From contig NZ_CP021983.2 in NCBI RefSeq assembly GCF_002075285.3, positions 5,070,001 through 5,102,000 on the forward strand: a DNA stretch of 32,000 nucleotides, in the 5' to 3' direction. The first letter of the stretch is position 1; each line of letters begins with the position of its first letter. The stretch comes from Halomicronema hongdechloris C2206. Its GTDB lineage: Bacteria; Cyanobacteriota; Cyanobacteriia; Phormidesmidales; Phormidesmidaceae. Below, in pieces: positions 1 through 32,000 of the stretch. Under the pieces are notes generated by a model. It was not told the origin of the DNA. It searched no databases and saw only the letters and a list, made by a program, of their open reading frames with translations. The position numbers were made by a program, and so were the translations under genes.

Positions 1-139
1 CTCACCCAAGGGCTGGCTGAACCGGCCAGATAGGCCGAGTTCAATAGCCTAGATCAGGATTTTTTTTTTAGATGGAATACTCTAAGCGCAGCAAACACCA
101 GACAATAATGGAGATTGACGCGCGTTAGCATGACTTCCT

Positions 140-580
140 GTGCCATCATCCGCCGCTGAGGAACTATCACAACCTGTGATACTCGGATTTGATCCTGGTC
201 GTCAAAAATGTGGTCTCGCCATCATGGGGCTAGATCGAATTTTGCGCCATCGCCAAATTGTGTCGGCCAATGCAGCCCTAAAACAGATTCAAACCCTGCG
301 CCAAGAGTTCCCCGTTTCCATTATCGTCATGGGTGATCAAACCACCGCCAAGGATTGGAAAGCCAAACTCGAAACCCTTCCCGATGCCCCTAGGGTAATG
401 CTGGTAGACGAACGCTACAGCAGTCTAGAAGCTCGAGACCGCTATTGGCAGATGCATCCGCCCCAAGGATTGAGTCGCCTAATTCCTAAGGGTCTGCGCA
501 ACCCACCAACTGCCATTGATGACATCGTAGCCATGTTGTTAATCGAGCGGTATCTCAACCGTCTCATAGGGAATGAGTAA
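140..580 (+). CDS. YqgF/RuvX-like RNase H-fold nuclease (putative pre-16S rRNA nuclease / resolvase-like)
   Basis: 146-aa ORF with a GTG start. The N-terminal ILGFDPGRQKCGLA and later LVDERYSSLEA resemble the RuvX/YqgF signature (GxDxG...DERxT/S.EA). Motif-level recognition only. Confidence 0.6.
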   Translation: MPSSAAEELSQPVILGFDPGRQKCGLAIMGLDRILRHRQIVSANAALKQIQTLRQEFPVSIIVMGDQTTAKDWKAKLETLPDAPRVMLVDERYSSLEARDRYWQMHPPQGLSRLIPKGLRNPPTAIDDIVAMLLIERYLNRLIGNE

Positions 581-669
581 ATGGGGAATGGAGTATTGGG
601 GTAATGGGGTGACGGGGTGGAGGGGTGAGGTGGTTTTCACTCCATGATCACTCCATCACTCGCCCATCC
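581..669. repeat. STRR-like G-rich 7-8 nt tandem block (ATGGGGA/TAATGGGG/TGACGGGG/TGGAGGGG/TGAGGTGG) followed by a C-rich partial complement (CACTCC..TCACTCC..TCACTCGCCC)
   Basis: Read directly from the sequence. It lies between convergent genes (140..580 + and 709..975 -). The two halves can pair with G-U wobbles, so it is a possible bidirectional terminator. Confidence 0.5.
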
Positions 670-708
670 TTCGACCCACCTACTCGACCACTTCATCCTT
701 GCCGCCAA

Positions 709-975
709 TCACAGCGAAGCACGGATGGTAAATGAATAATCGCCTCCAGGTTCCAGCTGATAATCAAAGCGCTCGAGAAAACGGCCCAAGGGCTCTTGAA
801 TCAGGGCTCGTCCTAAAGACGGCTCTATCGTCAATTTGCCCTGACGGAAGCGCCATTTAAACTGCCATTCATACTCATTCGCCCGTACTTCTCCCTCCAG
901 CCGACCCTGACTCCAGGATTGGCGGGTAATGCGAACATAGGCCGTGGTCTCGGGCAGGCGGTGGCAGGAAGACAC
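709..975 (-). CDS. small conserved hypothetical protein (88 aa)
   Basis: Clean ORF with balanced composition (W/E/R/F-rich, YEWQFKWRFRQGKL). It diverges from nadK across a 300-bp promoter region. I recognise no catalytic motif. Confidence 0.45.
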   Translation of the reverse strand: MSSCHRLPETTAYVRITRQSWSQGRLEGEVRANEYEWQFKWRFRQGKLTIEPSLGRALIQEPLGRFLERFDYQLEPGGDYSFTIRASL

Positions 976-1275
976 TGCGGTAAACTATGCAAATGGTCAA
1001 AGGAAACTTTCGCCGCAACTGCCCAGCCATGGGACAGCCGCCTTCCTTAGCTACCATAGCGGTAGGATTCCGTATCAGTCTACCCTCTAGCGAACTTTCG
1101 CAGTGGGTTCGGGCTAGTTGCCTGACAATGGACCTACTGTGCAAGGATCAGCTAAAGGGGTAGCCTGAAGGGTAGTAGAGTATGCATCTCTTCAGGCTGT
1201 CCTTTGATGGGATACCGCAGCCCTCTGCTCTCGCCCATCTAATGTGTTCTATCTGCTTGAATTCGGAAACAGCAC

Positions 1276-2193
1276 GTGCCCAAGGTCGGCATCATCTATA
1301 ACGACATCAAGCCCACGGCATGTGAGGTGGCATTAGAGTGGCAGGAGAAACTTGCTGCCTCGGGATACACCGTGTGTCTGGCCACGGGTATGGGTGGTAT
1401 CTTAGGCTACTCCAGCCCGGAACGGCCCATCTGTCATACCCCGATCGAGAGTTTGGTTCCCCCCGATTTCGATGCCGACATGGCCTTCGCCCTGGTATTA
1501 GGGGGAGACGGCACCGTATTATCAGCCTTTCGCCAATTGGCGCCGATTGGCATTCCCTTACTTACCATCAATACGGGTCACATGGGCTTTTTAACCGAAG
1601 CCTACCTGAATCAGCTACCCCAGGCCATCGATCAGGTGCTGGCGGGCAACTACACCGTGGAAGAACGGGGCATGCTGTCTGTGCAGCTGTTTCACCAGAA
1701 TCAGCTGACTTGGGAGGCGCTCTGCTTAAACGAAATTGTGCTGCATCGAGAACCCCTCACCAGCATGTGCCATTTCGAAGTCGAGGTTGGTAGCCACGCC
1801 CCCGTAGATATCGCCGCTGATGGCATTATTATTTCAACACCCACCGGGTCCACTGCCTATTCACTGTCAGCGGGCGGCCCTGTGATCACCCCTGGGTTGC
1901 CCGCTACCCAACTGATTCCTATCTGTCCTCACTCCCTAGCCTCGCGGGGGCTGGTGTTTCCCGATACGGATCCGGTGACGGTGCGCTCTGCCAACCCCGA
2001 TCCCTTAGTGATGGTGGCAGATGGCAATGCCGGTTGCTATGTTTTGCCCAAAGATTGCATACGTACCCAACGAGCTCCTTACTCGGCTCACTTTATCCGG
2101 CTGCGTCAGCCCGAGTTCTTCAAAGTGCTGCGGGAAAAATTGGGGTGGGGGTTACCTCACATCGCCAAACCGACGTCGGTTGAGCTACCCTAG
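1276..2193 (+). CDS. nadK: NAD(+) kinase
   Basis: Carries the GGDGTVL motif, [10 protein letters not shown] and [17 protein letters not shown], which are the canonical NAD kinase motifs. GTG start, 305 aa. Confidence 0.9.
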
Positions 2194-2353
2194 TAATCTT
2201 GAGGGTAGGCAATCGGCATTTCAGGGTCTCATTCATCCTTACCGTTCTAGACATTGCCTGGCGCTTAGGTGTCTGGCAGTTGCCTGAGGATAATAGTAGA
2301 CCCCTCACGACTAAGAAACACATCCCATTAGCAACAGGCTATTTACGAGGCGA

Positions 2354-3055
2354 ATGGCAATGGATACGACAGCAGCCGCATCGGGCCCCCAAGTGCTGGT
2401 GGTTGAATCCAATCTGGATCTAGCGCAGCAGATTAGCCTAGATCTACAAGAGGCTGGCTATGAAACGGCCCTGGCCCATGAAATTGACACGGGTCTACGG
2501 CAAGCCCATACCTTGAAGCCAGCGCTCATCGTCATCGATCGGATGTTGGGCAATGAGTCGGGGTTATCGATATGTCAGAGCCTGCGAGGAGAAGGCTTGC
2601 GTACGCCTATGGTGTTGCTCACGGCTCGCGATTCCCTGGAAGATCGGGTCGCTTGCCTGGAGGCAGGGGCCGACGATTATTTTTTGAAGCCGTACCGCAC
2701 TGATGCCTTTCTGAAGGCAGTGCAGCTCTATCTACAACCAACTGGTGCGGCAGGAGAACACCTGCGGTTTGGCGAACTAATTCTAGATTTAACTCACCGT
2801 ACTGCCCGACGAAGTGGTCGGCTCATCGATCTGACCATGAAAGAATTTGAATTGCTCCGCTACCTGATGGAGCATCCCCGCGAGGTCCTCAGTCGAGAGC
2901 AAATTCTAGAAAATGTCTGGGGCTACGATTTCATGGGTGAGTCGAATGTGATCGAAGTGTATGTTCGCTACTTGCGCCTGAAGATAGACGGAGAAAATGA
3001 AAAACGATTGATTCAAACCGTCCGGGGCGTTGGCTACGTATTGCGGGAAGGCTAG
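2354..3055 (+). CDS. OmpR/PhoB-family response regulator with atypical acidic pocket (NblR-like?)
   Basis: Receiver domain has the acceptor Asp in LIVIDRML, Thr in LLTARD and Lys in FLKPY. The C-terminal winged helix shows MKEFELLRYL...VRGVGYVL. The usual N-terminal DD/ED pair reads VVESN. Confidence 0.9.
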   Translation: MAMDTTAAASGPQVLVVESNLDLAQQISLDLQEAGYETALAHEIDTGLRQAHTLKPALIVIDRMLGNESGLSICQSLRGEGLRTPMVLLTARDSLEDRVACLEAGADDYFLKPYRTDAFLKAVQLYLQPTGAAGEHLRFGELILDLTHRTARRSGRLIDLTMKEFELLRYLMEHPREVLSREQILENVWGYDFMGESNVIEVYVRYLRLKIDGENEKRLIQTVRGVGYVLREG

Positions 3056-3069
3056 GAGTAGGTCTCGTT

Positions 3070-3654
3070 ATGCAGGCTCAAATAGGATCCCGCCTAGGCC
3101 ACTGGCGTCTGCCTGACTATCCGGGCATATTGCTGGGGCTATGGTTTGGCCTCATGGGCTGCACCGCATCTCCTGAGCAAATGGGTCAGTCTTCTCCCGA
3201 TCTCTCACCCTCGACGACGGAGCCACCGGCGGTTGCCTCTACGCCTACCGAGTCTGACTTGGGACAACACTTGCCAGTTACGGCAACGGCTATTTTGGCA
3301 GACTCTTATCACATTGACTTAGAGGTCGCCGCAACGTCTCAACAGCAGGCTTTCGGCCTCATGTATCGCTCTCCGCTGCCCGATGACCGCGGCATGCTAT
3401 TCCCGTTCGACCCGCCGCGACCGGTGAGTTTTTGGATGAAGAATGTCCCCGGCTCCCTCGACATGATTTTCATCTATCAGGGAGAAATCAAAGCGATCGC
3501 ATCTAATGTTCCCCCCTGCGACACCTCCCCTTGCCCTACCTATGGTCCAGAGCGACAGGTAGTCGATGCGGTGATTGAACTGCGGGGTGGGCGTGCTGCC
3601 GAACTAGGATTGCAGGTGGGCGATTCCGTCACGATTACCTTTCTAGATTCCTAG
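3070..3654 (+). CDS. DUF192-domain protein, probable lipoprotein
   Basis: LGLWFGLMGC lipobox-like signal followed by a Pro/Ser/Thr linker. The DUF192-like core reads GLMYR..LPDDRGMLF..FWMKN...LDMIF. It starts 15 nt after the regulator stop, so it is probably co-transcribed. Confidence 0.75.
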   Translation: MQAQIGSRLGHWRLPDYPGILLGLWFGLMGCTASPEQMGQSSPDLSPSTTEPPAVASTPTESDLGQHLPVTATAILADSYHIDLEVAATSQQQAFGLMYRSPLPDDRGMLFPFDPPRPVSFWMKNVPGSLDMIFIYQGEIKAIASNVPPCDTSPCPTYGPERQVVDAVIELRGGRAAELGLQVGDSVTITFLDS

Positions 3655-4312
3655 GGGCTAATCGGCCAAGGCCATCTTCAAGGGCCTTCAAGGCAAGTTC
3701 TGCCCAGACTTTAAGCGCTCCTGCACAGCCTTTACGAGGTATTCGATAGCTTTGCTCTGACGACGTTGCAGCCGTTGACCAATCACCTCTCAGCCTAGTC
3801 GGGGTGGCTGGTGTTACTGTCCAGCACTCAATGCCCATATAGCGTTTGCTCCAGTTGATGACTCCATGACAGAGTGAGAACCATCGATGAGCTATCCCAG
3901 TCTAAGGGTTGGCGATAGTTGAGCCTGATGATAGGGGCACCATTGAGTCTAGACTTCGAGGGCACAATCTTCCATAGCGGCACAACAAGCTCCTGCTCTA
4001 TTTAACACCCCGTTTTTAAGACTCACCCCCTGGGGCTAGGCAAGGCTTCCTTCAATTTGTTACTCTGGCTCCCCATGGTGGTATGCTCTCAAAGCATAGG
4101 CAGACAACAACTTCCTCTCAGGAACCATCGGCTTATAGTTATCGACTCCCTGATCTGGGCACTATTGGCTGAGGTATCACCTAGGGTCGACCTTAGAGAG
4201 TTACCTGAGGACAAGTTACCCGAGGACAGCGGCCGATTTCCCTGCGGCCTGAGCATACCCGAGCGATCGTCAGGGATACTGGCCCCGACGCTTTTCTAGC
4301 ATTCTCAGCATG

Positions 4313-4348
4313 CCCTAGTGAGTCATAAAGCCCTAGTGAGTCATAAAG
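4313..4348 (+). repeat. perfect 18-bp tandem duplication (CCCTAGTGAGTCATAAAG x2)
   Basis: Read directly. It sits immediately 5' of the AGGAGG Shine-Dalgarno at 4347-4352. Confidence 0.9.
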
Positions 4349-4359
4349 GAGGTGATATC

Positions 4360-4551
4360 GTGATTAGCAATAACCACTCAGGCTTAATCCAGTTCTTGCA
4401 GGAAGAACTGTCGATCTCGTCATCATCCATTCAGGTGGCCCTGCGACACTGTGAACAGGATCCAGGACCATTGCCCATGGTGCTGTGGCAGTATGGTTTG
4501 ATCACCCTGGAACAACTTGAGAAGGTTTATGACTGGATGGAAACGGCTTAA
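4360..4551 (+). CDS. small cyanobacterial protein, DUF2949-like
   Basis: GTG at 4360 lies 7 nt after AGGAGG (4347-4352). The ORF track's longer 4318 start lies inside the 18-bp duplication. LPMVLWQYGLITLEQLEKVYDWME resembles the DUF2949 family, recalled from memory and unverified. Confidence 0.55.
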   Translation: MISNNHSGLIQFLQEELSISSSSIQVALRHCEQDPGPLPMVLWQYGLITLEQLEKVYDWMETA

Positions 4552-4580
4552 GACCCGGTGTCAACTGGCAGAATTCCCCT

Positions 4581-4620
4581 AGAGACGTAGCACTTGAAGC
4601 GCTACGTCTCTTCATGTTTA
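4581..4620. terminator. bidirectional intrinsic-terminator-like hairpin
   Basis: Perfect 11-bp stem AGAGACGTAGC (4581-4591) / GCTACGTCTCT (4601-4611) with a 9-nt loop, then TCATGTTT. It lies between the convergent 3' ends at 4551 (+) and 4660 (-). Confidence 0.6.
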
Positions 4621-4659
4621 AGGGATGACGGTTAGGAGATAGTTCGGGAAATCGAGTCC

Positions 4660-5811
4660 TTAGCTGTTGAGTACCGCACTGGCTGCCGCCACCCCTGCCC
4701 CGGGGTTGAATTGGTCATAGCCTAGTTGCATCAGGGTGGCTTCCAAGGAACTGGTGGCGGCCAGAATGTTGCGATCGCACACAAACCCCAGATGGCCAAT
4801 CCGAAAGATCTTGCCCTTCAGATGCTCTTGCCCTCCAGCCAAGGCAATATCGAACTGTTTCTTCATCACCGAACGAATTTTCTCGGCCTCCACCTGCTGA
4901 GGGAGCACGGCCGTAATGGCCGGACTGGCCACATCATCGGGCCCCAACAACGGCAGATTCATCGCCTTCACAGCTGCTCGAGTCGCGCGCTTGTGGCGAT
5001 CATGACGGGCAAAGATGGCCTCTAAACCCTCGGCCTTCATCATGGTTAAGGCCGCTTGCAGGGCGAAGAAGAGATTCACCGGCGGCGTAAATGGCGTGGT
5101 CTGTTTGGCCGCATTCTTGCGATAGGGGCCTAAATCCAGATAATACTTCGGCAGCGTTGCCGTCTCGTAAGCCGCCCACGCCTTGGGACTCACCGACAGA
5201 AACGACAACCCCGGCGGAATCATATAGCCCTTTTGGGAACCGGAGCCTACCACATCCAGGCCCCACTCATCTACCGGCACGCTGCAAGCCCCCAGACTGG
5301 TGACGGCATCGACAATAATCAGGGCTTCGCCATGGGCTTTGACGTGGCGATTGATCGTCTTCAGATCGTTGAGCACACCAGTGGAGGTCTCGCTATGGGT
5401 GACAATCACCGCCTTAATTTGCTTTTGGGTATCGGCCTCCAAGGCCGTGCGAAAAGCCTCGGGATCCAGGGGTTTTCCCCATTCCGCCGTAATTGCCTGC
5501 ACCGCTAAGCCATAGGCTCGGGCTACCTGGGCCCAACGGTTGCCAAACTTGCCATTGTCCCCCACTAGGACCCGATCTCCCGCACTGAGGAAGTTGATGA
5601 TGCCAGCTTCCATGGCCCCGGTACCACTGGCCGTTAGAATCAGCACATCATTCTGGGTCTGGTGCAGCCACTTGAGGTTCTCAGTCGCCTCTGCCACGAT
5701 CTGGCTAAATTCACCACTGCGGTGGCCCATGGGATGCTTCGCCATCGCCAGAAGTACCTGTTCTGGAACCGGTGTAGGTCCCGGAATCATCAACATCATC
5801 TTGTCATCCAT
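4660..5811 (-). CDS. class V aminotransferase (alanine-glyoxylate / serine-pyruvate aminotransferase family)
   Basis: N-terminal MLMIPGPTPVP and the PLP-lysine context SGSQKGYMIPPGL, 383 aa. This is typical of the cyanobacterial AGXT-like protein (the 'soluble hydrogenase small subunit'). Confidence 0.9.
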   Translation of the reverse strand: MDDKMMLMIPGPTPVPEQVLLAMAKHPMGHRSGEFSQIVAEATENLKWLHQTQNDVLILTASGTGAMEAGIINFLSAGDRVLVGDNGKFGNRWAQVARAYGLAVQAITAEWGKPLDPEAFRTALEADTQKQIKAVIVTHSETSTGVLNDLKTINRHVKAHGEALIIVDAVTSLGACSVPVDEWGLDVVGSGSQKGYMIPPGLSFLSVSPKAWAAYETATLPKYYLDLGPYRKNAAKQTTPFTPPVNLFFALQAALTMMKAEGLEAIFARHDRHKRATRAAVKAMNLPLLGPDDVASPAITAVLPQQVEAEKIRSVMKKQFDIALAGGQEHLKGKIFRIGHLGFVCDRNILAATSSLEATLMQLGYDQFNPGAGVAAASAVLNS

Positions 5812-5994
5812 GGCGGTGCCTATCGGGTTTGCTTACAGTTAGGGTGCAATATTCAAGCTTACACAACATCGTCAGCAGATACATGGGTCTCTCCATTACA
5901 ATGCCAGAGCAATTGTCAGCCTGACTATGTCATGCCCCGATATTCAGGGAGTAACCCATGGCACCATAGAAAGGCCAACTGCCCAGCACTGTCG

Positions 5995-8427
5995 ATGAAA
6001 GCGGCTATTCATTCCCTGGTAGGAGTTGTTCTGAGTGTTACTAGCCTGATCCCTATGACTGCTCTGGCTCAAGAGACTTGGCAAGAGCCCCCCGACCCCA
6101 TCGCCACCATGCTGGATACCCCCTGGTATCCGGGCGTGCAGATTTCCCCCAACCATGACTGGTTGCTGCGGTTGGACCGTCCCCTGTTGCCGCGTTTAGC
6201 AGAATTAGCCCGGCCGCGGCTGCGGCTGGCAGGCCTACAGCTGAATCCAGTGACCCGGGGGCCCGCCATGCCCTATGCCTTCCAGGGGCTGGAGATCCAG
6301 AATATTGCCACCGGTGAGCGGCAATCGATTGCGTTGCCCGCCCATGACGGGCTGCGTAACCTGCGTTGGTCCCCCGAGGGCAACTACTTGGCCTTTAGCC
6401 TAGATCAGCCCACGGGGATTGAACTGTGGGTGGTGGATTTGGCCCGGGGTAAGGCCTGGCCATTGACGCCGCCGCTACTGAACAACACCTATGGCTCCCC
6501 TTGCCGCTGGATTTCGGAGACCGCCGGACTGCTGTGTAAGCTAGTACCGCCGGATCAGGGGGAGCCGCCAGTGCCAACGCCGGTGCCGCGGGGGCCACGG
6601 GTAGAGCAGAATCTGGGTCGCGAGGCGCCGGCTCGCACCTATACGAATTTGCTGGATACTCCCGATGACGAAGCCCTATTCGAATACTATCTGACCTCGG
6701 TGCTGGCCCGGGTGACCCTGAAGGGCGACCGCATCTCCCTGAGCGACACCCAGATGATTCAATCGGCGGTGCCCTCCCCAGACGGTGAGTGGATCTTGTT
6801 GACTACCATCCAACGGCCGTTTTCCTACCAGGTGCCGGCCCGCCTCTTCCCCAAGCGCCTTACCGTACTCGATAGCAGCGGCCGAGAACGCTACCATGTA
6901 GCCGATTTGCCCCTGGCCGATGACATTCCGGTCAGCTTCGACTCCGTGCGCCGAGGCCGCCGCATTGTCCATTGGCGCTCTGACCAGCCAGCCAGCCTCT
7001 ATTGGGTGGAGGCCCTAGATGGGGGCGATGCCAGCCAGGAGAGTGTCAGCCGCGATGCCGTCTGGCAATTGCCGGCCCCCTTTACTGATGAGCCCCAACG
7101 GCTCTGGACTACTGACTTGCGCTATCGCCGCATCCTTTGGGGCCATGGGACCCTGGCCTTGGCGGTGGAAACCTGGTACGACAGCCGCCGGATTCGGGTC
7201 TGGCGCTTGAATCCAGCGCAGCCACAGGCAGAGCCGGTGCTGCTGGATGATCGGGATTATCAAGACCGCTACAACGATCCAGGACAACCGATGCTGACCC
7301 CAGGCCCCTATCACCGGCGAGTGCTGATGCTGGCCCCTGATGGGGAGAGCCTCTATCTGCGCGGTCGTGGTGCCTCTCCCGAGGGCGTGTATCCCTTTCT
7401 AGACCGGTGGCATCTGCCCAGCCAGGAAAAGACGCGGCTGTGGCAAGCCGCCGATCCCTACTACGAGACGGTGGTGAGTCTGCTGAATCCCGAGGGCACC
7501 CAAATCATTACCCGGCGGGAGTCGCCCCGGGAGACGCCCAACTACTGGCGGCGCGATCTGGCCACCGGCGAGACCACGGCATTGACAGCCTTCACCGATC
7601 CGCGTCCCTGGTACCGAGATGTAGACCCAGAGGTGATTCGCTACCGACGGGCCGATGGGGTGATGCTGTCGGCTACCTTGTATTTACCGCCGGGCCATGA
7701 CCCGCTCAGGGATGGCCCGCTGCCTACAGTGCTGTGGGCCTATCCCCAGGAATATAAGAGTCGCGAGGCGGCAGCCCAGGTGACCACCGCTGAGAATGCC
7801 TTTCGTCGTCCCTATGCCTATACGCCTCTGTTTCTGCTGACCCAGGGCTATGCCGTGGTGATGGGACCGACGATGCCCATCATCGGCGAGGGGGAGACGG
7901 AACCCAATGATACCTATGTGCAACAACTGACCCAGAGTGCGGCGGCGGTGGTGGAGTATTTGGTGGATCAAGGGGTCAGTCGTCGTGATCAACTTGCGAT
8001 CGCAGGTCATTCCTACGGCGCCTTCACGGTGGCCAACCTGCTAGCCCACACCGATCTATTCCGGGCGGGCATCGCCAACAGCGGCGCCTACAACCGCACC
8101 CTCACCCCCTTCGGCTTCCAGGGAGAACAGCGCACCTTCTGGCAGGCCCCCGACGCCTACATGACCATGTCCCCCTTCACCCACGCGGCCCAGATCACCG
8201 AACCGCTGCTGTTGATCCATGGCGCCGAGGACGAAAACGTGGGCACCTACCCGATCCAGAGTGAACGGCTCTATGGGGCCATGAAAGGGCTAGGGGGCAC
8301 CGTGCGCTGGGTGGAATTGCCCCTGGAAGGCCACAGTTACGAATCTCGGGAAGCCATCGGGCACGTGCTGTGGGAGATGACCCGCTGGCTAGATCGCCAC
8401 GTCAAAGGCGAAGGCAACACTCCCTAG
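5995..8427 (+). CDS. S9 (prolyl oligopeptidase family) serine peptidase with signal peptide and N-terminal propeller
   Basis: Nucleophile motif GHSYGAF, acid in HGAEDENV and His in LEGHSYES. I set the start at ATG 5995 (MKAAIHSLVGVVLSV..ALAQE signal) because the 5662 start overlaps the antisense aminotransferase. Confidence 0.85.
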   Translation: MKAAIHSLVGVVLSVTSLIPMTALAQETWQEPPDPIATMLDTPWYPGVQISPNHDWLLRLDRPLLPRLAELARPRLRLAGLQLNPVTRGPAMPYAFQGLEIQNIATGERQSIALPAHDGLRNLRWSPEGNYLAFSLDQPTGIELWVVDLARGKAWPLTPPLLNNTYGSPCRWISETAGLLCKLVPPDQGEPPVPTPVPRGPRVEQNLGREAPARTYTNLLDTPDDEALFEYYLTSVLARVTLKGDRISLSDTQMIQSAVPSPDGEWILLTTIQRPFSYQVPARLFPKRLTVLDSSGRERYHVADLPLADDIPVSFDSVRRGRRIVHWRSDQPASLYWVEALDGGDASQESVSRDAVWQLPAPFTDEPQRLWTTDLRYRRILWGHGTLALAVETWYDSRRIRVWRLNPAQPQAEPVLLDDRDYQDRYNDPGQPMLTPGPYHRRVLMLAPDGESLYLRGRGASPEGVYPFLDRWHLPSQEKTRLWQAADPYYETVVSLLNPEGTQIITRRESPRETPNYWRRDLATGETTALTAFTDPRPWYRDVDPEVIRYRRADGVMLSATLYLPPGHDPLRDGPLPTVLWAYPQEYKSREAAAQVTTAENAFRRPYAYTPLFLLTQGYAVVMGPTMPIIGEGETEPNDTYVQQLTQSAAAVVEYLVDQGVSRRDQLAIAGHSYGAFTVANLLAHTDLFRAGIANSGAYNRTLTPFGFQGEQRTFWQAPDAYMTMSPFTHAAQITEPLLLIHGAEDENVGTYPIQSERLYGAMKGLGGTVRWVELPLEGHSYESREAIGHVLWEMTRWLDRHVKGEGNTP

Positions 8428-9224
8428 CTAGCAGCCACAAACAGGTCCGCCAGAGTAGCCGCCATCCACTGGGGGCGCTCCAGCATTAGCCAATGGCCTC
8501 CCTCAGGGACGTGGTGTACCTGCTGCGCCCCAAACTGATCGGCAAAGCGGGCTGGAATGTAGGGATCTTGGTCCCCCCAGAGCACCCAGGCCGGCACCTG
8601 CTGCAGCACCGTCTGTAACTCCTCTTCCCAGCCCTGAAAGTCTTCGGGATCGGCGGCCCGGTAAAACCGCAGAATCATCCGCCGCATGGGGGCATCGAAG
8701 TTGTCGTAGGTGCGCTGAATCTGCGCTCGAGTGAGCCGGGGATTACTCTTCTGCATCACTAGAGTGAACAGCCAGCGGTTGAACAACAGCCAGCTCAGCT
8801 CCCCCAGGATCGGAGTACGCCAGATGCGACCGAAGAAATGCCAGCGATAGTCACTGGAAAAGATGGTATTGAGAATGCCAATGCCCCTGACTCGCTGGGG
8901 ATGACGCACCGCCCAGGCCAGGCCGAAGGGACCGCCAATGTCATGGACCACCAGGTGAATGGGCGGCTCCAGTTTCAAGGCGTCTACCACCTCGTCTACG
9001 AAGGCGGCCAAGTTTTCGAGACTCACGTCGAACTCATCCCCCGGCCCCGAGGCCCCAAACCCCGGCAGATCGATGGCAATGCAGCGAAAATTGGCCTGCA
9101 AATGCTCTATCACTCCATCCCACACCTGGGCCGAATCGGGGTTGCCGTGGAGAAAGAGAATGGGCGCTCCTGCCCCAGCTGTGATGACGTTGATCTCAAT
9201 GCCCTGAACCAGAATAGTTGTCAT
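8424..9224 (-). CDS. alpha/beta-fold hydrolase (haloalkane dehalogenase / epoxide hydrolase-like)
   Basis: HGNPDSAQVW oxyanion region, Asp nucleophile in VVHDIGGPFG and C-terminal EGGHWLMLERP His. 266 aa. Confidence 0.85.
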   Translation of the reverse strand: MTTILVQGIEINVITAGAGAPILFLHGNPDSAQVWDGVIEHLQANFRCIAIDLPGFGASGPGDEFDVSLENLAAFVDEVVDALKLEPPIHLVVHDIGGPFGLAWAVRHPQRVRGIGILNTIFSSDYRWHFFGRIWRTPILGELSWLLFNRWLFTLVMQKSNPRLTRAQIQRTYDNFDAPMRRMILRFYRAADPEDFQGWEEELQTVLQQVPAWVLWGDQDPYIPARFADQFGAQQVHHVPEGGHWLMLERPQWMAATLADLFVAAS

Positions 9225-9432
9225 GGCAACGATGGTGTCTCAAGGGATTAGAGGCAGGCGGGCGCAACTTAAATTGTCCGGAATCGCAATGGCTAGATGT
9301 GGCGTCGCTATGGTGTCGCTGGCCTGACTCATTCAAAGTCTACAGGATCGGCTGCGGGAGGATGCCAACCCCCTTGCATCCAGAGACGACGAGCTTTAAC
9401 AATCGTCCCATCATTATGAGTGTCATCTTGTT

Positions 9433-9822
9433 TCAGGCCCATATCCGATGAATCGGGTACCGATCAAACTTGTCATCCCTGCTGACAATATCCAACGAAT
9501 TATTCATGGCTTGAACTACCAAAATTCGATCGAAGGGATCACGGTGATCGGGGTGCAGTGGCAGATTCATGTAAGTTTTTGCATCTTCTACCTTTATGGG
9601 TAAGATCTCAGCGTTGATAAAATTCAGTCGAATTAAAATTTCGTCAAACGGTGAGGTTAACTGCAGTTTTCCAATATTCAACTTGATAGAGATTTCCCAC
9701 AAGCTAGCAATACTGAAGAATAGGTTCTCTTTAGCGTCAATGATGTCTCTAGTTGTGCTAGTCAGTCTTGGGTCAGAAGCAAAGTACCAAAGTACAGTAT
9801 GGGTATCTAAAAGTACTGCCAT
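9433..9822 (-). CDS. vapC: type II toxin, PIN-domain VapC family
   Basis: LLDTHTVLW (first PIN Asp), SLWEISIK, HRDPFDRILVVQA and VSRDDKF match the PIN acidic quartet layout. Its ATG immediately follows the antitoxin stop (TAAATG). Confidence 0.85.
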   Translation of the reverse strand: MAVLLDTHTVLWYFASDPRLTSTTRDIIDAKENLFFSIASLWEISIKLNIGKLQLTSPFDEILIRLNFINAEILPIKVEDAKTYMNLPLHPDHRDPFDRILVVQAMNNSLDIVSRDDKFDRYPIHRIWA

Positions 9823-10080
9823 TTACATGTACTCGACTAAGTCATCTAACGGTTCATCGAAGTCATCGGACATAGTAATCTGATCTGCCAGACTGCCATA
9901 CCCATATCGTTTTTCAGCCTCTTCCTCAGTGGAATTAGCTAAGTCCTGCCGCAATTCATGCAGAGTGTCCCCTGCGCTTTTCAGATGCTTTTCCAAGAGA
10001 AACTCAATGTAGTGCAGCACTTCGGCTTGCATTGACTCAGGTAGCGCCTCTAGCTTTTCTAAAATCACGGGTTTTACCAT
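9823..10080 (-). CDS. DUF2281-type antitoxin
   Basis: ILEKLEALPESMQAEVLHYIEFLLEKH is typical of DUF2281 antitoxins paired with VapC. ATG at 10080 lies 8 nt after a perfect AGGAGG (complement of 10089-10094). The track's 10083 start is a GTG one codon upstream. Confidence 0.7.
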   Translation of the reverse strand: MVKPVILEKLEALPESMQAEVLHYIEFLLEKHLKSAGDTLHELRQDLANSTEEEAEKRYGYGSLADQITMSDDFDEPLDDLVEYM

Positions 10081-10243
10081 CACTCTTTCCTCCTAAGCCC
10101 GAGCAAAGAAATAGATCCGTCTGTCCAGCCAAGACGTTGAGTGAGACTTTTTTTCATTATCGCCTATCTTCCAAGTCCCCCAGGTTGGTGAGACAAGGGC
10201 CGGGGGACGAAAAATAAAACATTGAGTCTCTACATAACATCAG

Positions 10244-12235
10244 CTAGAGCTGAATGATAGGTGCAAAGAGGCTTTGGAGCCGTAGCAGTTGCGCCCCCCT
10301 CAGGTAGAGCAAGTCGCCTTTGCCCAGCAGGTTGACGGCTTCTCCCTGTTTACCTCCCAGGATAATGGCGGAATCGGCTGCGCTGGCGGTTCTGAGGGCA
10401 ACGCGACCGGGTAAGTTGGAGCGAATCAAGGGGGTAACTACCTTGGCATCGGGTCGTTGGGTGGCGATGATCAGATGAATACCGGCAGCGCGGGCCATGG
10501 CCCCGAGTCGTTTGATGCTTTGCTCTAGAGCCGTGCGACTGTCTTTTTCAGCCATGAAGTCTGCATATTCGTCGAATATGCAGACAATACGAGGCATAGG
10601 AGAGCTGGCTTGTTGGTTATAGCGGCTGAGGTCGGAGCAGCGATTCTGTTCGAAGCGCTGATAGCGATGGTCCATTTCGTCCATGAGGGAGTCCATCAGT
10701 GCGATCGCACCCTCGGTATTTTTAACAATGGGCTGGCGCAACCAGGGAATGGTCTCAAATTCCGGGAAGGTAACTCGCTTGGGGTCCACCAGAGCAATCT
10801 GCAACTGCTCGGGAGAATGGCGCACCAGTAGGCTGAGTAGAAGCGATCGCAAGAATTCACTCTTACCACTGCCAGTGGTGCCTCCCACCAAAAAATGGCA
10901 GGTATTGGGATCGGACAAATCAGCTTCCACTAGATTGCCTTCCAGGTTCACACCAATGGCAATCTGTACCGGAGCAGTGACGGGCAGCTTTTGGGGCGTT
11001 ATGTACTCGTTAAACTGGGCGGTTTGCCGATCGGGGTGGGGTAAATCCACACTGACATAGCCCGCCTGGGGAGCAATCATGGGCGGAGCCGTGAGACCCA
11101 ATTGCACCCGCAGATCGTCAGTTAGCCGCAGGATAGAGTTGACCTTGACCCCTAATTGAGGTTTCAATTTCACCCGCAAAAAGGCCGGGGCCAGGGCCAC
11201 CCCCTGCAGGTCTACACCCACCCCAAAGGACTCCAGGGTACGGACCAGATGGGCCGCGATGGCATCTACTTCTACAGTGGGGGACGTGGGCTTAGGCTCA
11301 GGCGGCTTCGGCCCAGGTGGCGGCGGTGGCGGTAACTGGCCTGGTTGAACCGGTGGCACTGTTGCTTGGGGCTCGAAATAGGTCTGACATTTTTTGAATT
11401 GCGGACAAATATTACAGAGCTCCAACTGCACCGCTTTCGGTGGTGGTTCCCCCTGATGGGGCTGCCAGGCTAACCAATCGCGGATTTGTTGCAACTTTTG
11501 GGGAATCAGCTGATGCACCGCCGCTTCTAACTGCTGCCAGGAATAGATCTGCTCTTGCCAGTCTGGCAGCACACTATAAACAGCAGAATCAATGGGCACA
11601 CCAATTTTTTCCCGTAGCATATAGCCATAGAGGGCTACCTGGGCCAATTGGGCCGAGGGCTCTGGCGATTGATAGGTTTTGTACTCCACCACACAGAGAC
11701 GGTGCTGCGCGAAGTCATACACCAGGCTGTCAAATTGGCCTTGCACAAGTTGATGGCTGCCATCGGGGAGGGTGAACTCATATTTGACTTTCAATTCCTG
11801 GGCTATGAAGGTCTTGGCAATCACCTCTTTTGGACTGCAGAAGCGGCGATTGCTCACCAATAGTTGCGCCCATCGCCGGATCAATCCCTGCAACCCTTGC
11901 CACAGTTGATGCAGGGCCTGGGCTTTACTAGGGTCTTCAGCAATCGCCCCCTGCAAGTAGGGAAAAAAGTGGCTCTGATAGAGCCGTTGCTGCAATTGCT
12001 GGGCAATGCCTTCAACGTCAAGGGTTTGCGCCTCTGGAGTCAAGAGATGCTGGAAGGTCGGTTCTGAGCGCAACTGCTTGACAAACTGGTCTGACAGCTG
12101 ATGAAAGATTTTGCCAATGCCTGTGGGACCTGCTGCGGGCAAAAACATGGTCATGCCACCGAAGTGATGCCCCAGATACAACAGGCGGGGACACTCAAAG
12201 GCAAGACGAATTTTACTGACACTGAGGGAAGACAT
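10244..12235 (-). CDS. Cas4-like 4Fe-4S PD-(D/E)xK nuclease fused to an FtsK/SpoIIIE-type DNA translocase motor
   Basis: N-terminal domain: SKIRLAFECPRLLYL (first Cys), QGQFDSL (Asp), VVEYKT (ExK), QVALYGYML (QxxxY) and CNICPQFKKC (Cx2Cx5C). A PPPPPPGPKPPEPKP linker follows. The FtsK alpha/beta motor has Walker A VGGTTGSGKSE, Walker B IVCIFDEYADF and IIATQRPD. I see no TM helices and no gamma domain. I set the start at ATG 12235, which overlaps the upstream stop as TAATG. Confidence 0.85.
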   Translation of the reverse strand: MSSLSVSKIRLAFECPRLLYLGHHFGGMTMFLPAAGPTGIGKIFHQLSDQFVKQLRSEPTFQHLLTPEAQTLDVEGIAQQLQQRLYQSHFFPYLQGAIAEDPSKAQALHQLWQGLQGLIRRWAQLLVSNRRFCSPKEVIAKTFIAQELKVKYEFTLPDGSHQLVQGQFDSLVYDFAQHRLCVVEYKTYQSPEPSAQLAQVALYGYMLREKIGVPIDSAVYSVLPDWQEQIYSWQQLEAAVHQLIPQKLQQIRDWLAWQPHQGEPPPKAVQLELCNICPQFKKCQTYFEPQATVPPVQPGQLPPPPPPGPKPPEPKPTSPTVEVDAIAAHLVRTLESFGVGVDLQGVALAPAFLRVKLKPQLGVKVNSILRLTDDLRVQLGLTAPPMIAPQAGYVSVDLPHPDRQTAQFNEYITPQKLPVTAPVQIAIGVNLEGNLVEADLSDPNTCHFLVGGTTGSGKSEFLRSLLLSLLVRHSPEQLQIALVDPKRVTFPEFETIPWLRQPIVKNTEGAIALMDSLMDEMDHRYQRFEQNRCSDLSRYNQQASSPMPRIVCIFDEYADFMAEKDSRTALEQSIKRLGAMARAAGIHLIIATQRPDAKVVTPLIRSNLPGRVALRTASAADSAIILGGKQGEAVNLLGKGDLLYLRGAQLLRLQSLFAPIIQL

Positions 12236-14235
12236 TAGGGAGTCACGTAGCAAATTAACTGTGCTTGACGGCTGGCACGGGGATCTAAGACTTGAATCCG
12301 ATTTTCCTGGCAAAGGGCTTCAATCACCTGATCGATCTCTTGCTCACTGAGATCTGGGAATTGCTGCTGAGTACTTTCTATCAACACCATGAGCCCAATG
12401 AAGAGTTGAGTTGTCATGAGATTGAGGACATATCGTCTCACTTCTTCTAAAGGGGGTGGCGGTGGATTACCGGTTACAAGCTGCAATTTCTGGAGTAGAG
12501 GGCATTGTTCGAGCACTTTAGATTGGCGGACAAAGGATTGCAGATCCTGGAGATGGGGAGTTTTTTGATCGATCACTAATTCGCCAGCCCGGGCCGCATT
12601 CGCGAGCTGGTGGTAGGTTTCCAGGTACTGAAGTGAGAGTAAGTCAGGCTTTATGTGGATACAGTTAGCCCGACTATCGAAGATTTGACGATAGATTTGA
12701 TGACCTTTATTCTTCGCTTGTCCTACCCCCTCTGCTCGGATCAAGAAAAGATGATCGCAGAACTGGTTGGTGACCATTTTCTGGCAGGACTTCATGATGT
12801 GATAGAAGGACTGCATGTTGGGATCTTCGCTCCAAACGATGCCAGTACGATTCGATTTTTGGTAGGACAGGGAATAGGAAGCATAGGTGCTGCTCTGAAG
12901 AAATTGAGAGGTGATTTGGGGTACTTCTAGGGCCTCGAGAGCTTGCCTAAGACGCCAGATTAGCTCGGGGGATGAGAATTGATTAATTCGCATTACCTTC
13001 TGACGGACACTCCTAAACTCTTTATCCCAGGTAAGCTGGAAACTTGCTAATTTCTGCTCGCCAGTTCCCTGTCCATTATCGCCATCACCCTTCACCTTGT
13101 CTGGCGGAAACTTAGGCATTCGGCCATGCTGTTTGTAGTAGGTAATGAGCTGTTGGCCCAGCTTAAGCACGTTACGCGGTAGGGCTTTTTCCCCTGGAAA
13201 TTGATGTTTTAACCAGTTTCGAGTCAAGGGGGCGATAGGACTTTCTGGCTCAGGTCTGGCTTGGGCATGGAGAGGAGCCAAACGGGTAGCCCATAGAGCG
13301 GCGGCCTGGTCTAAGTTGATTTGGCGAAGCTGTAAAACTTGGTTGATTCGAGCTTTGTCGGCAGGTTGAATAGTATTTCGATTGGCTTGCCAGGTACTGC
13401 TGACAACACTAATGAGCACCAAGAAATTTTTGAGATTTTCATTGTGAATGGTAGAGTTTAGGTTAAATAGGCTCTGGAGATCAGGTTTGCCGTTTGGAAG
13501 TCTTGGAATACTGTCTAAGTTGTCAAAGCAAAGTACAATGGGCTGAGTGGAATCTGCAATTCGCCCAATATTGCCCAATATTTTCTGGGCTGCATCTTCT
13601 GAGGTGATGGACTTGCGAACTTGAAGTTTCTGGAGATCTTCCTTGTCAAGATCATCCCCCTTCAGCCAGGCATAGGCCAGCATTCTAAGATCAAAATTGG
13701 TGGCCAGATCATAGAGGACGCCAAAGAATTCCTTGCCATTGTAAATGCCAGCAGGAAAACTGGCTGCCAAATCACGTACAAAAGTTCCCCTTTCTCCCAA
13801 TATCCACTTGGTAAGAGAGCGATTGCGTAAGCTAGGAAGGCTTTTTAACCACAGTAAGAGTTGAGACTCTGATTGGCCTTCTGGTACGTGAATCAGGCTG
13901 TCAATGGTGTTGCGGAGCGTGTGACGCCATAGATAGTTGCTGTCGGGCCAAGGTCCAATATAAGCAAAGAAAGCTTTGTTGTTTAGCTGACGCTTAAGGC
14001 GACCGAGTAGATAACTCTTTCCTGACCCTGATGCTCCTGCTAGGAGAATGGTCCGAGTAATGTGATCAACGGTAATTTGATTTATAGTTTGTTCAATTTC
14101 CTGGAGAATTTGCCAATGGATGGCATCAACAACCAGGTTGGGATCTTGATTTTCTTGCCAGAAGTTTCCAGGTCTAAAAGTGCTGGGATCAAAGGGGTTA
14201 AGATTTCTTTTGACTAATTGTTTGAGCGAAGTCAC
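12235..14235 (-). CDS. AAA+/STAND-like P-loop ATPase with C-terminal winged-helix-like domain (Orc1/Cdc6-like layout)
   Basis: Walker A LLAGASGSGKSYLLGRL, Walker B IVLCFDNLD and sensor-1-like LVLISVVSST, with a long helical region and a C-terminal wHTH-like tail. GTG start, 666 aa. It is noticeably more AT-rich than its neighbours. Confidence 0.8.
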   Translation of the reverse strand: MTSLKQLVKRNLNPFDPSTFRPGNFWQENQDPNLVVDAIHWQILQEIEQTINQITVDHITRTILLAGASGSGKSYLLGRLKRQLNNKAFFAYIGPWPDSNYLWRHTLRNTIDSLIHVPEGQSESQLLLWLKSLPSLRNRSLTKWILGERGTFVRDLAASFPAGIYNGKEFFGVLYDLATNFDLRMLAYAWLKGDDLDKEDLQKLQVRKSITSEDAAQKILGNIGRIADSTQPIVLCFDNLDSIPRLPNGKPDLQSLFNLNSTIHNENLKNFLVLISVVSSTWQANRNTIQPADKARINQVLQLRQINLDQAAALWATRLAPLHAQARPEPESPIAPLTRNWLKHQFPGEKALPRNVLKLGQQLITYYKQHGRMPKFPPDKVKGDGDNGQGTGEQKLASFQLTWDKEFRSVRQKVMRINQFSSPELIWRLRQALEALEVPQITSQFLQSSTYASYSLSYQKSNRTGIVWSEDPNMQSFYHIMKSCQKMVTNQFCDHLFLIRAEGVGQAKNKGHQIYRQIFDSRANCIHIKPDLLSLQYLETYHQLANAARAGELVIDQKTPHLQDLQSFVRQSKVLEQCPLLQKLQLVTGNPPPPPLEEVRRYVLNLMTTQLFIGLMVLIESTQQQFPDLSEQEIDQVIEALCQENRIQVLDPRASRQAQLICYVTP

Positions 14236-14263
14236 AAGCAGCCACCATTCTCTTGTACTGCGA

Positions 14264-15091
14264 TTAAATTAGGCTAATAAAAAATAAATTCCCGCCAATA
14301 TGTTGGGGGATCCCTGCTGCTAATTCAGCGTCACTATAGGTGGATACATCCTGGAGTGTGTCTAGTTCGATGCGATCGCATCGCTGCAGCTCGTAGAGCA
14401 TGGCATCCAGAGCTTCCCGGGTAAGGGGAGGCTGCAAGGCCTGACGCAGATGGAAAATAGGCAGATAGTTGTCGGTGCCTAGCTGTCGATCGAGTTGGCG
14501 AATGGTCTCTAGCACAGCCTCTGGGGTTATTGCATCGGCAGTTGTAGATGCTGAGGCGACTGCCCCTTGAGTGGTCGCCAGGGTTTGGCGCAAAAAGGTG
14601 GCATAGTGGCCTATCATCGCTGACGTCATTAGGAGAGAGGAGTTTGTAGGTGTGTACTCCTGTAGCAAGTAATGTCGCCCCTCGGGAGTAAGCCAGACCT
14701 CCTTGATTTGTGTCTTAGTCGCTTGAATCATACCCCGTTGCTGCAATTGGTGTAGCAACCGCTGGCGCTCGCTAGGGGGAACCTGCTTTGCCTGCCCCGG
14801 TGTGGCTGACTTGGTCGTAGCGGCTCTGACTAAAGCCAACTCATCCGGGGTCACTGGCAGCACGCTGGTGTCTTGGTTAAGTAGGGTTTTGCCAGCCCGG
14901 GTAATGCGATAGCGCTGAATCTCTTCGATATAGGCCACCAATCCTTTGCTGGTCAGGGCACGACAGGCTTTATCCCGTTCGCTAGCCTTTGTCTTAGAAT
15001 TAGGCTGAATTTGACTGATGAGGCTGCGATAGTCAGGTGGGTACTCCAACAAGCGCAGCAGGAACTTTTGTTCTATCGAATCTAACTCCAT
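14264..15091 (-). CDS. protein with three winged-helix-like modules (putative DNA-binding component)
   Basis: Two internally similar modules: ERDKACRALTSKGLVAYIEEIQRYRITRAGKTLL and ERQRLLHQLQQRGMIQATKTQIKEVWLTPEGRHYLL. A third lies at the C-terminus (LTREALDAMLYELQRCDRIELD). It is the first gene of the operon, 28 nt upstream of the ATPase. Confidence 0.6.
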   Translation of the reverse strand: MELDSIEQKFLLRLLEYPPDYRSLISQIQPNSKTKASERDKACRALTSKGLVAYIEEIQRYRITRAGKTLLNQDTSVLPVTPDELALVRAATTKSATPGQAKQVPPSERQRLLHQLQQRGMIQATKTQIKEVWLTPEGRHYLLQEYTPTNSSLLMTSAMIGHYATFLRQTLATTQGAVASASTTADAITPEAVLETIRQLDRQLGTDNYLPIFHLRQALQPPLTREALDAMLYELQRCDRIELDTLQDVSTYSDAELAAGIPQHIGGNLFFISLI

Positions 15092-15186
15092 AAGTGCATC
15101 CGGGAGGGGTTGTCCCTAGTTTATGCAAGGAACTTGCTATTGCCGGAGAATTTAGCCAGGCATTAACGAGACTTGACAGTCTTTCC

Positions 15187-16260
15187 CTACGATGACAATG
15201 ATTCCGACGGTGGCGGAAACACGGCGTCGAACTCCGCCAGGCTGGGTTCCTGGCGGGGCACCTGATTCAGCTGGTGGCGAATGCGGGAAATAGTGTCGTA
15301 GACGGCGCGGCGGGTGCGGTTGATGCCGCCCAGGGGCCGATGTTCCGGCAGGGCGTGCCAGGGGCTGTAGGAGAGATTTTCACAGAAGGCTGCCTGCTCT
15401 GAAGACTCGAAGGATTGAGCCGCAATGGTGAGGGTGGCCACCTTCTGCAGAGGTGCCCACCAGCGAATGCGGGGGTCTTCCACCGGCATTTTCACCGGGT
15501 CGGTCTGGATCTGCACGTAGAAATCGAAGCCGGCACTGTGGTCCTGCAGGTGCGATCGCATCCGTTCCCGCAGATAGTCCCGGGAGCGAAAGCCCAACCG
15601 CCGCCAGAAGCCCCCCTCCCGGTTAACTTCATGGGGAATGGCCACATATTTCACTGCCCTCTCCCCCAGGCGATAGGGGGTCATGCTCCAGTACTGGACC
15701 TCCAAGGGACTGTGGATGGTCTTCAGGCGAATCCGCAGGGCGATCCAGAGCTCCCGCCAGCGCCACCGCAAGGGATTAAGGCCGGTTAAAAAGAATCGAA
15801 TCGGATTGCGGCTCTGGGTGCGCTCGATGTCGCCGAAAAATTCCACATAGTCCTTGGCGTCCCGCACCGGAAACACCGGAAAATCCACCAACAGAAAGTC
15901 ATGGGTGCGGGCCTCTTGTTCCCCCTCTAGAATCTTCTGTCCTGGGACTTCAAATAACTTCAGGGCCATGCCATGGGCATCCCCCTTGGCATCGTCCTTG
16001 ACGCTGAAGTTGGAGTAGCGAATACAGACCGGAAAGGTCTGCCCCGGCGTTTGCAACACCCCCAGCCGCAGGGCCGGATCCTCAGGCAGGTGCGGATCTA
16101 CCTGGAAACTGCCCCGGACGCAGCCATGGCCCTTGGGATGCTCTCCCCGCTTCACCGGCGGCTGTTTATTCAGAATCCGCTCACTGATATCGGTGACCGC
16201 CGCAATGGCCGCGGCTTCATCCGGCGGTATCTGTTCTTGACCAAGGGCTGGGGCAGGCAT
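15187..16260 (-). CDS. catalase-related heme protein (mini-catalase, cAOS-like size class)
   Basis: KRGEHPKGHGCVRGSF matches the catalase distal RxxHxKG motif. RTRRAVYDTISRIR fits the proximal Tyr/Arg motif. At 357 aa it is well short of a full catalase. Confidence 0.7.
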   Translation of the reverse strand: MPAPALGQEQIPPDEAAAIAAVTDISERILNKQPPVKRGEHPKGHGCVRGSFQVDPHLPEDPALRLGVLQTPGQTFPVCIRYSNFSVKDDAKGDAHGMALKLFEVPGQKILEGEQEARTHDFLLVDFPVFPVRDAKDYVEFFGDIERTQSRNPIRFFLTGLNPLRWRWRELWIALRIRLKTIHSPLEVQYWSMTPYRLGERAVKYVAIPHEVNREGGFWRRLGFRSRDYLRERMRSHLQDHSAGFDFYVQIQTDPVKMPVEDPRIRWWAPLQKVATLTIAAQSFESSEQAAFCENLSYSPWHALPEHRPLGGINRTRRAVYDTISRIRHQLNQVPRQEPSLAEFDAVFPPPSESLSS

Positions 16261-16284
16261 GGCAACCTCCAGGGAGTGAGGACA

Positions 16285-17749
16285 TTAGGGAGCATTGGCG
16301 AGGAACCGCAGGGACTTGAGGCTGGGCAGCAAGAAATAGCCGCCGCCCCGCATGGCCACAAACCGAGGTAAATTCAGCAGGCGCTGGCGCACCGGGCAGC
16401 GGGGAATGGTCATGGTGCCGGTGCCATCGTTGTCGCCGATCAGGGGGTCCTTGTTGTCATAGAGGCCATTGAAGCTGGGATCGTTGGCCCAGGTCTGCTG
16501 CACAAACTCGAATTGGCGGCCGATGTCGGCATTGAGGCAAAAGAAATGCAAGCCCCGTAGCTGACCGTCGTCTTCGATATCCAAGGGCAGCTTGCCGGCC
16601 TCGATGTCATCTAAGGGAAACAGGGGGTCGCCAAACAGGCTGCCCCGTCGCAAGATTCGATGGCGGCTAGAGGTGGTAACCGATCCCTCACCGGGGGCAT
16701 CCAACAGGGAATCGCGGGGGTGGGTGCGGCGGATGTGGGCTCCCATGGGGCAGCGTCGGCCATCGGCGTCTTCGGCCAGATAGGCAAAGGCATTTTTATC
16801 CGGCAGCTGGGGATTATCCTGCTCGGGGGCCAGGGTCAGGGGGGTGCCGCTGGGCCAACGCCCTACGAATTTGGCGGCAATCAGAGCCATGGCCTCGGGA
16901 TCAGGGGTGCCCTGGTCATCTACAGTTTGGGCGGCGATATAGCGCCAGAAGCCGGCCACATCCTGAGCTAGTTTGCGGTAGACCAAGAAGCTGCCATTGT
17001 GGCCGAAGTCTTTCACATCGGGCAGTTCCGTGCCGGGAAACGGGGGCAGTAGACTCTCGGGATCGGCTGGGTTGGGCACTACCGGCGTGATCGGCAAGAT
17101 GCCATAGCCATCCGGGTAGCCCAATAAAACTTCGCCGATGGCAACGGTGTTCTGGGTGTGGCGGCGAGGCTTACTGAGGCCTTCAATATCCGGTTGGGAG
17201 ACGCTGTCGTTGAAGCCGAAATGTTCCTTGAAGCTGGGCAGGCGAAATCCTGTTTCTTCCCTCACCAGAGTGAGGCCGCTATCAGCCTGCGATAACAGCT
17301 GCTGTCGGTAGGCGTCAAGGCGCTCGGGGCTGGGGCCGTGGAGCAGCACGATCACGTGGATCGGGGGGCCGCTGGTACCGCCGAATTCCCATTGGTCGGG
17401 AGCGCTGGCCCGGTATCCCCCAGAATCTCAGCCCGCTTCGGCTCGGCCAGGCCTTCGGTGAACTCTCGCGGGCAGGTGTTGAGGGCCGTCTCCACCAGGC
17501 CATAGCCACCAGACCGGCATGGGTGAAGGCCAGGTTGCAGGTGACCTCGGGCTTGATGGTGCTGCCGTCAGGCTTTTGCGGCCAGGGTTTGGCCGTGGTC
17601 ACCTCGGGAATCACCTGCCGCAGCCAGGCTTTGGCCCCGGCCCGGTCGGTGATCGTCAGGAGGCCATAGCTGGTATAGAGGAGGTGGCCAAAGCCACTGA
17701 GAACAATGCCCTGGATATCCTCGCGGTCCGGTGGGGTCAGGTCTGTCAT
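16285..17749 (-). pseudogene. DyP-type peroxidase interrupted by two 1-nt frame changes
   Basis: DyP motifs present: HFGFNDSVSQP (GxxDG-like), GAHIRRTHPR (proximal His) and ILRRGSLFG (distal Arg). The N-terminal ORF (from 17749) turns into Arg/Pro-rich nonsense after ...THAGLVAM. A plausible sequence continues in a second frame (GLVETALNTCPREFTEGLAEPKRAEILGDTGP, about 17490-17410) and then a third (SAPDQWEFGGTSGPPIHVIVLLHG...). Confidence 0.7.
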
Positions 17750-17797
17750 GGGGATAGTCTGGATGGGGGTAGACGATTATGGAGCCTAGTCGGGGAC

Positions 17798-19009
17798 CTA
17801 CAGTCGACTCAGCCAGGTCTCGACCTCTGGGCGCTCGAGCTCATCAGCCAGGGGTTGCACGATGGTGCGATCGCGCAGAATAGTCGCCACGGTGGCCTCG
17901 GGATAGGCCCGATAAAACACCTGGGAGGGCAGTTGCTGGTCATTGCGGAAAAACTGCTTGAAGGCGACGATATCCACGGCCCCGGCCTGGGGATAGCCTG
18001 CCACGTTGTTCCAGATGGAGTTGAGGCCATCGCTGGCCCGGTCGGCAAAGTCGCCCAGGTAGTTGTCGAAGGAGCCATCGTAATGGGTGACAAACAGCAG
18101 ATGCTTGCCACCATCGACGATGGCCCAATGGGCGAAGTGAATGGAGCGAATATTCGAGAGGGACCCCGGCGGAAACAGATTGCGGGCGGCAAAGTGAATC
18201 AAACACAGCACGATGCGCAACCGCAGCAGGCGGCCCCGCCTGACGGTGGACAGCAGATGCAGATGGTTGATGCCGTGCACCACTTCCGGTCGCTGCAGGG
18301 TGCGCAACCGCTCGAAGTCGACGTTGACACCGATATATTCCCCGGCCAGGCGCTTTTTCTCAGGGGCGCCCAGGATGCCGCCGACGAACCGCAGAATCCG
18401 CAGGATAATCTGCCGGATCAGGTGGCAAATGCCGCCGATCAGCCGCTCGATCAATTGCCAAAACCTGGCCCCCACTAAAGCTAGGGCCTGCCACAGGGTC
18501 AGGGGCCGCTTGAGGCTGAACAGAGCATTCAGCAGGGGTTTCAGCCCCGGCTGATCGAGGTAATCGGCGACGGTGTCCTGGTCTAGCAGATCTTCTAGGG
18601 TGCGGCGAATCTGGAGTCGCTTGCGAATGCTGCCTACGGTCTCTCCCTGGATGGCGATGTAGGCGGCCTGAGCCCGGCAGGAATGGGCCTTGATGAAGGA
18701 CTCAAAGGACGCTCTGCCGCCATAGCCGTCGCACTTACTCCAGAGGGCATCCATGTCGGGGCTGAGGCTGACCAGTTCTTGCAGATAGGCGGGTAGGCTG
18801 CCGTCGTAGTTGCCGGTCATCAATAGCCGTTGGCCGTACTCGGGGTCAGCGATAATGGCCAACCGCAAAAAGTGGGTCTTCTGACTCTTGGCAATCTGCA
18901 GGTAGGGGTTGCCGGTCAGATCCGTTGCGATCGCATCTAAGACCTGGCGCAGAGCCGGCTCCTCTCCAGAGCGGATGGGAGCAATCACGGTCAGGGGTTG
19001 GTTGGCCAT
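17798..19009 (-). CDS. hypothetical protein with internally duplicated DyP/chlorite-dismutase-like alpha+beta barrel halves
   Basis: The two halves share a motif pattern: THFLRLAIIAD..LLMTGNYDGSLPAYLQELV versus IHFAHWAIVDGGKHLLFVTHYDGSFDNYLGDFA. I set the start at ATG 19009 (MANQPLTVIAPI). It lies 48 nt upstream of the DyP gene. Confidence 0.6.
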   Translation of the reverse strand: MANQPLTVIAPIRSGEEPALRQVLDAIATDLTGNPYLQIAKSQKTHFLRLAIIADPEYGQRLLMTGNYDGSLPAYLQELVSLSPDMDALWSKCDGYGGRASFESFIKAHSCRAQAAYIAIQGETVGSIRKRLQIRRTLEDLLDQDTVADYLDQPGLKPLLNALFSLKRPLTLWQALALVGARFWQLIERLIGGICHLIRQIILRILRFVGGILGAPEKKRLAGEYIGVNVDFERLRTLQRPEVVHGINHLHLLSTVRRGRLLRLRIVLCLIHFAARNLFPPGSLSNIRSIHFAHWAIVDGGKHLLFVTHYDGSFDNYLGDFADRASDGLNSIWNNVAGYPQAGAVDIVAFKQFFRNDQQLPSQVFYRAYPEATVATILRDRTIVQPLADELERPEVETWLSRL

Positions 19010-19198
19010 GCCGACCTCAAGGGTGGGGATAGAGACTGGCTGGGAACACAGGCTGCTACCCATTAGTATTGACGCCACACCGGAGAAGTCAAGAGAACTT
19101 AATGGTTTTTTGGCCAAAACTGCCAGAAACCCCCAGATTTTGTTGGCCTAGCCCACACAAATGTTGGATCTCTTCAAGAAAAGCAATATCGCGTTCAA

Positions 19199-19597
19199 CT
19201 ATCCCCAGCTCAAGGCAATTAACCCCTGCAGCAGCAGTAGTGCCAAGCCAATCAGGGTGGGCCACCACCAGCGAGCGGCCCGGCCGCCGTGGTCGAGGGC
19301 ATAGTCAAAATGGGGGGTCTCTAGCTGGTATAGAGTGACTGCCACCAGGCCATTCAAGATCACCAGGGCTGGGAACCTGACCCAGACCAACACCAGGCTC
19401 AGAACCAGCAAGACCAGAGACGCCACCACGAAAATATTCCCTTTCTGGCCCTCTCCCCGCCGGATCAAGTTGAGGCCGTAGAGCACCAGGCCAAAAAAGG
19501 GACCGAATGCTAACGTATGTAGCGCCAGGGTGAGGGGGCTGTAGAGGGGAGCCCTGGGAGTGGGTTCGGTCTCGACCGTATCCCCAAAGCTCGGCAC
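19199..19597 (-). CDS. small integral membrane protein (3-4 predicted TM helices)
   Basis: Hydrophobic segments LTLALHTLAFGPFFGLVLYGL, IFVVASLVLLVLSLVLVWV, LVILNGLVAVTLY and WWWPTLIGLALLLLQGLIAL. GTG start. No recognisable family. Confidence 0.5.
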   Translation of the reverse strand: MPSFGDTVETEPTPRAPLYSPLTLALHTLAFGPFFGLVLYGLNLIRRGEGQKGNIFVVASLVLLVLSLVLVWVRFPALVILNGLVAVTLYQLETPHFDYALDHGGRAARWWWPTLIGLALLLLQGLIALSWG

Positions 19598-20399
19598 CCA
19601 GAGACTATAGCCGAAGATATTGATGTAGTTTGCTCATGTCAGTACGCGCCTTCAGGCCAGCTGCCTATCCATATCTCCATTTAGCCGGAAGCGGTGCTCC
19701 CCGGAGCCAGAAATCAACAATTTGCATCACTGGGCATGCTGAGTTGCCAAGGCATCGATTCCATCGGTTACAGGATTAAATCCCAAGTCATGGTTTAAGC
19801 ACACTGCTGTTCTTATGGAGAGGTAAAGATTGATGCCAGAGATAGATATCATGTCATCCCCGGACTCGGCCCAGTTGAGAGTGATTGGAGCTTTGTCGAA
19901 GTCTGGGTTGACCCAATGCTATCTCCTCCCTATGTAATTGCTACTCCTTGGCCATGCATCAGGGGAGCATCGTGTGTATGATCCAGCTGATGGCTATAAG
20001 GTTGTCTTCACGGCGTCGACCTATGACGAAACTCAGACGTGGCTGCTGGAAGACGAATACGAACCGGTTGAAGGCCGGCTATTGGCTACAGAGGTGTAGC
20101 AACTGGCTACGCTGTCATCGCTGAATACGTTCAGCAATGAGGTGTCTGCATGTATCTCGATCTGATAAATCCCCAGCTGATAGTAAATGCCGTGGCATTG
20201 TATCGCGTGGGATTGAGATTCCTCCCTCCGGTCGGAATGACATCTTCAGAATGCCTTGGGCAACGTACTTATATCTCCGTCGCACTTACCGGCCAGGGCA
20301 ATAAATTTCTCCTCGGAGTGATCTCCCCACCCGGATTTGGGGGTACAACGGTAGGCAACTCCCATATGCCGTTTACTGACCTCTGCCCCCCGTGTTTGA

Positions 20400-21741
20400 C
20401 GTCGGCAATTTTTCCAAGCCACCAACCCCGCCCGCACCCTCGATCCCGGCGATGCCGATGATCGCAGACTCTACATTGATTTCTCGGCGGTGCGGGGGGA
20501 GCAGATCATCACCGAGATCAAGGACCTAATCACCTTCTATCAACCGGATGACCCCACCTGCCCCTGTTTACGGGGCATATCGGCTGCGGCAAGTCTACGG
20601 AACTGCTGAAGCTGCGCCACGAACTAGAGGCGGAAGACTTTTATGTGGTTTATTTCGAGTCCTCAGAGGATCTGGAATGGAAATGCGATGTGGACATCGG
20701 TGATGTGCTGCTGGCCATGGCTCGTCGGCATCAGCCAGAGCCTGGAAGGGCTGAAGCTGGGGGAGGCCAAGGGGCTGCGGGGCCTGCTGCAGGGGGCAGC
20801 CAAGATCCTGATGAACGAAATTGAACTGGAAGGCTCGCCGAGTTCATGGGGGTGGGTGTCAGGCAATAGCCAGGGAGAGTTGTCCCTGTCGGCGGGCATC
20901 GGCAAGATCACCGCCCGGGCCAAGAGCGACGCCACCCTGCGGGATCGGCTGAATCAATTTCTCGGCCCCCAGAAGAACCAATTGCTGGAGGCCATCAATG
21001 AGGAGTTATTAAAACCTGCGATCGCACATCTGCTGCAGCAGGGAAAACGGGGGCCTGGTGGTAATCGTGGACAACCTGGACCGGGTCGACAATCGTCCCA
21101 AAGCCTTTGGTCGCTCCCAGCAGGAATATCTATTCATCGACCAGCACGAGTGCTTGCGCCAGCTGCACTGCCACAAGGTCTACACCATGCCCTTGGCCCT
21201 GAAATTCTCCAGTGAGTATGGCCTGCTCACGGCCCGCTACATCGAGGACCCCAAGGTGCTGCCTATGGTGCCCGTCACCCTGCGAGACGGCACCACCTGC
21301 GAAGAAGGCATGCGGCGATTGCAGCAGATGGTCCTGGCCCGGGCCATGCCCGATGTGCCGGAGGCCGAACGGTTACAGCGCCTTCCCGACCTCTTCGACT
21401 CCAGCGAGTCCCTGGTCCGGCTCTGCTCCGTCAGCGGTGGCCACGTGCGCGATCTGCTGCGGCTGCTGAACGGCTGGATCCGCAAAGGCCGCGCCTTCCC
21501 CCTGCAACGATCGAAACTGGAAGAGGTGATCCGGGCCCGCCGCAACGAAATGACCCTGCAGCTGTCGGAAGCGGAATGGGAGCTACTGCACCAAGTGCGG
21601 CAACGCAAACGAGTCGGCGGCGACCAAGACTACCAAACCCTGATCCACAGCCGTCTAGTCTTCGAGTATCGCGACCAAGGCGAATCCTGGTTTGACGTGA
21701 ATCCGATTTTGCTGGAAGCGAGGGAGTTGAGTGGCGAGTGA
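20400..21741 (+). pseudogene. P-loop ATPase (AAA/KAP-like, GCGKSTEL type) with at least 3 frameshifts and no start codon
   Basis: Pieces in three frames join into one protein: NPARTLDPGDADDRRLYIDFSAVRGEQIITEIKDLITFYQPDDPTC | LFTGHIGCGKSTELLKLRHELEAEDFYVVYFESSEDLE..DVLLAMARR | ISQSLEGLKL...AIAHLLQQGKR | LVVIVDNLDRV... to the stop at 21741. Frame changes lie near 20558-20572, 20720-20732 and 21043-21056. The first frame opens right after a TGA at 20397-20399 with no in-frame ATG, GTG or TTG. Confidence 0.7.
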
Positions 21742-21763
21742 CGAGTGACGAGTGACGAGTGGC
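21729..21763 (+). repeat. heptamer tandem array GAGTGRC x5
   Basis: Read directly. The stop codon of the ATPase pseudogene (TGA 21739-21741) lies inside the array. Confidence 0.9.
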
Positions 21764-21802
21764 AGTGGATTATCCGCCCTGCCTCATCTCCCTAACCCAA
21801 CT

Positions 21803-21844
21803 CTTCACCCTTCACTCTTCACCCTTCACCCTTCACTCCCCACC
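21803..21844 (+). repeat. heptamer tandem array CTTCACY x5 plus CCCCACC
   Basis: Read directly in the intergenic gap between 21741 and 21897. Confidence 0.9.
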
Positions 21845-21896
21845 TCCCCAGCCAAGACATCCGCTATTTTTATAGACAAGTTCCCGCCCTGCCTAC

Positions 21897-22637
21897 ATGA
21901 GTACCTCGCCCCCTACAGACACCTTTGCCTTCGGTGATGACTCGGCCCACAACCAAGCGGCCCTGGAGGAGTTGGCCAGTGCGATCGCATTTGGCCAGGG
22001 CGCCGATACGATCACCCTGTTGTTGGTGCGCTGTAACTATGGTCGGCTATGCGATCGCATGGTGGCGGCCCTGCTGACGAAGCTGGAATCGGAAGCCCTG
22101 CAAGGGGCGGTGCATGTGCTGCGGCTGCAGGCCCACGACCACAACCTCTATGGGTTAGTGCAGGCCACCACCGAAGAGCAGCGACCGGGGGCGGTGCTGG
22201 TGTTGGGCACCGAAGCCGTGGATTCCTTGGAAGTGCTGCTGGTGGAGATGAACAAGCGACGGGAGGAGTTTCGCCGCGACTTTCCCTTCCCCCTGGTGCT
22301 GTGGTTCACCGATGACGGCTATCGGCAGCTCTCCCACCATGCCAATGACTTCGAGAGCATCGCCGGCGGCGAAAACCATCGAGTTTCGTCTGGCCGGGGC
22401 GACTCTGGCCCAGCAGTTGCAGCAGGCGGCCCAGCGCATGTTTGCCGCCCTCCTGGCCCCCGATAGCCCCGAGTCCTTCAATGACCGCCTGGAAAACCTG
22501 GACCTGAGGCTCCCTGCAGCCCCAGGAAGTGGCCCTGGCCCTGGCCGATCTGCAGGCCCAAGCCTATCCCCTCGATGCTGATTTACAGGCCAGCGTGGCC
22601 TTTGCCCAGGGGCTGAAATCTGCCTAATGACGAGGCC
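21897..22637 (+). pseudogene. disrupted N-terminal module of the downstream giant nSTAND/CHAT protein
   Basis: The ORF from ATG 21897 (..LLLVRCNYGRLCDRMVAALL..FPFPLVLWFTDDGYRQLSHHANDFESIAG) continues sensibly only after a frame change near 22368-22376 (KTIEFRLAGATLAQQLQQAAQRMFAALLAPDSPESFNDRLENLDL). A second change is needed near 22500-22512 (SLQPQEVALALADLQAQAYPLDADLQASVAFAQGLKS), and a third near 22612-22622 to join NLPNDEAVALFEQS.. of the 22638 ORF. Confidence 0.6.
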
Positions 22638-25600
22638 GTGGCCCTGTTTGAGCAGAGTGCCGCCCACTGGCAGAGCCAACCCGATGCCCCCCAGGCGGCC
22701 CTGAAGCGGGGGCTGGCCCTGTTTTACCTGGGGCGAGCCCAGTACTTCATCGCCGACAACGCCAAATATCGCCAGCCGGATTGGGCCAGGGCCGTGACTC
22801 CCCTGCAGGAGTGTCTGCGGGTGTTCGACCAGGCCGGTCGACCGGATCTGGTGGCCCAGGGCATCACCCAGCTAGAGCGCACCCTGCGCCGGTTAGCGCG
22901 TTGGGATGATTTGCACGAGCTGGCCCAGCGGTCCCTGGCCCTGCACCAGACCTATGGCCCCCCCAGCAAGCTGGCCCAAGACTATGGCCATTTGGCGGCT
23001 GTGGCCCTGCAGCAACACCGCTGGCCAGCAGCGGCGGCGTATGCCCGCCAGGCCCTCGACACCCTGCCCCCCCGCCCCAGCAGCTGGCGCATTCTGTTTC
23101 TCAAGACCCTGGCCAACGCCGAGTATGCCGCGGCAGAGGTGGCCGCCGCTACAGAGCATCTGCAAGCCGCCCGGGCTCTGGGGGTGATGGAGCATCCCAA
23201 GCTCTACAGCGATGTGCTGGCCTTGCTGCAACAGTGCCTGCGAGATCAGCGGCAGTACCTAGAGGCCTTCACCATCAAGCGGCAACGGCTGGCCATCGAG
23301 AAGCAATACGGCCTGCGGGCCTTCATCGGAGCCGGTCGGTTACGGGCCCAACGCACGGAACAGCAGGCCACGGTGCGCTCAGAGCCCCAAACCCTGGAAG
23401 ACATCGCCCCGGAAATCACTGCCTCCGGCCGCTCTCGCGATCTGAACCAGCTGCTGAACCGCATCGCCGGCAAGACCCACAAGTTGCTGGTGCTCCATGG
23501 CACCTCCGGGGTGGGGAAAAGCTCTCTGGTCAATGGCGGTCTGCTACCGGCCCTGCAGGGTCGGGCCCTGGATAACCGCGACAACCTGCCGGTACTGATC
23601 CGCCAATACACCGACTGGCCCCAGGAACTAGCCACCCGCCTAGACCAAGCCCTGGCCCTGCTCCCCGCTCCCCGCCTGAGACCACAATCTCTCCCCTCCC
23701 CTGCCACCGATCCCACCCCTCGCCCCCCTGCGACGTCCCTCAGGGCAAACTCGTCACTCGCCACTCGTCACTCGTCACTGCTTACCACCCTGCGCCGGTG
23801 CGAAGCCGCCACCCTACGGCCGGTGTTCATCTTCGACCAATTCGAGGAATTCTTCTTCGCCCACAGCGATCCCCTGGCCCGCCGCGACTTCTTTCAATTC
23901 ATCGCCGACTGCCTGGAACTGCAACCCAGCGCCCTCAAGATCGTCTTGTCCCTGCGGCAGGATTACCTGCACTACCTGCTGGAGGCAAAGCAACTGGTGC
24001 GGCTGAACCAGCTAGCCGAAGGCTCCATGGCCCGCTCCCAGCTGGAAGACATCCTCGGGAAACAGGTGCTCTACGAAATCGGCAACTTTGCCCCCGCCGA
24101 TGCCAAGGCCATCATCCAGCAGCTGGCCTCGGGCTCCCGCATATTTCTGGAACCGGCCCTGATCGACGCTTTGGTGGCGGATCTGGCCGGTCCCCTGCAG
24201 GAGGTACGCCCCATCGAGATGCAGATCGTCGGGGCCCAGCTGCAGACGGAGGGCATCCAGACCCTGGACCAGTATCGCCACCTGGGGGAGCAGCCCAAGG
24301 AGACCCTGGTGCAGCGCTACCTGGAAGACGTGGTCATCGACTGCGGCGAAGAAAATCGCCAGCTGGCGGAGTTGGTGCTGTTTCTGCTCACCGACGAACG
24401 CGGCACCAGACCCCTGAAGACCAAACCGGAACTGCTGCGGGACTTGGGAGCCTTGGGCATCCCCATCACCCCATCACCCCTAAGCCCTCCGGGCAGGCTC
24501 CGCCAACACCCCATTACCCCATCACCCCCCCACCCCATCACTCCCCCACCTGCGACGAATGCCCAAGACGACAACCTGGATCTAGTACTGCGTATCCTCT
24601 GCGGCTCCGGCATCGGCATTCACTTGCCCGATAGCCCGGATGATCGCTATCAGCTGGTCCATGATTATCTGGCTGGGGTGATTCGAGAGCATCAAGCCCC
24701 TCGATTAGAGGCGCTGATGGCAGAACTGGAGGAAGAGAAGCGCAGACGGCTGGAAGCAGAATCTGAAACGTTGGTGCTGACAGAAGCCAACCGCAAGGCA
24801 AGACGACGACTGTTCTGGAGTTCAGGATTGCTAGCCGCTTCCCTGGTTGCAGCTCTGCTAGCAGGTACTTTTGCAGGTACTGCAACTAATAAAGCTAATC
24901 GAGCAGAACAGGAACTTATCGCCAAGGAACAATCGGCTCAAGATGCTGAGATAAGAGAACGAGAAGCAAGAGCAGAACTAGAACAAGCCGAAGCCGAAGC
25001 CCAACAAGCTGCCAGAGATCTGACACGACTAGAAACTCAAGCAAAGATTTCTGAGCAAGAAATTGAAGCAGCTAGGATTCAGTTTGCTCAGCTTGAGCAG
25101 AAAGCTGCGACAACTCAGCGAAAAAATCAAGAAATCCAGGAAGACTTAAATAGGGCTACATCAGCCATTCAAGAGATAGAAAGTGAGCGGGAGAGATTAA
25201 TACAAGAGCAAGAAGCTCTTATTAAGCGTGAAAGACAGATTCGCAATGATCTTAACATCTCGCAGGAGGAGCTAGAGTCTATTCAAAATGAGCTGTCTAG
25301 TAGTCGGTTTCAGTTAGAGGAGATAGAAAATGACTTGGTTGCCAATATATCTGAGGTCTTAAAACTCACCAGAGAGCAAACTAGTCATGAGGTTACGCCA
25401 GCAATTCTCTATGTGAACTTTGCACCTAAAAAGGACTTCCCGCAAGGAGATGAGGACTATAGTTTAACACTTTGGCTGATCACTTATGATGGTCAATCTA
25501 TCAAGGAAAACATTGATTCAGTGACTCAAGAAAAAGTCCTTTTGGCCATTGACAATATTCAACGAGGATATCGAAGGCGTGACTTAAAGGTCCTAGAAGA

Positions 25601-26492
25601 TCTATACGAATGGATGATCGATCCTATTGAGGGCAACCTAAGGGATTTAAATATAAACAATATAGTTTTTCTGATGGACAAGAGTATAAGAGGAAGGATT
25701 CCAATAGCAGCACTCTATGATGGAGAGAAATTTTTCGTTCAAAAATATAGTTTTGGATTGATGCCAGGATTGACTTTGTCTGACGCTAGATATGTCGACT
25801 TAAGACAATCTGGCTTACTTCTAATAGGCATAGATGCTTTTGATGAATATCCAGAGCTAGCTTTAGGTCCAATACCATATGTCAACTTAGAAATCGATAG
25901 ATTGTCAGAGATTTGGGTGGACAAGACAGTCCTGCGAGATCAAGATGCTAACTATCCTAATGTTCTGAGTGTTAGAAGGCGCAAGAATCACCAAATAGTG
26001 CATATTGCTACCCACGGAGGATCTCTGGCGAATCGAGACAATTTACCTCAACTGGTTCTATGGGATAGAATTCTGACTCCACAAGATATATCTCCCCAGG
26101 ACTGGTATAGTCCACCAGTTGACCTATTAGTATTGAGCACCGGAGAATTGGGTCTTGAAAGAGGAGAATATAAATTTGGAATCGCAGGTGCTTTTCTCAA
26201 TGCAGGTGTCAAATCAGTTATCGCAGACTTGTTCTATTCAAGTGATTCTCTATATCCCGAATTAATGGCAAGATTTTATCAAAATCTACAAGTAGCCCCA
26301 ATCAGGGCTGAAGCCCTGCGAAGAGCTCAATTGTTCCTTCTTAGAGAATTTTTAAATGAAAAAGTTGAGTACGAAAGAGAATACAATAAGGGTTCTTTTA
26401 CTATAGAAGAAAGTTTAACAGTCGAAGAAAGTGATATTAGAAATATTGAGGCTTGGGGTGCGGGAATTACAATCATTGGAAATCCTTGGTAA
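22638..26492 (+). CDS. large multidomain protein: TPR-like helical region, nSTAND-type P-loop NTPase, Pro-rich linkers, one TM helix, ~170-aa coiled coil, CHAT (caspase-like) domain lacking the catalytic Cys
   Basis: 1284-aa open frame. Walker A LVLHGTSGVGKSSLVNGGLLPAL (about 23509-23532) and Walker B VFIFDQFEEFF. TM segment LFWSSGLLAASLVAALLAGTFAGTA (about 24810-24884), then an E/Q/R-rich heptad-like stretch. The CHAT-like C-terminus has VHIATHG (His codon 26013-26015), but LLVLSTGELG sits where CHAT domains have LSAC (Gly codon 26142-26144). Confidence 0.8.
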   Translation: MALFEQSAAHWQSQPDAPQAALKRGLALFYLGRAQYFIADNAKYRQPDWARAVTPLQECLRVFDQAGRPDLVAQGITQLERTLRRLARWDDLHELAQRSLALHQTYGPPSKLAQDYGHLAAVALQQHRWPAAAAYARQALDTLPPRPSSWRILFLKTLANAEYAAAEVAAATEHLQAARALGVMEHPKLYSDVLALLQQCLRDQRQYLEAFTIKRQRLAIEKQYGLRAFIGAGRLRAQRTEQQATVRSEPQTLEDIAPEITASGRSRDLNQLLNRIAGKTHKLLVLHGTSGVGKSSLVNGGLLPALQGRALDNRDNLPVLIRQYTDWPQELATRLDQALALLPAPRLRPQSLPSPATDPTPRPPATSLRANSSLATRHSSLLTTLRRCEAATLRPVFIFDQFEEFFFAHSDPLARRDFFQFIADCLELQPSALKIVLSLRQDYLHYLLEAKQLVRLNQLAEGSMARSQLEDILGKQVLYEIGNFAPADAKAIIQQLASGSRIFLEPALIDALVADLAGPLQEVRPIEMQIVGAQLQTEGIQTLDQYRHLGEQPKETLVQRYLEDVVIDCGEENRQLAELVLFLLTDERGTRPLKTKPELLRDLGALGIPITPSPLSPPGRLRQHPITPSPPHPITPPPATNAQDDNLDLVLRILCGSGIGIHLPDSPDDRYQLVHDYLAGVIREHQAPRLEALMAELEEEKRRRLEAESETLVLTEANRKARRRLFWSSGLLAASLVAALLAGTFAGTATNKANRAEQELIAKEQSAQDAEIREREARAELEQAEAEAQQAARDLTRLETQAKISEQEIEAARIQFAQLEQKAATTQRKNQEIQEDLNRATSAIQEIESERERLIQEQEALIKRERQIRNDLNISQEELESIQNELSSSRFQLEEIENDLVANISEVLKLTREQTSHEVTPAILYVNFAPKKDFPQGDEDYSLTLWLITYDGQSIKENIDSVTQEKVLLAIDNIQRGYRRRDLKVLEDLYEWMIDPIEGNLRDLNINNIVFLMDKSIRGRIPIAALYDGEKFFVQKYSFGLMPGLTLSDARYVDLRQSGLLLIGIDAFDEYPELALGPIPYVNLEIDRLSEIWVDKTVLRDQDANYPNVLSVRRRKNHQIVHIATHGGSLANRDNLPQLVLWDRILTPQDISPQDWYSPPVDLLVLSTGELGLERGEYKFGIAGAFLNAGVKSVIADLFYSSDSLYPELMARFYQNLQVAPIRAEALRRAQLFLLREFLNEKVEYEREYNKGSFTIEESLTVEESDIRNIEAWGAGITIIGNPW
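23751..23778 (+). repeat. heptamer array TCGTCAC x4 (reverse complement of the GAGTGAC arrays) inside the CDS
   Basis: Read directly. It is translated as SSLATRHSSL within a Pro/Ser-rich linker. Confidence 0.9.
24461..24550 (+). repeat. octamer arrays CCCCATCA / CCCCATTA / CCCCCACC inside the CDS
   Basis: Read directly in two blocks (24461-24480 and 24509-24550). They encode PITPSP...HPITPSPPHPITPPP. The complement GGGGTGAT occurs at 28840-28859 and related units at 581-640. Confidence 0.85.
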
Positions 26493-26618
26493 ATATTGTT
26501 TCTTAAGCTTTCAATCCTATCAACAGACACCCTATCTGTCCGGATCATCTCGGAGTATTGAGTGATTTGACCCTCTGTACAGGACAAAAGCTTGAAGGGT
26601 AGATAGGAAAAGGGTTTC

Positions 26619-26798
26619 ATGGAATTGCGAAAGACTAACGAAACCCTTATGGAACAGGTTACTCTACTGCGCGATACCCTGCGGAGTCATCTCAACTGGC
26701 ACGGGGTTCACTTCACTGCTAGCCCGCAGTTGCAACTGGCTGCGCGATTACCTCATCCACAGCCCCGATGTCAGCGATGCCGATCGTGCCCTCTGTGA
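26619..26798 (+). mobile_element. possible remnant of an IS4-like transposase N-terminus (59-codon ORF)
   Basis: MELRKTNETLMEQVTLLRDTLRSHLNWHG... resembles, from memory, the N-termini of cyanobacterial IS4-family transposases. The remainder (..RLPHPQPRCQRCRSCPL) looks like nonsense. I see no inverted repeats and no DDE region. Confidence 0.25.
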
Positions 26799-27223
26799 TA
26801 TCCCACCCCGGGGTGGTGAGTAACGAGCTTGCCCTGAGCGCAGTCGAAGGGTAAAGAGCCTGTCCTGTAAGGCTTTCAGCCAGGCTCCGCCAAGCGCGTC
26901 AGCGGCTCCGCAGGAGCAACGTAGTCGTTTCGCCAAGCGACATGAACGGCTTTACCTGCCCGGAGGGAATAGGGTGGCGAGTAAAGAGTGATACCAATTC
27001 TCCAACAACTGACTACACATGATCTCCCGTAGGGGCGCACAGCCGTGCGCCCAGCGCAATATCTCGGTATAAGCACAGACCGAGGCATTCTCGTTGGCGA
27101 TAGCCTGCCTTTGGCATCGGGTAACGCGACCATGACTGCTGGTGGAGCTTCAAAGCTGGGTTTGCATCACAGAGAGTCAGGCGAGATGGCCGCAAAAACT
27201 CCATAGCTTCCCATCTCTAACTA

Positions 27224-27541
27224 TCACACTGCTATTTTTAGTGGGCGCCCTGTCATGTTGAGCTGGCCCCCATAGAGTTTTCTCTGGGCCGCAGTCATTT
27301 CTCTGTGGTACTCCTCTATTTCGGGGCGATCCCCATAGAGTTTTCTTTGGGCCGCAACGATTTCTTTGCGGTACTTATCTATAGCTGAGCGGTCCCCAGT
27401 CATTTCTGACCGGTCCCCATAGATTCCCGTCTGGGCCGCAACAATTTTCATCCGGTGCTTCTCTATGGTTGAGCGGGCCTCGATCAAATTTACTGCAATC
27501 CCTAGCTGACCAAGGCAGGCCATAGATAGCGTCCATAACAA
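27224..27541 (-). CDS. questionable ORF encoding 21-aa repeats (GDRxxIxxYxxxxxAAQRKLYG)
   Basis: 105-aa ORF that stays open through the 63-bp tandem repeat. The unit lengths (63, 63, 21, 63 nt) are all multiples of 3. No known family and no clear RBS. Confidence 0.3.
   Translation of the reverse strand: MLWTLSMACLGQLGIAVNLIEARSTIEKHRMKIVAAQTGIYGDRSEMTGDRSAIDKYRKEIVAAQRKLYGDRPEIEEYHREMTAAQRKLYGGQLNMTGRPLKIAV
27268..27477. repeat. tandem repeat, 63-bp unit x3 plus a 21-bp partial unit
   Basis: Units at 27268-27330, 27331-27393, 27394-27414 (partial) and 27415-27477, each beginning CCCCATAGA (the partial unit begins CCCCAGT). Units 1 and 2 are about 75-80% identical by eye, and unit 3 is more diverged. 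Confidence 0.85.
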
Positions 27542-27590
27542 ACCATCCCGCCATCCTCAGACTCCGAGTCGCGCCCACACTAAACATACA

Positions 27591-27751
27591 AGAAGGACCC
27601 TCGCTACCCTGTCGATGCAACGCGATCTTAAACGACCACTCGACCAGCCCTTCCGTAGGGTCCAGGGCGGCGGAACGCCCTGGTAGAGGGGGTTCCGGGG
27701 GAGCCGGATGAGCACCCCGAGCTACGCCATTAAGTGCGGTCTTACCGAGGT
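27591..27751 (+). repeat. dispersed ~165-180 bp repeat, copy A
   Basis: Shares these blocks with copy B: CGATGCAACGCGATC, a 21-nt variable block, CCTTCCG, GGGTCCAGGGCGGCGGAACGCCCTGG (perfect 8-bp hairpin) and GAGCACCCCGAGCTACRCCATYAAGTGYGGYCTTACCGAGGT. Confidence 0.8.
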
Positions 27752-27852
27752 CTCAATCCCCTATCAACAAGCCCACCCCAGGCCAAATCTCCACACCCAC
27801 AGACCGTCTGCTACCCGCGTAGCCCCCCCTGGATTCTGAGTCGCGCTGCACT

Positions 27853-27876
27853 TGCCCGGAATGACGGGCACTTTTT
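27853..27876 (+). terminator. intrinsic-terminator-like hairpin with T-run (orphan)
   Basis: TGCCCG (27853-27858), loop GAATGA, CGGGCA (27865-27870), then CTTTTT. It lies about 100 nt downstream of repeat copy A with no CDS upstream. Confidence 0.35.
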
Positions 27877-28251
27877 CATTAGGGGTGAGACCCTAAATAA
27901 TGAAGCTCTGACCTTAAACAAACAATTGGGGTCAGAGACTGACCCGTTCTATCTTTTTCCTAGAACGGTTTACCCCTCGCCCCCAAACGATCTGTCGGTG
28001 ATGTTCTAGACATGAGGGGGCCTCTGGGCCATGGGGCAAGTATGTTTTTGATGACCGATGCCGGATTTGTGCCCTATGTCGTCTATCTCTATCTGGTTCC
28101 GGTGTGGACCTGGCTGAGGTCGCCAACGTTAGCCGCCGGTGCCAGCGACCACCAGCCGGGAGTGGGCTGTCTAATAGGGAGCGTTGGTCTCGAGAGGGCC
28201 GGCTGTGTTGAGGCTGGCATCTCCAACAGATCACCTGGCTCGGCTCGAGCT

Positions 28252-28758
28252 ATGATGGCGGCAATGTTTTACCCGTATTGGCTTATGCAACCACGATTAC
28301 TCTGGTTACCCATCTTGCTGGCGGTCGTCGGGCTACCGGCTAAGGCCCTGGCCCATGCCGTCGAAACCCACTACGTCCTCGACGATGTCCTCGAGTTTCA
28401 ATCCACCTACAGCACCGGCGAGCCTATGGCCGAGGCTACGGTCGAGATCTATGCTCCCAACAACTCCGAGGAACCCTGGCTGGTCACCACCACCGATGAG
28501 CTGGGACGCTTTTCCTTCTTGCCCGATGCCTCTCTACCCGGCGACTGGGATGTCGTCATTCGCCAAGAGGGCCACGGCGATATTCTCACAGTGCCTGTAG
28601 AAGCCGACGGCGGCATTGATGTCGACGCCATCGTCAATCGGCTCTCCCAAGATATTCACTACGCCGCTACCCCGGCCCTGCTAGCCAGCTCCACGGCAGT
28701 CGGCCTAGGGGGCATTGCCCTGGCCTTCAGCCGTCGCCGTCGAATGAGTGACGAGTGA
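28252..28758 (+). CDS. secreted, C-terminally anchored protein with transthyretin-like (CarboxypepD_reg-like) domain
   Basis: Signal peptide MQPRLLWLPILLAVVGLPAKALA|HA. The core GEPMAEATVEIY...TTTDELGRFSFLPDASLPGDWDVVIRQEGHG fits the carboxypeptidase-regulatory-like pattern. C-terminal TM helix plus RRRR. Start is uncertain: in-frame ATGs at 28252, 28255, 28264 and 28285. The track's 28012 start is rejected. Confidence 0.6.
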   Translation: MMAAMFYPYWLMQPRLLWLPILLAVVGLPAKALAHAVETHYVLDDVLEFQSTYSTGEPMAEATVEIYAPNNSEEPWLVTTTDELGRFSFLPDASLPGDWDVVIRQEGHGDILTVPVEADGGIDVDAIVNRLSQDIHYAATPALLASSTAVGLGGIALAFSRRRRMSDE

Positions 28759-28794
28759 CGAGTGACGAGTGACGAGTAAAGAGTGATAAGTGGA
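28746..28794 (+). repeat. heptamer tandem array GAGTGAC x4 plus three degenerate units
   Basis: Read directly. The stop codon of the 28252..28758 CDS (TGA 28756-28758) lies inside the array. Confidence 0.9.
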
Positions 28795-28832
28795 TGGGGA
28801 AAAGGCAAAACGGAGGACGGAGGGCGGAGAGA

Positions 28833-28912
28833 GGGATGTGGGGTGATGGGGTGATGGGGAGGACGGAGGAGAGTTTTAAGGTCTTAGGGTTGAGTTTTGA
28901 GTTTTGAGTTCT
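28833..28912 (+). repeat. mixed STRR block: GGGGTGAT x2 (28840-28859), GGAGGACGG motifs, GAGTTTT x3
   Basis: Read directly. GAGTTTT units lie at 28871-28877, 28892-28898 and 28899-28905, with a degenerate GAGTTCT unit at 28906-28912. Confidence 0.8.
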
Positions 28913-29005
28913 TCCGGTAATGATTGAATTCAATCCTCAATAGATCAACGGTCAAAACGTCCTTTCCTGCACAAGTCTGTCTCTGCTTTGGTTTACTCGT
29001 CAGAT

Positions 29006-29188
29006 AGAAGAGCCCTATCGCCTCTTCGCCGATGCAACGCGATCCATCACTACTCACCGATATGACCTTCCGCGGGGTCCAGGGCGGCGGAACGCCCTGG
29101 CCGTAGGAGTCCGAGGGGAGCGAAATCCCCTCGGGCGAGCACCCCGAGCTACACCATCAAGTGTGGCCTTACCGAGGTTCAGCGCCAC
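29006..29188 (+). repeat. dispersed ~165-180 bp repeat, copy B
   Basis: Same conserved blocks and same orientation as copy A. It has an extra perfect hairpin, CCGAGGGGA-GCGAAA-TCCCCTCGG, where copy A differs. Confidence 0.8.
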
Positions 29189-29212
29189 TGAGCGACACCC
29201 CCTGCCACTTCT

Positions 29213-29620
29213 CTACTCGCCCACCTCCAATACGGCTGTCTTAATAGCAGCAATATCGCGGTCAGCATAGCCCTCTTGCGCCTTCAGGTGTCCCCACACC
29301 GGCTGAGGCCAGCAGGGATCCTCAGGGCGGCGGCCGATCACATGCAAATGCAGCTGGGGCACGAGATTGCCGATGGCGCCGAAATTGATCTTGGCATAGC
29401 CAGCCTGCTGCTTGATGTAGCGGGCCACCTGGCGGCACTCCTCTAAGACGGCCTGGGCTTCCTCCGGCGGTAGCTCTAGCAGATCGGTGATCTCGGTGTC
29501 GGGCACCAGAATGAACCAGAGCACCGCTGCATTTTTGTGCAGCAACAGCTGACAGTGAGAGAGTCGACCCAATTGATGGCACTCTGCCAGCAGTTGCGGA
29601 TGAAGCTGAAATGTCGTCAT
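29213..29620 (-). CDS. HIT (histidine triad) family protein
   Basis: Histidine triad PQLHLHVIGR, 135 aa. Confidence 0.85.
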   Translation of the reverse strand: MTTFQLHPQLLAECHQLGRLSHCQLLLHKNAAVLWFILVPDTEITDLLELPPEEAQAVLEECRQVARYIKQQAGYAKINFGAIGNLVPQLHLHVIGRRPEDPCWPQPVWGHLKAQEGYADRDIAAIKTAVLEVGE

Positions 29621-29874
29621 GGTTAAGGTCCTGAATCCAGCGCGATTTCAGTATCTGACACTGCTTTCAGGAATTGACGGCATCACCGGAACACTTCACT
29701 GGACAAACATCCTGGGCTCCTATACTGAAGGAGTTACTTCACAGCAGATCTAATTTGATTCCATGGATTACTCAGGAGGACGTGATAGATGAGCCGTCTA
29801 ATCATTTTTAAGACTGACTATCTGAGTGCTCCCGGATGTGAAGAGCGTACCTTAAAACACAGTGGAGTCCTGGT

Positions 29875-30960
29875 TTAGGGGTGCGAGTCTGCGGCTTCTT
29901 TAGCCTCGTCGATTGCCATGGCGGCCTCGGGCTTCCCCTGCTCTAACACATCGATGATCCAGGCTTCTTCGATCCAGACCTTGCTGATCACCGCCATGGG
30001 CAGGGCCAAGATCAGGCCCAAGGGACCTAGAAAGGTGGCAAAGAAGATCTGGGCGATCAGGGTGGCAGCCGGCAGCAGGGACACCTGCTTCTGCATCATC
30101 ATGGGGCTGAACCAGTAGCTCTCCAGGTTCTGAATCAGCACGTAGAGAACGAGCACGGCCACCGACTTGCCGGGTGACTGCAGCAGGGCCACAATCACGG
30201 GGAACACGGCGCTGATGGCTGGGCCGATGTTGGGAATGAAGTTAAATAGCCCTGCCAGCACAGCATGGGCAAAGGCATAGGGCACCCCCAACAGCACCAG
30301 CCCGGTAAAGCTGAGGATGGCGACAAAGGCAGAGTTGAAGCCGACGCCTCCCAGCCAGTTCAGCAAGGCCACTTCACACTTGGCCAGAATGTCGTTGGCC
30401 CGACGGCGATACCAGGACGGCAACAGGCGCAGTAACAGGTGTCGGTAGGCCGGGGGATCGGTCAAAAACATCAGGGTGAGGGCGATCACCAGCAGCAGCT
30501 GCAGCAAAATGGCGACGGAGCTGGAGAAGAAGTTGAAGAAATTGCCGAAGACTCGGCTGCCGATGCTGCCCACCTGTTGAATCAAGTCGGCATAGTCGGG
30601 CACCTGGACGTCCTGCTGGGGAAACCAATCGGGGGGATTCTGGGCCAGTAGGTTGAGCCAGTCACGAATTTGATCGAACCCGGTGGGAATCAGCTCTAGG
30701 AGTTCCTCAAACTGAGTGACAAAGAGGGGAACCACTAAGCCCACAAAGACCAAGCTGGCCAGGAAGGTCAGCCCTAGGGCCACGAACACGGCCCGTCCCC
30801 GGGGCCAGCGGAACCATCGCATCAGCTTGCGCACCAAGCTATTGAGGGCGATGGCGATGACCATGGAGGCAAAAATTAGCAGCACGATCTGCCGGAATTG
30901 CCACAGGATGATCAGGGCAATGACTAGGCAAACCAGGCTAATCCAGTCGGGGAGTTTCAC
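29875..30960 (-). CDS. AI-2E family transporter (PerM/UPF0118)
   Basis: 361 aa with about 8 TM segments. The pattern ..FNFIPNIGPAISAVFPVIVALLQ.. with a C-terminal LGLILALPMA is typical of the AI-2E family. Confidence 0.85.
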   Translation of the reverse strand: MKLPDWISLVCLVIALIILWQFRQIVLLIFASMVIAIALNSLVRKLMRWFRWPRGRAVFVALGLTFLASLVFVGLVVPLFVTQFEELLELIPTGFDQIRDWLNLLAQNPPDWFPQQDVQVPDYADLIQQVGSIGSRVFGNFFNFFSSSVAILLQLLLVIALTLMFLTDPPAYRHLLLRLLPSWYRRRANDILAKCEVALLNWLGGVGFNSAFVAILSFTGLVLLGVPYAFAHAVLAGLFNFIPNIGPAISAVFPVIVALLQSPGKSVAVLVLYVLIQNLESYWFSPMMMQKQVSLLPAATLIAQIFFATFLGPLGLILALPMAVISKVWIEEAWIIDVLEQGKPEAAMAIDEAKEAADSHP

Positions 30961-31089
30961 GGGGGCACAGCCTATACATGGCTCTGCTGCAACTATAGCG
31001 GTGATCTGAGCCAGTAGATATGGCGTTGACCAGTTCGCTCAGTCGCGGTCAGGGAAACTAGGAGCTAGGGGAATGGCGATGGTTTCACG

Positions 31090-31674
31090 TCACTGCAGTT
31101 GATGGCCACACTGGCCGCAGAAGCGATCGCTAGGGCTGACGGGCTGACCACATTGGGTGCAGAAGCGACGATTGCCGGCACTGGTATCGGCATTGGCCGG
31201 GCGATTCTGCCCTGACTCGCCCATGCTCATGGCCATGTTCCCCATGCGCATTTGCATCGGTTGGGTATTCATCTGCATGTCTCCCATGGTCATGGGCTGC
31301 ATTGGCTGCATCGGCTGCATCGGCTGCATCGGCTGCATCGGTTCCATGTCGGGAATCGATGGGGTGGCTGGGGCTGCCGCCTGCTGCATGCCCATTTGCT
31401 GACAATTGCTCAGGTCGGGGGCTGACCCCAAGGCTCCCATCTGGTTGCCTTGCAGCTGTAGGTAGTGATCGCCCTGGGCTGTCGATAGCTTGATGAAGAC
31501 ATTGGCCCCACGGCGATACATTTCTGGAGGCTGGGTCCAGGCGCCGACCTGGAAGCGACTGCTCGCTTGTTGCTGCTGACCCGCACTGCTGGAGGCCAGG
31601 GTGATGATGGTGTCGGCACCGGCGTTGCTGAGGTAAATCCGCTGGCCGCTGCCTAGGTCACAGGTATATGCCAT
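31090..31674 (-). CDS. zinc-ribbon protein with Met/Gln/Pro-rich low-complexity region
   Basis: C-terminal double CxxC (FCTQCGQPV...FCGQCGHQL) and a central (PMQ)n region. I set the start at ATG 31674 (MAYTCDLGSGQRIYL). The track's 31770 start adds a basic, non-conserved-looking leader. Confidence 0.6.
   Translation of the reverse strand: MAYTCDLGSGQRIYLSNAGADTIITLASSSAGQQQQASSRFQVGAWTQPPEMYRRGANVFIKLSTAQGDHYLQLQGNQMGALGSAPDLSNCQQMGMQQAAAPATPSIPDMEPMQPMQPMQPMQPMQPMTMGDMQMNTQPMQMRMGNMAMSMGESGQNRPANADTSAGNRRFCTQCGQPVSPSDRFCGQCGHQLQ
31291..31344 (-). repeat. 9-bp tandem repeat x6 (plus-strand CATBGGCTG; encodes PMQ repeats)
   Basis: Read directly: catgggctg cattggctg catcggctg x3 catcggttc. 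In frame within the CDS. Confidence 0.9.
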
Positions 31675-32000
31675 GATTGTTGCGCGGGTGAACTCCTGTT
31701 TTATTGTGATTTTAGTGCGCTTGCGATCGCATCTATGCCTCAGGGTTTTTACTCCCTCTGCCCTCCCCAACTGGACTGGGCATCACCGCCCCCGGCCTGG
31801 AATATCCCCCCTGCCGGAGCCTGGCCCAGACTTTTCAAACTCCCTTGGGCCATGTTAAGTCTGACTAAATAGCCCCCTTCCGTGCAGCCCCGTGGCCACC
31901 AAAAAAACATCGGGTAAGAGTCGATCCAGCAGTCAGCAGAACTCCTCGGCGCCGACGACATCCTCATCGTCGGCAGGATTCAAGGTGCAGATTTTTTATC

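Follow-up and report, generated by a model that had tools for sequence, protein, structure and literature searches.

A cyanobacterial RcaD-RcaG operon with a nuclease-FtsK fusion protein resembles the predicted Orc/CDC6-coupled HerA/FtsK capture systems

The architecture closest to the operon considered here was described in silico in 2024 as Orc/CDC6-coupled "HerA/FtsK capture systems", for which an anti-invader role was predicted (PMC10853773, NAR 2024); these systems are restated in PMC12839542. The class carries no formal name, and the papers searched or read for this analysis report no experiments on any Orc/CDC6-coupled HerA/FtsK capture system. Its described components are an Orc/CDC6 AAA+ ATPase with an extra domain ahead of a C-terminal winged helix-turn-helix (wHTH), an active nuclease of the restriction-endonuclease fold, a HerA/FtsK motor that bears an FtsK-alpha domain in a subset of members, and a separate, fast-evolving protein of two to four wHTH domains; some members have a motor that also carries a fused 3'-5' exonuclease, and the parts are variously split or fused. 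Two gene families that bear on the operon were named in 2002, when RcaD and RcaG of Calothrix PCC 7601 were presented as regulators of phycobiliprotein operons (Noubir et al. 2002, via PMC2799420). As summarized in PMC2799420, RcaD was purified as a cpc2-promoter-binding protein and rcaG was co-transcribed, which gives the pair a published role in promoter binding during chromatic adaptation; that summary mentions neither a downstream nuclease-FtsK gene nor an Orc/Cdc6 nature of RcaG. The main text of PMC10853773 mentions neither RcaD/RcaG nor cyanobacteria.

The operon lies at positions 10244-15091 of a 32,000-nt stretch of the Halomicronema hongdechloris C2206 genome, referred to below as the window. 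An ORF read-out placed three co-directional genes on the minus strand: gene 1 (15091..14264, 275 aa, ATG start, TAA stop), gene 2 (14235..12235, 666 aa, GTG start) and gene 3 (12235..10244, 663 aa counted from its ATG). The tight packing noted in the first-pass annotation can be read directly from the sequence, with a 28-nt gap (14236..14263) between genes 1 and 2 and a TAATG in which the gene 2 stop overlaps the gene 3 ATG. The GTG start of gene 2 agrees with the consensus N-terminus of its family; a mechanical ORF list runs gene 3 on to a TTG at 12313, but its homologs start at the ATG. Since dozens of other genomes have the same gene order, this is well beyond a chance arrangement of ORFs. 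The base composition is mosaic, with 46-55% GC over the operon versus ~62% in its flanks, and a VapBC pair (PIN and DUF2281) adjoins the operon at 9433-10083.

Gene 1 would correspond to the separate multi-wHTH protein of the capture systems. Its AF2 model (pLDDT 90) contains three winged-helix units in tandem (~aa 1-72, 82-145 and 190-275) and a long helix at aa 157-179, and every Foldseek match was a winged-helix or tandem winged-helix protein, including RPC34-like tandem winged helices, the ScpA C-terminal winged helix, MarR and the ORC winged helix, although none reached an E-value of 0.001 or better. The earlier description of a triple-wHTH protein thus stands, and gene 1 is presumed to be the DNA-recognition subunit. 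PMC10853773 relates the wHTH proteins of the capture systems to DndG, SspB and FokI; neither HMM searches nor the top 50 Foldseek matches linked gene 1 to DndG, SspB, DUF4007 or FokI. Gene 1 has 516 homologs, and NCBI labels the first proteins of the equivalent three-gene loci in Nostocales "transcription factor RcaD", as UniRef likewise names family members. Full-length identity of gene 1 to these RcaD-named Nostocales proteins is 34-43%. An order with the wHTH protein first and the putative ATPase next is also reported for RcaD and RcaG in PCC 7601, a likeness in family and order that is drawn through the NCBI-named Nostocales proteins rather than the PCC 7601 sequences (CAC39267). Genes 1 and 2 bear published family names, which dates the annotation of the operon as a candidate uncharacterised module.

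Gene 2 gave only sub-threshold matches to AAA_16, NACHT and KAP by sequence (aa 57-245), but its AlphaFold (AF2) model (pLDDT 89.7, pTM 0.90) had as its best Foldseek matches archaeal Cdc6 (1fnn, E 5.5e-6), ORC subunits, a Cdc6/Orc1-DNA complex (2qby) and TnsC. Sequence matches, model secondary structure and the ORC/Cdc6 structural matches together delimit an AAA+ core plus lid at ~aa 41-370 (13126..14115, minus strand). Its Walker A motif is GASGSGKS, with G67, G70, G72 and K73 invariant, and its atypical Walker B motif is CFD(N/Q)LD, with D238 invariant. A middle alpha/beta domain of four strands plus helices follows in the model at ~aa 392-560 (12556..13062, minus strand), with W468, E470 and R500 invariant. 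It occupies the position at which PMC10853773 places an inactive restriction-endonuclease-fold insert, as judged from the model; hhalign detected no sequence signal between this domain and the gene 3 nuclease profile. The C-terminal tail at ~aa 595-663 (12247..12453, minus strand) has the helix-helix-helix-strand-strand pattern of a winged helix in the model. Gene 2 would accordingly belong, on its modeled fold, to the Orc/CDC6-family AAA+ ATPases with an extra domain ahead of the C-terminal wHTH, and the original Orc1/Cdc6-like reading with a wHTH tail holds.

Gene 3 joins the nuclease and the motor in one chain, as first annotated, with matches to PDDEXK_1 (E 5e-13), FtsK_alpha (4.5e-9) and FtsK_SpoIIIE (1e-40). 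The Cas4/AddB-type PD-(D/E)XK nuclease with its four-cysteine cluster spans aa 1 to ~290 (11366..12235, minus strand) and is also matched by Cas4 HMMs (3e-7); across 34 homologs, C15, D169, K186, Q199, Y203, C274, C277 and C283 are all invariant, with E184 kept in at least 90%. A proline-rich linker, seen in the translation, precedes FtsK-alpha (aa 319-399, 11039..11281, minus strand), which is followed by the FtsK/SpoIIIE motor (aa 422-657, 10265..10972, minus strand), whose Walker A (GGTTGSGKS) and Walker B (DE; D555, E556) residues are all invariant in the same 34 homologs. Since the catalytic residues of both parts are conserved family-wide, both activities appear to be under selection, and the nuclease is predicted from its sequence to be active, as in the capture systems. 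The gene 3 product of the window does not contain the 3'-5' exonuclease domain PF01612, which is present in many orthologs of ~750-940 aa from Nostocales, Chroococcidiopsis/Gloeocapsopsis, Coleofasciculus and Lyngbya. Homologs number >1000, and the 120 listed share an identical architecture throughout.

The three genes recur together. Species-representative genomes contained at least 423 stretches with relatives of gene 2, the best 80 of which were all cyanobacterial. Genes 1 and 2 are adjacent at 76 of 83 loci and genes 2 and 3 at 41, the latter spread over all orders; at one locus where gene 3 seemed to be missing, it lies 6.9 kb downstream of gene 2. Genes 2 and 3 of other genomes are spaced by -19 to +232 nt (34 clean trios). 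The divergence of the three proteins is correlated (r = 0.76-0.88), and conservation rises from gene 1 (0.48) through gene 2 (0.52) to gene 3 (0.63), such that the wHTH protein is the fastest-evolving part, as described for the capture systems. A 1348-aa Limnochordia protein consisting of AAA_16, PDDEXK_1, FtsK_alpha and FtsK is a Rosetta-stone fusion of genes 2 and 3, in keeping with the variable splitting and fusion of the class, and the 288-aa ORF that precedes it matches the C-terminal winged helix of RcaD at its own C-terminus. In remoter gene 2 relatives the fusion partner is a DndH-type motor or a NucS-type nuclease, and in Oscillatoriales genes 1 and 2 are tandem-duplicated.

Beyond cyanobacteria, homologs are patchy. 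Within the phylum the trio is widespread over orders without being core in essentially all cyanobacteria: Synechocystis 6803, S. elongatus 7942 and Anabaena 7120, the usual model strains, apparently lack it. Nodularia has it, while the BLAST matches included neither Anabaena 7120 nor N. punctiforme. This dispensable-looking, patchy occurrence fits an accessory function.

Taken together, the domain identities and structures, the tight operon, the linkage and correlated divergence, the gene 2-gene 3 fusion, a match of the motor to the defense protein SspH and the feature-by-feature agreement with PMC10853773 lead us to favor, with moderate confidence, the interpretation that the operon represents the Orc/CDC6-coupled HerA/FtsK capture class in cyanobacteria, acting in three parts on DNA. 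The trio architecture is therefore not new, having been predicted in 2024, which qualifies the first-pass statement that it maps to no known system. That statement is borne out for PADLOC-DB v2.0.0, which returned no whole-system match and only domain-level ones (SspH C-terminus, mad8, Cas4 and weak PtuA/DndF), a result that counts against the capture interpretation, as do the searches that linked gene 1 to none of DndG, SspB and FokI and the lack of hhalign signal for the middle domain of gene 2.

Beyond the gene order, domain identities, intact catalytic residues, co-occurrence, co-evolution and fusion of parts established above, the domains suggest every step of a possible mechanism. The RcaD-like triple winged-helix protein would recognize a DNA feature or site. 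The RcaG-like Orc/Cdc6 AAA+ ATPase could then serve as an ATP-dependent matchmaker or loader, by analogy with ORC/Cdc6 loading MCM or TnsC linking a target selector to a transposase, and would recruit or assemble a soluble FtsK ring on the recognized DNA. The motor may pump double-stranded DNA past the Cas4/AddB-type Fe-S nuclease at the N-terminus of the same protein, so that the DNA would be cut or degraded, with a 3'-5' exonuclease potentially contributing in the many lineages that have one. The likeliest target would be invading or replicating foreign DNA such as plasmids, conjugative elements and phage genomes, as PMC10853773 predicted. The logic of a DNA reader, an NTPase and a nuclease-motor that was proposed at the outset thus holds on the domain assignments, and the original interpretation is partly supported.

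Several better-known systems share part of this design. DndFGH/SspFGH, which act in phosphorothioate-linked restriction, also pair a P-loop ATPase and a multi-wHTH DNA reader with a large protein that carries both a nuclease and a HerA/FtsK-type motor; however, only the gene 3 motor matches them, through the C-terminal part of the SspH model (3e-67), and the motor protein is ~660-900 aa here versus 1500-1800 aa. Gene 2 scored 14 bits against DndF and 12.7 bits against the NCBIfam DptF model (cut-off 50), gene 1 matched neither DndG nor DUF4007, and no dnd/ssp modification genes were present among the neighboring window ORFs scanned, so the operon was not assigned to these systems. HerA-NurA, HerA-effector pairs (Sir2-HerA, DUF4297-HerA) and RecBCD/AddAB similarly couple a ring or processive double-stranded DNA motor to one or more nucleases, and AddB has the AddB/Cas4-type Fe-S nuclease fold of gene 3. 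In contrast with these, the motor here, which has the nuclease fused to it in cis, is of FtsK type with an alpha domain, neither a HAS-barrel HerA nor an SF1 helicase, and the Orc/Cdc6 ATPase and triple-wHTH protein are extra obligatory partners.

Gene 3 shares the FtsK alpha and beta motor domains and intact Walker motifs with canonical FtsK/SpoIIIE and SftA. Like SftA, its product would be soluble, since the Kyte-Doolittle maximum in a 19-residue window was 1.31 and no transmembrane segment is predicted. Unlike canonical FtsK/SpoIIIE, it has no membrane anchor, a nuclease occupies its N-terminus, and the gamma winged helix that reads KOPS/SRS is missing (no FtsK_gamma match at E up to 0.1); the NCBIfam FtsK equivalog NF007615 scored 148.5 bits (cut-off 1566). 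CRISPR-associated Cas4 has RecB motifs and four-cysteine Fe-S cluster residues whose predicted counterparts occur in gene 3, but TIGR00372 scored 28.6 bits versus a cut-off of 65. No cas genes were detected among the scanned flanking ORFs, and no Rfam matches in the window.

The genomic context differs from that described for the capture class. PMC10853773 calls the capture systems "mobile gene neighbourhoods", whereas the cyanobacterial locus has stable flanks and seems to be inherited vertically, and a mobile, defense-island-like neighborhood was not found in cyanobacteria. Flanks are conserved within orders, with the SRP54-encoding housekeeping gene ffh and a DNA methylase in Phormidesmidales and glycosyltransferases and a ParA-like gene in Nostocales. 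Only one of 72,556 plasmids, a 328-kb conjugative-typed plasmid of Pseudanabaena PCC 7367, has the trio, in intact form, and none was found in phage records or IMG/VR contigs. The VapBC neighbor and the mosaic GC content that had been cited alongside the defense reading are real; however, VapBC is not kept at other loci, and with stable flanks including ffh, almost no plasmid copies and no phage copies, the argument from context is weak. The conserved flanks and the near absence from plasmids and absence from phages count against the capture interpretation, as do the 59-82% identities of gene 3 homologs across orders (among the 120 listed) and the fact that the sole published functional data on the family, for RcaD/RcaG in 2002, point to promoter binding in the account available through PMC2799420.

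This context raises the possibility, which we consider unlikely but worth weighing, that the trio is a domesticated, vertically inherited chromosomal DNA-maintenance machine in cyanobacteria. One variant would be a double-strand end processor resembling RecBCD/AddAB or HerA-NurA, and another would degrade or clear surplus or trapped chromosome copies in polyploid cells; in either case RcaD might make loading or regulation on the host's DNA sequence-specific, by analogy with Chi or KOPS. Genes 2 and 3 are indeed highly conserved and cluster in a taxonomy-like manner, and the order-level flanks beside ffh or glycosyltransferase genes and the scarcity on mobile elements point the same way. A ParA-like gene recurs as a neighbor at 24 of 83 loci in several orders and orientations, joined in Oscillatoriales by a recurrent ParB-like gene. 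The Cas4/AddB-type nuclease, the 3'-5' exonuclease of many lineages and the double-stranded DNA motor also recall a two-nuclease end-processing enzyme, and large-genome cyanobacteria commonly lack RecBCD (PMC5101192) and canonical membrane FtsK (PMC7766704). That RcaD was purified as a binder of specific host DNA sites, according to the PMC2799420 summary, is likewise consistent with DNA maintenance. However, the trio is not universal: the best-studied cyanobacteria, some of them close relatives of carriers, appear not to have it, and outside the phylum homologs occur patchily and in fusions with defense-type modules. Moreover, gene 1 evolves fastest, as expected of a conflict sensor, and tandem duplication, as genes 1 and 2 show in Oscillatoriales, is more typical of a recognition function that diversifies.

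A reading of RcaD as a transcription factor and RcaG as its ATPase cofactor at phycobiliprotein operons during light acclimation, with gene 3 as a mere neighbor, draws some support from the host, since H. hongdechloris is itself a light-acclimating species. The family names and the reported cpc2-promoter binding agree with this reading, yet we consider it very improbable, and transcriptional regulation as the primary role is strongly disfavored. The TAATG overlap joins gene 3 to gene 2, and gene 3 adjoins gene 2 across all orders and co-diverges with both partners. In addition, the non-photosynthetic Limnochordia, which have no phycobilisomes, fuse the nuclease-FtsK protein to the ATPase in one polypeptide, and transcription factors are not built as an Orc/Cdc6 ATPase coupled to a nuclease-translocase.

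Finally, although FtsK-family motors do power Streptomyces-type conjugation, one plasmid copy is intact and the GC content is below that of the flanks, the alternative first suggested, a relic left by an integrated plasmid or ICE with a TraB-like FtsK for double-stranded DNA transfer and an Orc-like initiator, was rejected as extremely improbable because NCBIfam plasmid_TraB (NF041214) scored 45 bits, where the cut-off is 800, and the plasmid carrier stands alone; the scanned window flanks contain no integrase, relaxase or replication genes, the chromosomal flanks are stable within orders, and a conserved, predicted-active nuclease on the pump is hard to square with moving intact DNA.

The first-pass annotation had described three co-directional genes separated by a 28-nt gap and a TAATG overlap, and the ORF list and a direct reading of the sequence together bore out all of these features. 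On the minus strand, gene 1 (15091..14264) is a 275 aa ORF, gene 2 (14235..12235) a 666 aa ORF with a GTG start, and gene 3 (12235..10244) a 663 aa ORF. Gene 1 ends in FISLI-TAA and is followed, after 28 nt, by the GTG-ACT-TCG (MTSLK) of gene 2, whose own end runs into gene 3 as GTG ACT CCC TAA TG TCT TCC. In the mechanical ORF list the start of gene 3 was pushed out to a TTG at 12313; its homologues begin at ATG, with the consensus start SLSVTKVRVAFECPR. All three proteins were 100% identical to H. hongdechloris C2206 (locus tags XM38_048350 and XM38_048360). A consensus scan for promoters and terminators gave no difference from shuffled sequence.

Pfam searches, AlphaFold models and Foldseek comparisons bore out the domain calls made earlier for all three proteins. 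Gene 3 combines a PDDEXK_1 nuclease (aa 3-279, Pfam, 5e-13) with FtsK_alpha (aa 319-399, 4.5e-9) and FtsK_SpoIIIE (aa 422-595, 1e-40) domains. Across 34 homologues from many cyanobacterial orders, C15, D169, K186, Q199, Y203, C274, C277 and C283 were invariant and E184 was kept in at least 90%, conserving the Cas4/AddB-type nuclease signature, and the Walker A motif GGTTGSGKS and Walker B residues D555 and E556 were likewise invariant. Since neither a transmembrane segment nor an FtsK gamma domain was detected in gene 3, it encodes a soluble nuclease-pump fusion rather than a canonical FtsK. In many orthologues, which are ~750-940 aa long, a 3'-5' exonuclease domain (PF01612) is added at the N-terminus. 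We also considered whether gene 3 is "the" cyanobacterial FtsK in general, but this was ruled out because the family is apparently absent from Synechocystis 6803, S. elongatus 7942 and Anabaena 7120, for which the FtsK-like genes listed are of the HerA/YjgR type or the plasmid gene all7666; the nuclease domain of gene 3 had no match among the Anabaena plasmids in PLSDB.

By sequence, gene 2 gave only sub-threshold P-loop matches (AAA_16, NACHT and KAP). Its AlphaFold model was confident (pLDDT 89.7, pTM 0.90), and the top PDB matches of the model were archaeal Cdc6 (1fnn, E 5.5e-6), eukaryotic ORC subunits and Cdc6, archaeal Orc1-DNA complexes, and TnsC. The modeled AAA+ core and lid are followed by an alpha/beta domain (about aa 392-560), which gave no signal against the gene 3 nuclease by hhalign, and by a winged-helix-like tail (about aa 595-663). 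While the Walker A motif is invariant, the Walker B motif is unusual, CFD(N/Q)LD, which suggests that gene 2 may be a slow, switch-like ATPase. The gene 1 model (pLDDT 90) comprises three tandem winged-helix units and a long connecting helix. Foldseek returned no whole-chain relative for it and no match that reached E 0.001, with the matches falling on tandem-WH (RPC34-like), ScpA C-terminal WH, MarR and ORC WH domains, and sequence searches of PDB chains with the profiles of genes 1 and 2 returned nothing meaningful.

Names exist already for two of these genes. UniRef labels one gene 1 homologue "Transcription factor RcaD", and Noubir et al. (2002), as summarised in PMC2799420, purified RcaD from Calothrix/Tolypothrix PCC 7601 as a cpc2 promoter-binding protein; the same summary places rcaG, a putative ATPase thought to aid DNA binding, directly downstream of rcaD. 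When we examined five Nostocales loci, all of which have the order D-G-K (RcaD-family gene, RcaG-family gene, nuclease::FtsK gene), four of the D proteins carried the NCBI name "transcription factor RcaD" (Scytonema hyalinum, S. tolypothrichoides, Rivularia and Calothrix CCY 0018), while the fifth (locus L070) carried no name, and gene 1 was 34-43% identical to these proteins over its full length. Orthology of genes 1 and 2 to RcaD and RcaG of PCC 7601 is well supported but indirect. A "transcription factor" and its companion ATPase seem to make up two of the three parts of a nuclease-translocase system, a re-reading of a 20-year-old annotation that matters for interpreting chromatic-acclimation regulators and for transferring the RcaD name in annotation. 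In 2009, a BLAST search with an RcaD homologue as query recovered just six genomes of cyanobacteria; Synechocystis, S. elongatus, Anabaena 7120 and N. punctiforme were not among them (PMC2799420). Table 2 of that paper also gives a second, more remote pair of families from filamentous cyanobacteria, in which the gene for an All4300-like protein precedes one for an ATPase 23% identical to RcaG (Lyngbya majuscula 5335/5336; Anabaena all4300), suggesting that more RcaD/RcaG-type modules exist.

The family is large within cyanobacteria. Searches yielded 1153 cluster representatives for gene 2 and 1035 for gene 3; among the 120 matches listed for each, identity to the query was 48-71% and 59-82%, respectively, and every match with a named organism was cyanobacterial. 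An exhaustive HMMER search delimited a compact family of ~60 full-length 50%-identity clusters, beyond which scores fell abruptly and the remaining relatives were distant, at 25-33% identity. When one genome per species was scanned, at least 423 stretches encoded a gene 2 relative, and the best 80 of these were all from cyanobacteria, namely Nodosilinea/Phormidium tenue relatives, Leptolyngbyaceae, Phormidesmidales, Elainellaceae, Oscillatoriales, Coleofasciculaceae, Chroococcidiopsis/Gloeocapsopsis, Pleurocapsales-type taxa, Nostocales and Pseudanabaenales.

The trio also co-occurs well outside this genome. Among 83 loci fetched with 6-kb flanks around G, ORF clustering placed D directly before G in 76 and K directly after G in 41, with K anywhere within the fetched stretch in 46. 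The absences are partly an artefact of flank length, since one apparently K-less genome has K 6.9 kb downstream, with seven unrelated genes between it and G. In 35 clean trios, mean pairwise identity rose from D (0.48) through G (0.52) to K (0.63), and the pairwise distances of the three proteins were correlated (r = 0.76-0.88). A strong indication that G and K function together came from Carboxydochorda subterranea (Limnochordaceae, Bacillota; L083 7129-12047), in which a 1348-aa protein joins AAA_16, PDDEXK_1, FtsK_alpha and FtsK_SpoIIIE in one chain, its C-terminal part being 32% identical to gene 3 over nuclease and motor. The C-terminus of the 288-aa protein encoded just upstream could be aligned by hhalign (probability 80%, E 1.5e-5) to the C-terminal winged helix of RcaD, in corresponding positions. 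Methyltransferase and glycosyltransferase genes follow the fusion. In other distant gene 2 relatives, from Thermodesulfobacteriota, Planctomycetota, Bacillota and archaea, the ATPase is fused to a DndH-type motor or a NucS-type nuclease.

The first-pass annotation had the anatomy right. The architecture itself, however, has been known from in silico description since 2024, and the names of two of its genes date from 2002. HerA-FtsK capture systems (Nucleic Acids Res 2024, PMC10853773) are neighbourhoods with an Orc/CDC6 ATPase, an active REase and a HerA/FtsK motor, with one motor set bearing an FtsK-alpha domain "captured from the cellular versions". The present trio resembles these systems feature by feature, and we consider it very probably a member of the class. 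The model proposed there, and repeated in PMC12839542 (2026), is that Orc/CDC6 positions the machinery on DNA and the pump catches selfish DNA as it is segregated, transferred or packaged; an anti-invader role was predicted (PMC10853773). Neither cyanobacteria nor RcaD/RcaG appear in the main text of PMC10853773, and no experimental test of such a capture system was found in the literature searched. PADLOC, NCBIfam and PHROGs made no system-level assignment, with PHROGs matching only generic wHTH, FtsK and exonuclease families. The present analysis identifies RcaD and RcaG as parts of a capture-type system and describes the cyanobacterial clade in its size, its vertical conservation and its stable context; the G::K fusion of Limnochordia and the Oscillatoriales arrays of D/G paralogues with ParA/ParB-like genes are further additions. 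The trio is a good experimental target rather than a categorically new system.

The data establish the operon structure, the domain identities and the conservation of catalytic residues, as well as the co-occurrence, co-divergence and fusion of the genes; the mechanism is inferred from these. RcaD would read DNA and, by analogy with ORC/Cdc6 and TnsC, RcaG would use ATP to assemble or load the FtsK ring on the chosen DNA. The ring would then pump dsDNA past its own Fe-S nuclease, leading to cutting or degradation, and past the 3'-5' exonuclease as well where one is present. If the capture model is true, an ORC-like loader and a sequence reader would set a fast dsDNA pump on its target and feed the DNA to a fused nuclease, which would amount to a defence or DNA-surveillance mechanism. 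A practical experimental entry point is offered by the cyanobacterial clade, since it is large, well conserved and chromosomal and its members include culturable strains such as Fremyella/Tolypothrix. An rcaD mutant has reportedly been made in Fremyella/Tolypothrix. Since RecBCD and canonical FtsK are mostly missing in cyanobacteria, a conserved soluble nuclease-FtsK is relevant to the handling of broken, surplus or foreign DNA in these polyploid cells, and possibly to the poor transformability of some strains.

The genomic setting of the cyanobacterial loci was stable within orders. At least eight Phormidesmidales species have ffh (SRP54), an N6/N4 DNA methylase, D, G and K in that order, with the methyltransferase (PF01555, 4e-46) ~1 kb upstream of D and beside ffh (loci L012, L015-L019, L023 and L025), while in several Nostocales species two glycosyltransferases precede D, G and K, with a ParA-like gene after K in four. 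The methyltransferase may be a modification partner of the system or simply part of the conserved gene order. Of the 83 loci, 24 had a ParA/MinD-family ATPase gene near the trio, on either side of it and in both orientations (for example, L001 11420-12349 and L002 10628-11485), in Nostocales, Chroococcidiopsis/Gloeocapsopsis, Coleofasciculus and Oscillatoriales; the Halomicronema window has no such gene. The Oscillatoriales locus begins with D-G-G and ends with D-G-K; between the two lie ParB-like and ParA-like genes on the opposite strand, and the three G copies form separate paralogue clades. This expanded arrangement is found at L035 2800-13563 and at L032, L037, L041, L042 and L067 (Laspinema, Microcoleus and Oscillatoria), and its ParA-like protein has an N-terminus similar to the HSDR_N restriction-enzyme domain.

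Only one of 72,556 plasmids, the 328-kb pPSE7367.01 of Pseudanabaena PCC 7367, which is typed conjugative, bore the system (L082, record 190629-195588), with D-G-K intact and overlapping; this copy adjoins a DEAD/DEAH helicase with a SWIM zinc-finger protein and an IS21 element. No gene 2 relatives were found in phages (INPHARED) or IMG/VR contigs, the INPHARED search yielding only generic FtsK motors. The VapBC-type pair reported beside the operon is real (9433-10083), with a PIN toxin (9433-9822) and a DUF2281 antitoxin (9823-10083) on the minus strand directly downstream of gene 3, but it did not recur by the trio in the other 82 loci. Its adjacency therefore looks coincidental, and VapBC was ruled out as a system component, no such family being recurrent across the 83 loci.

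An anti-invader function for the trio is somewhat favoured. The near-absence from plasmids, the absence from phages and IMG/VR, the order-conserved flanks and the non-recurrent VapBC make the cyanobacterial locus unlike a typical mobile defence island, and since Rfam and tRNA scans were empty, the window is without a tRNA-flanked island signature. In favour of an accessory, conflict-type role, the family is not universal, as judged from the six-genome BLAST of 2009 and the FtsK-like genes listed for the model strains; D is the fastest-evolving component; Oscillatoriales show tandem expansion of D and G; and the non-cyanobacterial relatives are patchy and fused to defence-type modules.

The main competing explanation, a domesticated DNA-maintenance function, we regard as rather unlikely, although RecBCD is often missing in large-genome cyanobacteria (PMC5101192) and the ParA-like neighbour recurs in several orders and orientations. 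In its specific form, which we hold doubtful, an ancestral anti-invader capture system was domesticated into a chromosomal DNA-maintenance machine loaded by RcaD at host sites via RcaG. Such a machine would be a RecBCD/AddAB- or HerA-NurA-like processor, or a chromosome-copy regulator, in polyploid cells lacking RecBCD as well as canonical FtsK. RcaD would serve as site-selector of the nuclease-translocase, RcaG would load it much as ORC/Cdc6 loads a ring motor, and the tandem RcaD/RcaG paralogues and ParA/ParB-like genes of Oscillatoriales would correspond to several replicons or site classes. We give little credence to pure transcription control, the function carried by the name of RcaD, or to an ICE remnant, the alternative raised by the first-pass annotation.

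Upstream of the operon, an ORF at 15187-16260 (minus strand) is weakly catalase-like, under the Pfam cut-off, and two long ORFs at 16285-17355 and 17798-19117 (minus strand) have no Pfam match; all of these ORFs (15187-19117) are ~60-62% GC. Further along, a 1284-aa protein encoded at 22638-26492 (plus strand) joins an nSTAND1 domain (novel STAND NTPase 1, 2e-25) to a C-terminal CHAT caspase-like protease domain (4e-36). GC content is 38-40% around 25000-26500 compared with ~60-65% just upstream, and the gene seems to be a separate one, of the conflict or programmed-death type, whose 3' part has a foreign look.

Follow-up and report, generated by a model that had tools for sequence, protein, structure and literature searches.

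Gene 3 of Halomicronema hongdechloris C2206, predicted to join an iron-sulfur nuclease to an FtsK-type DNA pump, is on balance probably the effector subunit in a set of three proteins that capture and degrade DNA, a system of the Orc/Cdc6-associated HerA/FtsK capture type, the likeliest target being foreign DNA. It is the last gene of a cassette that runs from gene 1 through gene 2 to gene 3 within the window, the whole stretch of 32,000 nucleotides that was analysed:

14264..15091, minus strand: gene 1, 275 aa, three conserved blocks (ORF list, alignment)
12235..14235, minus strand: gene 2, predicted Orc/Cdc6-like (STAND-like) AAA+ ATPase, 666 aa (Pfam, AF2, Foldseek)
10244..12235, minus strand: gene 3, nuclease-FtsK fusion, 663 aa (ORF list)

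The ATG of gene 3 at 12235 overlaps the TAA stop of gene 2 by one base (TAATG). Nearly all related loci with upstream DNA have a homologue of gene 1 directly upstream, and among 81 loci the trio keeps its order in essentially every one that includes upstream sequence. The three genes are one translationally coupled, conserved cassette. The products of genes 2 and 3 are 100% identical to hypothetical protein XM38_048350 and to the annotated H. hongdechloris C2206 'putative FtsK-like protein', respectively. A preliminary description of the locus had treated gene 3 as a stand-alone protein; the anatomy it gave is sound, while the cassette, the additional exonuclease of most orthologues and an earlier published description of the class had escaped it.

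Domain architecture of the fusion protein

Pfam assigns PDDEXK_1 to aa 3-279 of the gene 3 product (E 5e-13), FtsK_alpha to aa 319-399 (4.5e-9) and FtsK_SpoIIIE to aa 422-595 (1e-40). Judged from its sequence, the protein joins an Fe-S PD-(D/E)XK nuclease with all its catalytic residues, through a tether, to a full FtsK alpha/beta motor, the median identity of the whole fusion being 63% across cyanobacterial orders. Conservation was assessed in alignments of 15, 22 and 66 sequences, together with 57 distant relatives at 15-50% identity, and gives the following features:

11366..12235, minus strand: N-terminal Fe-S PD-(D/E)XK nuclease of AddB/AdnA/Dna2/Cas4 type, aa 1-290 (Pfam, AF2, Foldseek)
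12191..12193, minus strand: Cys15, first predicted Fe-S ligand, in AFECPR (ECPR at 12185-12196; alignments)
11726..11740, minus strand: nuclease motif II, G166-Q-F-D169-S (D169 conservation)
11678..11692, minus strand: nuclease motif III, V-V-E184-Y-K186 (E184/K186 conservation)
11627..11641, minus strand: nuclease motif IV, Q199-V-A-L-Y203 (Q199 and Y203 conservation)
11387..11416, minus strand: C274-NI-C277-PQFKK-C283, the three C-terminal predicted Fe-S ligands (conservation)
11282..11365, minus strand: proline-rich tether of variable length, aa 291-318 (low identity, length spread)
11039..11281, minus strand: FtsK alpha domain, aa 319-399 (Pfam FtsK_alpha 4.5e-9; aligned to 2iuu and 2ius)
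10247..11038, minus strand: FtsK beta (RecA-like motor) domain, aa 400-663 (Pfam FtsK_SpoIIIE 1e-40)
10859-10885, minus strand: motor Walker A, GGTTGSGKS (invariant)
10559-10579, minus strand: motor Walker B, IFDEYAD (invariant)
10490-10492, minus strand: predicted arginine finger, R582 (invariant)
10451-10465, minus strand: sensor Q593 within ATQRP (invariant)

No membrane segment was found in the product, the top 19-residue Kyte-Doolittle mean being 1.31, and Ftsk_gamma gave no match at E<=0.1 in Pfam. The polypeptide stops about 20 residues past the end of the beta domain (GKGDLLY...RLQSLF), and all aligned orthologues likewise end shortly after that domain. As had been proposed, gene 3 thus encodes a predicted soluble protein with neither membrane anchor nor gamma domain. 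A standard septal, KOPS-guided role is implausible because both of these parts are missing, a point on which the preliminary description can be followed, and a globular nuclease occupies the N-terminus.

The nuclease domain

The series of hallmarks by which the nuclease had been recognised as Cas4/AddB-like (N-terminal Cys, GxxD, ExK, QxxxY and Cx2Cx5C) is present in full, in order and in place, and is conserved. In the 15-sequence alignment C15, D169, E184, K186, Q199, Y203 and C274/C277/C283 are all invariant. In the 66-sequence alignment the motif residues and cysteines are likewise invariant except for C15 and E184, each at least 90% conserved, and C15 and C274/C277/C283 are invariant in the 22-sequence alignment too. 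The 57 distant relatives keep the Asp of motif II, the Lys of motif III, the Gln of motif IV and all three C-terminal cysteines at a conservation of 90% or more. The same C...Cx2Cx5C pattern is reportedly found in AddB and Cas4, as Yeeles in 2009 and Lemak in 2013 are said to have described.

A structure model was needed to link the nuclease with AddB and Cas4, because a profile of the domain built from 22 sequences gave only chance matches, to proteasome subunits, when searched against the PDB. The AlphaFold2 model of aa 1-300 (pLDDT 92.1, pTM 0.86) contains a helical insertion of about 90 aa. Its best Foldseek matches in the PDB are the Fe-S nuclease domains of AddB (4ceh_B, 1.3e-6), AdnA (6ppr_A) and Dna2 (5ean), after which come ACE1, RecE and Cas4 SSO0001. 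With the Cas4 model TIGR00372 the score is 28.6 bits, the cutoff being 65; PF01930 is not reported on the gene 3 product at E<=0.1, yet 17 of the 57 distant relatives match it. The nuclease is a member of the Cas4/AddB/Dna2 Fe-S clade and not Cas4 proper, since TIGR00372 stays below its cutoff and the closest folds are AddB and AdnA. The term 'Cas4-type' used earlier is therefore apt for clade, motifs and fold, and too narrow where it would imply Cas4 itself.

The partners of this nuclease family in the 57 distant relatives are FtsK_SpoIIIE (40), DUF87/HerA (26) and nSTAND1 (14), the HerA/DUF87-fused proteins including one from a Helarchaeota archaeon. By predicted domain content the family is almost always joined to a pumping or switch ATPase.

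Tether, motor and additional exonuclease

The proline-rich stretch of the tether (aa 294-316, nt 11288-11356) corresponds to the poly-Pro linker that had been noted between nuclease and motor. Median identity in the tether is 17%, its length varies between orthologues from about 25 to 100 aa, and pLDDT falls at the tether end of the AF2 nuclease model.

The motor, described beforehand as an FtsK alpha/beta unit with intact Walker A and B, proved to be just that. It matches PDB FtsK 2iuu at 2e-46; Walker A and B, arginine finger and sensor Q are invariant in the 15-sequence alignment, the R, G and Q of the motor are at least 90% conserved in the 57 distant relatives, and the beta domain has a median identity of 77.6% across cyanobacteria. 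Over aa 326-643 it scores 225 bits (3e-67) against the PADLOC model of the defence protein SspH, as compared with 148 bits against NCBIfam FtsK. A UvrD/PcrA-type (SF1 helicase) domain was not detected in gene 3 by Pfam.

Most orthologues bear, on the same fusion polypeptide, an N-terminal DEDDy 3'-5' exonuclease with its DEDDy motifs intact. This extra exonuclease occurs in 60 of 82 related loci and is absent from the Halomicronema copy; no separately encoded DEDD exonuclease was found in the window.

The partner genes

Gene 1 consists of blocks at aa ~1-75, ~85-165 and ~195-275 with a variable linker between blocks. The middle block matches MarR-type winged helices (HosA, 9e-4), the N-terminal block has a weak MksE/wHTH match, and both end blocks are without significant match in Pfam. 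The protein is probably a triple winged-helix DNA-recognition subunit. It is the fastest-evolving member of the cassette, with a median identity of 39.8%, where the ATPase has 45% and the fusion 63%, and no match to DndG, DptG or SspB profiles was obtained.

Gene 2 gives weak AAA_16/NACHT/KAP matches in Pfam and a P-loop-level match to the DndF model (E 0.004). Its AF2 model (pLDDT 88.2) has as top Foldseek matches Cdc6 1fnn_A, ORC subunits (ORC3/4), Cdc6/Orc1 2qby_B and TnsC, with the NLR ZAR1 also among the matches. On this model, gene 2 encodes an AAA+ ATPase of Orc/Cdc6 fold that carries additional domains at its C-terminal end. Beyond the AAA+ core the model shows an alpha/beta domain (aa ~440-560) followed by a helix-strand, winged-helix-like domain (aa ~590-666). 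Pfam returned nothing significant for these middle and C-terminal domains; the C-terminus has weak winged-helix matches. Two nucleotide-binding motifs of the ATPase are well conserved:

14014..14037, minus strand: gene 2 Walker A, G67-ASGSGK-S74 (alignment of 52 sequences)
13513..13539, minus strand: gene 2 Walker B region, IVLCFDNLD, aa 233-241 (alignment of 52 sequences)

Among the 52 sequences G67, G70, G72, K73 and S74 of Walker A are invariant, as are C236, D238, L240 and D241 of Walker B, N239 being at least 90% conserved. D238-N239-L-D241 is what we take to be the NACHT-like hhhhDxhD form instead of D-E.

Distribution and genomic setting

How widespread the fusion is, a matter raised in the preliminary description, was addressed by a pattern scan, which places the gene in at least 305 species genomes, a figure that is a lower bound. 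The architecture is widespread, already present in databases and computationally described before, and is no new invention. Source databases mostly name these proteins 'DNA translocase FtsK' or 'cell division protein FtsK', the latter label being almost certainly wrong for them.

All three genes co-occur across the sampled cyanobacterial loci and in a Myxococcota genome, whose cassette has homologues of all three proteins (35%, 7e-114; 28%, 1e-52; hhalign 99.1%) and adjoins Cas6, Cas2 and an RT gene. Synteny of the flanks holds inside Nostocales (~35 loci), Phormidesmidales (9) and Nodosilinea (3). Of the 136 flanking ORFs in 25 cyanobacterial loci most are housekeeping and few match defence models; the weak defence signal consists of a few methylases, Uma2 and, on the Pseudanabaena plasmid, one SNF2/ZorD-like helicase. 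Among 72,556 plasmids a single one has a copy, a conjugative plasmid of 328 kb from Pseudanabaena PCC 7367, and no phage homologue was found. Inherited vertically and set among housekeeping genes, the cyanobacterial cassette does not behave like a typical mobile defence island. A ParA-like gene lying downstream in 31 loci was considered as a fourth component and set aside: neither the window nor other clades have it, it travels with IleRS, and it is best read as synteny.

Within the window no tRNA was found, and promoter and terminator matches are at chance level. No integrase, relaxase or tRNA adjoins the cassette, nor does any modification enzyme, and dnd/ssp genes are lacking nearby. No cas genes were found in the scanned window ORFs or in the sampled cyanobacterial flanks, and no pAgo genes adjoin the cassette in the window. 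A VapBC pair lies directly downstream of the cassette and a CHAT-STAND protein is encoded 7.5 kb away.

Comparison with known systems

Rakesh, Aravind and Krishnan (NAR 2024, PMC10853773) described HerA/FtsK capture systems on computational grounds. These comprise an Orc/CDC6 ATPase, an active REase, an FtsK-alpha-bearing HerA/FtsK protein and wHTH, with a fast-evolving protein of 2-4 wHTH and a 3'-5' exonuclease fused to FtsK as optional parts; the FtsK-alpha domain sits on the HerA/FtsK ATPase in one subset, and the Orc/CDC6 protein has an inactive REase domain between AAA+ core and C-terminal wHTH, an insert that sequence searches of gene 2 did not confirm. The likeness covers the Orc/Cdc6 AAA+ protein (gene 2) with its additional domains and winged-helix-like C-terminus, the active REase-fold nuclease, the FtsK-alpha motor and the fast-evolving, probably multi-wHTH gene 1, as well as the 3'-5' exonuclease fused to the FtsK subunit in most cyanobacterial orthologues. 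It ends at the 'mobile gene neighborhoods' given there for the class, whereas the cyanobacterial clade is vertical and syntenic. The portion of the text at hand mentions neither cyanobacteria nor a nuclease of Fe-S AddB/Cas4 type, and presents the anti-invader role as a prediction (PMC10853773). Literature searches found no experimental paper on any member of this class.

DndFGH and SspFGH are likewise encoded by three genes, a Walker-A ATPase (F), a wHTH protein (DndG) and an H protein with REase-fold nuclease and C-terminal HerA/FtsK motor. DndH and SspH differ in being ~1,700 aa long, with inactive SNF2, beta-sandwich, TRD and inactive methylase domains, none of which occurs in gene 3. The gene 3 nuclease is of another family, and genes 1 and 2 are without significant match to DndF/G or SspF/G. 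The whole cassette was thus rejected as SspFGH-like, the motor alone matching.

With AddAB, AdnAB and RecBCD the fusion shares the AddB/AdnA nuclease fold, the C...Cx2Cx5C pattern and the placing of motor and nuclease on one polypeptide, long orthologues having two nucleases as AddAB does. It differs in that the motor is a predicted ring-forming dsDNA FtsK pump and not an SF1 helicase, and in that the nuclease is N-terminal; we know of no Chi-recognition element for the fusion protein. In archaeal and bacterial HerA-NurA a hexameric HerA/FtsK-superfamily translocase similarly feeds DNA to a nuclease for end processing, but NurA is a separate protein of different fold and the gene 3 motor is FtsK alpha/beta, not HAS-barrel HerA. 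Cas4 and ACE1, the latter a cyanobacterial Argonaute-associated protein of the Cas4 family, have the fold, catalytic motifs and four-cysteine pattern of gene 3, which differs by its score below the Cas4 threshold, its ~90-aa helical insertion and its location in the window away from CRISPR-cas and pAgo.

Cellular FtsK/SpoIIIE shares alpha and beta domains, Walker A and B, arginine finger and sensor glutamine with gene 3, which has a nuclease in place of the N-terminal membrane domain and long linker and is without the gamma (KOPS/XerD) domain. Sll0284, Synpcc7942_0981 and Alr3799, named 'FtsK/SpoIIIE' in a morphogenesis review, were rejected as family members, being HerA/YjgR-type proteins, as was All7666, a plasmid-borne FtsK whose motor is only 38% identical.

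Function of the cassette

In a capture-and-degradation system, the gene 1 winged-helix protein and the gene 2 switch ATPase would recognise a DNA feature or end and then recruit or license assembly of the FtsK hexamer around double-stranded DNA, so that the two would probably set where and when the motor acts. The motor would use ATP to pull DNA in, and six N-terminal nucleases, held on flexible proline-rich tethers at the alpha face, would cut the passing DNA. In most orthologues the DEDDy 3'-5' exonuclease may take the opposite polarity, giving RecBCD/AddAB-like two-strand degradation, while in the Halomicronema copy the Fe-S nuclease alone would do the cutting. The idea of a pump feeding tethered nucleases, advanced in the preliminary description, is a reasonable one and agrees with the published proposal for the class (PMC10853773). 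The outcome would be destruction of incoming or linear foreign DNA (plasmid, phage or transforming DNA), and the same activity may also serve to process broken chromosome ends. DNA-end repair may be the role instead of defence, given the vertical inheritance of the cyanobacterial cassette in a housekeeping setting. The intact architecture and active site, the coupling of the genes, the Orc/Cdc6 fold of gene 2 and winged helices of gene 1, the agreement with the published parts list, the ATPase partners of the nuclease family, the SspH-leaning motor, the fast evolution of gene 1, the CRISPR-Cas neighbours in Myxococcota and the nearby VapBC and CHAT-STAND genes speak for this function; conservation across orders, syntenic housekeeping flanks, occurrence on one plasmid and in no phage, the lack of an adjacent modification enzyme, the unconfirmed inactive-REase insert of gene 2 and the failure of gene 1 to match DndG/SspB profiles speak against it.

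A second and clearly less likely candidate is a housekeeping machine of large-genome, polyploid cyanobacteria for resection of double-strand-break ends or clearing of linear DNA, analogous to AddAB/RecBCD or HerA-NurA. Here the FtsK ring would drive DNA into an AddB-type 5'-3' nuclease and, mostly, a DEDDy 3'-5' exonuclease, while the wHTH protein and the Orc/Cdc6-like ATPase would sense ends and load the ring. The ranking of AddB, AdnA and Dna2 ahead of Cas4 among the structural matches is consistent with it, as are the long forms with two nucleases of opposite expected polarity and intact DEDDy motifs, the very high conservation and order-level synteny of these chromosomal genes among housekeeping neighbours, and the report that recBCD is often absent from larger cyanobacterial genomes (PMC5101192). 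It sits less well with a distribution which, at 305 species genomes as a lower bound, is not universal among cyanobacteria, with the review's list of FtsK-like proteins for Synechocystis 6803 and S. elongatus 7942, which holds HerA/YjgR-type proteins only, and with the Myxococcota homologue beside CRISPR-Cas. A STAND-like sensor with a fast-evolving wHTH partner is typical of conflict systems (PMC10853773). A related view of the cyanobacterial cassette, which we consider rather doubtful, is that of an ancient, inherited genome-maintenance machine and not a mobile defence island, a ring-pump, dual-nuclease DNA-end processor with an Orc/Cdc6-like and wHTH loader. It would take over from RecBCD/AddAB in polyploid cyanobacteria with large genomes, or would remove chromosome copies that are broken, linear or trapped at the septum.

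Less probable again is an abortive-infection or suicide module, in which the STAND-like ATPase would sense infection and turn the pump-nuclease on the cell's own chromosome, not the invader. Gene 2, with its NACHT-like Walker B and its Orc/STAND fold, would suit such a switch, no modification partner that would mark self DNA was found nearby, and VapBC and CHAT-STAND genes are close. SspFGH and DndFGH, which have the same FtsK-type motor, damage unmodified host DNA when unrestrained (PMC8092258). These data are, however, shared with the capture-and-degradation explanation and do not tell the choices of target apart, and long vertical retention fits a tightly controlled enzyme without specifically favouring suicide.

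A part in DNA transfer or maintenance for a mobile element, as a TraB-like conjugative dsDNA pump or in plasmid partition or processing, is very improbable. FtsK-like pumps do drive conjugation in Streptomyces, a weak TraB match exists (5.5e-12) and the Pseudanabaena PCC 7367 copy is on a conjugative plasmid, but that is the one plasmid copy among 72,556, phage copies were not found, integrase, relaxase and tRNA are absent beside the cassette, the chromosomal flanks are stably syntenic, and a nuclease fused to a transfer pump would destroy its cargo. A plain FtsK for cell division or chromosome segregation, the reading behind most database names and source annotations, is scarcely credible despite genuine FtsK alpha and beta domains (E 1e-40 to 2e-46), given that gene 3 has no membrane anchor or gamma/KOPS-XerD domain, carries a predicted-active nuclease fused to its motor and is coupled in related loci to two non-division genes.

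Significance

FtsK-family pumps are usually seen as movers of intact DNA, whereas here the motor is predicted to be hard-wired to an iron-sulfur nuclease, usually bearing a second exonuclease as well, under an Orc/Cdc6-like switch. The widespread annotation 'cell division protein FtsK' is corrected. The capture-system class has so far been predicted on paper only, and the cyanobacterial clade is a good entry point to it, since its compact set of three genes occupies a single locus, is highly conserved and occurs in culturable strains such as Pseudanabaena PCC 7367, Leptolyngbya PCC 7375, Tolypothrix PCC 7101 and Chroococcidiopsis. If the cassette destroys incoming DNA, it could be among the causes of the difficulty met in transforming or conjugating certain cyanobacteria. 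Should its substrate instead be chromosomal breaks, it would supply what cyanobacterial recombination lacks wherever recBCD is missing, as it often is; and if the genome-maintenance reading is true, bacteria would have a third architecture for end resection, one driven by an FtsK motor.

The nuclease-FtsK fusion gene

The fusion gene is the last of three genes on the minus strand, which together make up the cassette. In window coordinates these are:

14264-15091, minus strand: gene 1, winged-helix protein, 275 codons, 28 bases upstream of gene 2
12235-14235, minus strand: gene 2, ATPase, 666 codons, its stop overlapping the fusion start
10244-12235, minus strand: gene 3, nuclease-FtsK fusion, 663 codons

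The fusion gene's ATG at 12235 and the TAA stop of gene 2 have one base in common (…CCC TAATG TCT…); a longer, TTG-initiated version of the reading frame is also present. The ATG has been taken as the start because of this stop/start overlap and because the orthologues begin at the same place. The encoded protein is 100% identical to the annotated "putative FtsK-like protein" of Halomicronema hongdechloris C2206 and carries three Pfam domains:

residues 3-279: PDDEXK_1, E 5e-13
residues 319-399: FtsK_alpha, E 4.5e-9
residues 422-595: FtsK_SpoIIIE, E 1e-40

Solved FtsK motors in the PDB are also matched (best 2e-46). The nuclease motifs C15 (in AFECPR), G166-xx-D169, E184-x-K186 and Q199-xxx-Y203 all lie within a few bases of where the preliminary description had placed them, followed by the cysteine cluster C274-x2-C277-x5-C283, a proline-rich linker at residues 294-316 and the intact motor motifs (Walker A, GGTTGSGKS; Walker B, IFDEYAD). 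The chain is soluble, as had been proposed, in that the Kyte-Doolittle mean stays at or below 1.31 in every 19-residue stretch and no membrane anchor is seen; it gives no Ftsk_gamma match and stops about 20 residues past the end of the beta domain. What had been observed of the gene is confirmed in full.

Conservation and identity of the nuclease

Across two alignments, of 15 and 66 orthologues, conservation is complete or at least 90% for the catalytic residues, the four cysteines, both Walker motifs, R582 and Q593 (in ATQRP). Among 57 distant relatives, at 15-50% identity, conservation of at least 90% extends to the motif-II Asp, motif-III Lys and motif-IV Gln, the three clustered cysteines, Walker A and B, and the arginine and glutamine.

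An AlphaFold2 model of residues 1-300 (pLDDT 92.1, pTM 0.86) was compared with the PDB by Foldseek, which returned the Fe-S nuclease domains of AddB (4ceh_B, E 1.3e-6), AdnA (6ppr_A) and Dna2 (5ean_A), and then ACE1 (a cyanobacterial Argonaute-associated Cas4-family enzyme), RecE and Cas4 SSO0001. A profile of the nuclease sequence alone failed to reach the AddB, AdnA, Dna2 or Cas4 structures. The domain had been called Cas4-type; the fold matches uphold its place in the Fe-S clade, and Cas4 proper is ruled out by a family-model score of 28.6 bits, below the 65-bit threshold. Since this score falls short and AddB leads the fold matches, "AddB/Cas4/Dna2-clade Fe-S nuclease" is preferred to "Cas4". 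The predicted Fe-S AddB/Cas4-type identity of this nuclease is modestly new.

Partner genes

In Pfam, gene 2 gives weak matches to P-loop families alone (AAA_16, NACHT, KAP). Its AlphaFold2 model (pLDDT 88.2) is closest in Foldseek to Cdc6/ORC (1fnn_A, 3.2e-6; 2qby_B; Drosophila, yeast and human ORC), with further matches to TnsC and a plant NLR. In the model the AAA+ module is followed by an alpha/beta domain at about 440-560 and then, at about 590-666, by a small helix-strand domain. Walker A is invariant among homologues, while Walker B (window 13513-13539, residues 233-241) reads CFDNLD, with Asn in place of the usual AAA+ catalytic Glu and a second invariant Asp two residues on, which we take to be the form found in NACHT-type STAND ATPases. 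The Asn and second Asp suggest an ATPase that acts as a slow nucleotide switch and not as a motor, and this apparent NACHT-like Walker B in the cassette ATPase is modestly new.

Gene 1 consists of three conserved blocks with a variable linker between, the middle one resembling MarR-family winged helices (HosA, 9e-4) and the first giving weak winged-helix matches. By tblastn, virtually all loci with enough upstream sequence have homologues of both partners directly upstream of the fusion, with the gene order kept. Two related loci depart from this, L030 having about 3 kb inserted between the Orc/Cdc6-like and fusion genes and L012 having neither partner within 4.8 kb of the fusion gene; the cassette may be interrupted or rearranged in both.

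Distribution and variation

A pattern scan covering one genome for each species located at least 305 loci encoding a relative of the fusion, the best 80 of the 305 all being cyanobacterial. Searched exhaustively with phmmer, 1.84 billion representative proteins yielded just 124 clusters matching the nuclease domain at E<=1e-3. The 57 long distant members contain PDDEXK_1 (45/57), FtsK_SpoIIIE (40/57), DUF87/HerA (26/57), FtsK_alpha (22/57), a STAND NTPase domain (14/57) and a 3'-5' exonuclease (4/57); judged by domain content, the nuclease family is nearly always joined to a pumping or switch ATPase.

Named distant members come from Myxococcota, Planctomycetota and one Helarchaeota archaeon. 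On the Myxococcota contig, genes for a 250-aa protein and an 807-aa AAA_16 protein precede the fusion, the latter overlapping the fusion gene by four bases, and this trio is homologous to the three proteins of the window (35% identity, E 7e-114; 28%, 1e-52; hhalign probability 99.1%). The Planctomycetota contig has a similar layout, with genes of 317, 727 and 724 aa. The cassette is thus a coherent genetic unit. The Myxococcota cassette (L083, from a metagenome-assembled genome) adjoins Cas6, Cas2 and reverse-transcriptase genes, found about 4 kb downstream at 13744-16049, and its fusion is followed by an overlapping fourth gene (9046-10689, 547 aa) that has no Pfam match.

An extra N-terminal PF01612 3'-5' exonuclease is present in 60 of 82 related loci, and in most database homologues of about 870 aa, with its DEDDy motifs intact (…LDTE…, …HNAxYD…, …YAxMDTVYL…). 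Forms lacking it occur in Halomicronema, Nodosilinea, Leptothoe, Phormidesmis and Pseudanabaena, and no separately encoded exonuclease of this type was found elsewhere in the window. The tether between nuclease and motor ranges from about 25 to about 100 residues with a median identity of 17%, against 63% for the nuclease, 66% for alpha and 78% for beta. Across 51 loci, the fusion is the most conserved, at a median identity of 62.6%, with the ATPase (45.4%) and the winged-helix protein (39.8%) more divergent.

Genomic setting in cyanobacteria

Flanking genes are conserved in Nostocales (about 35 loci, reaching Gloeocapsopsis and one Coleofasciculaceae genome), in Phormidesmidales (9 loci) and in Nodosilinea relatives (3 loci). 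The 136 flanking reading frames of 25 loci are mostly housekeeping genes (ParA/NUBPL, IleRS, transporters, PLP enzymes, two-component proteins), with few matches to defence models. Of 72,556 plasmids a single one carries the cassette, a conjugative replicon of 328 kb from Pseudanabaena PCC 7367; no phage-borne copy was found, and there is no tRNA in the window and no integrase adjoining the cassette. The cyanobacterial cassette is unlike a typical defence island. The evidence for an old cyanobacterial clade, passed on vertically and surrounded by housekeeping genes, is modestly new.

In 31 loci of Nostocales, Gloeocapsopsis and Coleofasciculaceae the cassette is closely followed, on its own strand, by a gene for a ParA/MinD-like (NUBPL/CbiA) ATPase (L001, 11399-12346; L045, 8135-9019; L026, 6107-6988; and 28 others), usually with IleRS next; this gene is absent from the window and is read as conserved synteny, though it may be functionally linked to the cassette. 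The plasmid-borne copy (L082, pPSE7367.01, 298-4435) neighbours a 1,060-aa DEAD/DEAH (SNF2/ZorD/DpdE-like) helicase, a SWIM zinc-finger protein and an IS21 element.

The immediate flanking genes of the window cassette were found in none of the 82 related loci (tblastn). Directly downstream, at 9433-10083 on the minus strand, genes for a VapC-like PIN toxin (129 aa, PF01850, 1.5e-15) and a DUF2281 antitoxin (86 aa, 3.3e-16) abut end to start, a pair found next to the cassette in no other locus. Upstream, at 15187-19117, are four minus-strand reading frames (357, 356, 144 and 439 aa; about 61% GC) with almost no family matches, the first having a sub-threshold catalase-like match, and no homologues of these occur near the cassette elsewhere. 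The cassette (10244-15091) has 51.0% GC (ATPase gene, 46.6%), compared with about 61% in the flanks (5662-9224 and 15187-19117) and 55.8% over the window, which may point to a foreign source in this lineage or to a family-specific composition. Further away, at 22638-26492 on the plus strand, is a gene for a 1,284-aa protein with a novel STAND NTPase domain (nSTAND1, residues 264-588) and a C-terminal CHAT caspase-like protease (984-1238), a conflict or programmed-death type described for multicellular cyanobacteria; GC dips to 0.40-0.46 over 25001-27000, at and past its 3' end.

Relation to described systems

A computational analysis by Rakesh, Aravind and Krishnan (Nucleic Acids Res 2024; PMC10853773), dealing with the HerA/FtsK domain of DndH, describes capture systems with a core of Orc/CDC6 ATPase, active REase, HerA/FtsK and wHTH. 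In these an inactive REase is inserted ahead of the C-terminal wHTH of the Orc/CDC6 protein, and one set has an FtsK-alpha domain acquired from cellular versions. The pump is proposed there to intercept invader DNA and deliver it to the nuclease, the Orc/CDC6 ATPase localising the apparatus, and a 2026 paper by the same group repeats the proposal. An earlier paper, citing Iyer et al. 2004, ties FtsK-like ATPases to nucleases "in numerous other instances".

The window cassette fits the capture-system description at every point tested (Orc/CDC6 ATPase, active REase, FtsK with alpha). The alpha/beta domain of gene 2, where the inactive REase would be expected, has no significant Pfam match, and gene 1 gives no DndG profile match. 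Its experimentally studied relatives are the phosphorothioate-linked restriction modules DndFGH and SspFGH; the motor gives 225 bits with the PADLOC SspH model, compared with 148 bits for NCBIfam FtsK. The rest of the cassette has no match to DndFGH or SspFGH. Literature searches found no experimental work on the nuclease-FtsK cassette family. The fusion is a further member of a computationally described, experimentally untouched class, mislabelled in databases as cell-division FtsK, and the preliminary interpretation is reasonable, incomplete and already described.

Proposed mechanism and role

In the fusion, a nuclease domain with its full active site and set of cysteines is joined by a flexible tether to a complete FtsK alpha/beta motor; the gene is translationally coupled to that of an Orc/Cdc6-fold ATPase and is co-inherited with it and with the gene of a winged-helix partner. 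We consider it somewhat probable that the cassette is a sensor-guided pump-nuclease whose main target is foreign or linear DNA. The winged-helix protein and the Orc/Cdc6-like switch would recognise a DNA feature or end and permit an FtsK hexamer to assemble on duplex DNA, after which the motor, driven by ATP, would draw the DNA along past its six tethered nucleases. In most species the DEDDy exonuclease may add the opposite polarity, as AddAB and RecBCD pair two nuclease activities. This would be the processive "shredder" first envisaged, now controlled by two partner proteins.

A repair or linear-DNA-clearing machine is distinctly less probable and still a serious rival, since the setting is not that of an island, the nearest folds of the nuclease are end-resection enzymes, and recBCD is often missing from larger cyanobacterial genomes in a comparative study (PMC5101192). 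A suicide variant with host DNA as its target would fit the same data as the main model and is unlikely. Roles in DNA transfer and, last, in conventional cell division are poorly supported and very improbable. For the sensor-guided pump-nuclease, repair and defence roles need not be mutually exclusive.

Follow-up and report, generated by a model that had tools for sequence, protein, structure and literature searches.

A STAND-type gene of Halomicronema hongdechloris C2206 with three single-base frame breaks and an exchanged C-terminal cassette

Positions 21897-26492 (forward strand) of Halomicronema hongdechloris C2206, within the window analysed here (the whole 32,000-nt stretch of contig NZ_CP021983.2, 5,070,001 to 5,102,000), form one 1,530-codon ORF without a stop once three single bases (22372, 22506 and 22616) are deleted, and on homology they are a single immune-receptor-like (STAND NTPase) gene with 21897-22637 as its N-terminus, because this N-terminus is fused in P0162, an intact ortholog, and in some 20 further relatives with an unbroken gene. 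Comparison with the ortholog also shows replacement of the TM-coiled-coil-WD40 tail in C2206 by a foreign TM-coiled-coil-CHAT cassette. The cassette swap is more interesting than the frame breaks, and overall the gene is a modest variation on a known architecture. As a broken gene it is ordinary, most likely reflecting either locally poor quality of a hybrid assembly that is by now old or a pair of very young pseudogenes; the locus is a clean, datable example of STAND/NLR-like rebuilding, with an intact ortholog, a sharp GC3 break in a conserved motif, a foreign cassette and a stub.

When the ORFs are mapped and all three frames translated, frame 0 can be read from the ATG at 21897 to a stop at 22464-22466 (189 aa), and the path of homologous sequence runs through frame +1 (about 22372-22505) and frame +2 (about 22507-22615) before returning to frame 0 from about 22617. 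The 189-aa ORF, whose tail is out-of-frame junk (ENHRVSSGRGDSG...), is identical to ASC73870.1 (XM38_048440, 21897-22466), and the longest ORF, which runs to 26492 from GTG 22638, its first possible in-frame start, is identical to ASC73871.1. The 1,284 codons of the latter, already counted as uninterrupted in an earlier note on this DNA and recovered in the ORF map, extend from 65% to 40% GC and are not a chance opening, since a random ORF would be expected to span about 40 codons. The same note had described a protein of roughly 1,500 aa and followed its N-terminal module into the 22638 ORF across three frame changes, near 22368-22376, 22500-22512 and 22612-22622. Base-level alignment to the intact ortholog (contig L035, protein P0162) bears this out, placing three +1 insertions inside those intervals:

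22372-22375, forward strand: frame break 1, one extra A (A3 to A4); every homolog has AGGETIEF
22506-22507, forward strand: frame break 2, an extra G in CT-G-AGGC; homologs have LDLG(S/Y)LQP
22616-22618, forward strand: frame break 3, one extra A (A2 to A3); the intact ortholog has AQGLNLPNDEAVALF

From the N-terminal domain (N-dom) to the TPR-nSTAND1 part, the homologous sequence is complete and collinear, interrupted by these three insertions. Rfam and tRNA scans of the window gave no match, and the junctions are therefore not explained by an intron, tRNA or riboswitch. When metagenome contigs were scanned for the patterns of break sites 1 and 3, in corrected or uncorrected form, nothing matched either, L035 included. 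The further features of the gene and its upstream neighbour are as follows:

20392-21741, forward strand: partner gene, a KAP/ATPase_2-like P-loop ATPase of 452 aa, intact in the ortholog contig L035
21729-21844, no strand: STRR-type intergenic heptamer tandem repeats (GAGTGAC x4.7, CTTCACC x4.9)
21897-22371, forward strand: N-dom (about 158 aa), read in the original frame, its start MSTSPPTDTF shared with the intact ortholog
22617-23420, forward strand: TPR-like helical repeat region, with sub-threshold TPR matches only (TPR_MalT 2.5e-6, TPR_12 1.7e-5)
23427-24401, forward strand: nSTAND1 NTPase (Pfam PF20703, ORF aa 264-588, 2.1e-25, 90.6 bits, cut-off 27.1)
23742-23780, forward strand: in-frame 39-nt ACTCGTC heptamer repeat expansion relative to the ortholog
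24483-24530, forward strand: in-frame 48-nt CCCCATCA/CCATCACC octamer repeat expansion relative to the ortholog, PITPSPP linker
24648-24740, forward strand: conserved YQLVHDYLA...APRLE.L.AELEEE motif, the 5' cassette junction
24737-26715, forward strand: foreign low-GC cassette with TM helix, coiled coil, CHAT and, after a stop of its own, about 220 nt of non-coding 3' sequence
24810-24881, forward strand: predicted single TM helix LFWSSGLLAASLVAALLAGTFAG of 19-23 hydrophobic residues, with a basic KARRR just before it
24888-25385, forward strand: coiled coil, weak SMC/LmuB/JetC-like matches
25587-26351, forward strand: CHAT (caspase-like) domain (PF12770, ORF aa 984-1238, 4.4e-36, 125.2 bits, cut-off 24)
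26716-26823, forward strand: orphan stub, the last 35 codons and stop of the original WD40-type gene (LLARSCNWLRDYLIHSPDVSDADRALCDIPPRGGE*)

The nSTAND and CHAT assignments that had been made from the translation are both confirmed by Pfam matches above the cut-off, and the proposed TPR segment stands as a TPR-like region, its profile matches in the window protein being sub-threshold only. Read from the translation, the NTPase has a Walker A GTSGVGKS at 23499-23522 (GTSGVGKSS to 23525) followed by a Walker B-like VFIFDQFEE, both kept in relatives. The TM-like helix lies 55-80 residues past YQLVHDYLA, with Kyte-Doolittle values of 1.87 in the window protein and 1.7-3.1 in L007, L010, L011, L012, L014, L017, L020 and L034, and we infer from it a membrane topology for the window protein. 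This single helix had been called unusual, but it occurs at the same position in WD40-bearing relatives and in AAA_35-TM-coiled-coil-CHAT proteins; in the nSTAND1 literature searched, a TM helix in nSTAND1 proteins goes unmentioned. The SMC-like coiled-coil matches that follow it span ORF aa ~750-910.

The gene encodes the large subunit of a conserved module of two genes found in filamentous cyanobacteria, in which a KAP-like P-loop ATPase lies upstream and the larger protein consists of N-dom, TPR-like region, nSTAND1, one TM helix, coiled coil and a module at the C-terminus. This last module is a WD40 propeller in relatives, where it is presumed to act as the sensor of a STAND/NLR-type switch, and a STAND-type mechanism may apply to the 21897-26492 protein as well. 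Of the 28 genome relatives, most consist of one ORF of 1,443-2,048 aa with N-dom first, and all six scanned have nSTAND1 and WD40. P0162, an intact 1,431-aa protein on L035 (JGI metagenome 3300023218), shows 88% nucleotide identity over window positions 20284-24736. It resembles the window gene in its MSTSPPTDTF start, N-dom, TPR-like region, nSTAND1 and YQLVHDYLAGVIREHQAPRLE motif, and the two loci agree in the 452-aa P-loop ATPase upstream and in the last 13 codons and stop, which are identical; unlike the window gene, it has neither the frame breaks nor the +39 and +48 nt repeat expansions. The comparison with intact homologues that had been recommended thus places the N-terminus within one gene.

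N-dom matched no Pfam family. Its AF2 model (pLDDT 80, pTM 0.76; whole database proteins were used as input for structure prediction) has a beta-alpha-beta layout, and its Foldseek matches in the PDB are all P-loop cores (ORC3, Cdc6/ORC2, RFC, Rif2, clamp-loader delta, NB-ARC) and weak (E 5e-3 to 0.1, TM 0.4-0.5). Walker A is absent, with LLLVRCNY at the P-loop position, and N-dom is therefore predicted, on these models, to be an alpha/beta P-loop-like fold lacking Walker A. A conserved protein of 164-165 aa (P0130, P0159) at a different locus in other cyanobacteria consists of N-dom alone. The earlier description of this module as a recurrent N-terminus holds for cyanobacterial TPR-nSTAND1-WD40 proteins; no sign emerged that CHAT proteins generally begin with it. 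N-dom is an undescribed domain, putatively P-loop-like and without Walker A, and together with its ATPase partner it is testable in studies of cyanobacterial immunity and cell death.

The partner ATPase lies on the same strand as the STAND gene and is 88% identical to its L035 counterpart; ATPase and STAND genes are also paired in L002, L001 and L005. Six frame-shifting indels interrupt it (20403, 20562, 20727, 20837, 20854 and 21049), and XM38_048430 covers its last 227 codons (21058-21741). Its dN/dS against L035 is 0.058 in the 5' part and 0.068 in the 3' part. These six further breaks are not in the earlier note.

The C-terminal replacement is marked by composition and by homology. GC3 is 0.78 before and 0.33 after a change-point at about 24660, and DNA homology to L035 ends at about 24736 and is back at 26764-26839. 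The cassette stands in place of about 1.5 kb of TM-coiled-coil-WD40 in the ortholog: the C-terminal 480 aa of P0162 are TM-coiled-coil-WD40 and those of the window gene TM-coiled-coil-CHAT. No WD40 match was found by Pfam in the window protein, whereas P0162 and all six scanned relatives have WD40. The stub at 26716-26823 (36 codons with the stop) matches the C-terminus of P0162 and is now out of frame and untranslated. Recombination swapped the cassette in, with the 5' junction inside the YQLVHDYLA...APRLE motif and the 3' junction at about 26715, and left the stub downstream. The closest relative of the cassette is 57% identical over a 282-aa fragment and all others are at most 39% identical, so that no close relative was found. 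The replacement, with its sharp GC3 break and C-terminal stub, had not been described in the earlier note. A GC3 drop after the TM helix is seen in relatives too.

The catalytic His-Cys dyad of CHAT, the His of a THG motif and the Cys of an LSAC motif, is established for the caspase-haemoglobinase fold. When these residues were mapped by alignment, the His of the THG motif was found to be kept in the window protein (IATHG, 26013-26015) and the LSAC Cys to be replaced by Gly (LLVLSTGELG, GGA 26142-26144), a change that the earlier note does not mention. Across 37 clade representatives the Cys column holds C in 27, S in four, G in three, A in two and D in one, and the nearest CHAT relatives are also without the Cys or the HG His. 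Because its sub-clade has lost the catalytic Cys, the acquired CHAT is probably inactive; judged from these residues, it is probably a pseudo-protease or interaction module and not an active caspase-like effector. PDB sequence searches with the CHAT segment found no CHAT structure. nSTAND1 and CHAT are combined in only two of the 37 top representatives, one of them the window protein; the rest include 15 with TPS, seven with AAA_35 and three with TIR. The AAA_35, TIR and TPS proteins that end in (TM-)coiled-coil-CHAT (P0013, P0012, P0170) belong to the same CHAT sub-clade, at 30-39% identity. In them, too, a basic stretch is followed by TM, coiled coil and CHAT and the catalytic Cys or HG His is often lost; they differ in their N-terminal AAA_35, TIR or TPS secretion domain. 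P0014, a partial protein on an unrelated metagenome contig, is nSTAND1-TM-coiled-coil-CHAT and alone in the CHAT comparison set shares nSTAND1.

With the described nSTAND1 clade (PF20703; PMC8195603), the window protein has in common Walker A and B and a Pfam score over the gathering cut-off. A multidomain layout of effector or adaptor, NTPase and repeat or sensor is typical of predicted counter-invader systems of multicellular bacteria (Kaur, Iyer, Burroughs, Aravind 2021, PMC8195603), and the window protein has a layout of this type. It differs in its N-terminus, where an undescribed P-loop-like domain and TPR-like repeats stand in place of any known effector or EAD, in the TM helix and coiled coil after the NTPase, and in its C-terminus, where CHAT, normally an effector, takes the place of the repeat sensor. 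Apaf-1/Avs-type STAND switches pair a WD40 or TPR sensor with NTPase oligomerisation and an N-terminal effector or adaptor, and the likeness to them is one of analogy: the ancestral NTPase with C-terminal WD40 and the setting rich in defence genes fit, but those models have no membrane anchor between NTPase and sensor, which is predicted for the window family, and the sensor is missing in the C2206 gene. In PADLOC-DB 2.0, neither Avs nor any other defence model matched the window protein, apart from weak coiled-coil matches (LmuB 3.6e-5, JetC 4.5e-4); P0162 had no match, and the upstream ATPase matched PDC-S20 at 4e-4.

As to the origin of the breaks, the nine frame-breaking indels (three in the STAND gene, six in the ATPase) fall in two clusters of 890 nt in total (simulation P=0.002), and the homologous ORF downstream (2.1 kb) and the 1.75-kb cassette are free of them. 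Seven of the nine alter runs of 1-5 identical bases by +/-1-2, and two lie outside homopolymers. Against L035, dN/dS is 0.058 in the ATPase indel cluster, 0.090 in N-dom and 0.064 from break 1 to break 3 (dS ~0.3); by codon position, the two indel clusters differ at 7/5/46 and 4/1/14 sites, mostly third positions, and the broken parts hold no in-frame stops once the indels are taken out. Low dN/dS (0.06-0.09), unequal codon positions and the lack of nonsense codons are unlike a long-standing pseudogene, and they show that relaxed selection is absent in the broken parts, that the breaks are not old and that the codons have been under strong purifying selection. The C2206 assembly is a hybrid of 17x 454, 14x PacBio RS and 41x 36-bp Solexa data, and its authors reported poor 454 contig ends as well as chimeric PacBio reads and misassemblies at contig ends (PMC6416890). 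Because the indels are clustered and of homopolymer type, the substitutions third-position dominated and the assembly a hybrid, we lean towards homopolymer-type base-calling or assembly errors for all nine breaks over very recent real lesions. Among the alternatives that had been offered earlier, sequencing error and very recent inactivation are thus the favoured ones, given the dN/dS of 0.06-0.09 across the broken parts, and a truncated protein made from GTG 22638 is not. Several observations count against an artefact: other genes in the window look full-length, so that errors would have to be local; two of the nine indels lie outside homopolymers; the pieces passed PGAP and GenBank as separate proteins; family relatives are truly disrupted elsewhere and real decay of such genes is common; and the loss of WD40 together with a Cys-less CHAT could have made the system useless, freeing both genes from selection.

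Real and very recent breaks are the strongest competitor, though the less probable reading: the swap of WD40 for a Cys-less CHAT would have killed the function of both genes, leaving a young pseudogene pair that gathers frameshifts. It would account for nine indels confined to both genes of one functional unit amid intact-looking neighbours, a sensor module that is gone and a CHAT without its nucleophile, and it has parallels in independent disruptions within the family (a 2-nt deletion in L002, a frameshift common to the three metagenomes L003-5, one in L027, an in-frame stop in L013, and further cases in L015 and L006). However, selection does not appear relaxed (dN/dS 0.06-0.09, no nonsense codons), and the ~2% divergence at second positions allows at most ~13 neutral substitutions against six indels in 650 nt, a ratio that would be several-fold above the one known from bacterial pseudogenes. 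The tight clustering (P=0.002), with the 2.1-kb downstream ORF and the 1.75-kb cassette spared, and the mostly very short runs, in which natural slippage is rare and 454/PacBio errors are typical, also speak against it.

That the breaks are real and a truncated 1,284-aa TPR-nSTAND1-TM-coiled-coil-CHAT protein is made from GTG 22638 and held by selection seems unlikely. Zero indels in 1,284 open codons against nine upstream, and repeat expansions of +39 and +48 nt that kept the frame, would suit it, but the open frame is explained equally well by artefact indels. GTG 22638 lies within a helical repeat and is the start of no homolog, the following in-frame ATG is about 190 codons on, a promoter and terminator scan found nothing upstream of 22638 and regional matches no commoner than in shuffles, and the partner ATPase would be dead too. 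A very improbable reading takes the low-GC CHAT tail as an assembly chimera with no real recombination; the chimeric PacBio reads and contig-end misassemblies noted by the assembly authors (PMC6416890) lend it some colour, but it needs two in-register joins, of which the 5' one is in frame and inside a conserved motif. Native stub and 3' flank are moreover back after 2 kb, GC3 falls after the TM helix in relatives as well and nSTAND1-TM-coiled-coil-CHAT recurs in the unrelated P0014, and we rejected the chimera on the in-frame 5' join, the native 3' sequence and this recurrence.

Less probable still, 21897-22637 could be a small standalone N-dom gene separate from the 22638 ORF, as the standalone P0130 and P0159 (164-165 aa, other cyanobacteria, different locus) might suggest; this was rejected because N-dom is fused in the 88%-identical ortholog, in most genome relatives and in the whole Leptolyngbyaceae/Pseudanabaena clade and because 22372-22616 encodes the homologous linker in shifted frames, and the 189-aa ORF moreover finishes in out-of-frame junk. 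Programmed breaks (+1 ribosomal frameshifting, transcriptional slippage or phase variation at short repeats), to which three shifts of like sign that sum to +3 and restore the original frame and the heptamer and octamer tandem repeats in the gene could point, have next to no probability and were rejected, since A4, CTGAGG and A3 are too short for slippage, the sites lie away from the tandem repeats and are absent in every homolog, three shifts share a sign by chance in one case out of four, and the partner gene has indels of mixed sign.

If base-calling or assembly errors do account for the breaks, the C2206 gene could be a functional swap product of a membrane-anchored STAND receptor system with exchangeable C-terminal cassettes, a reading that we advance only tentatively and hold to be doubtful as a whole. 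A cytoplasmic part made of an inactive P-loop N-dom, TPR and nSTAND1 would work with the KAP-like ATPase, and one TM helix and a coiled coil would couple it to a possibly extracytoplasmic C-terminal cassette. The cassette might be either WD40 propellers or a Cys-less CHAT akin to the CHAT ends of two-partner-secreted proteins, and paralogs and genomes may swap such cassettes by recombination at the YQLVHDYLA...APRLE junction. For annotation, XM38_048430, XM38_048440 and ASC73871.1 need a second look and are probably best merged or flagged. The surroundings of 21897-26492 are rich in defence genes, among them PIN, SspH-like and another STAND gene.

The window gene (21897-26492, plus strand) starts at the ATG 21897, where 189 codons are open up to a stop at 22464-22466; homology continues in the +1 frame and then in the +2 frame and regains the original frame just before a GTG at 22638, the start of an uninterrupted run of 1,284 codons up to the stop at 26490-26492. 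Both the list of ORFs and the translation in three frames reproduce the layout described in the earlier note, namely three frame changes followed by 1,284 open codons. GenBank already holds three pieces of the locus as separate proteins: XM38_048440 of H. hongdechloris C2206, identical to the 189-aa first ORF (N-terminal domain profile search); ASC73871.1/WP_088431189.1, the 1,284-aa ORF (cluster look-up), annotated as 'Tetratricopeptide repeat domain protein'/'CHAT domain-containing protein'; and XM38_048430, the final 227 codons of the upstream partner ATPase gene. TPR matches upstream of nSTAND1 are all sub-threshold. The two domains recognized by Pfam, numbered below from GTG 22638, are separated by a hydrophobic helix (LFWSSGLLAASLVAALLAGTFAG) and an SMC-like coiled coil:

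ORF aa 264-588, plus strand, nSTAND1 NTPase domain (Pfam, 2.1e-25)
ORF aa 984-1238, plus strand, CHAT domain (Pfam, 4.4e-36)

An intact ortholog, P0162 (1,431 aa), falls in the same 90% cluster as the window protein and is encoded on L035, a 6.2-kb JGI metagenome contig on which an intact 452-aa KAP/ATPase_2-like ATPase precedes it. Window 20284-24736 aligns to L035 with 88% DNA identity, and exactly three differences, one extra base each, break the frame of the window gene:

22372, plus strand, break 1: A3 in L035, A4 in the window
22506, plus strand, break 2: extra G in CT-G-AGG relative to L035
22616, plus strand, break 3: A2 in L035, A3 in the window

Removing these three bases gives a 1,530-codon ORF without stops, whose predicted junction peptides would be GGETIEFR and fragments of ENLDLGSLQPQEVALALADLQAQAYPLDADLQASVAFAQGLNLPNDEAVALFEQSAAHWQ, and the short-tandem-repeat expansions relative to L035 (+39 nt at 23742, +48 nt at 24483) are in frame. 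Because the corrected frame opens and the N-terminal domain (N-dom) is fused in P0162 and in most relatives (single ORFs of 1,443-2,048 aa with N-dom first; 28 loci in species-representative genomes), the alternative raised in the earlier note, that 21897-22637 is a gene of its own, is rejected for this clade. Standalone, conserved N-dom proteins of 165 aa do occur, but the locus that encodes them is unrelated to this one. A protein of this kind (164-165 aa; L036-L040, 7001-7498) adjoins an SLH-GHL10 glycoside hydrolase gene in Lyngbya and further Oscillatoriales, with no STAND gene adjacent; one exact sequence of this type was found in 34 blocks of the collection, and 24 contigs were read. 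On another syntenic JGI contig (L002), a Uma2-family endonuclease gene (2834-3412) separates the ATPase gene from the STAND gene, an insertion that neither the window nor L035 has.

In the partner ATPase gene (20392-21741, plus strand), a further six indels break the frame, and all of them lie within 20403-21049. The nine indels form two clusters that together span 890 nt (P=0.002 by a two-cluster span statistic); the remaining ~3.4 kb of homologous coding sequence has none, and neither has the 1.75-kb CHAT cassette. In seven of the nine, a run of 1-5 identical bases is longer or shorter by 1-2; the L035 states at the nine sites are C2, +A, G1, G2, G5, G4, A3, no extra G and A2. Once the indels are set aside, the broken segments appear to be under full constraint: comparison with L035 yields dN/dS values of 0.058 (ATPase cluster), 0.090 (N-dom) and 0.064 (from break 1 to break 3) at dS ~0.3; the two clusters differ from it at 7/5/46 and 4/1/14 first, second and third codon positions; and no nonsense codons were found in these segments. 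Had they been neutral long enough to gather six indels in 650 nt, we infer that many more first- and second-position changes would be expected. The 454, PacBio RS and Solexa chemistries are sources of homopolymer-type indel errors. The C2206 genome is a MIRA hybrid assembly of 17x 454, 14x PacBio RS and 41x 36-bp Solexa data, and its authors report 454 contig ends of poor quality, PacBio reads that were chimeric and joins based on PacBio data (PMC6416890). Sequencing or assembly error is, in our judgement, a rather likely source of the nine indels.

Real and very recent decay is possible though doubtful. The other genes of the window appear full-length, which speaks for decay and against an artefact, and the family is independently disrupted in other assemblies: L002 has a 2-nt deletion, L003-5 share an identical frameshift in three metagenome samples, L013 has an in-frame stop, L027 a frameshift, L015 is truncated to N-dom and L006 is truncated inside WD40. 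The low dN/dS and the lack of nonsense codons, however, argue against any old decay. A selected, truncated product from GTG 22638 is very unlikely, as neither a promoter-like signal nor any homolog start supports that codon. As a finding, the frame breaks are nothing unusual: they are probably an artefact, or otherwise mark a young pseudogene.

The C-terminal part of the gene has a different history. GC inside the ORF falls from ~0.65 to ~0.38 and rises again after 26650, and GC3 drops from 0.78 to 0.33 at a change-point near 24660. DNA homology to L035 stops at 24736, within the conserved motif YQLVHDYLAGVIREHQAPRLE-L-AELEEE, and restarts at 26764-26839. Window 26716-26823 encodes LLARSCNWLRDYLIHSPDVSDADRALCDIPPRGGE up to a stop, corresponding to the C-terminal end of P0162 (LLTAACRRLTPYLTNNPDVSNADRALCGIPPRGSE, likewise up to its stop), and is now an untranslated stub of the old C-terminus. 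P0162, L002 and all six relatives scanned carry a TM-coiled-coil-WD40 tail. Together, the GC3 break, the homology gap, the stub and these WD40 tails show that ~1.5 kb of native tail was replaced by ~2.0 kb of foreign DNA, comprising the TM helix, coiled coil, CHAT, stop and a 3' flank of ~220 nt. The cassette's TM segment shares ~80% protein identity with that of another Leptolyngbyaceae nSTAND1 gene (P0025/L006); a paralogous nSTAND1 gene is the probable donor. An artefactual chimera from assembly is unlikely, since both joins would have to be in register and the nSTAND1-TM-coiled-coil-CHAT layout also occurs in P0014, another CHAT relative. In many relatives (L002, L006, L007, L009, L010, L011, L014), GC3 falls from ~0.7 to ~0.4 right after the TM helix, which suggests that C-terminal modules have been exchanged repeatedly in the family or drawn from a lower-GC pool.

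An exhaustive search returned more than 1,000 relatives at E<=1e-30, with CHAT always C-terminal. N-terminal domains among the 37 top representatives include two-partner secretion (TPS; 15), AAA_35 (7), TIR (3) and nSTAND1 (2), the last being only the window protein and P0014. The cysteine position of the LSAC motif is Gly in the window protein (GGA, 26142-26144); that column reads C27/S4/G3/A2/D1 across the 37. Among the closest relatives, which bear the TM helix, either the Cys or the histidine of HG is often missing, and P0175 shares the same STG. The lack of the nucleophile therefore came in with the cassette and is no sign of local decay. The domain is unlikely to work as a protease.

The observations of the earlier note stand, in the ORF map and in the single 1,530-codon frame after three deletions; its interpretation holds in part, and the claim that a single TM helix between NTPase and protease-like domain is unusual does not. 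A hydrophobic helix after basic residues lies 55-80 residues past YQLVHDYLA in eight loci (L007, L010, L011, L012, L014, L017, L020, L034) and recurs in AAA_35-TM-coiled-coil-CHAT proteins, and is evidently a family feature. An N-in/C-out topology is plausible from the link of the CHAT clade with secreted TPS proteins. For N-dom, a Pfam scan found no family. Its AlphaFold2 model (pLDDT 80, pTM 0.76) has a beta-alpha-beta fold, whose Foldseek PDB matches, all weak (E 5e-3 to 0.1, TM 0.4-0.5), are P-loop NTPase cores (ORC, Cdc6, RFC, Rif2, clamp-loader delta, NB-ARC). With LLLVRCNY where a Walker A motif would sit, we regard N-dom as a P-loop-like domain that is probably inactive.

By analogy to STAND/NLR switches and to the nSTAND1 systems that Kaur et al. 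describe (PMC8195603), WD40 propellers of the ancestral protein would sense a ligand, the protein would then oligomerize through nSTAND1, and the signal would leave via the N-dom/TPR end with the partner ATPase. In C2206, the WD40 sensor is gone and a Cys-less CHAT stands in its place, an architecture that may be either a new combination or a dead end. What gives the locus value, as a modest novelty, is the exchanged cassette together with the undescribed module of N-dom and ATPase. No PADLOC model matched the window gene system; its setting, with PIN, SspH-like and another STAND-like gene nearby, fits a defence island. A lower-GC block (0.46-0.50; 9433-15091, minus strand) carries defence-type genes, among them one for a 275-aa protein without family:

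9433-9822, minus strand, PIN toxin
10244-12313, minus strand, SspH-like FtsK/HerA ATPase fused to a Cas4-like PD-(D/E)XK nuclease (PADLOC SspH, 3e-67)
12235-14235, minus strand, AAA_16/NACHT/KAP-like ATPase

STRR-type heptamer and octamer tandem repeats occur in the intergenic spacer (21729-21844) and within the ORF (23749-23779, 24461-24550), where the two correspond to the +39 and +48 nt expansions. Repeats of a similar kind, also translated (ELGTSTS...), are found at this linker in Nostocalean relatives. The stretch 3' of the stub (26840-28000) is ORF-poor and without Rfam or tRNA matches; it contains:

~27032, GC-rich palindrome GGGGCGCACAGCCGTGCGCCC
27259-27398, 63-nt tandem repeat, 2.2 copies

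Three consecutive ORFs (144, 439 and 132 aa) at 17315-19597, minus strand, share one frame with short gaps and have no Pfam matches; they may be three small genes, or else a single one interrupted by in-frame stops. The neighbouring ORF at 16285-17355 overlaps them by 41 nt in another frame.

Follow-up and report, generated by a model that had tools for sequence, protein, structure and literature searches.

This locus raises the question of whether one uninterrupted reading frame has been put together from two genes of different origin and, if so, which module was exchanged. The window, that is, the whole 32,000-nucleotide stretch analyzed from Halomicronema hongdechloris C2206, contains an ORF of 1284 codons (protein records ASC73871.1 and WP_088431189.1). 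A preliminary description held that base composition breaks abruptly within this ORF, and that a coiled-coil and CHAT half was grafted from a low-GC donor onto a resident NTPase half as an effector-domain swap. The features of the locus are listed in Table 1.

Table 1 Features of the ORF and its surroundings (positions in the window)
Feature	Position	Strand	Basis or detail
Partner gene, KAP/ATPase_2-like P-loop ATPase, ~455 aa	20403..21735	+	tblastn, syntenic genes from L002, L003, and L004 as queries
True 5′ part, N-terminal domain, ~240 aa	21897..22637	+	tblastn with P0001 and P0002
Annotated ORF	22638..26492	+	1284 aa, GTG start, H. hongdechloris C2206
nSTAND1 NTPase domain	23427..24401	+	residues 264–588; Pfam PF20703, 90.6 bits (cut-off 27.1)
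Walker A, GTSGVGKS	23499–23522	+	invariant or nearly so in a 30-member alignment
Walker-B-like motif, VFIFDQFEE	23823–23849	+	invariant or nearly so in a 30-member alignment
Pro-rich linker	24459..24557	+	in-frame octamer array CCCCATCA at 24461–24552, divided by a 26-nt element
Conserved junction motif	24576..24749	+	LDLVLRILCGSGI...DDRYQLVHDYLAGVIR..APRLE.LMAELEEEKR
Putative 5′ crossover interval	24680..24800	+	cumulative codon-usage log-likelihood ratio
Low-GC cassette, very probably foreign	24800..26555	+	GC ~0.40, GC3 ~0.30
Predicted single transmembrane (TM) helix, SGLLAASLVAALLAGTFAGTA	24822..24884	+	hydrophobic 21-mer in the sequence
Coiled-coil stalk, E/Q/K/A-rich	24888..25412	+	~residues 751–925, from the sequence
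CHAT (caspase-like) domain	25587..26351	+	residues 984–1238; Pfam PF12770, 125 bits (cut-off 24)
IS4-family fragment	~26556..26705	+	left end and first 19 transposase codons MEQVTLLRDTLRSHLNWHG from 26649, truncated at the 3′ joint
Relic of the displaced 3′ end	26716..26823	+	last 35 codons and stop of a WD40-type tail, LLARSCNWLRDYLIHSPDVSDADRALCDIPPRGGE

The abrupt break within a single ORF is confirmed, since GC, GC3, and codon usage all step. In 200-nt windows, GC is 0.60–0.70 across 22000–24600, 0.52 at 24700–24899, and 0.47 at 24900–25099, stays at 0.35–0.45 until approximately 26600, and is back at 0.53–0.61 by 26700. The maximum-likelihood change point of GC3 in the ORF lies at 24627–24681 with a log-likelihood ratio (LLR) of 141, compared with at most 8.9 in permuted data and at most 13.2 in the remaining 15 long ORFs of the window. 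The change is stepwise, with GC3 being 0.78 ahead of codon 674 and 0.33 behind it, and the tetranucleotide distance to the remaining window is highest at 24601–26400. By region, GC3 is approximately 0.80 in the NTPase front and 0.30 in the tail, while the window average is 0.65 and the genes of the window range from 0.47 to 0.79. The genome as a whole has 54.6% GC according to the genome paper.

Given its residues and the codon usage of the window, the entire ORF should have a GC3 of 0.60–0.69 (approximately 0.63 overall). All amino acid classes change their codon use over the break (Ala, 0.89 to 0.28; Gly, 0.79 to 0.12; Ser, 0.71 to 0.10), the shift being largest in the four-fold degenerate classes and smallest in Glu, Lys, and Gln. 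Amino acid composition as the source of the break is ruled out by the flat expected GC3 and by these per-residue codon tables. HIP1 sites and GC-rich repeats had both been placed only upstream of the break. This holds for the repeats, which form the octamer array of GC-rich units just 5′ of the break, but the ORF contains no exact HIP1 site at all, the closest being at 21981 and 22051. The same linker holds different repeat insertions in homologues.

Searched separately, the two halves of the protein have different nearest relatives. The only Pfam domains in the ORF are nSTAND1/AAA and CHAT, and no WD40 propeller is matched in it by Pfam. The N half is 62–67% identical to P0001–P0006 across 100% of its length, and no CHAT domain occurs among the 120 N-half matches listed. 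P0001–P0006 share the junction motif, the TM helix, and the coiled coil with the window protein. P0001 and P0005 run on into WD40 repeats, the WD40 repeats at loci L002 and L004 are separate downstream genes, and P0327 (1701 aa) is the full-length form of these WD40-type relatives. From end to end, family members consist of a Walker-less P-loop-like N-domain, TPR-like helices, nSTAND1, the junction motif, a single TM helix, a coiled-coil stalk, and a C-terminal module that varies. The window gene fits the TPR-nSTAND1-TM-coiled-coil-WD40 subfamily (P0001–P0006 and P0327) in its N-terminal domain, junction motif, TM helix, and upstream KAP-like ATPase partner.

The best non-self match of the C half among 1.84 billion representative proteins is a 282-aa fragment with 57% identity, all others being at most 40% identical, and the relatives of this half carry assorted N-termini (TIR, AAA_35, TPS, and nSTAND1). 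The donor-type architecture is found elsewhere, both in P0193, which combines nSTAND1 and CHAT by Pfam, and in L008, a complete and collinear protein of 1521 aa with 39.5% identity. The window protein aligns with P0193 through the TM helix, which is gap-free in the alignment, and the window protein lacks a stretch of 15 residues present at this point in the WD40-type proteins. P0121 (CHAT) and P0113 (nSTAND1) were considered as neighbors on a 760-kb contig forming a split version of the fusion, but this proved wrong, as P0121 follows an IS-interrupted AAA_35 gene.

The position of the 5′ joint should be noted. The codon-usage LLR is host-type up to 24680, mixed over approximately 120 nt (24680–24797), and donor-type from around 24798. 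The putative crossover interval falls in the junction motif, which is common to WD40-type and CHAT-type family members and kept by both parental types. The break had been described as coinciding with the junction of the TM helix and the coiled coil. It is indeed near, but the putative crossover is on the 5′ side of the TM helix and the helix-coil joint is not novel, both elements being already present in the WD40-type relatives.

At the other end, the cassette holds, behind the TM helix, the coiled coil, and the CHAT-like domain, a stop codon and a short 3′ untranslated stretch. The noncoding DNA from the stop codon (26492) to approximately 26600 is also low in GC, and the 3′ change point of the block lies at 26621–26682. 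The IS4 fragment matches the N-termini of cyanobacterial IS4 transposases in tblastn and is 75% identical in nucleotides to an IS relic on a plasmid of Calothrix PCC 6303. Directly 3′ of the block, the WD40-type relic has host-like GC; it matches the WD40 genes that follow the homologues at L004 and L002 (tblastn E values of 1.7e-7 and 9e-6, respectively), and its stop codon aligns with theirs. Around the 3′ joint, scans for terminators, promoters, and repeats revealed no feature marking the boundary, and a 14-nt near-repeat (26667 and 26740) was judged to be a chance occurrence.

The observations comprise a step in codon usage, two halves with different relatives, a relic tail, an IS fragment, and the occurrence elsewhere of the CHAT-type architecture. 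They argue strongly that the gene is a recent recombinant, in which a foreign TM-coiled-coil-CHAT cassette very probably displaced a WD40 tail. Grafting from a low-GC donor by recombination, as first described, is thus supported by the relatives and the relic, though the label of an effector swap is doubtful. The ancestor would have been a membrane-spanning STAND NTPase of a cyanobacterial family, ending in WD40 repeats. The incoming DNA, from a low-GC cyanobacterium, would have carried the 3′ part of a related CHAT-type family member with an IS4 element behind it and recombined with the resident gene. A 5′ crossover in the shared junction motif (24680–24800) would have preserved the reading frame, and an illegitimate 3′ joint within the start of the IS4 transposase (~26705–26715) would have removed the old tail except for its final 35 codons. 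We infer in this way the order of events, the kind of recombination (anchored by homology on one side and illegitimate on the other), and the donor lineage. Naturally transformable bacteria can replace a resident segment by homology-facilitated illegitimate recombination, in which homology anchors the foreign DNA at one end and an illegitimate joint forms at the other. The putative 5′ joint in the shared motif and 3′ joint in the IS fragment would resemble this process.

Other origins of the hybrid have to be weighed. An assembly artefact would mean that the low-GC block came from a contaminant or a paralogue and was stitched in by hybrid assembly where the sequence is conserved. The genome is an early assembly that combined 454, short Solexa mate-pair, and PacBio data; according to the genome paper, chimeric PacBio reads were numerous and contigs were joined by hand. 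The 2.2 kb directly upstream contain at least six single-base indels, a possible sign of poor support in this part, and the motif holding the 5′ joint is the most conserved one in the family, a place at which assemblers can switch. However, two misjoins 1.9 kb apart would be needed, the first in frame and the second inside an IS fragment and onto exactly that ancestral gene's final 35 codons. Moreover, the ORF is open over 1284 codons, the other Pfam-checked genes of the window fit their models end to end, and breaks of this kind are also seen in assemblies made independently, one of them on a 3.9-Mb contig. We consider an artefact very unlikely. Somewhat easier to imagine, though still quite unlikely, is that an island with a separate TM-coiled-coil-CHAT gene was inserted and later fused by an in-frame deletion with no homologous crossover. 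The nearest CHAT relative with known context, P0121 (L001), is IS-flanked and IS-separated from its AAA_35 partner, and an IS4 fragment stands at the 3′ joint here. Yet the 5′ joint is seamless and lies in a motif common to both parental types, the approximately 120 nt of mixed codon usage are expected of homologous exchange, and a motif-preserving in-frame fusion by random deletion is improbable.

It is barely conceivable that no transfer took place and that AT-rich codons are intrinsic to the coiled-coil/CHAT sequence or reflect a local mutation or expression bias. GC3 of close homologues also falls behind the same motif, and E, K, and Q, the residues with the least codon shift, abound in coiled coils; nevertheless, expected GC3 is flat and the four-fold degenerate classes move most, AT-richness is the same in the CHAT domain and the coiled coil, the noncoding stretch behind the stop codon is low in GC too, and the break is opposite, from low to high, in other family members. 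The direction could also be reversed, with the low-GC CHAT tail being the older part and the high-GC NTPase front imported. At L002, the host genes have GC3 of 0.35–0.45 and the nSTAND1 region 0.75–0.85, that is, the front deviates from its host, and the N half in the window also exceeds the local mean. This reading is highly improbable: against the GC of this genome and the GC3 range of the window genes, the tail at 0.30 is the outlier, and a high-GC WD40-type relic behind the CHAT stop codon requires that the WD40 tail was there first.

For the preferred reading, displacement of a WD40 tail by a foreign cassette, the donor was sought in several ways. A scan of genome contigs with the C half found nothing, blastn against plasmids returned only the IS left end on the Calothrix plasmid and a 56-nt stretch, and an exact 24-mer from the IS fragment had no match in the search for a source locus. 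Because neither the donor nor a near-identical relative of the cassette was found in these searches, the direction and timing of the exchange are read from composition and the relic.

The nature of the exchanged module bears on the effector-swap label, which is rendered doubtful by a Gly in place of the catalytic Cys and by the position of the domain behind a helix of predicted N-in/C-out topology. The AlphaFold2 (AF2) model of the CHAT domain (pLDDT 85, pTM 0.86) resembles the CHAT domains of Csx29, separase, DdvA, and SAVED-CHAT, as well as caspases, in structure matches; searching solved structures by sequence with the CHAT region produced no useful match. The His motif HIATHGG is retained (residues 1122–1128, 26001–26021), and the catalytic Cys column is Gly1169 in LLVLSTGELG (26124–26153). 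Both His and Cys are kept in 138 of 154 related CHAT domains, and the nearest CHAT relatives of the window protein are likewise degenerate at the dyad, in various forms. Judging from its sequence, the CHAT domain of the window protein should not be classed as an active protease.

The basic cluster KARRR precedes the TM helix and therefore predicts the N-in/C-out topology. In relatives, WD40 or CHASE2 occupies the position behind the TM helix, and CHASE2 at this position in L074 supports an outside location. The CHAT module thus most likely sits at a sensor-type position, predicted to be outside the cytoplasm. The swapped part is most likely an extracytoplasmic, noncatalytic CHAT-fold module on a coiled-coil stalk, and the predicted change most likely concerns a sensor or interaction module, not the gain of a protease effector. 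The coiled coil itself (residues 751–919) gives weak matches only to SMC-like coiled-coil models, LmuB and JetC; with the PADLOC defense models, the window protein has only these weak coiled-coil matches and P0327 has none. An entry for the window protein was not found in the proteomics supplements of the genome paper.

The front half is not intact either. The real gene start is at 21897, and the N-terminal domain common to all close relatives is split here by three +1 insertions of A at approximately 22372, 22507, and 22618, passing through frames 1, 2, 3, and then 1. Its AF2 model (pLDDT 85) shows a Walker-less AAA+/ORC-like α/β fold with weak Foldseek matches (E ~1e-3), which are too weak for the domain to be named AAA+/ORC-like. 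The partner ATPase gene, a conserved upstream neighbor of the NTPase family whose Pfam assignment was made on the L004 orthologue, is broken by at least three single-base indels (20562, 20727, and 21054); tblastn matches of 56–85% identity extend over two frames and an out-of-frame stretch. Together, the 5′ part and the partner gene contain at least six frameshifting indels, representing either real decay or sequencing error. Because both are frameshifted, the gene copy in H. hongdechloris may be inactive.

Among the loci examined, no neighbors are shared beyond the two-gene module of the NTPase gene and the partner ATPase. The NTPase half, previously called resident, is host-like compared with the tail, but it belongs to this module and is disrupted at its 5′ side. 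"Resident" is only relative, because GC3 of the N half (0.80) exceeds the window mean (0.65), and the two-gene module may itself be an earlier import.

Several known systems resemble this locus. C-terminal displacement occurs in CdiA toxins as well as in rhs genes. In rhs genes, for which C-terminal displacement has been described (Jackson et al. 2009, PMC2935791), a conserved core closes in a conserved motif where laterally acquired C-terminal modules recombine in, composition shifts at the boundary, the earlier tip remains downstream, and core homology anchors recombination. Three marks of such displacement are found here, namely, a breakpoint at the core-end motif, a composition change, and a downstream remnant of the old tip. 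The locus differs in that it lacks YD repeats, a toxin, and an immunity gene, so it is like rhs in process but is not a family member. Its core is a STAND NTPase and its variable part a TM-stalk-sensor-like module. The old tip is mostly deleted, not shifted downstream whole, and an IS4 fragment forms the 3′ joint. The nSTAND1 NTPases of conflict systems (Kaur et al. 2021, PMC8195603) and DGR-targeted nSTAND1 sensors (PMC10907252) likewise have a central nSTAND1 in a modular arrangement that is characteristic of multicellular cyanobacteria, and their terminal domains vary, WD40, TPR, and CHAT being among them. Contrarily, they have N-terminal CHAT/caspase effectors and a C-terminal sensor, whereas the CHAT fold of the window protein is C-terminal, lies behind a TM helix, and has no catalytic cysteine; no effector-associated domain was detected in the window protein. 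DdvA, a structural match to the CHAT model (rank 18), has an extracytoplasmic CHAT-fold domain behind one TM helix, with a proposed role in sensing, an arrangement like that predicted for the window protein. However, DdvA has a His-Cys dyad, a zinc-finger anti-sigma N-terminus, and no NTPase, whereas the predicted cytoplasmic part of the window protein is a STAND NTPase, its link is a long coiled coil, and its Cys is lost.

Breaks in codon usage, corrected for amino acid content, were also sought across the family. A break behind the junction (|z| > 5) is found in 13 of 45 nonredundant family loci, most of which are metagenome contigs that can be chimeric at conserved sequence, and at a control boundary in 1 of 45. 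In 7 of the 13 broken loci, with ORFs of 1200–1800 codons, the change point lies −56 to +74 codons from the motif; one of these, L032, has an LLR of 138. A second class of break is seen at the start of WD40 arrays and may have another cause. Module swapping seems to recur in this gene family. It is possible, though we put it forward as a tentative idea only, that the junction motif (LDLVL..GSGI..DRYQLVHDYLA..IR) is a standing cassette-exchange site. WD40, CHAT-like, and CHASE2 extracytoplasmic modules would then have been swapped repeatedly among cyanobacteria of very different GC, in a C-terminal displacement of receptor NTPases like that of rhs/cdiA tips, with the H. hongdechloris gene as the freshest example.

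The window gene is a clean example of a known process, and module swapping is not new in principle. Mosaics of terminal modules are familiar in toxins and defense proteins, where they are mostly inferred from trees long afterwards. Here, one locus still shows undrifted donor codons, a probable crossover in a shared motif, an IS fragment, and a stump with its stop codon, making it a good worked example of C-terminal module change in bacterial NLR-like (STAND) proteins. It also calls for caution in annotation, as the product is named "CHAT domain-containing protein" but lacks the catalytic cysteine and probably the 240 residues that should begin it. Should isolate genomes bear out the family-wide pattern, it would indicate recombination-driven diversification of receptor modules in multicellular cyanobacteria.

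The ORF at 22638-26492 on the plus strand is single (1284 codons, GTG start) and encodes ASC73871.1 / WP_088431189.1 of Halomicronema hongdechloris C2206. In 200-nt windows, GC content is 0.60-0.70 until about 24600, falls to 0.52, 0.47, and then 0.35-0.45, and is back at 0.53-0.61 by 26700. At codon 674, GC3 drops from 0.78 to 0.33, with the change point placed at 24627-24681. The log-likelihood ratio (LLR) of this step is 141; permutations reach no more than 8.9, and none of the 15 remaining long ORFs in the window exceeds 13.2. The tetranucleotide distance is maximal over 24601-26400, and the codon-usage likelihood ratio is of host type until 24680, forms a mixed plateau to 24797, and is of donor type beyond. 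Given the encoded residues and the window codon usage, a flat GC3 (0.60-0.69) would be expected along the ORF, and codon choice is altered in each amino-acid class (Ala, 0.89 to 0.28; Gly, 0.79 to 0.12; Thr, 0.85 to 0.18), indicating that the break is not a by-product of coiled-coil composition. The composition break is real and large; the abrupt change within one ORF noted in the preliminary description is borne out by both GC3 and k-mer composition. Elsewhere in the window, a 921-codon ORF with a peptidase S9 domain (5662-8427) has a modest GC3 step (0.51 to 0.73, LLR 13) at codon 141. Since this ORF overlaps a minus-strand aminotransferase gene (4660-5811), its true start is probably further downstream.

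Features of the protein and of the flanking DNA (window positions unless residues are stated)
Feature	Position	Remarks
KAP/ATPase_2-like partner gene	20403-21735	Conserved upstream; syntenic in L002, L003, L004
Frame-breaking indels in partner gene	20562, 20727, 21054	At least 3
Single-A insertions in N-terminal domain	About 22372, 22507, 22618	Three frame breaks
nSTAND1	Residues 264-588	Pfam
Pro-rich linker, octamer repeat array	Between nSTAND1 and CHAT	
Conserved junction motif	Between nSTAND1 and CHAT	LDLVLRILCGSGI...DDRYQLVHDYLAGVIR..APRLE.LMAELEEEKR
Hydrophobic 21-mer	Between nSTAND1 and CHAT	Predicted TM helix; KARRR ahead
Coiled coil	Between nSTAND1 and CHAT	About 175 residues
CHAT	Residues 984-1238	Pfam
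IS4-family element fragment	26556-26705	Between CHAT stop codon and WD40-tail relic
WD40-type tail relic	26716-26823	LLARSCNWLRDYLIHSPDVSDADRALCDIPPRGGE and stop codon; host-like GC

Judged from its sequence, the protein is a member of the nSTAND1 group of modular STAND NTPases, which have been described for multicellular bacteria (PMC8195603, PMC10907252). It has no match among the PADLOC defence models. The octamer array in the linker (CCCCATCA, period 8, 24461-24552) is translated in frame into HPITPSP-type repeats and is interrupted by a 26-nt element, TAAGCCCTCCGGGCAGGCTCCGCCAA, found again downstream as direct and inverted copies (26868-26893 and 26955-26974). Two relatives of the N half, P0002 and P0006, have different short-repeat insertions at the same linker, and the linker therefore tolerates small mobile repeats.

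Searched separately, the two halves have different nearest relatives, as had been anticipated: WD40-type proteins for residues 1-700 and CHAT relatives of at most 57% identity for the C half. Residues 1-700 are 57-67% identical to the WD40-type proteins P0001-P0006 over the full length. CHAT is present in none of the 120 matches listed, whose C-terminal domains are WD40 and, at times, cyclase, GGDEF, or histidine kinase. For residues 741-1284, the same kind of search gives a best identity of just 37%. When 1.84 billion representatives were scanned exhaustively with residues 860-1284, the matches were the protein itself, one 282-aa fragment (57%), and otherwise sequences of 40% or less. The N-termini of the C-half relatives are varied (TIR, AAA_35, TPS, and nSTAND1).

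The junction between the TM helix and the coiled coil is not a place where unrelated pieces meet, as first supposed, since both parental types carry the junction motif, the TM helix, and the coiled coil. In close N-half relatives, WD40 repeats come next, either in the same protein or in separate downstream genes (loci L002 and L004); P0327 (1701 aa) is the full form of this type. Downstream of the junction motif, the window protein has the CHAT-type layout. Its alignment to P0193 runs through the TM helix with no gap, in a stretch where WD40-type proteins are longer by 15 residues. P0193 contains nSTAND1 and CHAT (Pfam), and the protein encoded at locus L008 is complete (1521 aa) and collinear with that of the window (39.5% identity); the nSTAND1-TM-coiled-coil-CHAT architecture is therefore not confined to the window. 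A family member of this type is the probable donor. At locus L001 (7297-12886), P0121, a CHAT gene that ranks with the nearest relatives of the window C half, is parted from an AAA_35 NTPase gene by an inserted IS (DDE_3 and HTH) and is followed by an IS4/ISAs1-type transposase. CHAT modules of the P0121 clade are often beside IS elements.

The 3′ end of the low-GC block lies at 26621-26682. The relic beyond it aligns with the C-terminal 34 residues encoded by the WD40 genes that follow the homologues in L004 (E = 1.7e-7) and L002 (E = 9e-6), stop codon against stop codon. The IS4 fragment consists of about 90 nt of the left end and the first 19 transposase codons (MEQVTLLRDTLRSHLNWHG), and is broken off at the joint with the relic, where ARLSF is expected next. 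Its closest match, with 75% nucleotide identity across 119 nt, is an IS relic carried by plasmid pCAL6303.01 of Calothrix PCC 6303 (L087, 2493-2618) among the sequences compared; a search of the genome collection gave no identical copy. A foreign segment of about 1.9 kb thus very probably took the place of the coiled-coil and WD40 part of the resident gene, with a putative 5′ crossover in shared sequence and a presumably illegitimate 3′ joint. The undrifted donor-like codon usage and the alike similarities of the relic (56%) and the N half (57%) to L004 suggest that the swap is recent, the 34 residues of the relic being a weak clock. The codon-usage step, the differing relatives, and the WD40-tail relic after the low-GC block support, with high confidence, the proposed graft by recombination from a low-GC donor. 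The locus is a clear but conceptually ordinary mosaic gene. Further downstream, non-coding DNA (26820-27200) contains several short GC-rich repeats and hairpin-like sequences, e.g. GGGCGCACAGCCGTGCGCCC; filamentous cyanobacteria frequently have such repeats between their genes. A 105-aa minus-strand ORF (27224-27541) with a repeated peptide (AAQRKLYGDRPEIE...), for which Pfam gives no match, contains a 63/84-nt unit in three tandem copies (27255-27485, 73% identity).

The closest known process is C-terminal displacement in rhs genes, where laterally acquired tips recombine at the conserved core end and older tips stay downstream (Jackson et al. 2009, PMC2935791). The protein family is different, however, and the old tip here is mostly deleted.

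The 5′ end should also be noted. Close relatives all start about 240 residues earlier, and the corresponding domain, modelled with weak matches as a Walker-less AAA+/ORC-like fold, is encoded here from ATG 21897. At least six single-base frame-breaking indels occur within 2.2 kb (20403-22637), and none in the next 3.85 kb or in the other window genes checked; those examined by Pfam have end-to-end model matches. The genome (54.6% GC) was assembled from 454, 36-bp Solexa mate-pair, and early PacBio reads. Because the indels lack accompanying nonsense substitutions and several lie within short homopolymers, they are equally compatible with 454/PacBio error in a poorly supported hybrid-assembly stretch and with module decay that began very recently. 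The minus strand at 10244-14235 encodes an AAA_16 protein of 666 aa next to an SspH-like protein (FtsK/HerA-type ATPase and Cas4-like PD-(D/E)XK nuclease; PADLOC, E = 3e-67), and GC content is lower there (about 0.47). The window has the look of a defence-island neighbourhood.

We collected 80 metagenome loci that contain the junction motif and, together with L002-L004 and the window, retained 45 non-redundant loci with sufficient sequence on both sides. Raw GC3 breaks (absolute z > 4) occur at the junction in 7 loci and at a control boundary inside the N half in 0; with control for amino-acid content (absolute z > 5), the numbers are 13 and 1. Of the 45 breaks, that of the window is the largest (z = -20.8), and L032 ranks second (-19.1). 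Change points lie at the junction motif (-56 to +74 codons) in the window, L032, L007, L035, L002, L008, and L074, and at the WD40 array start (+127 to +187 codons) in L061, L063, L055, L045, and L046. The latter all run from low to high GC3 and may have another cause, e.g. homogenisation of WD40 repeats. Intragenic breaks almost as strong as in the window are found in L032 (6241-8853), L061 (6244-8742), and L007 (2721-5486), all with WD40 tails; in L032, GC3 changes from 0.69 to 0.30 (LLR 138) 18 codons past the YQLVHDY motif. Modules after the junction are WD40, CHAT (L008), and CHASE2 (L074). These observations suggest repeated exchange at the junction, with the caveat that contigs from metagenomes may be chimeras joined at conserved sequence; that the junction is a standing cassette-exchange site in this membrane-spanning nSTAND1 family is a tentative and rather doubtful extension.

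Structural matches of the AF2 model of residues 975-1284 (pLDDT 85, pTM 0.86) are caspases as well as the CHAT domains of Csx29, separase, DdvA, and SAVED-CHAT. The dyad His is kept (HIATHGG), and Gly occupies the catalytic Cys column (LLVLSTGELG), so that the CHAT fold lacks its catalytic Cys. Both His and Cys are retained in 138 of 154 related CHAT domains, and the 16 without the full dyad are concentrated in the nearest relatives and in forms with a TM helix and coiled coil; L008 has neither residue. The basic cluster ahead of the helix predicts an N-in/C-out topology, and an arrangement in which a periplasmic CHAT domain follows a single TM helix has a precedent in DdvA. CHASE2, an extracytoplasmic sensor domain, is located in L074 at the position of the window CHAT module. 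In view of the Cys replacement, the predicted topology, and this CHASE2, the label "effector", given to the swapped part in the preliminary description, is probably not supported. From the predicted topology and inactivity, we infer that the swap concerned a module that faces outward, has no catalytic activity, and occupies the sensor position of the STAND protein.
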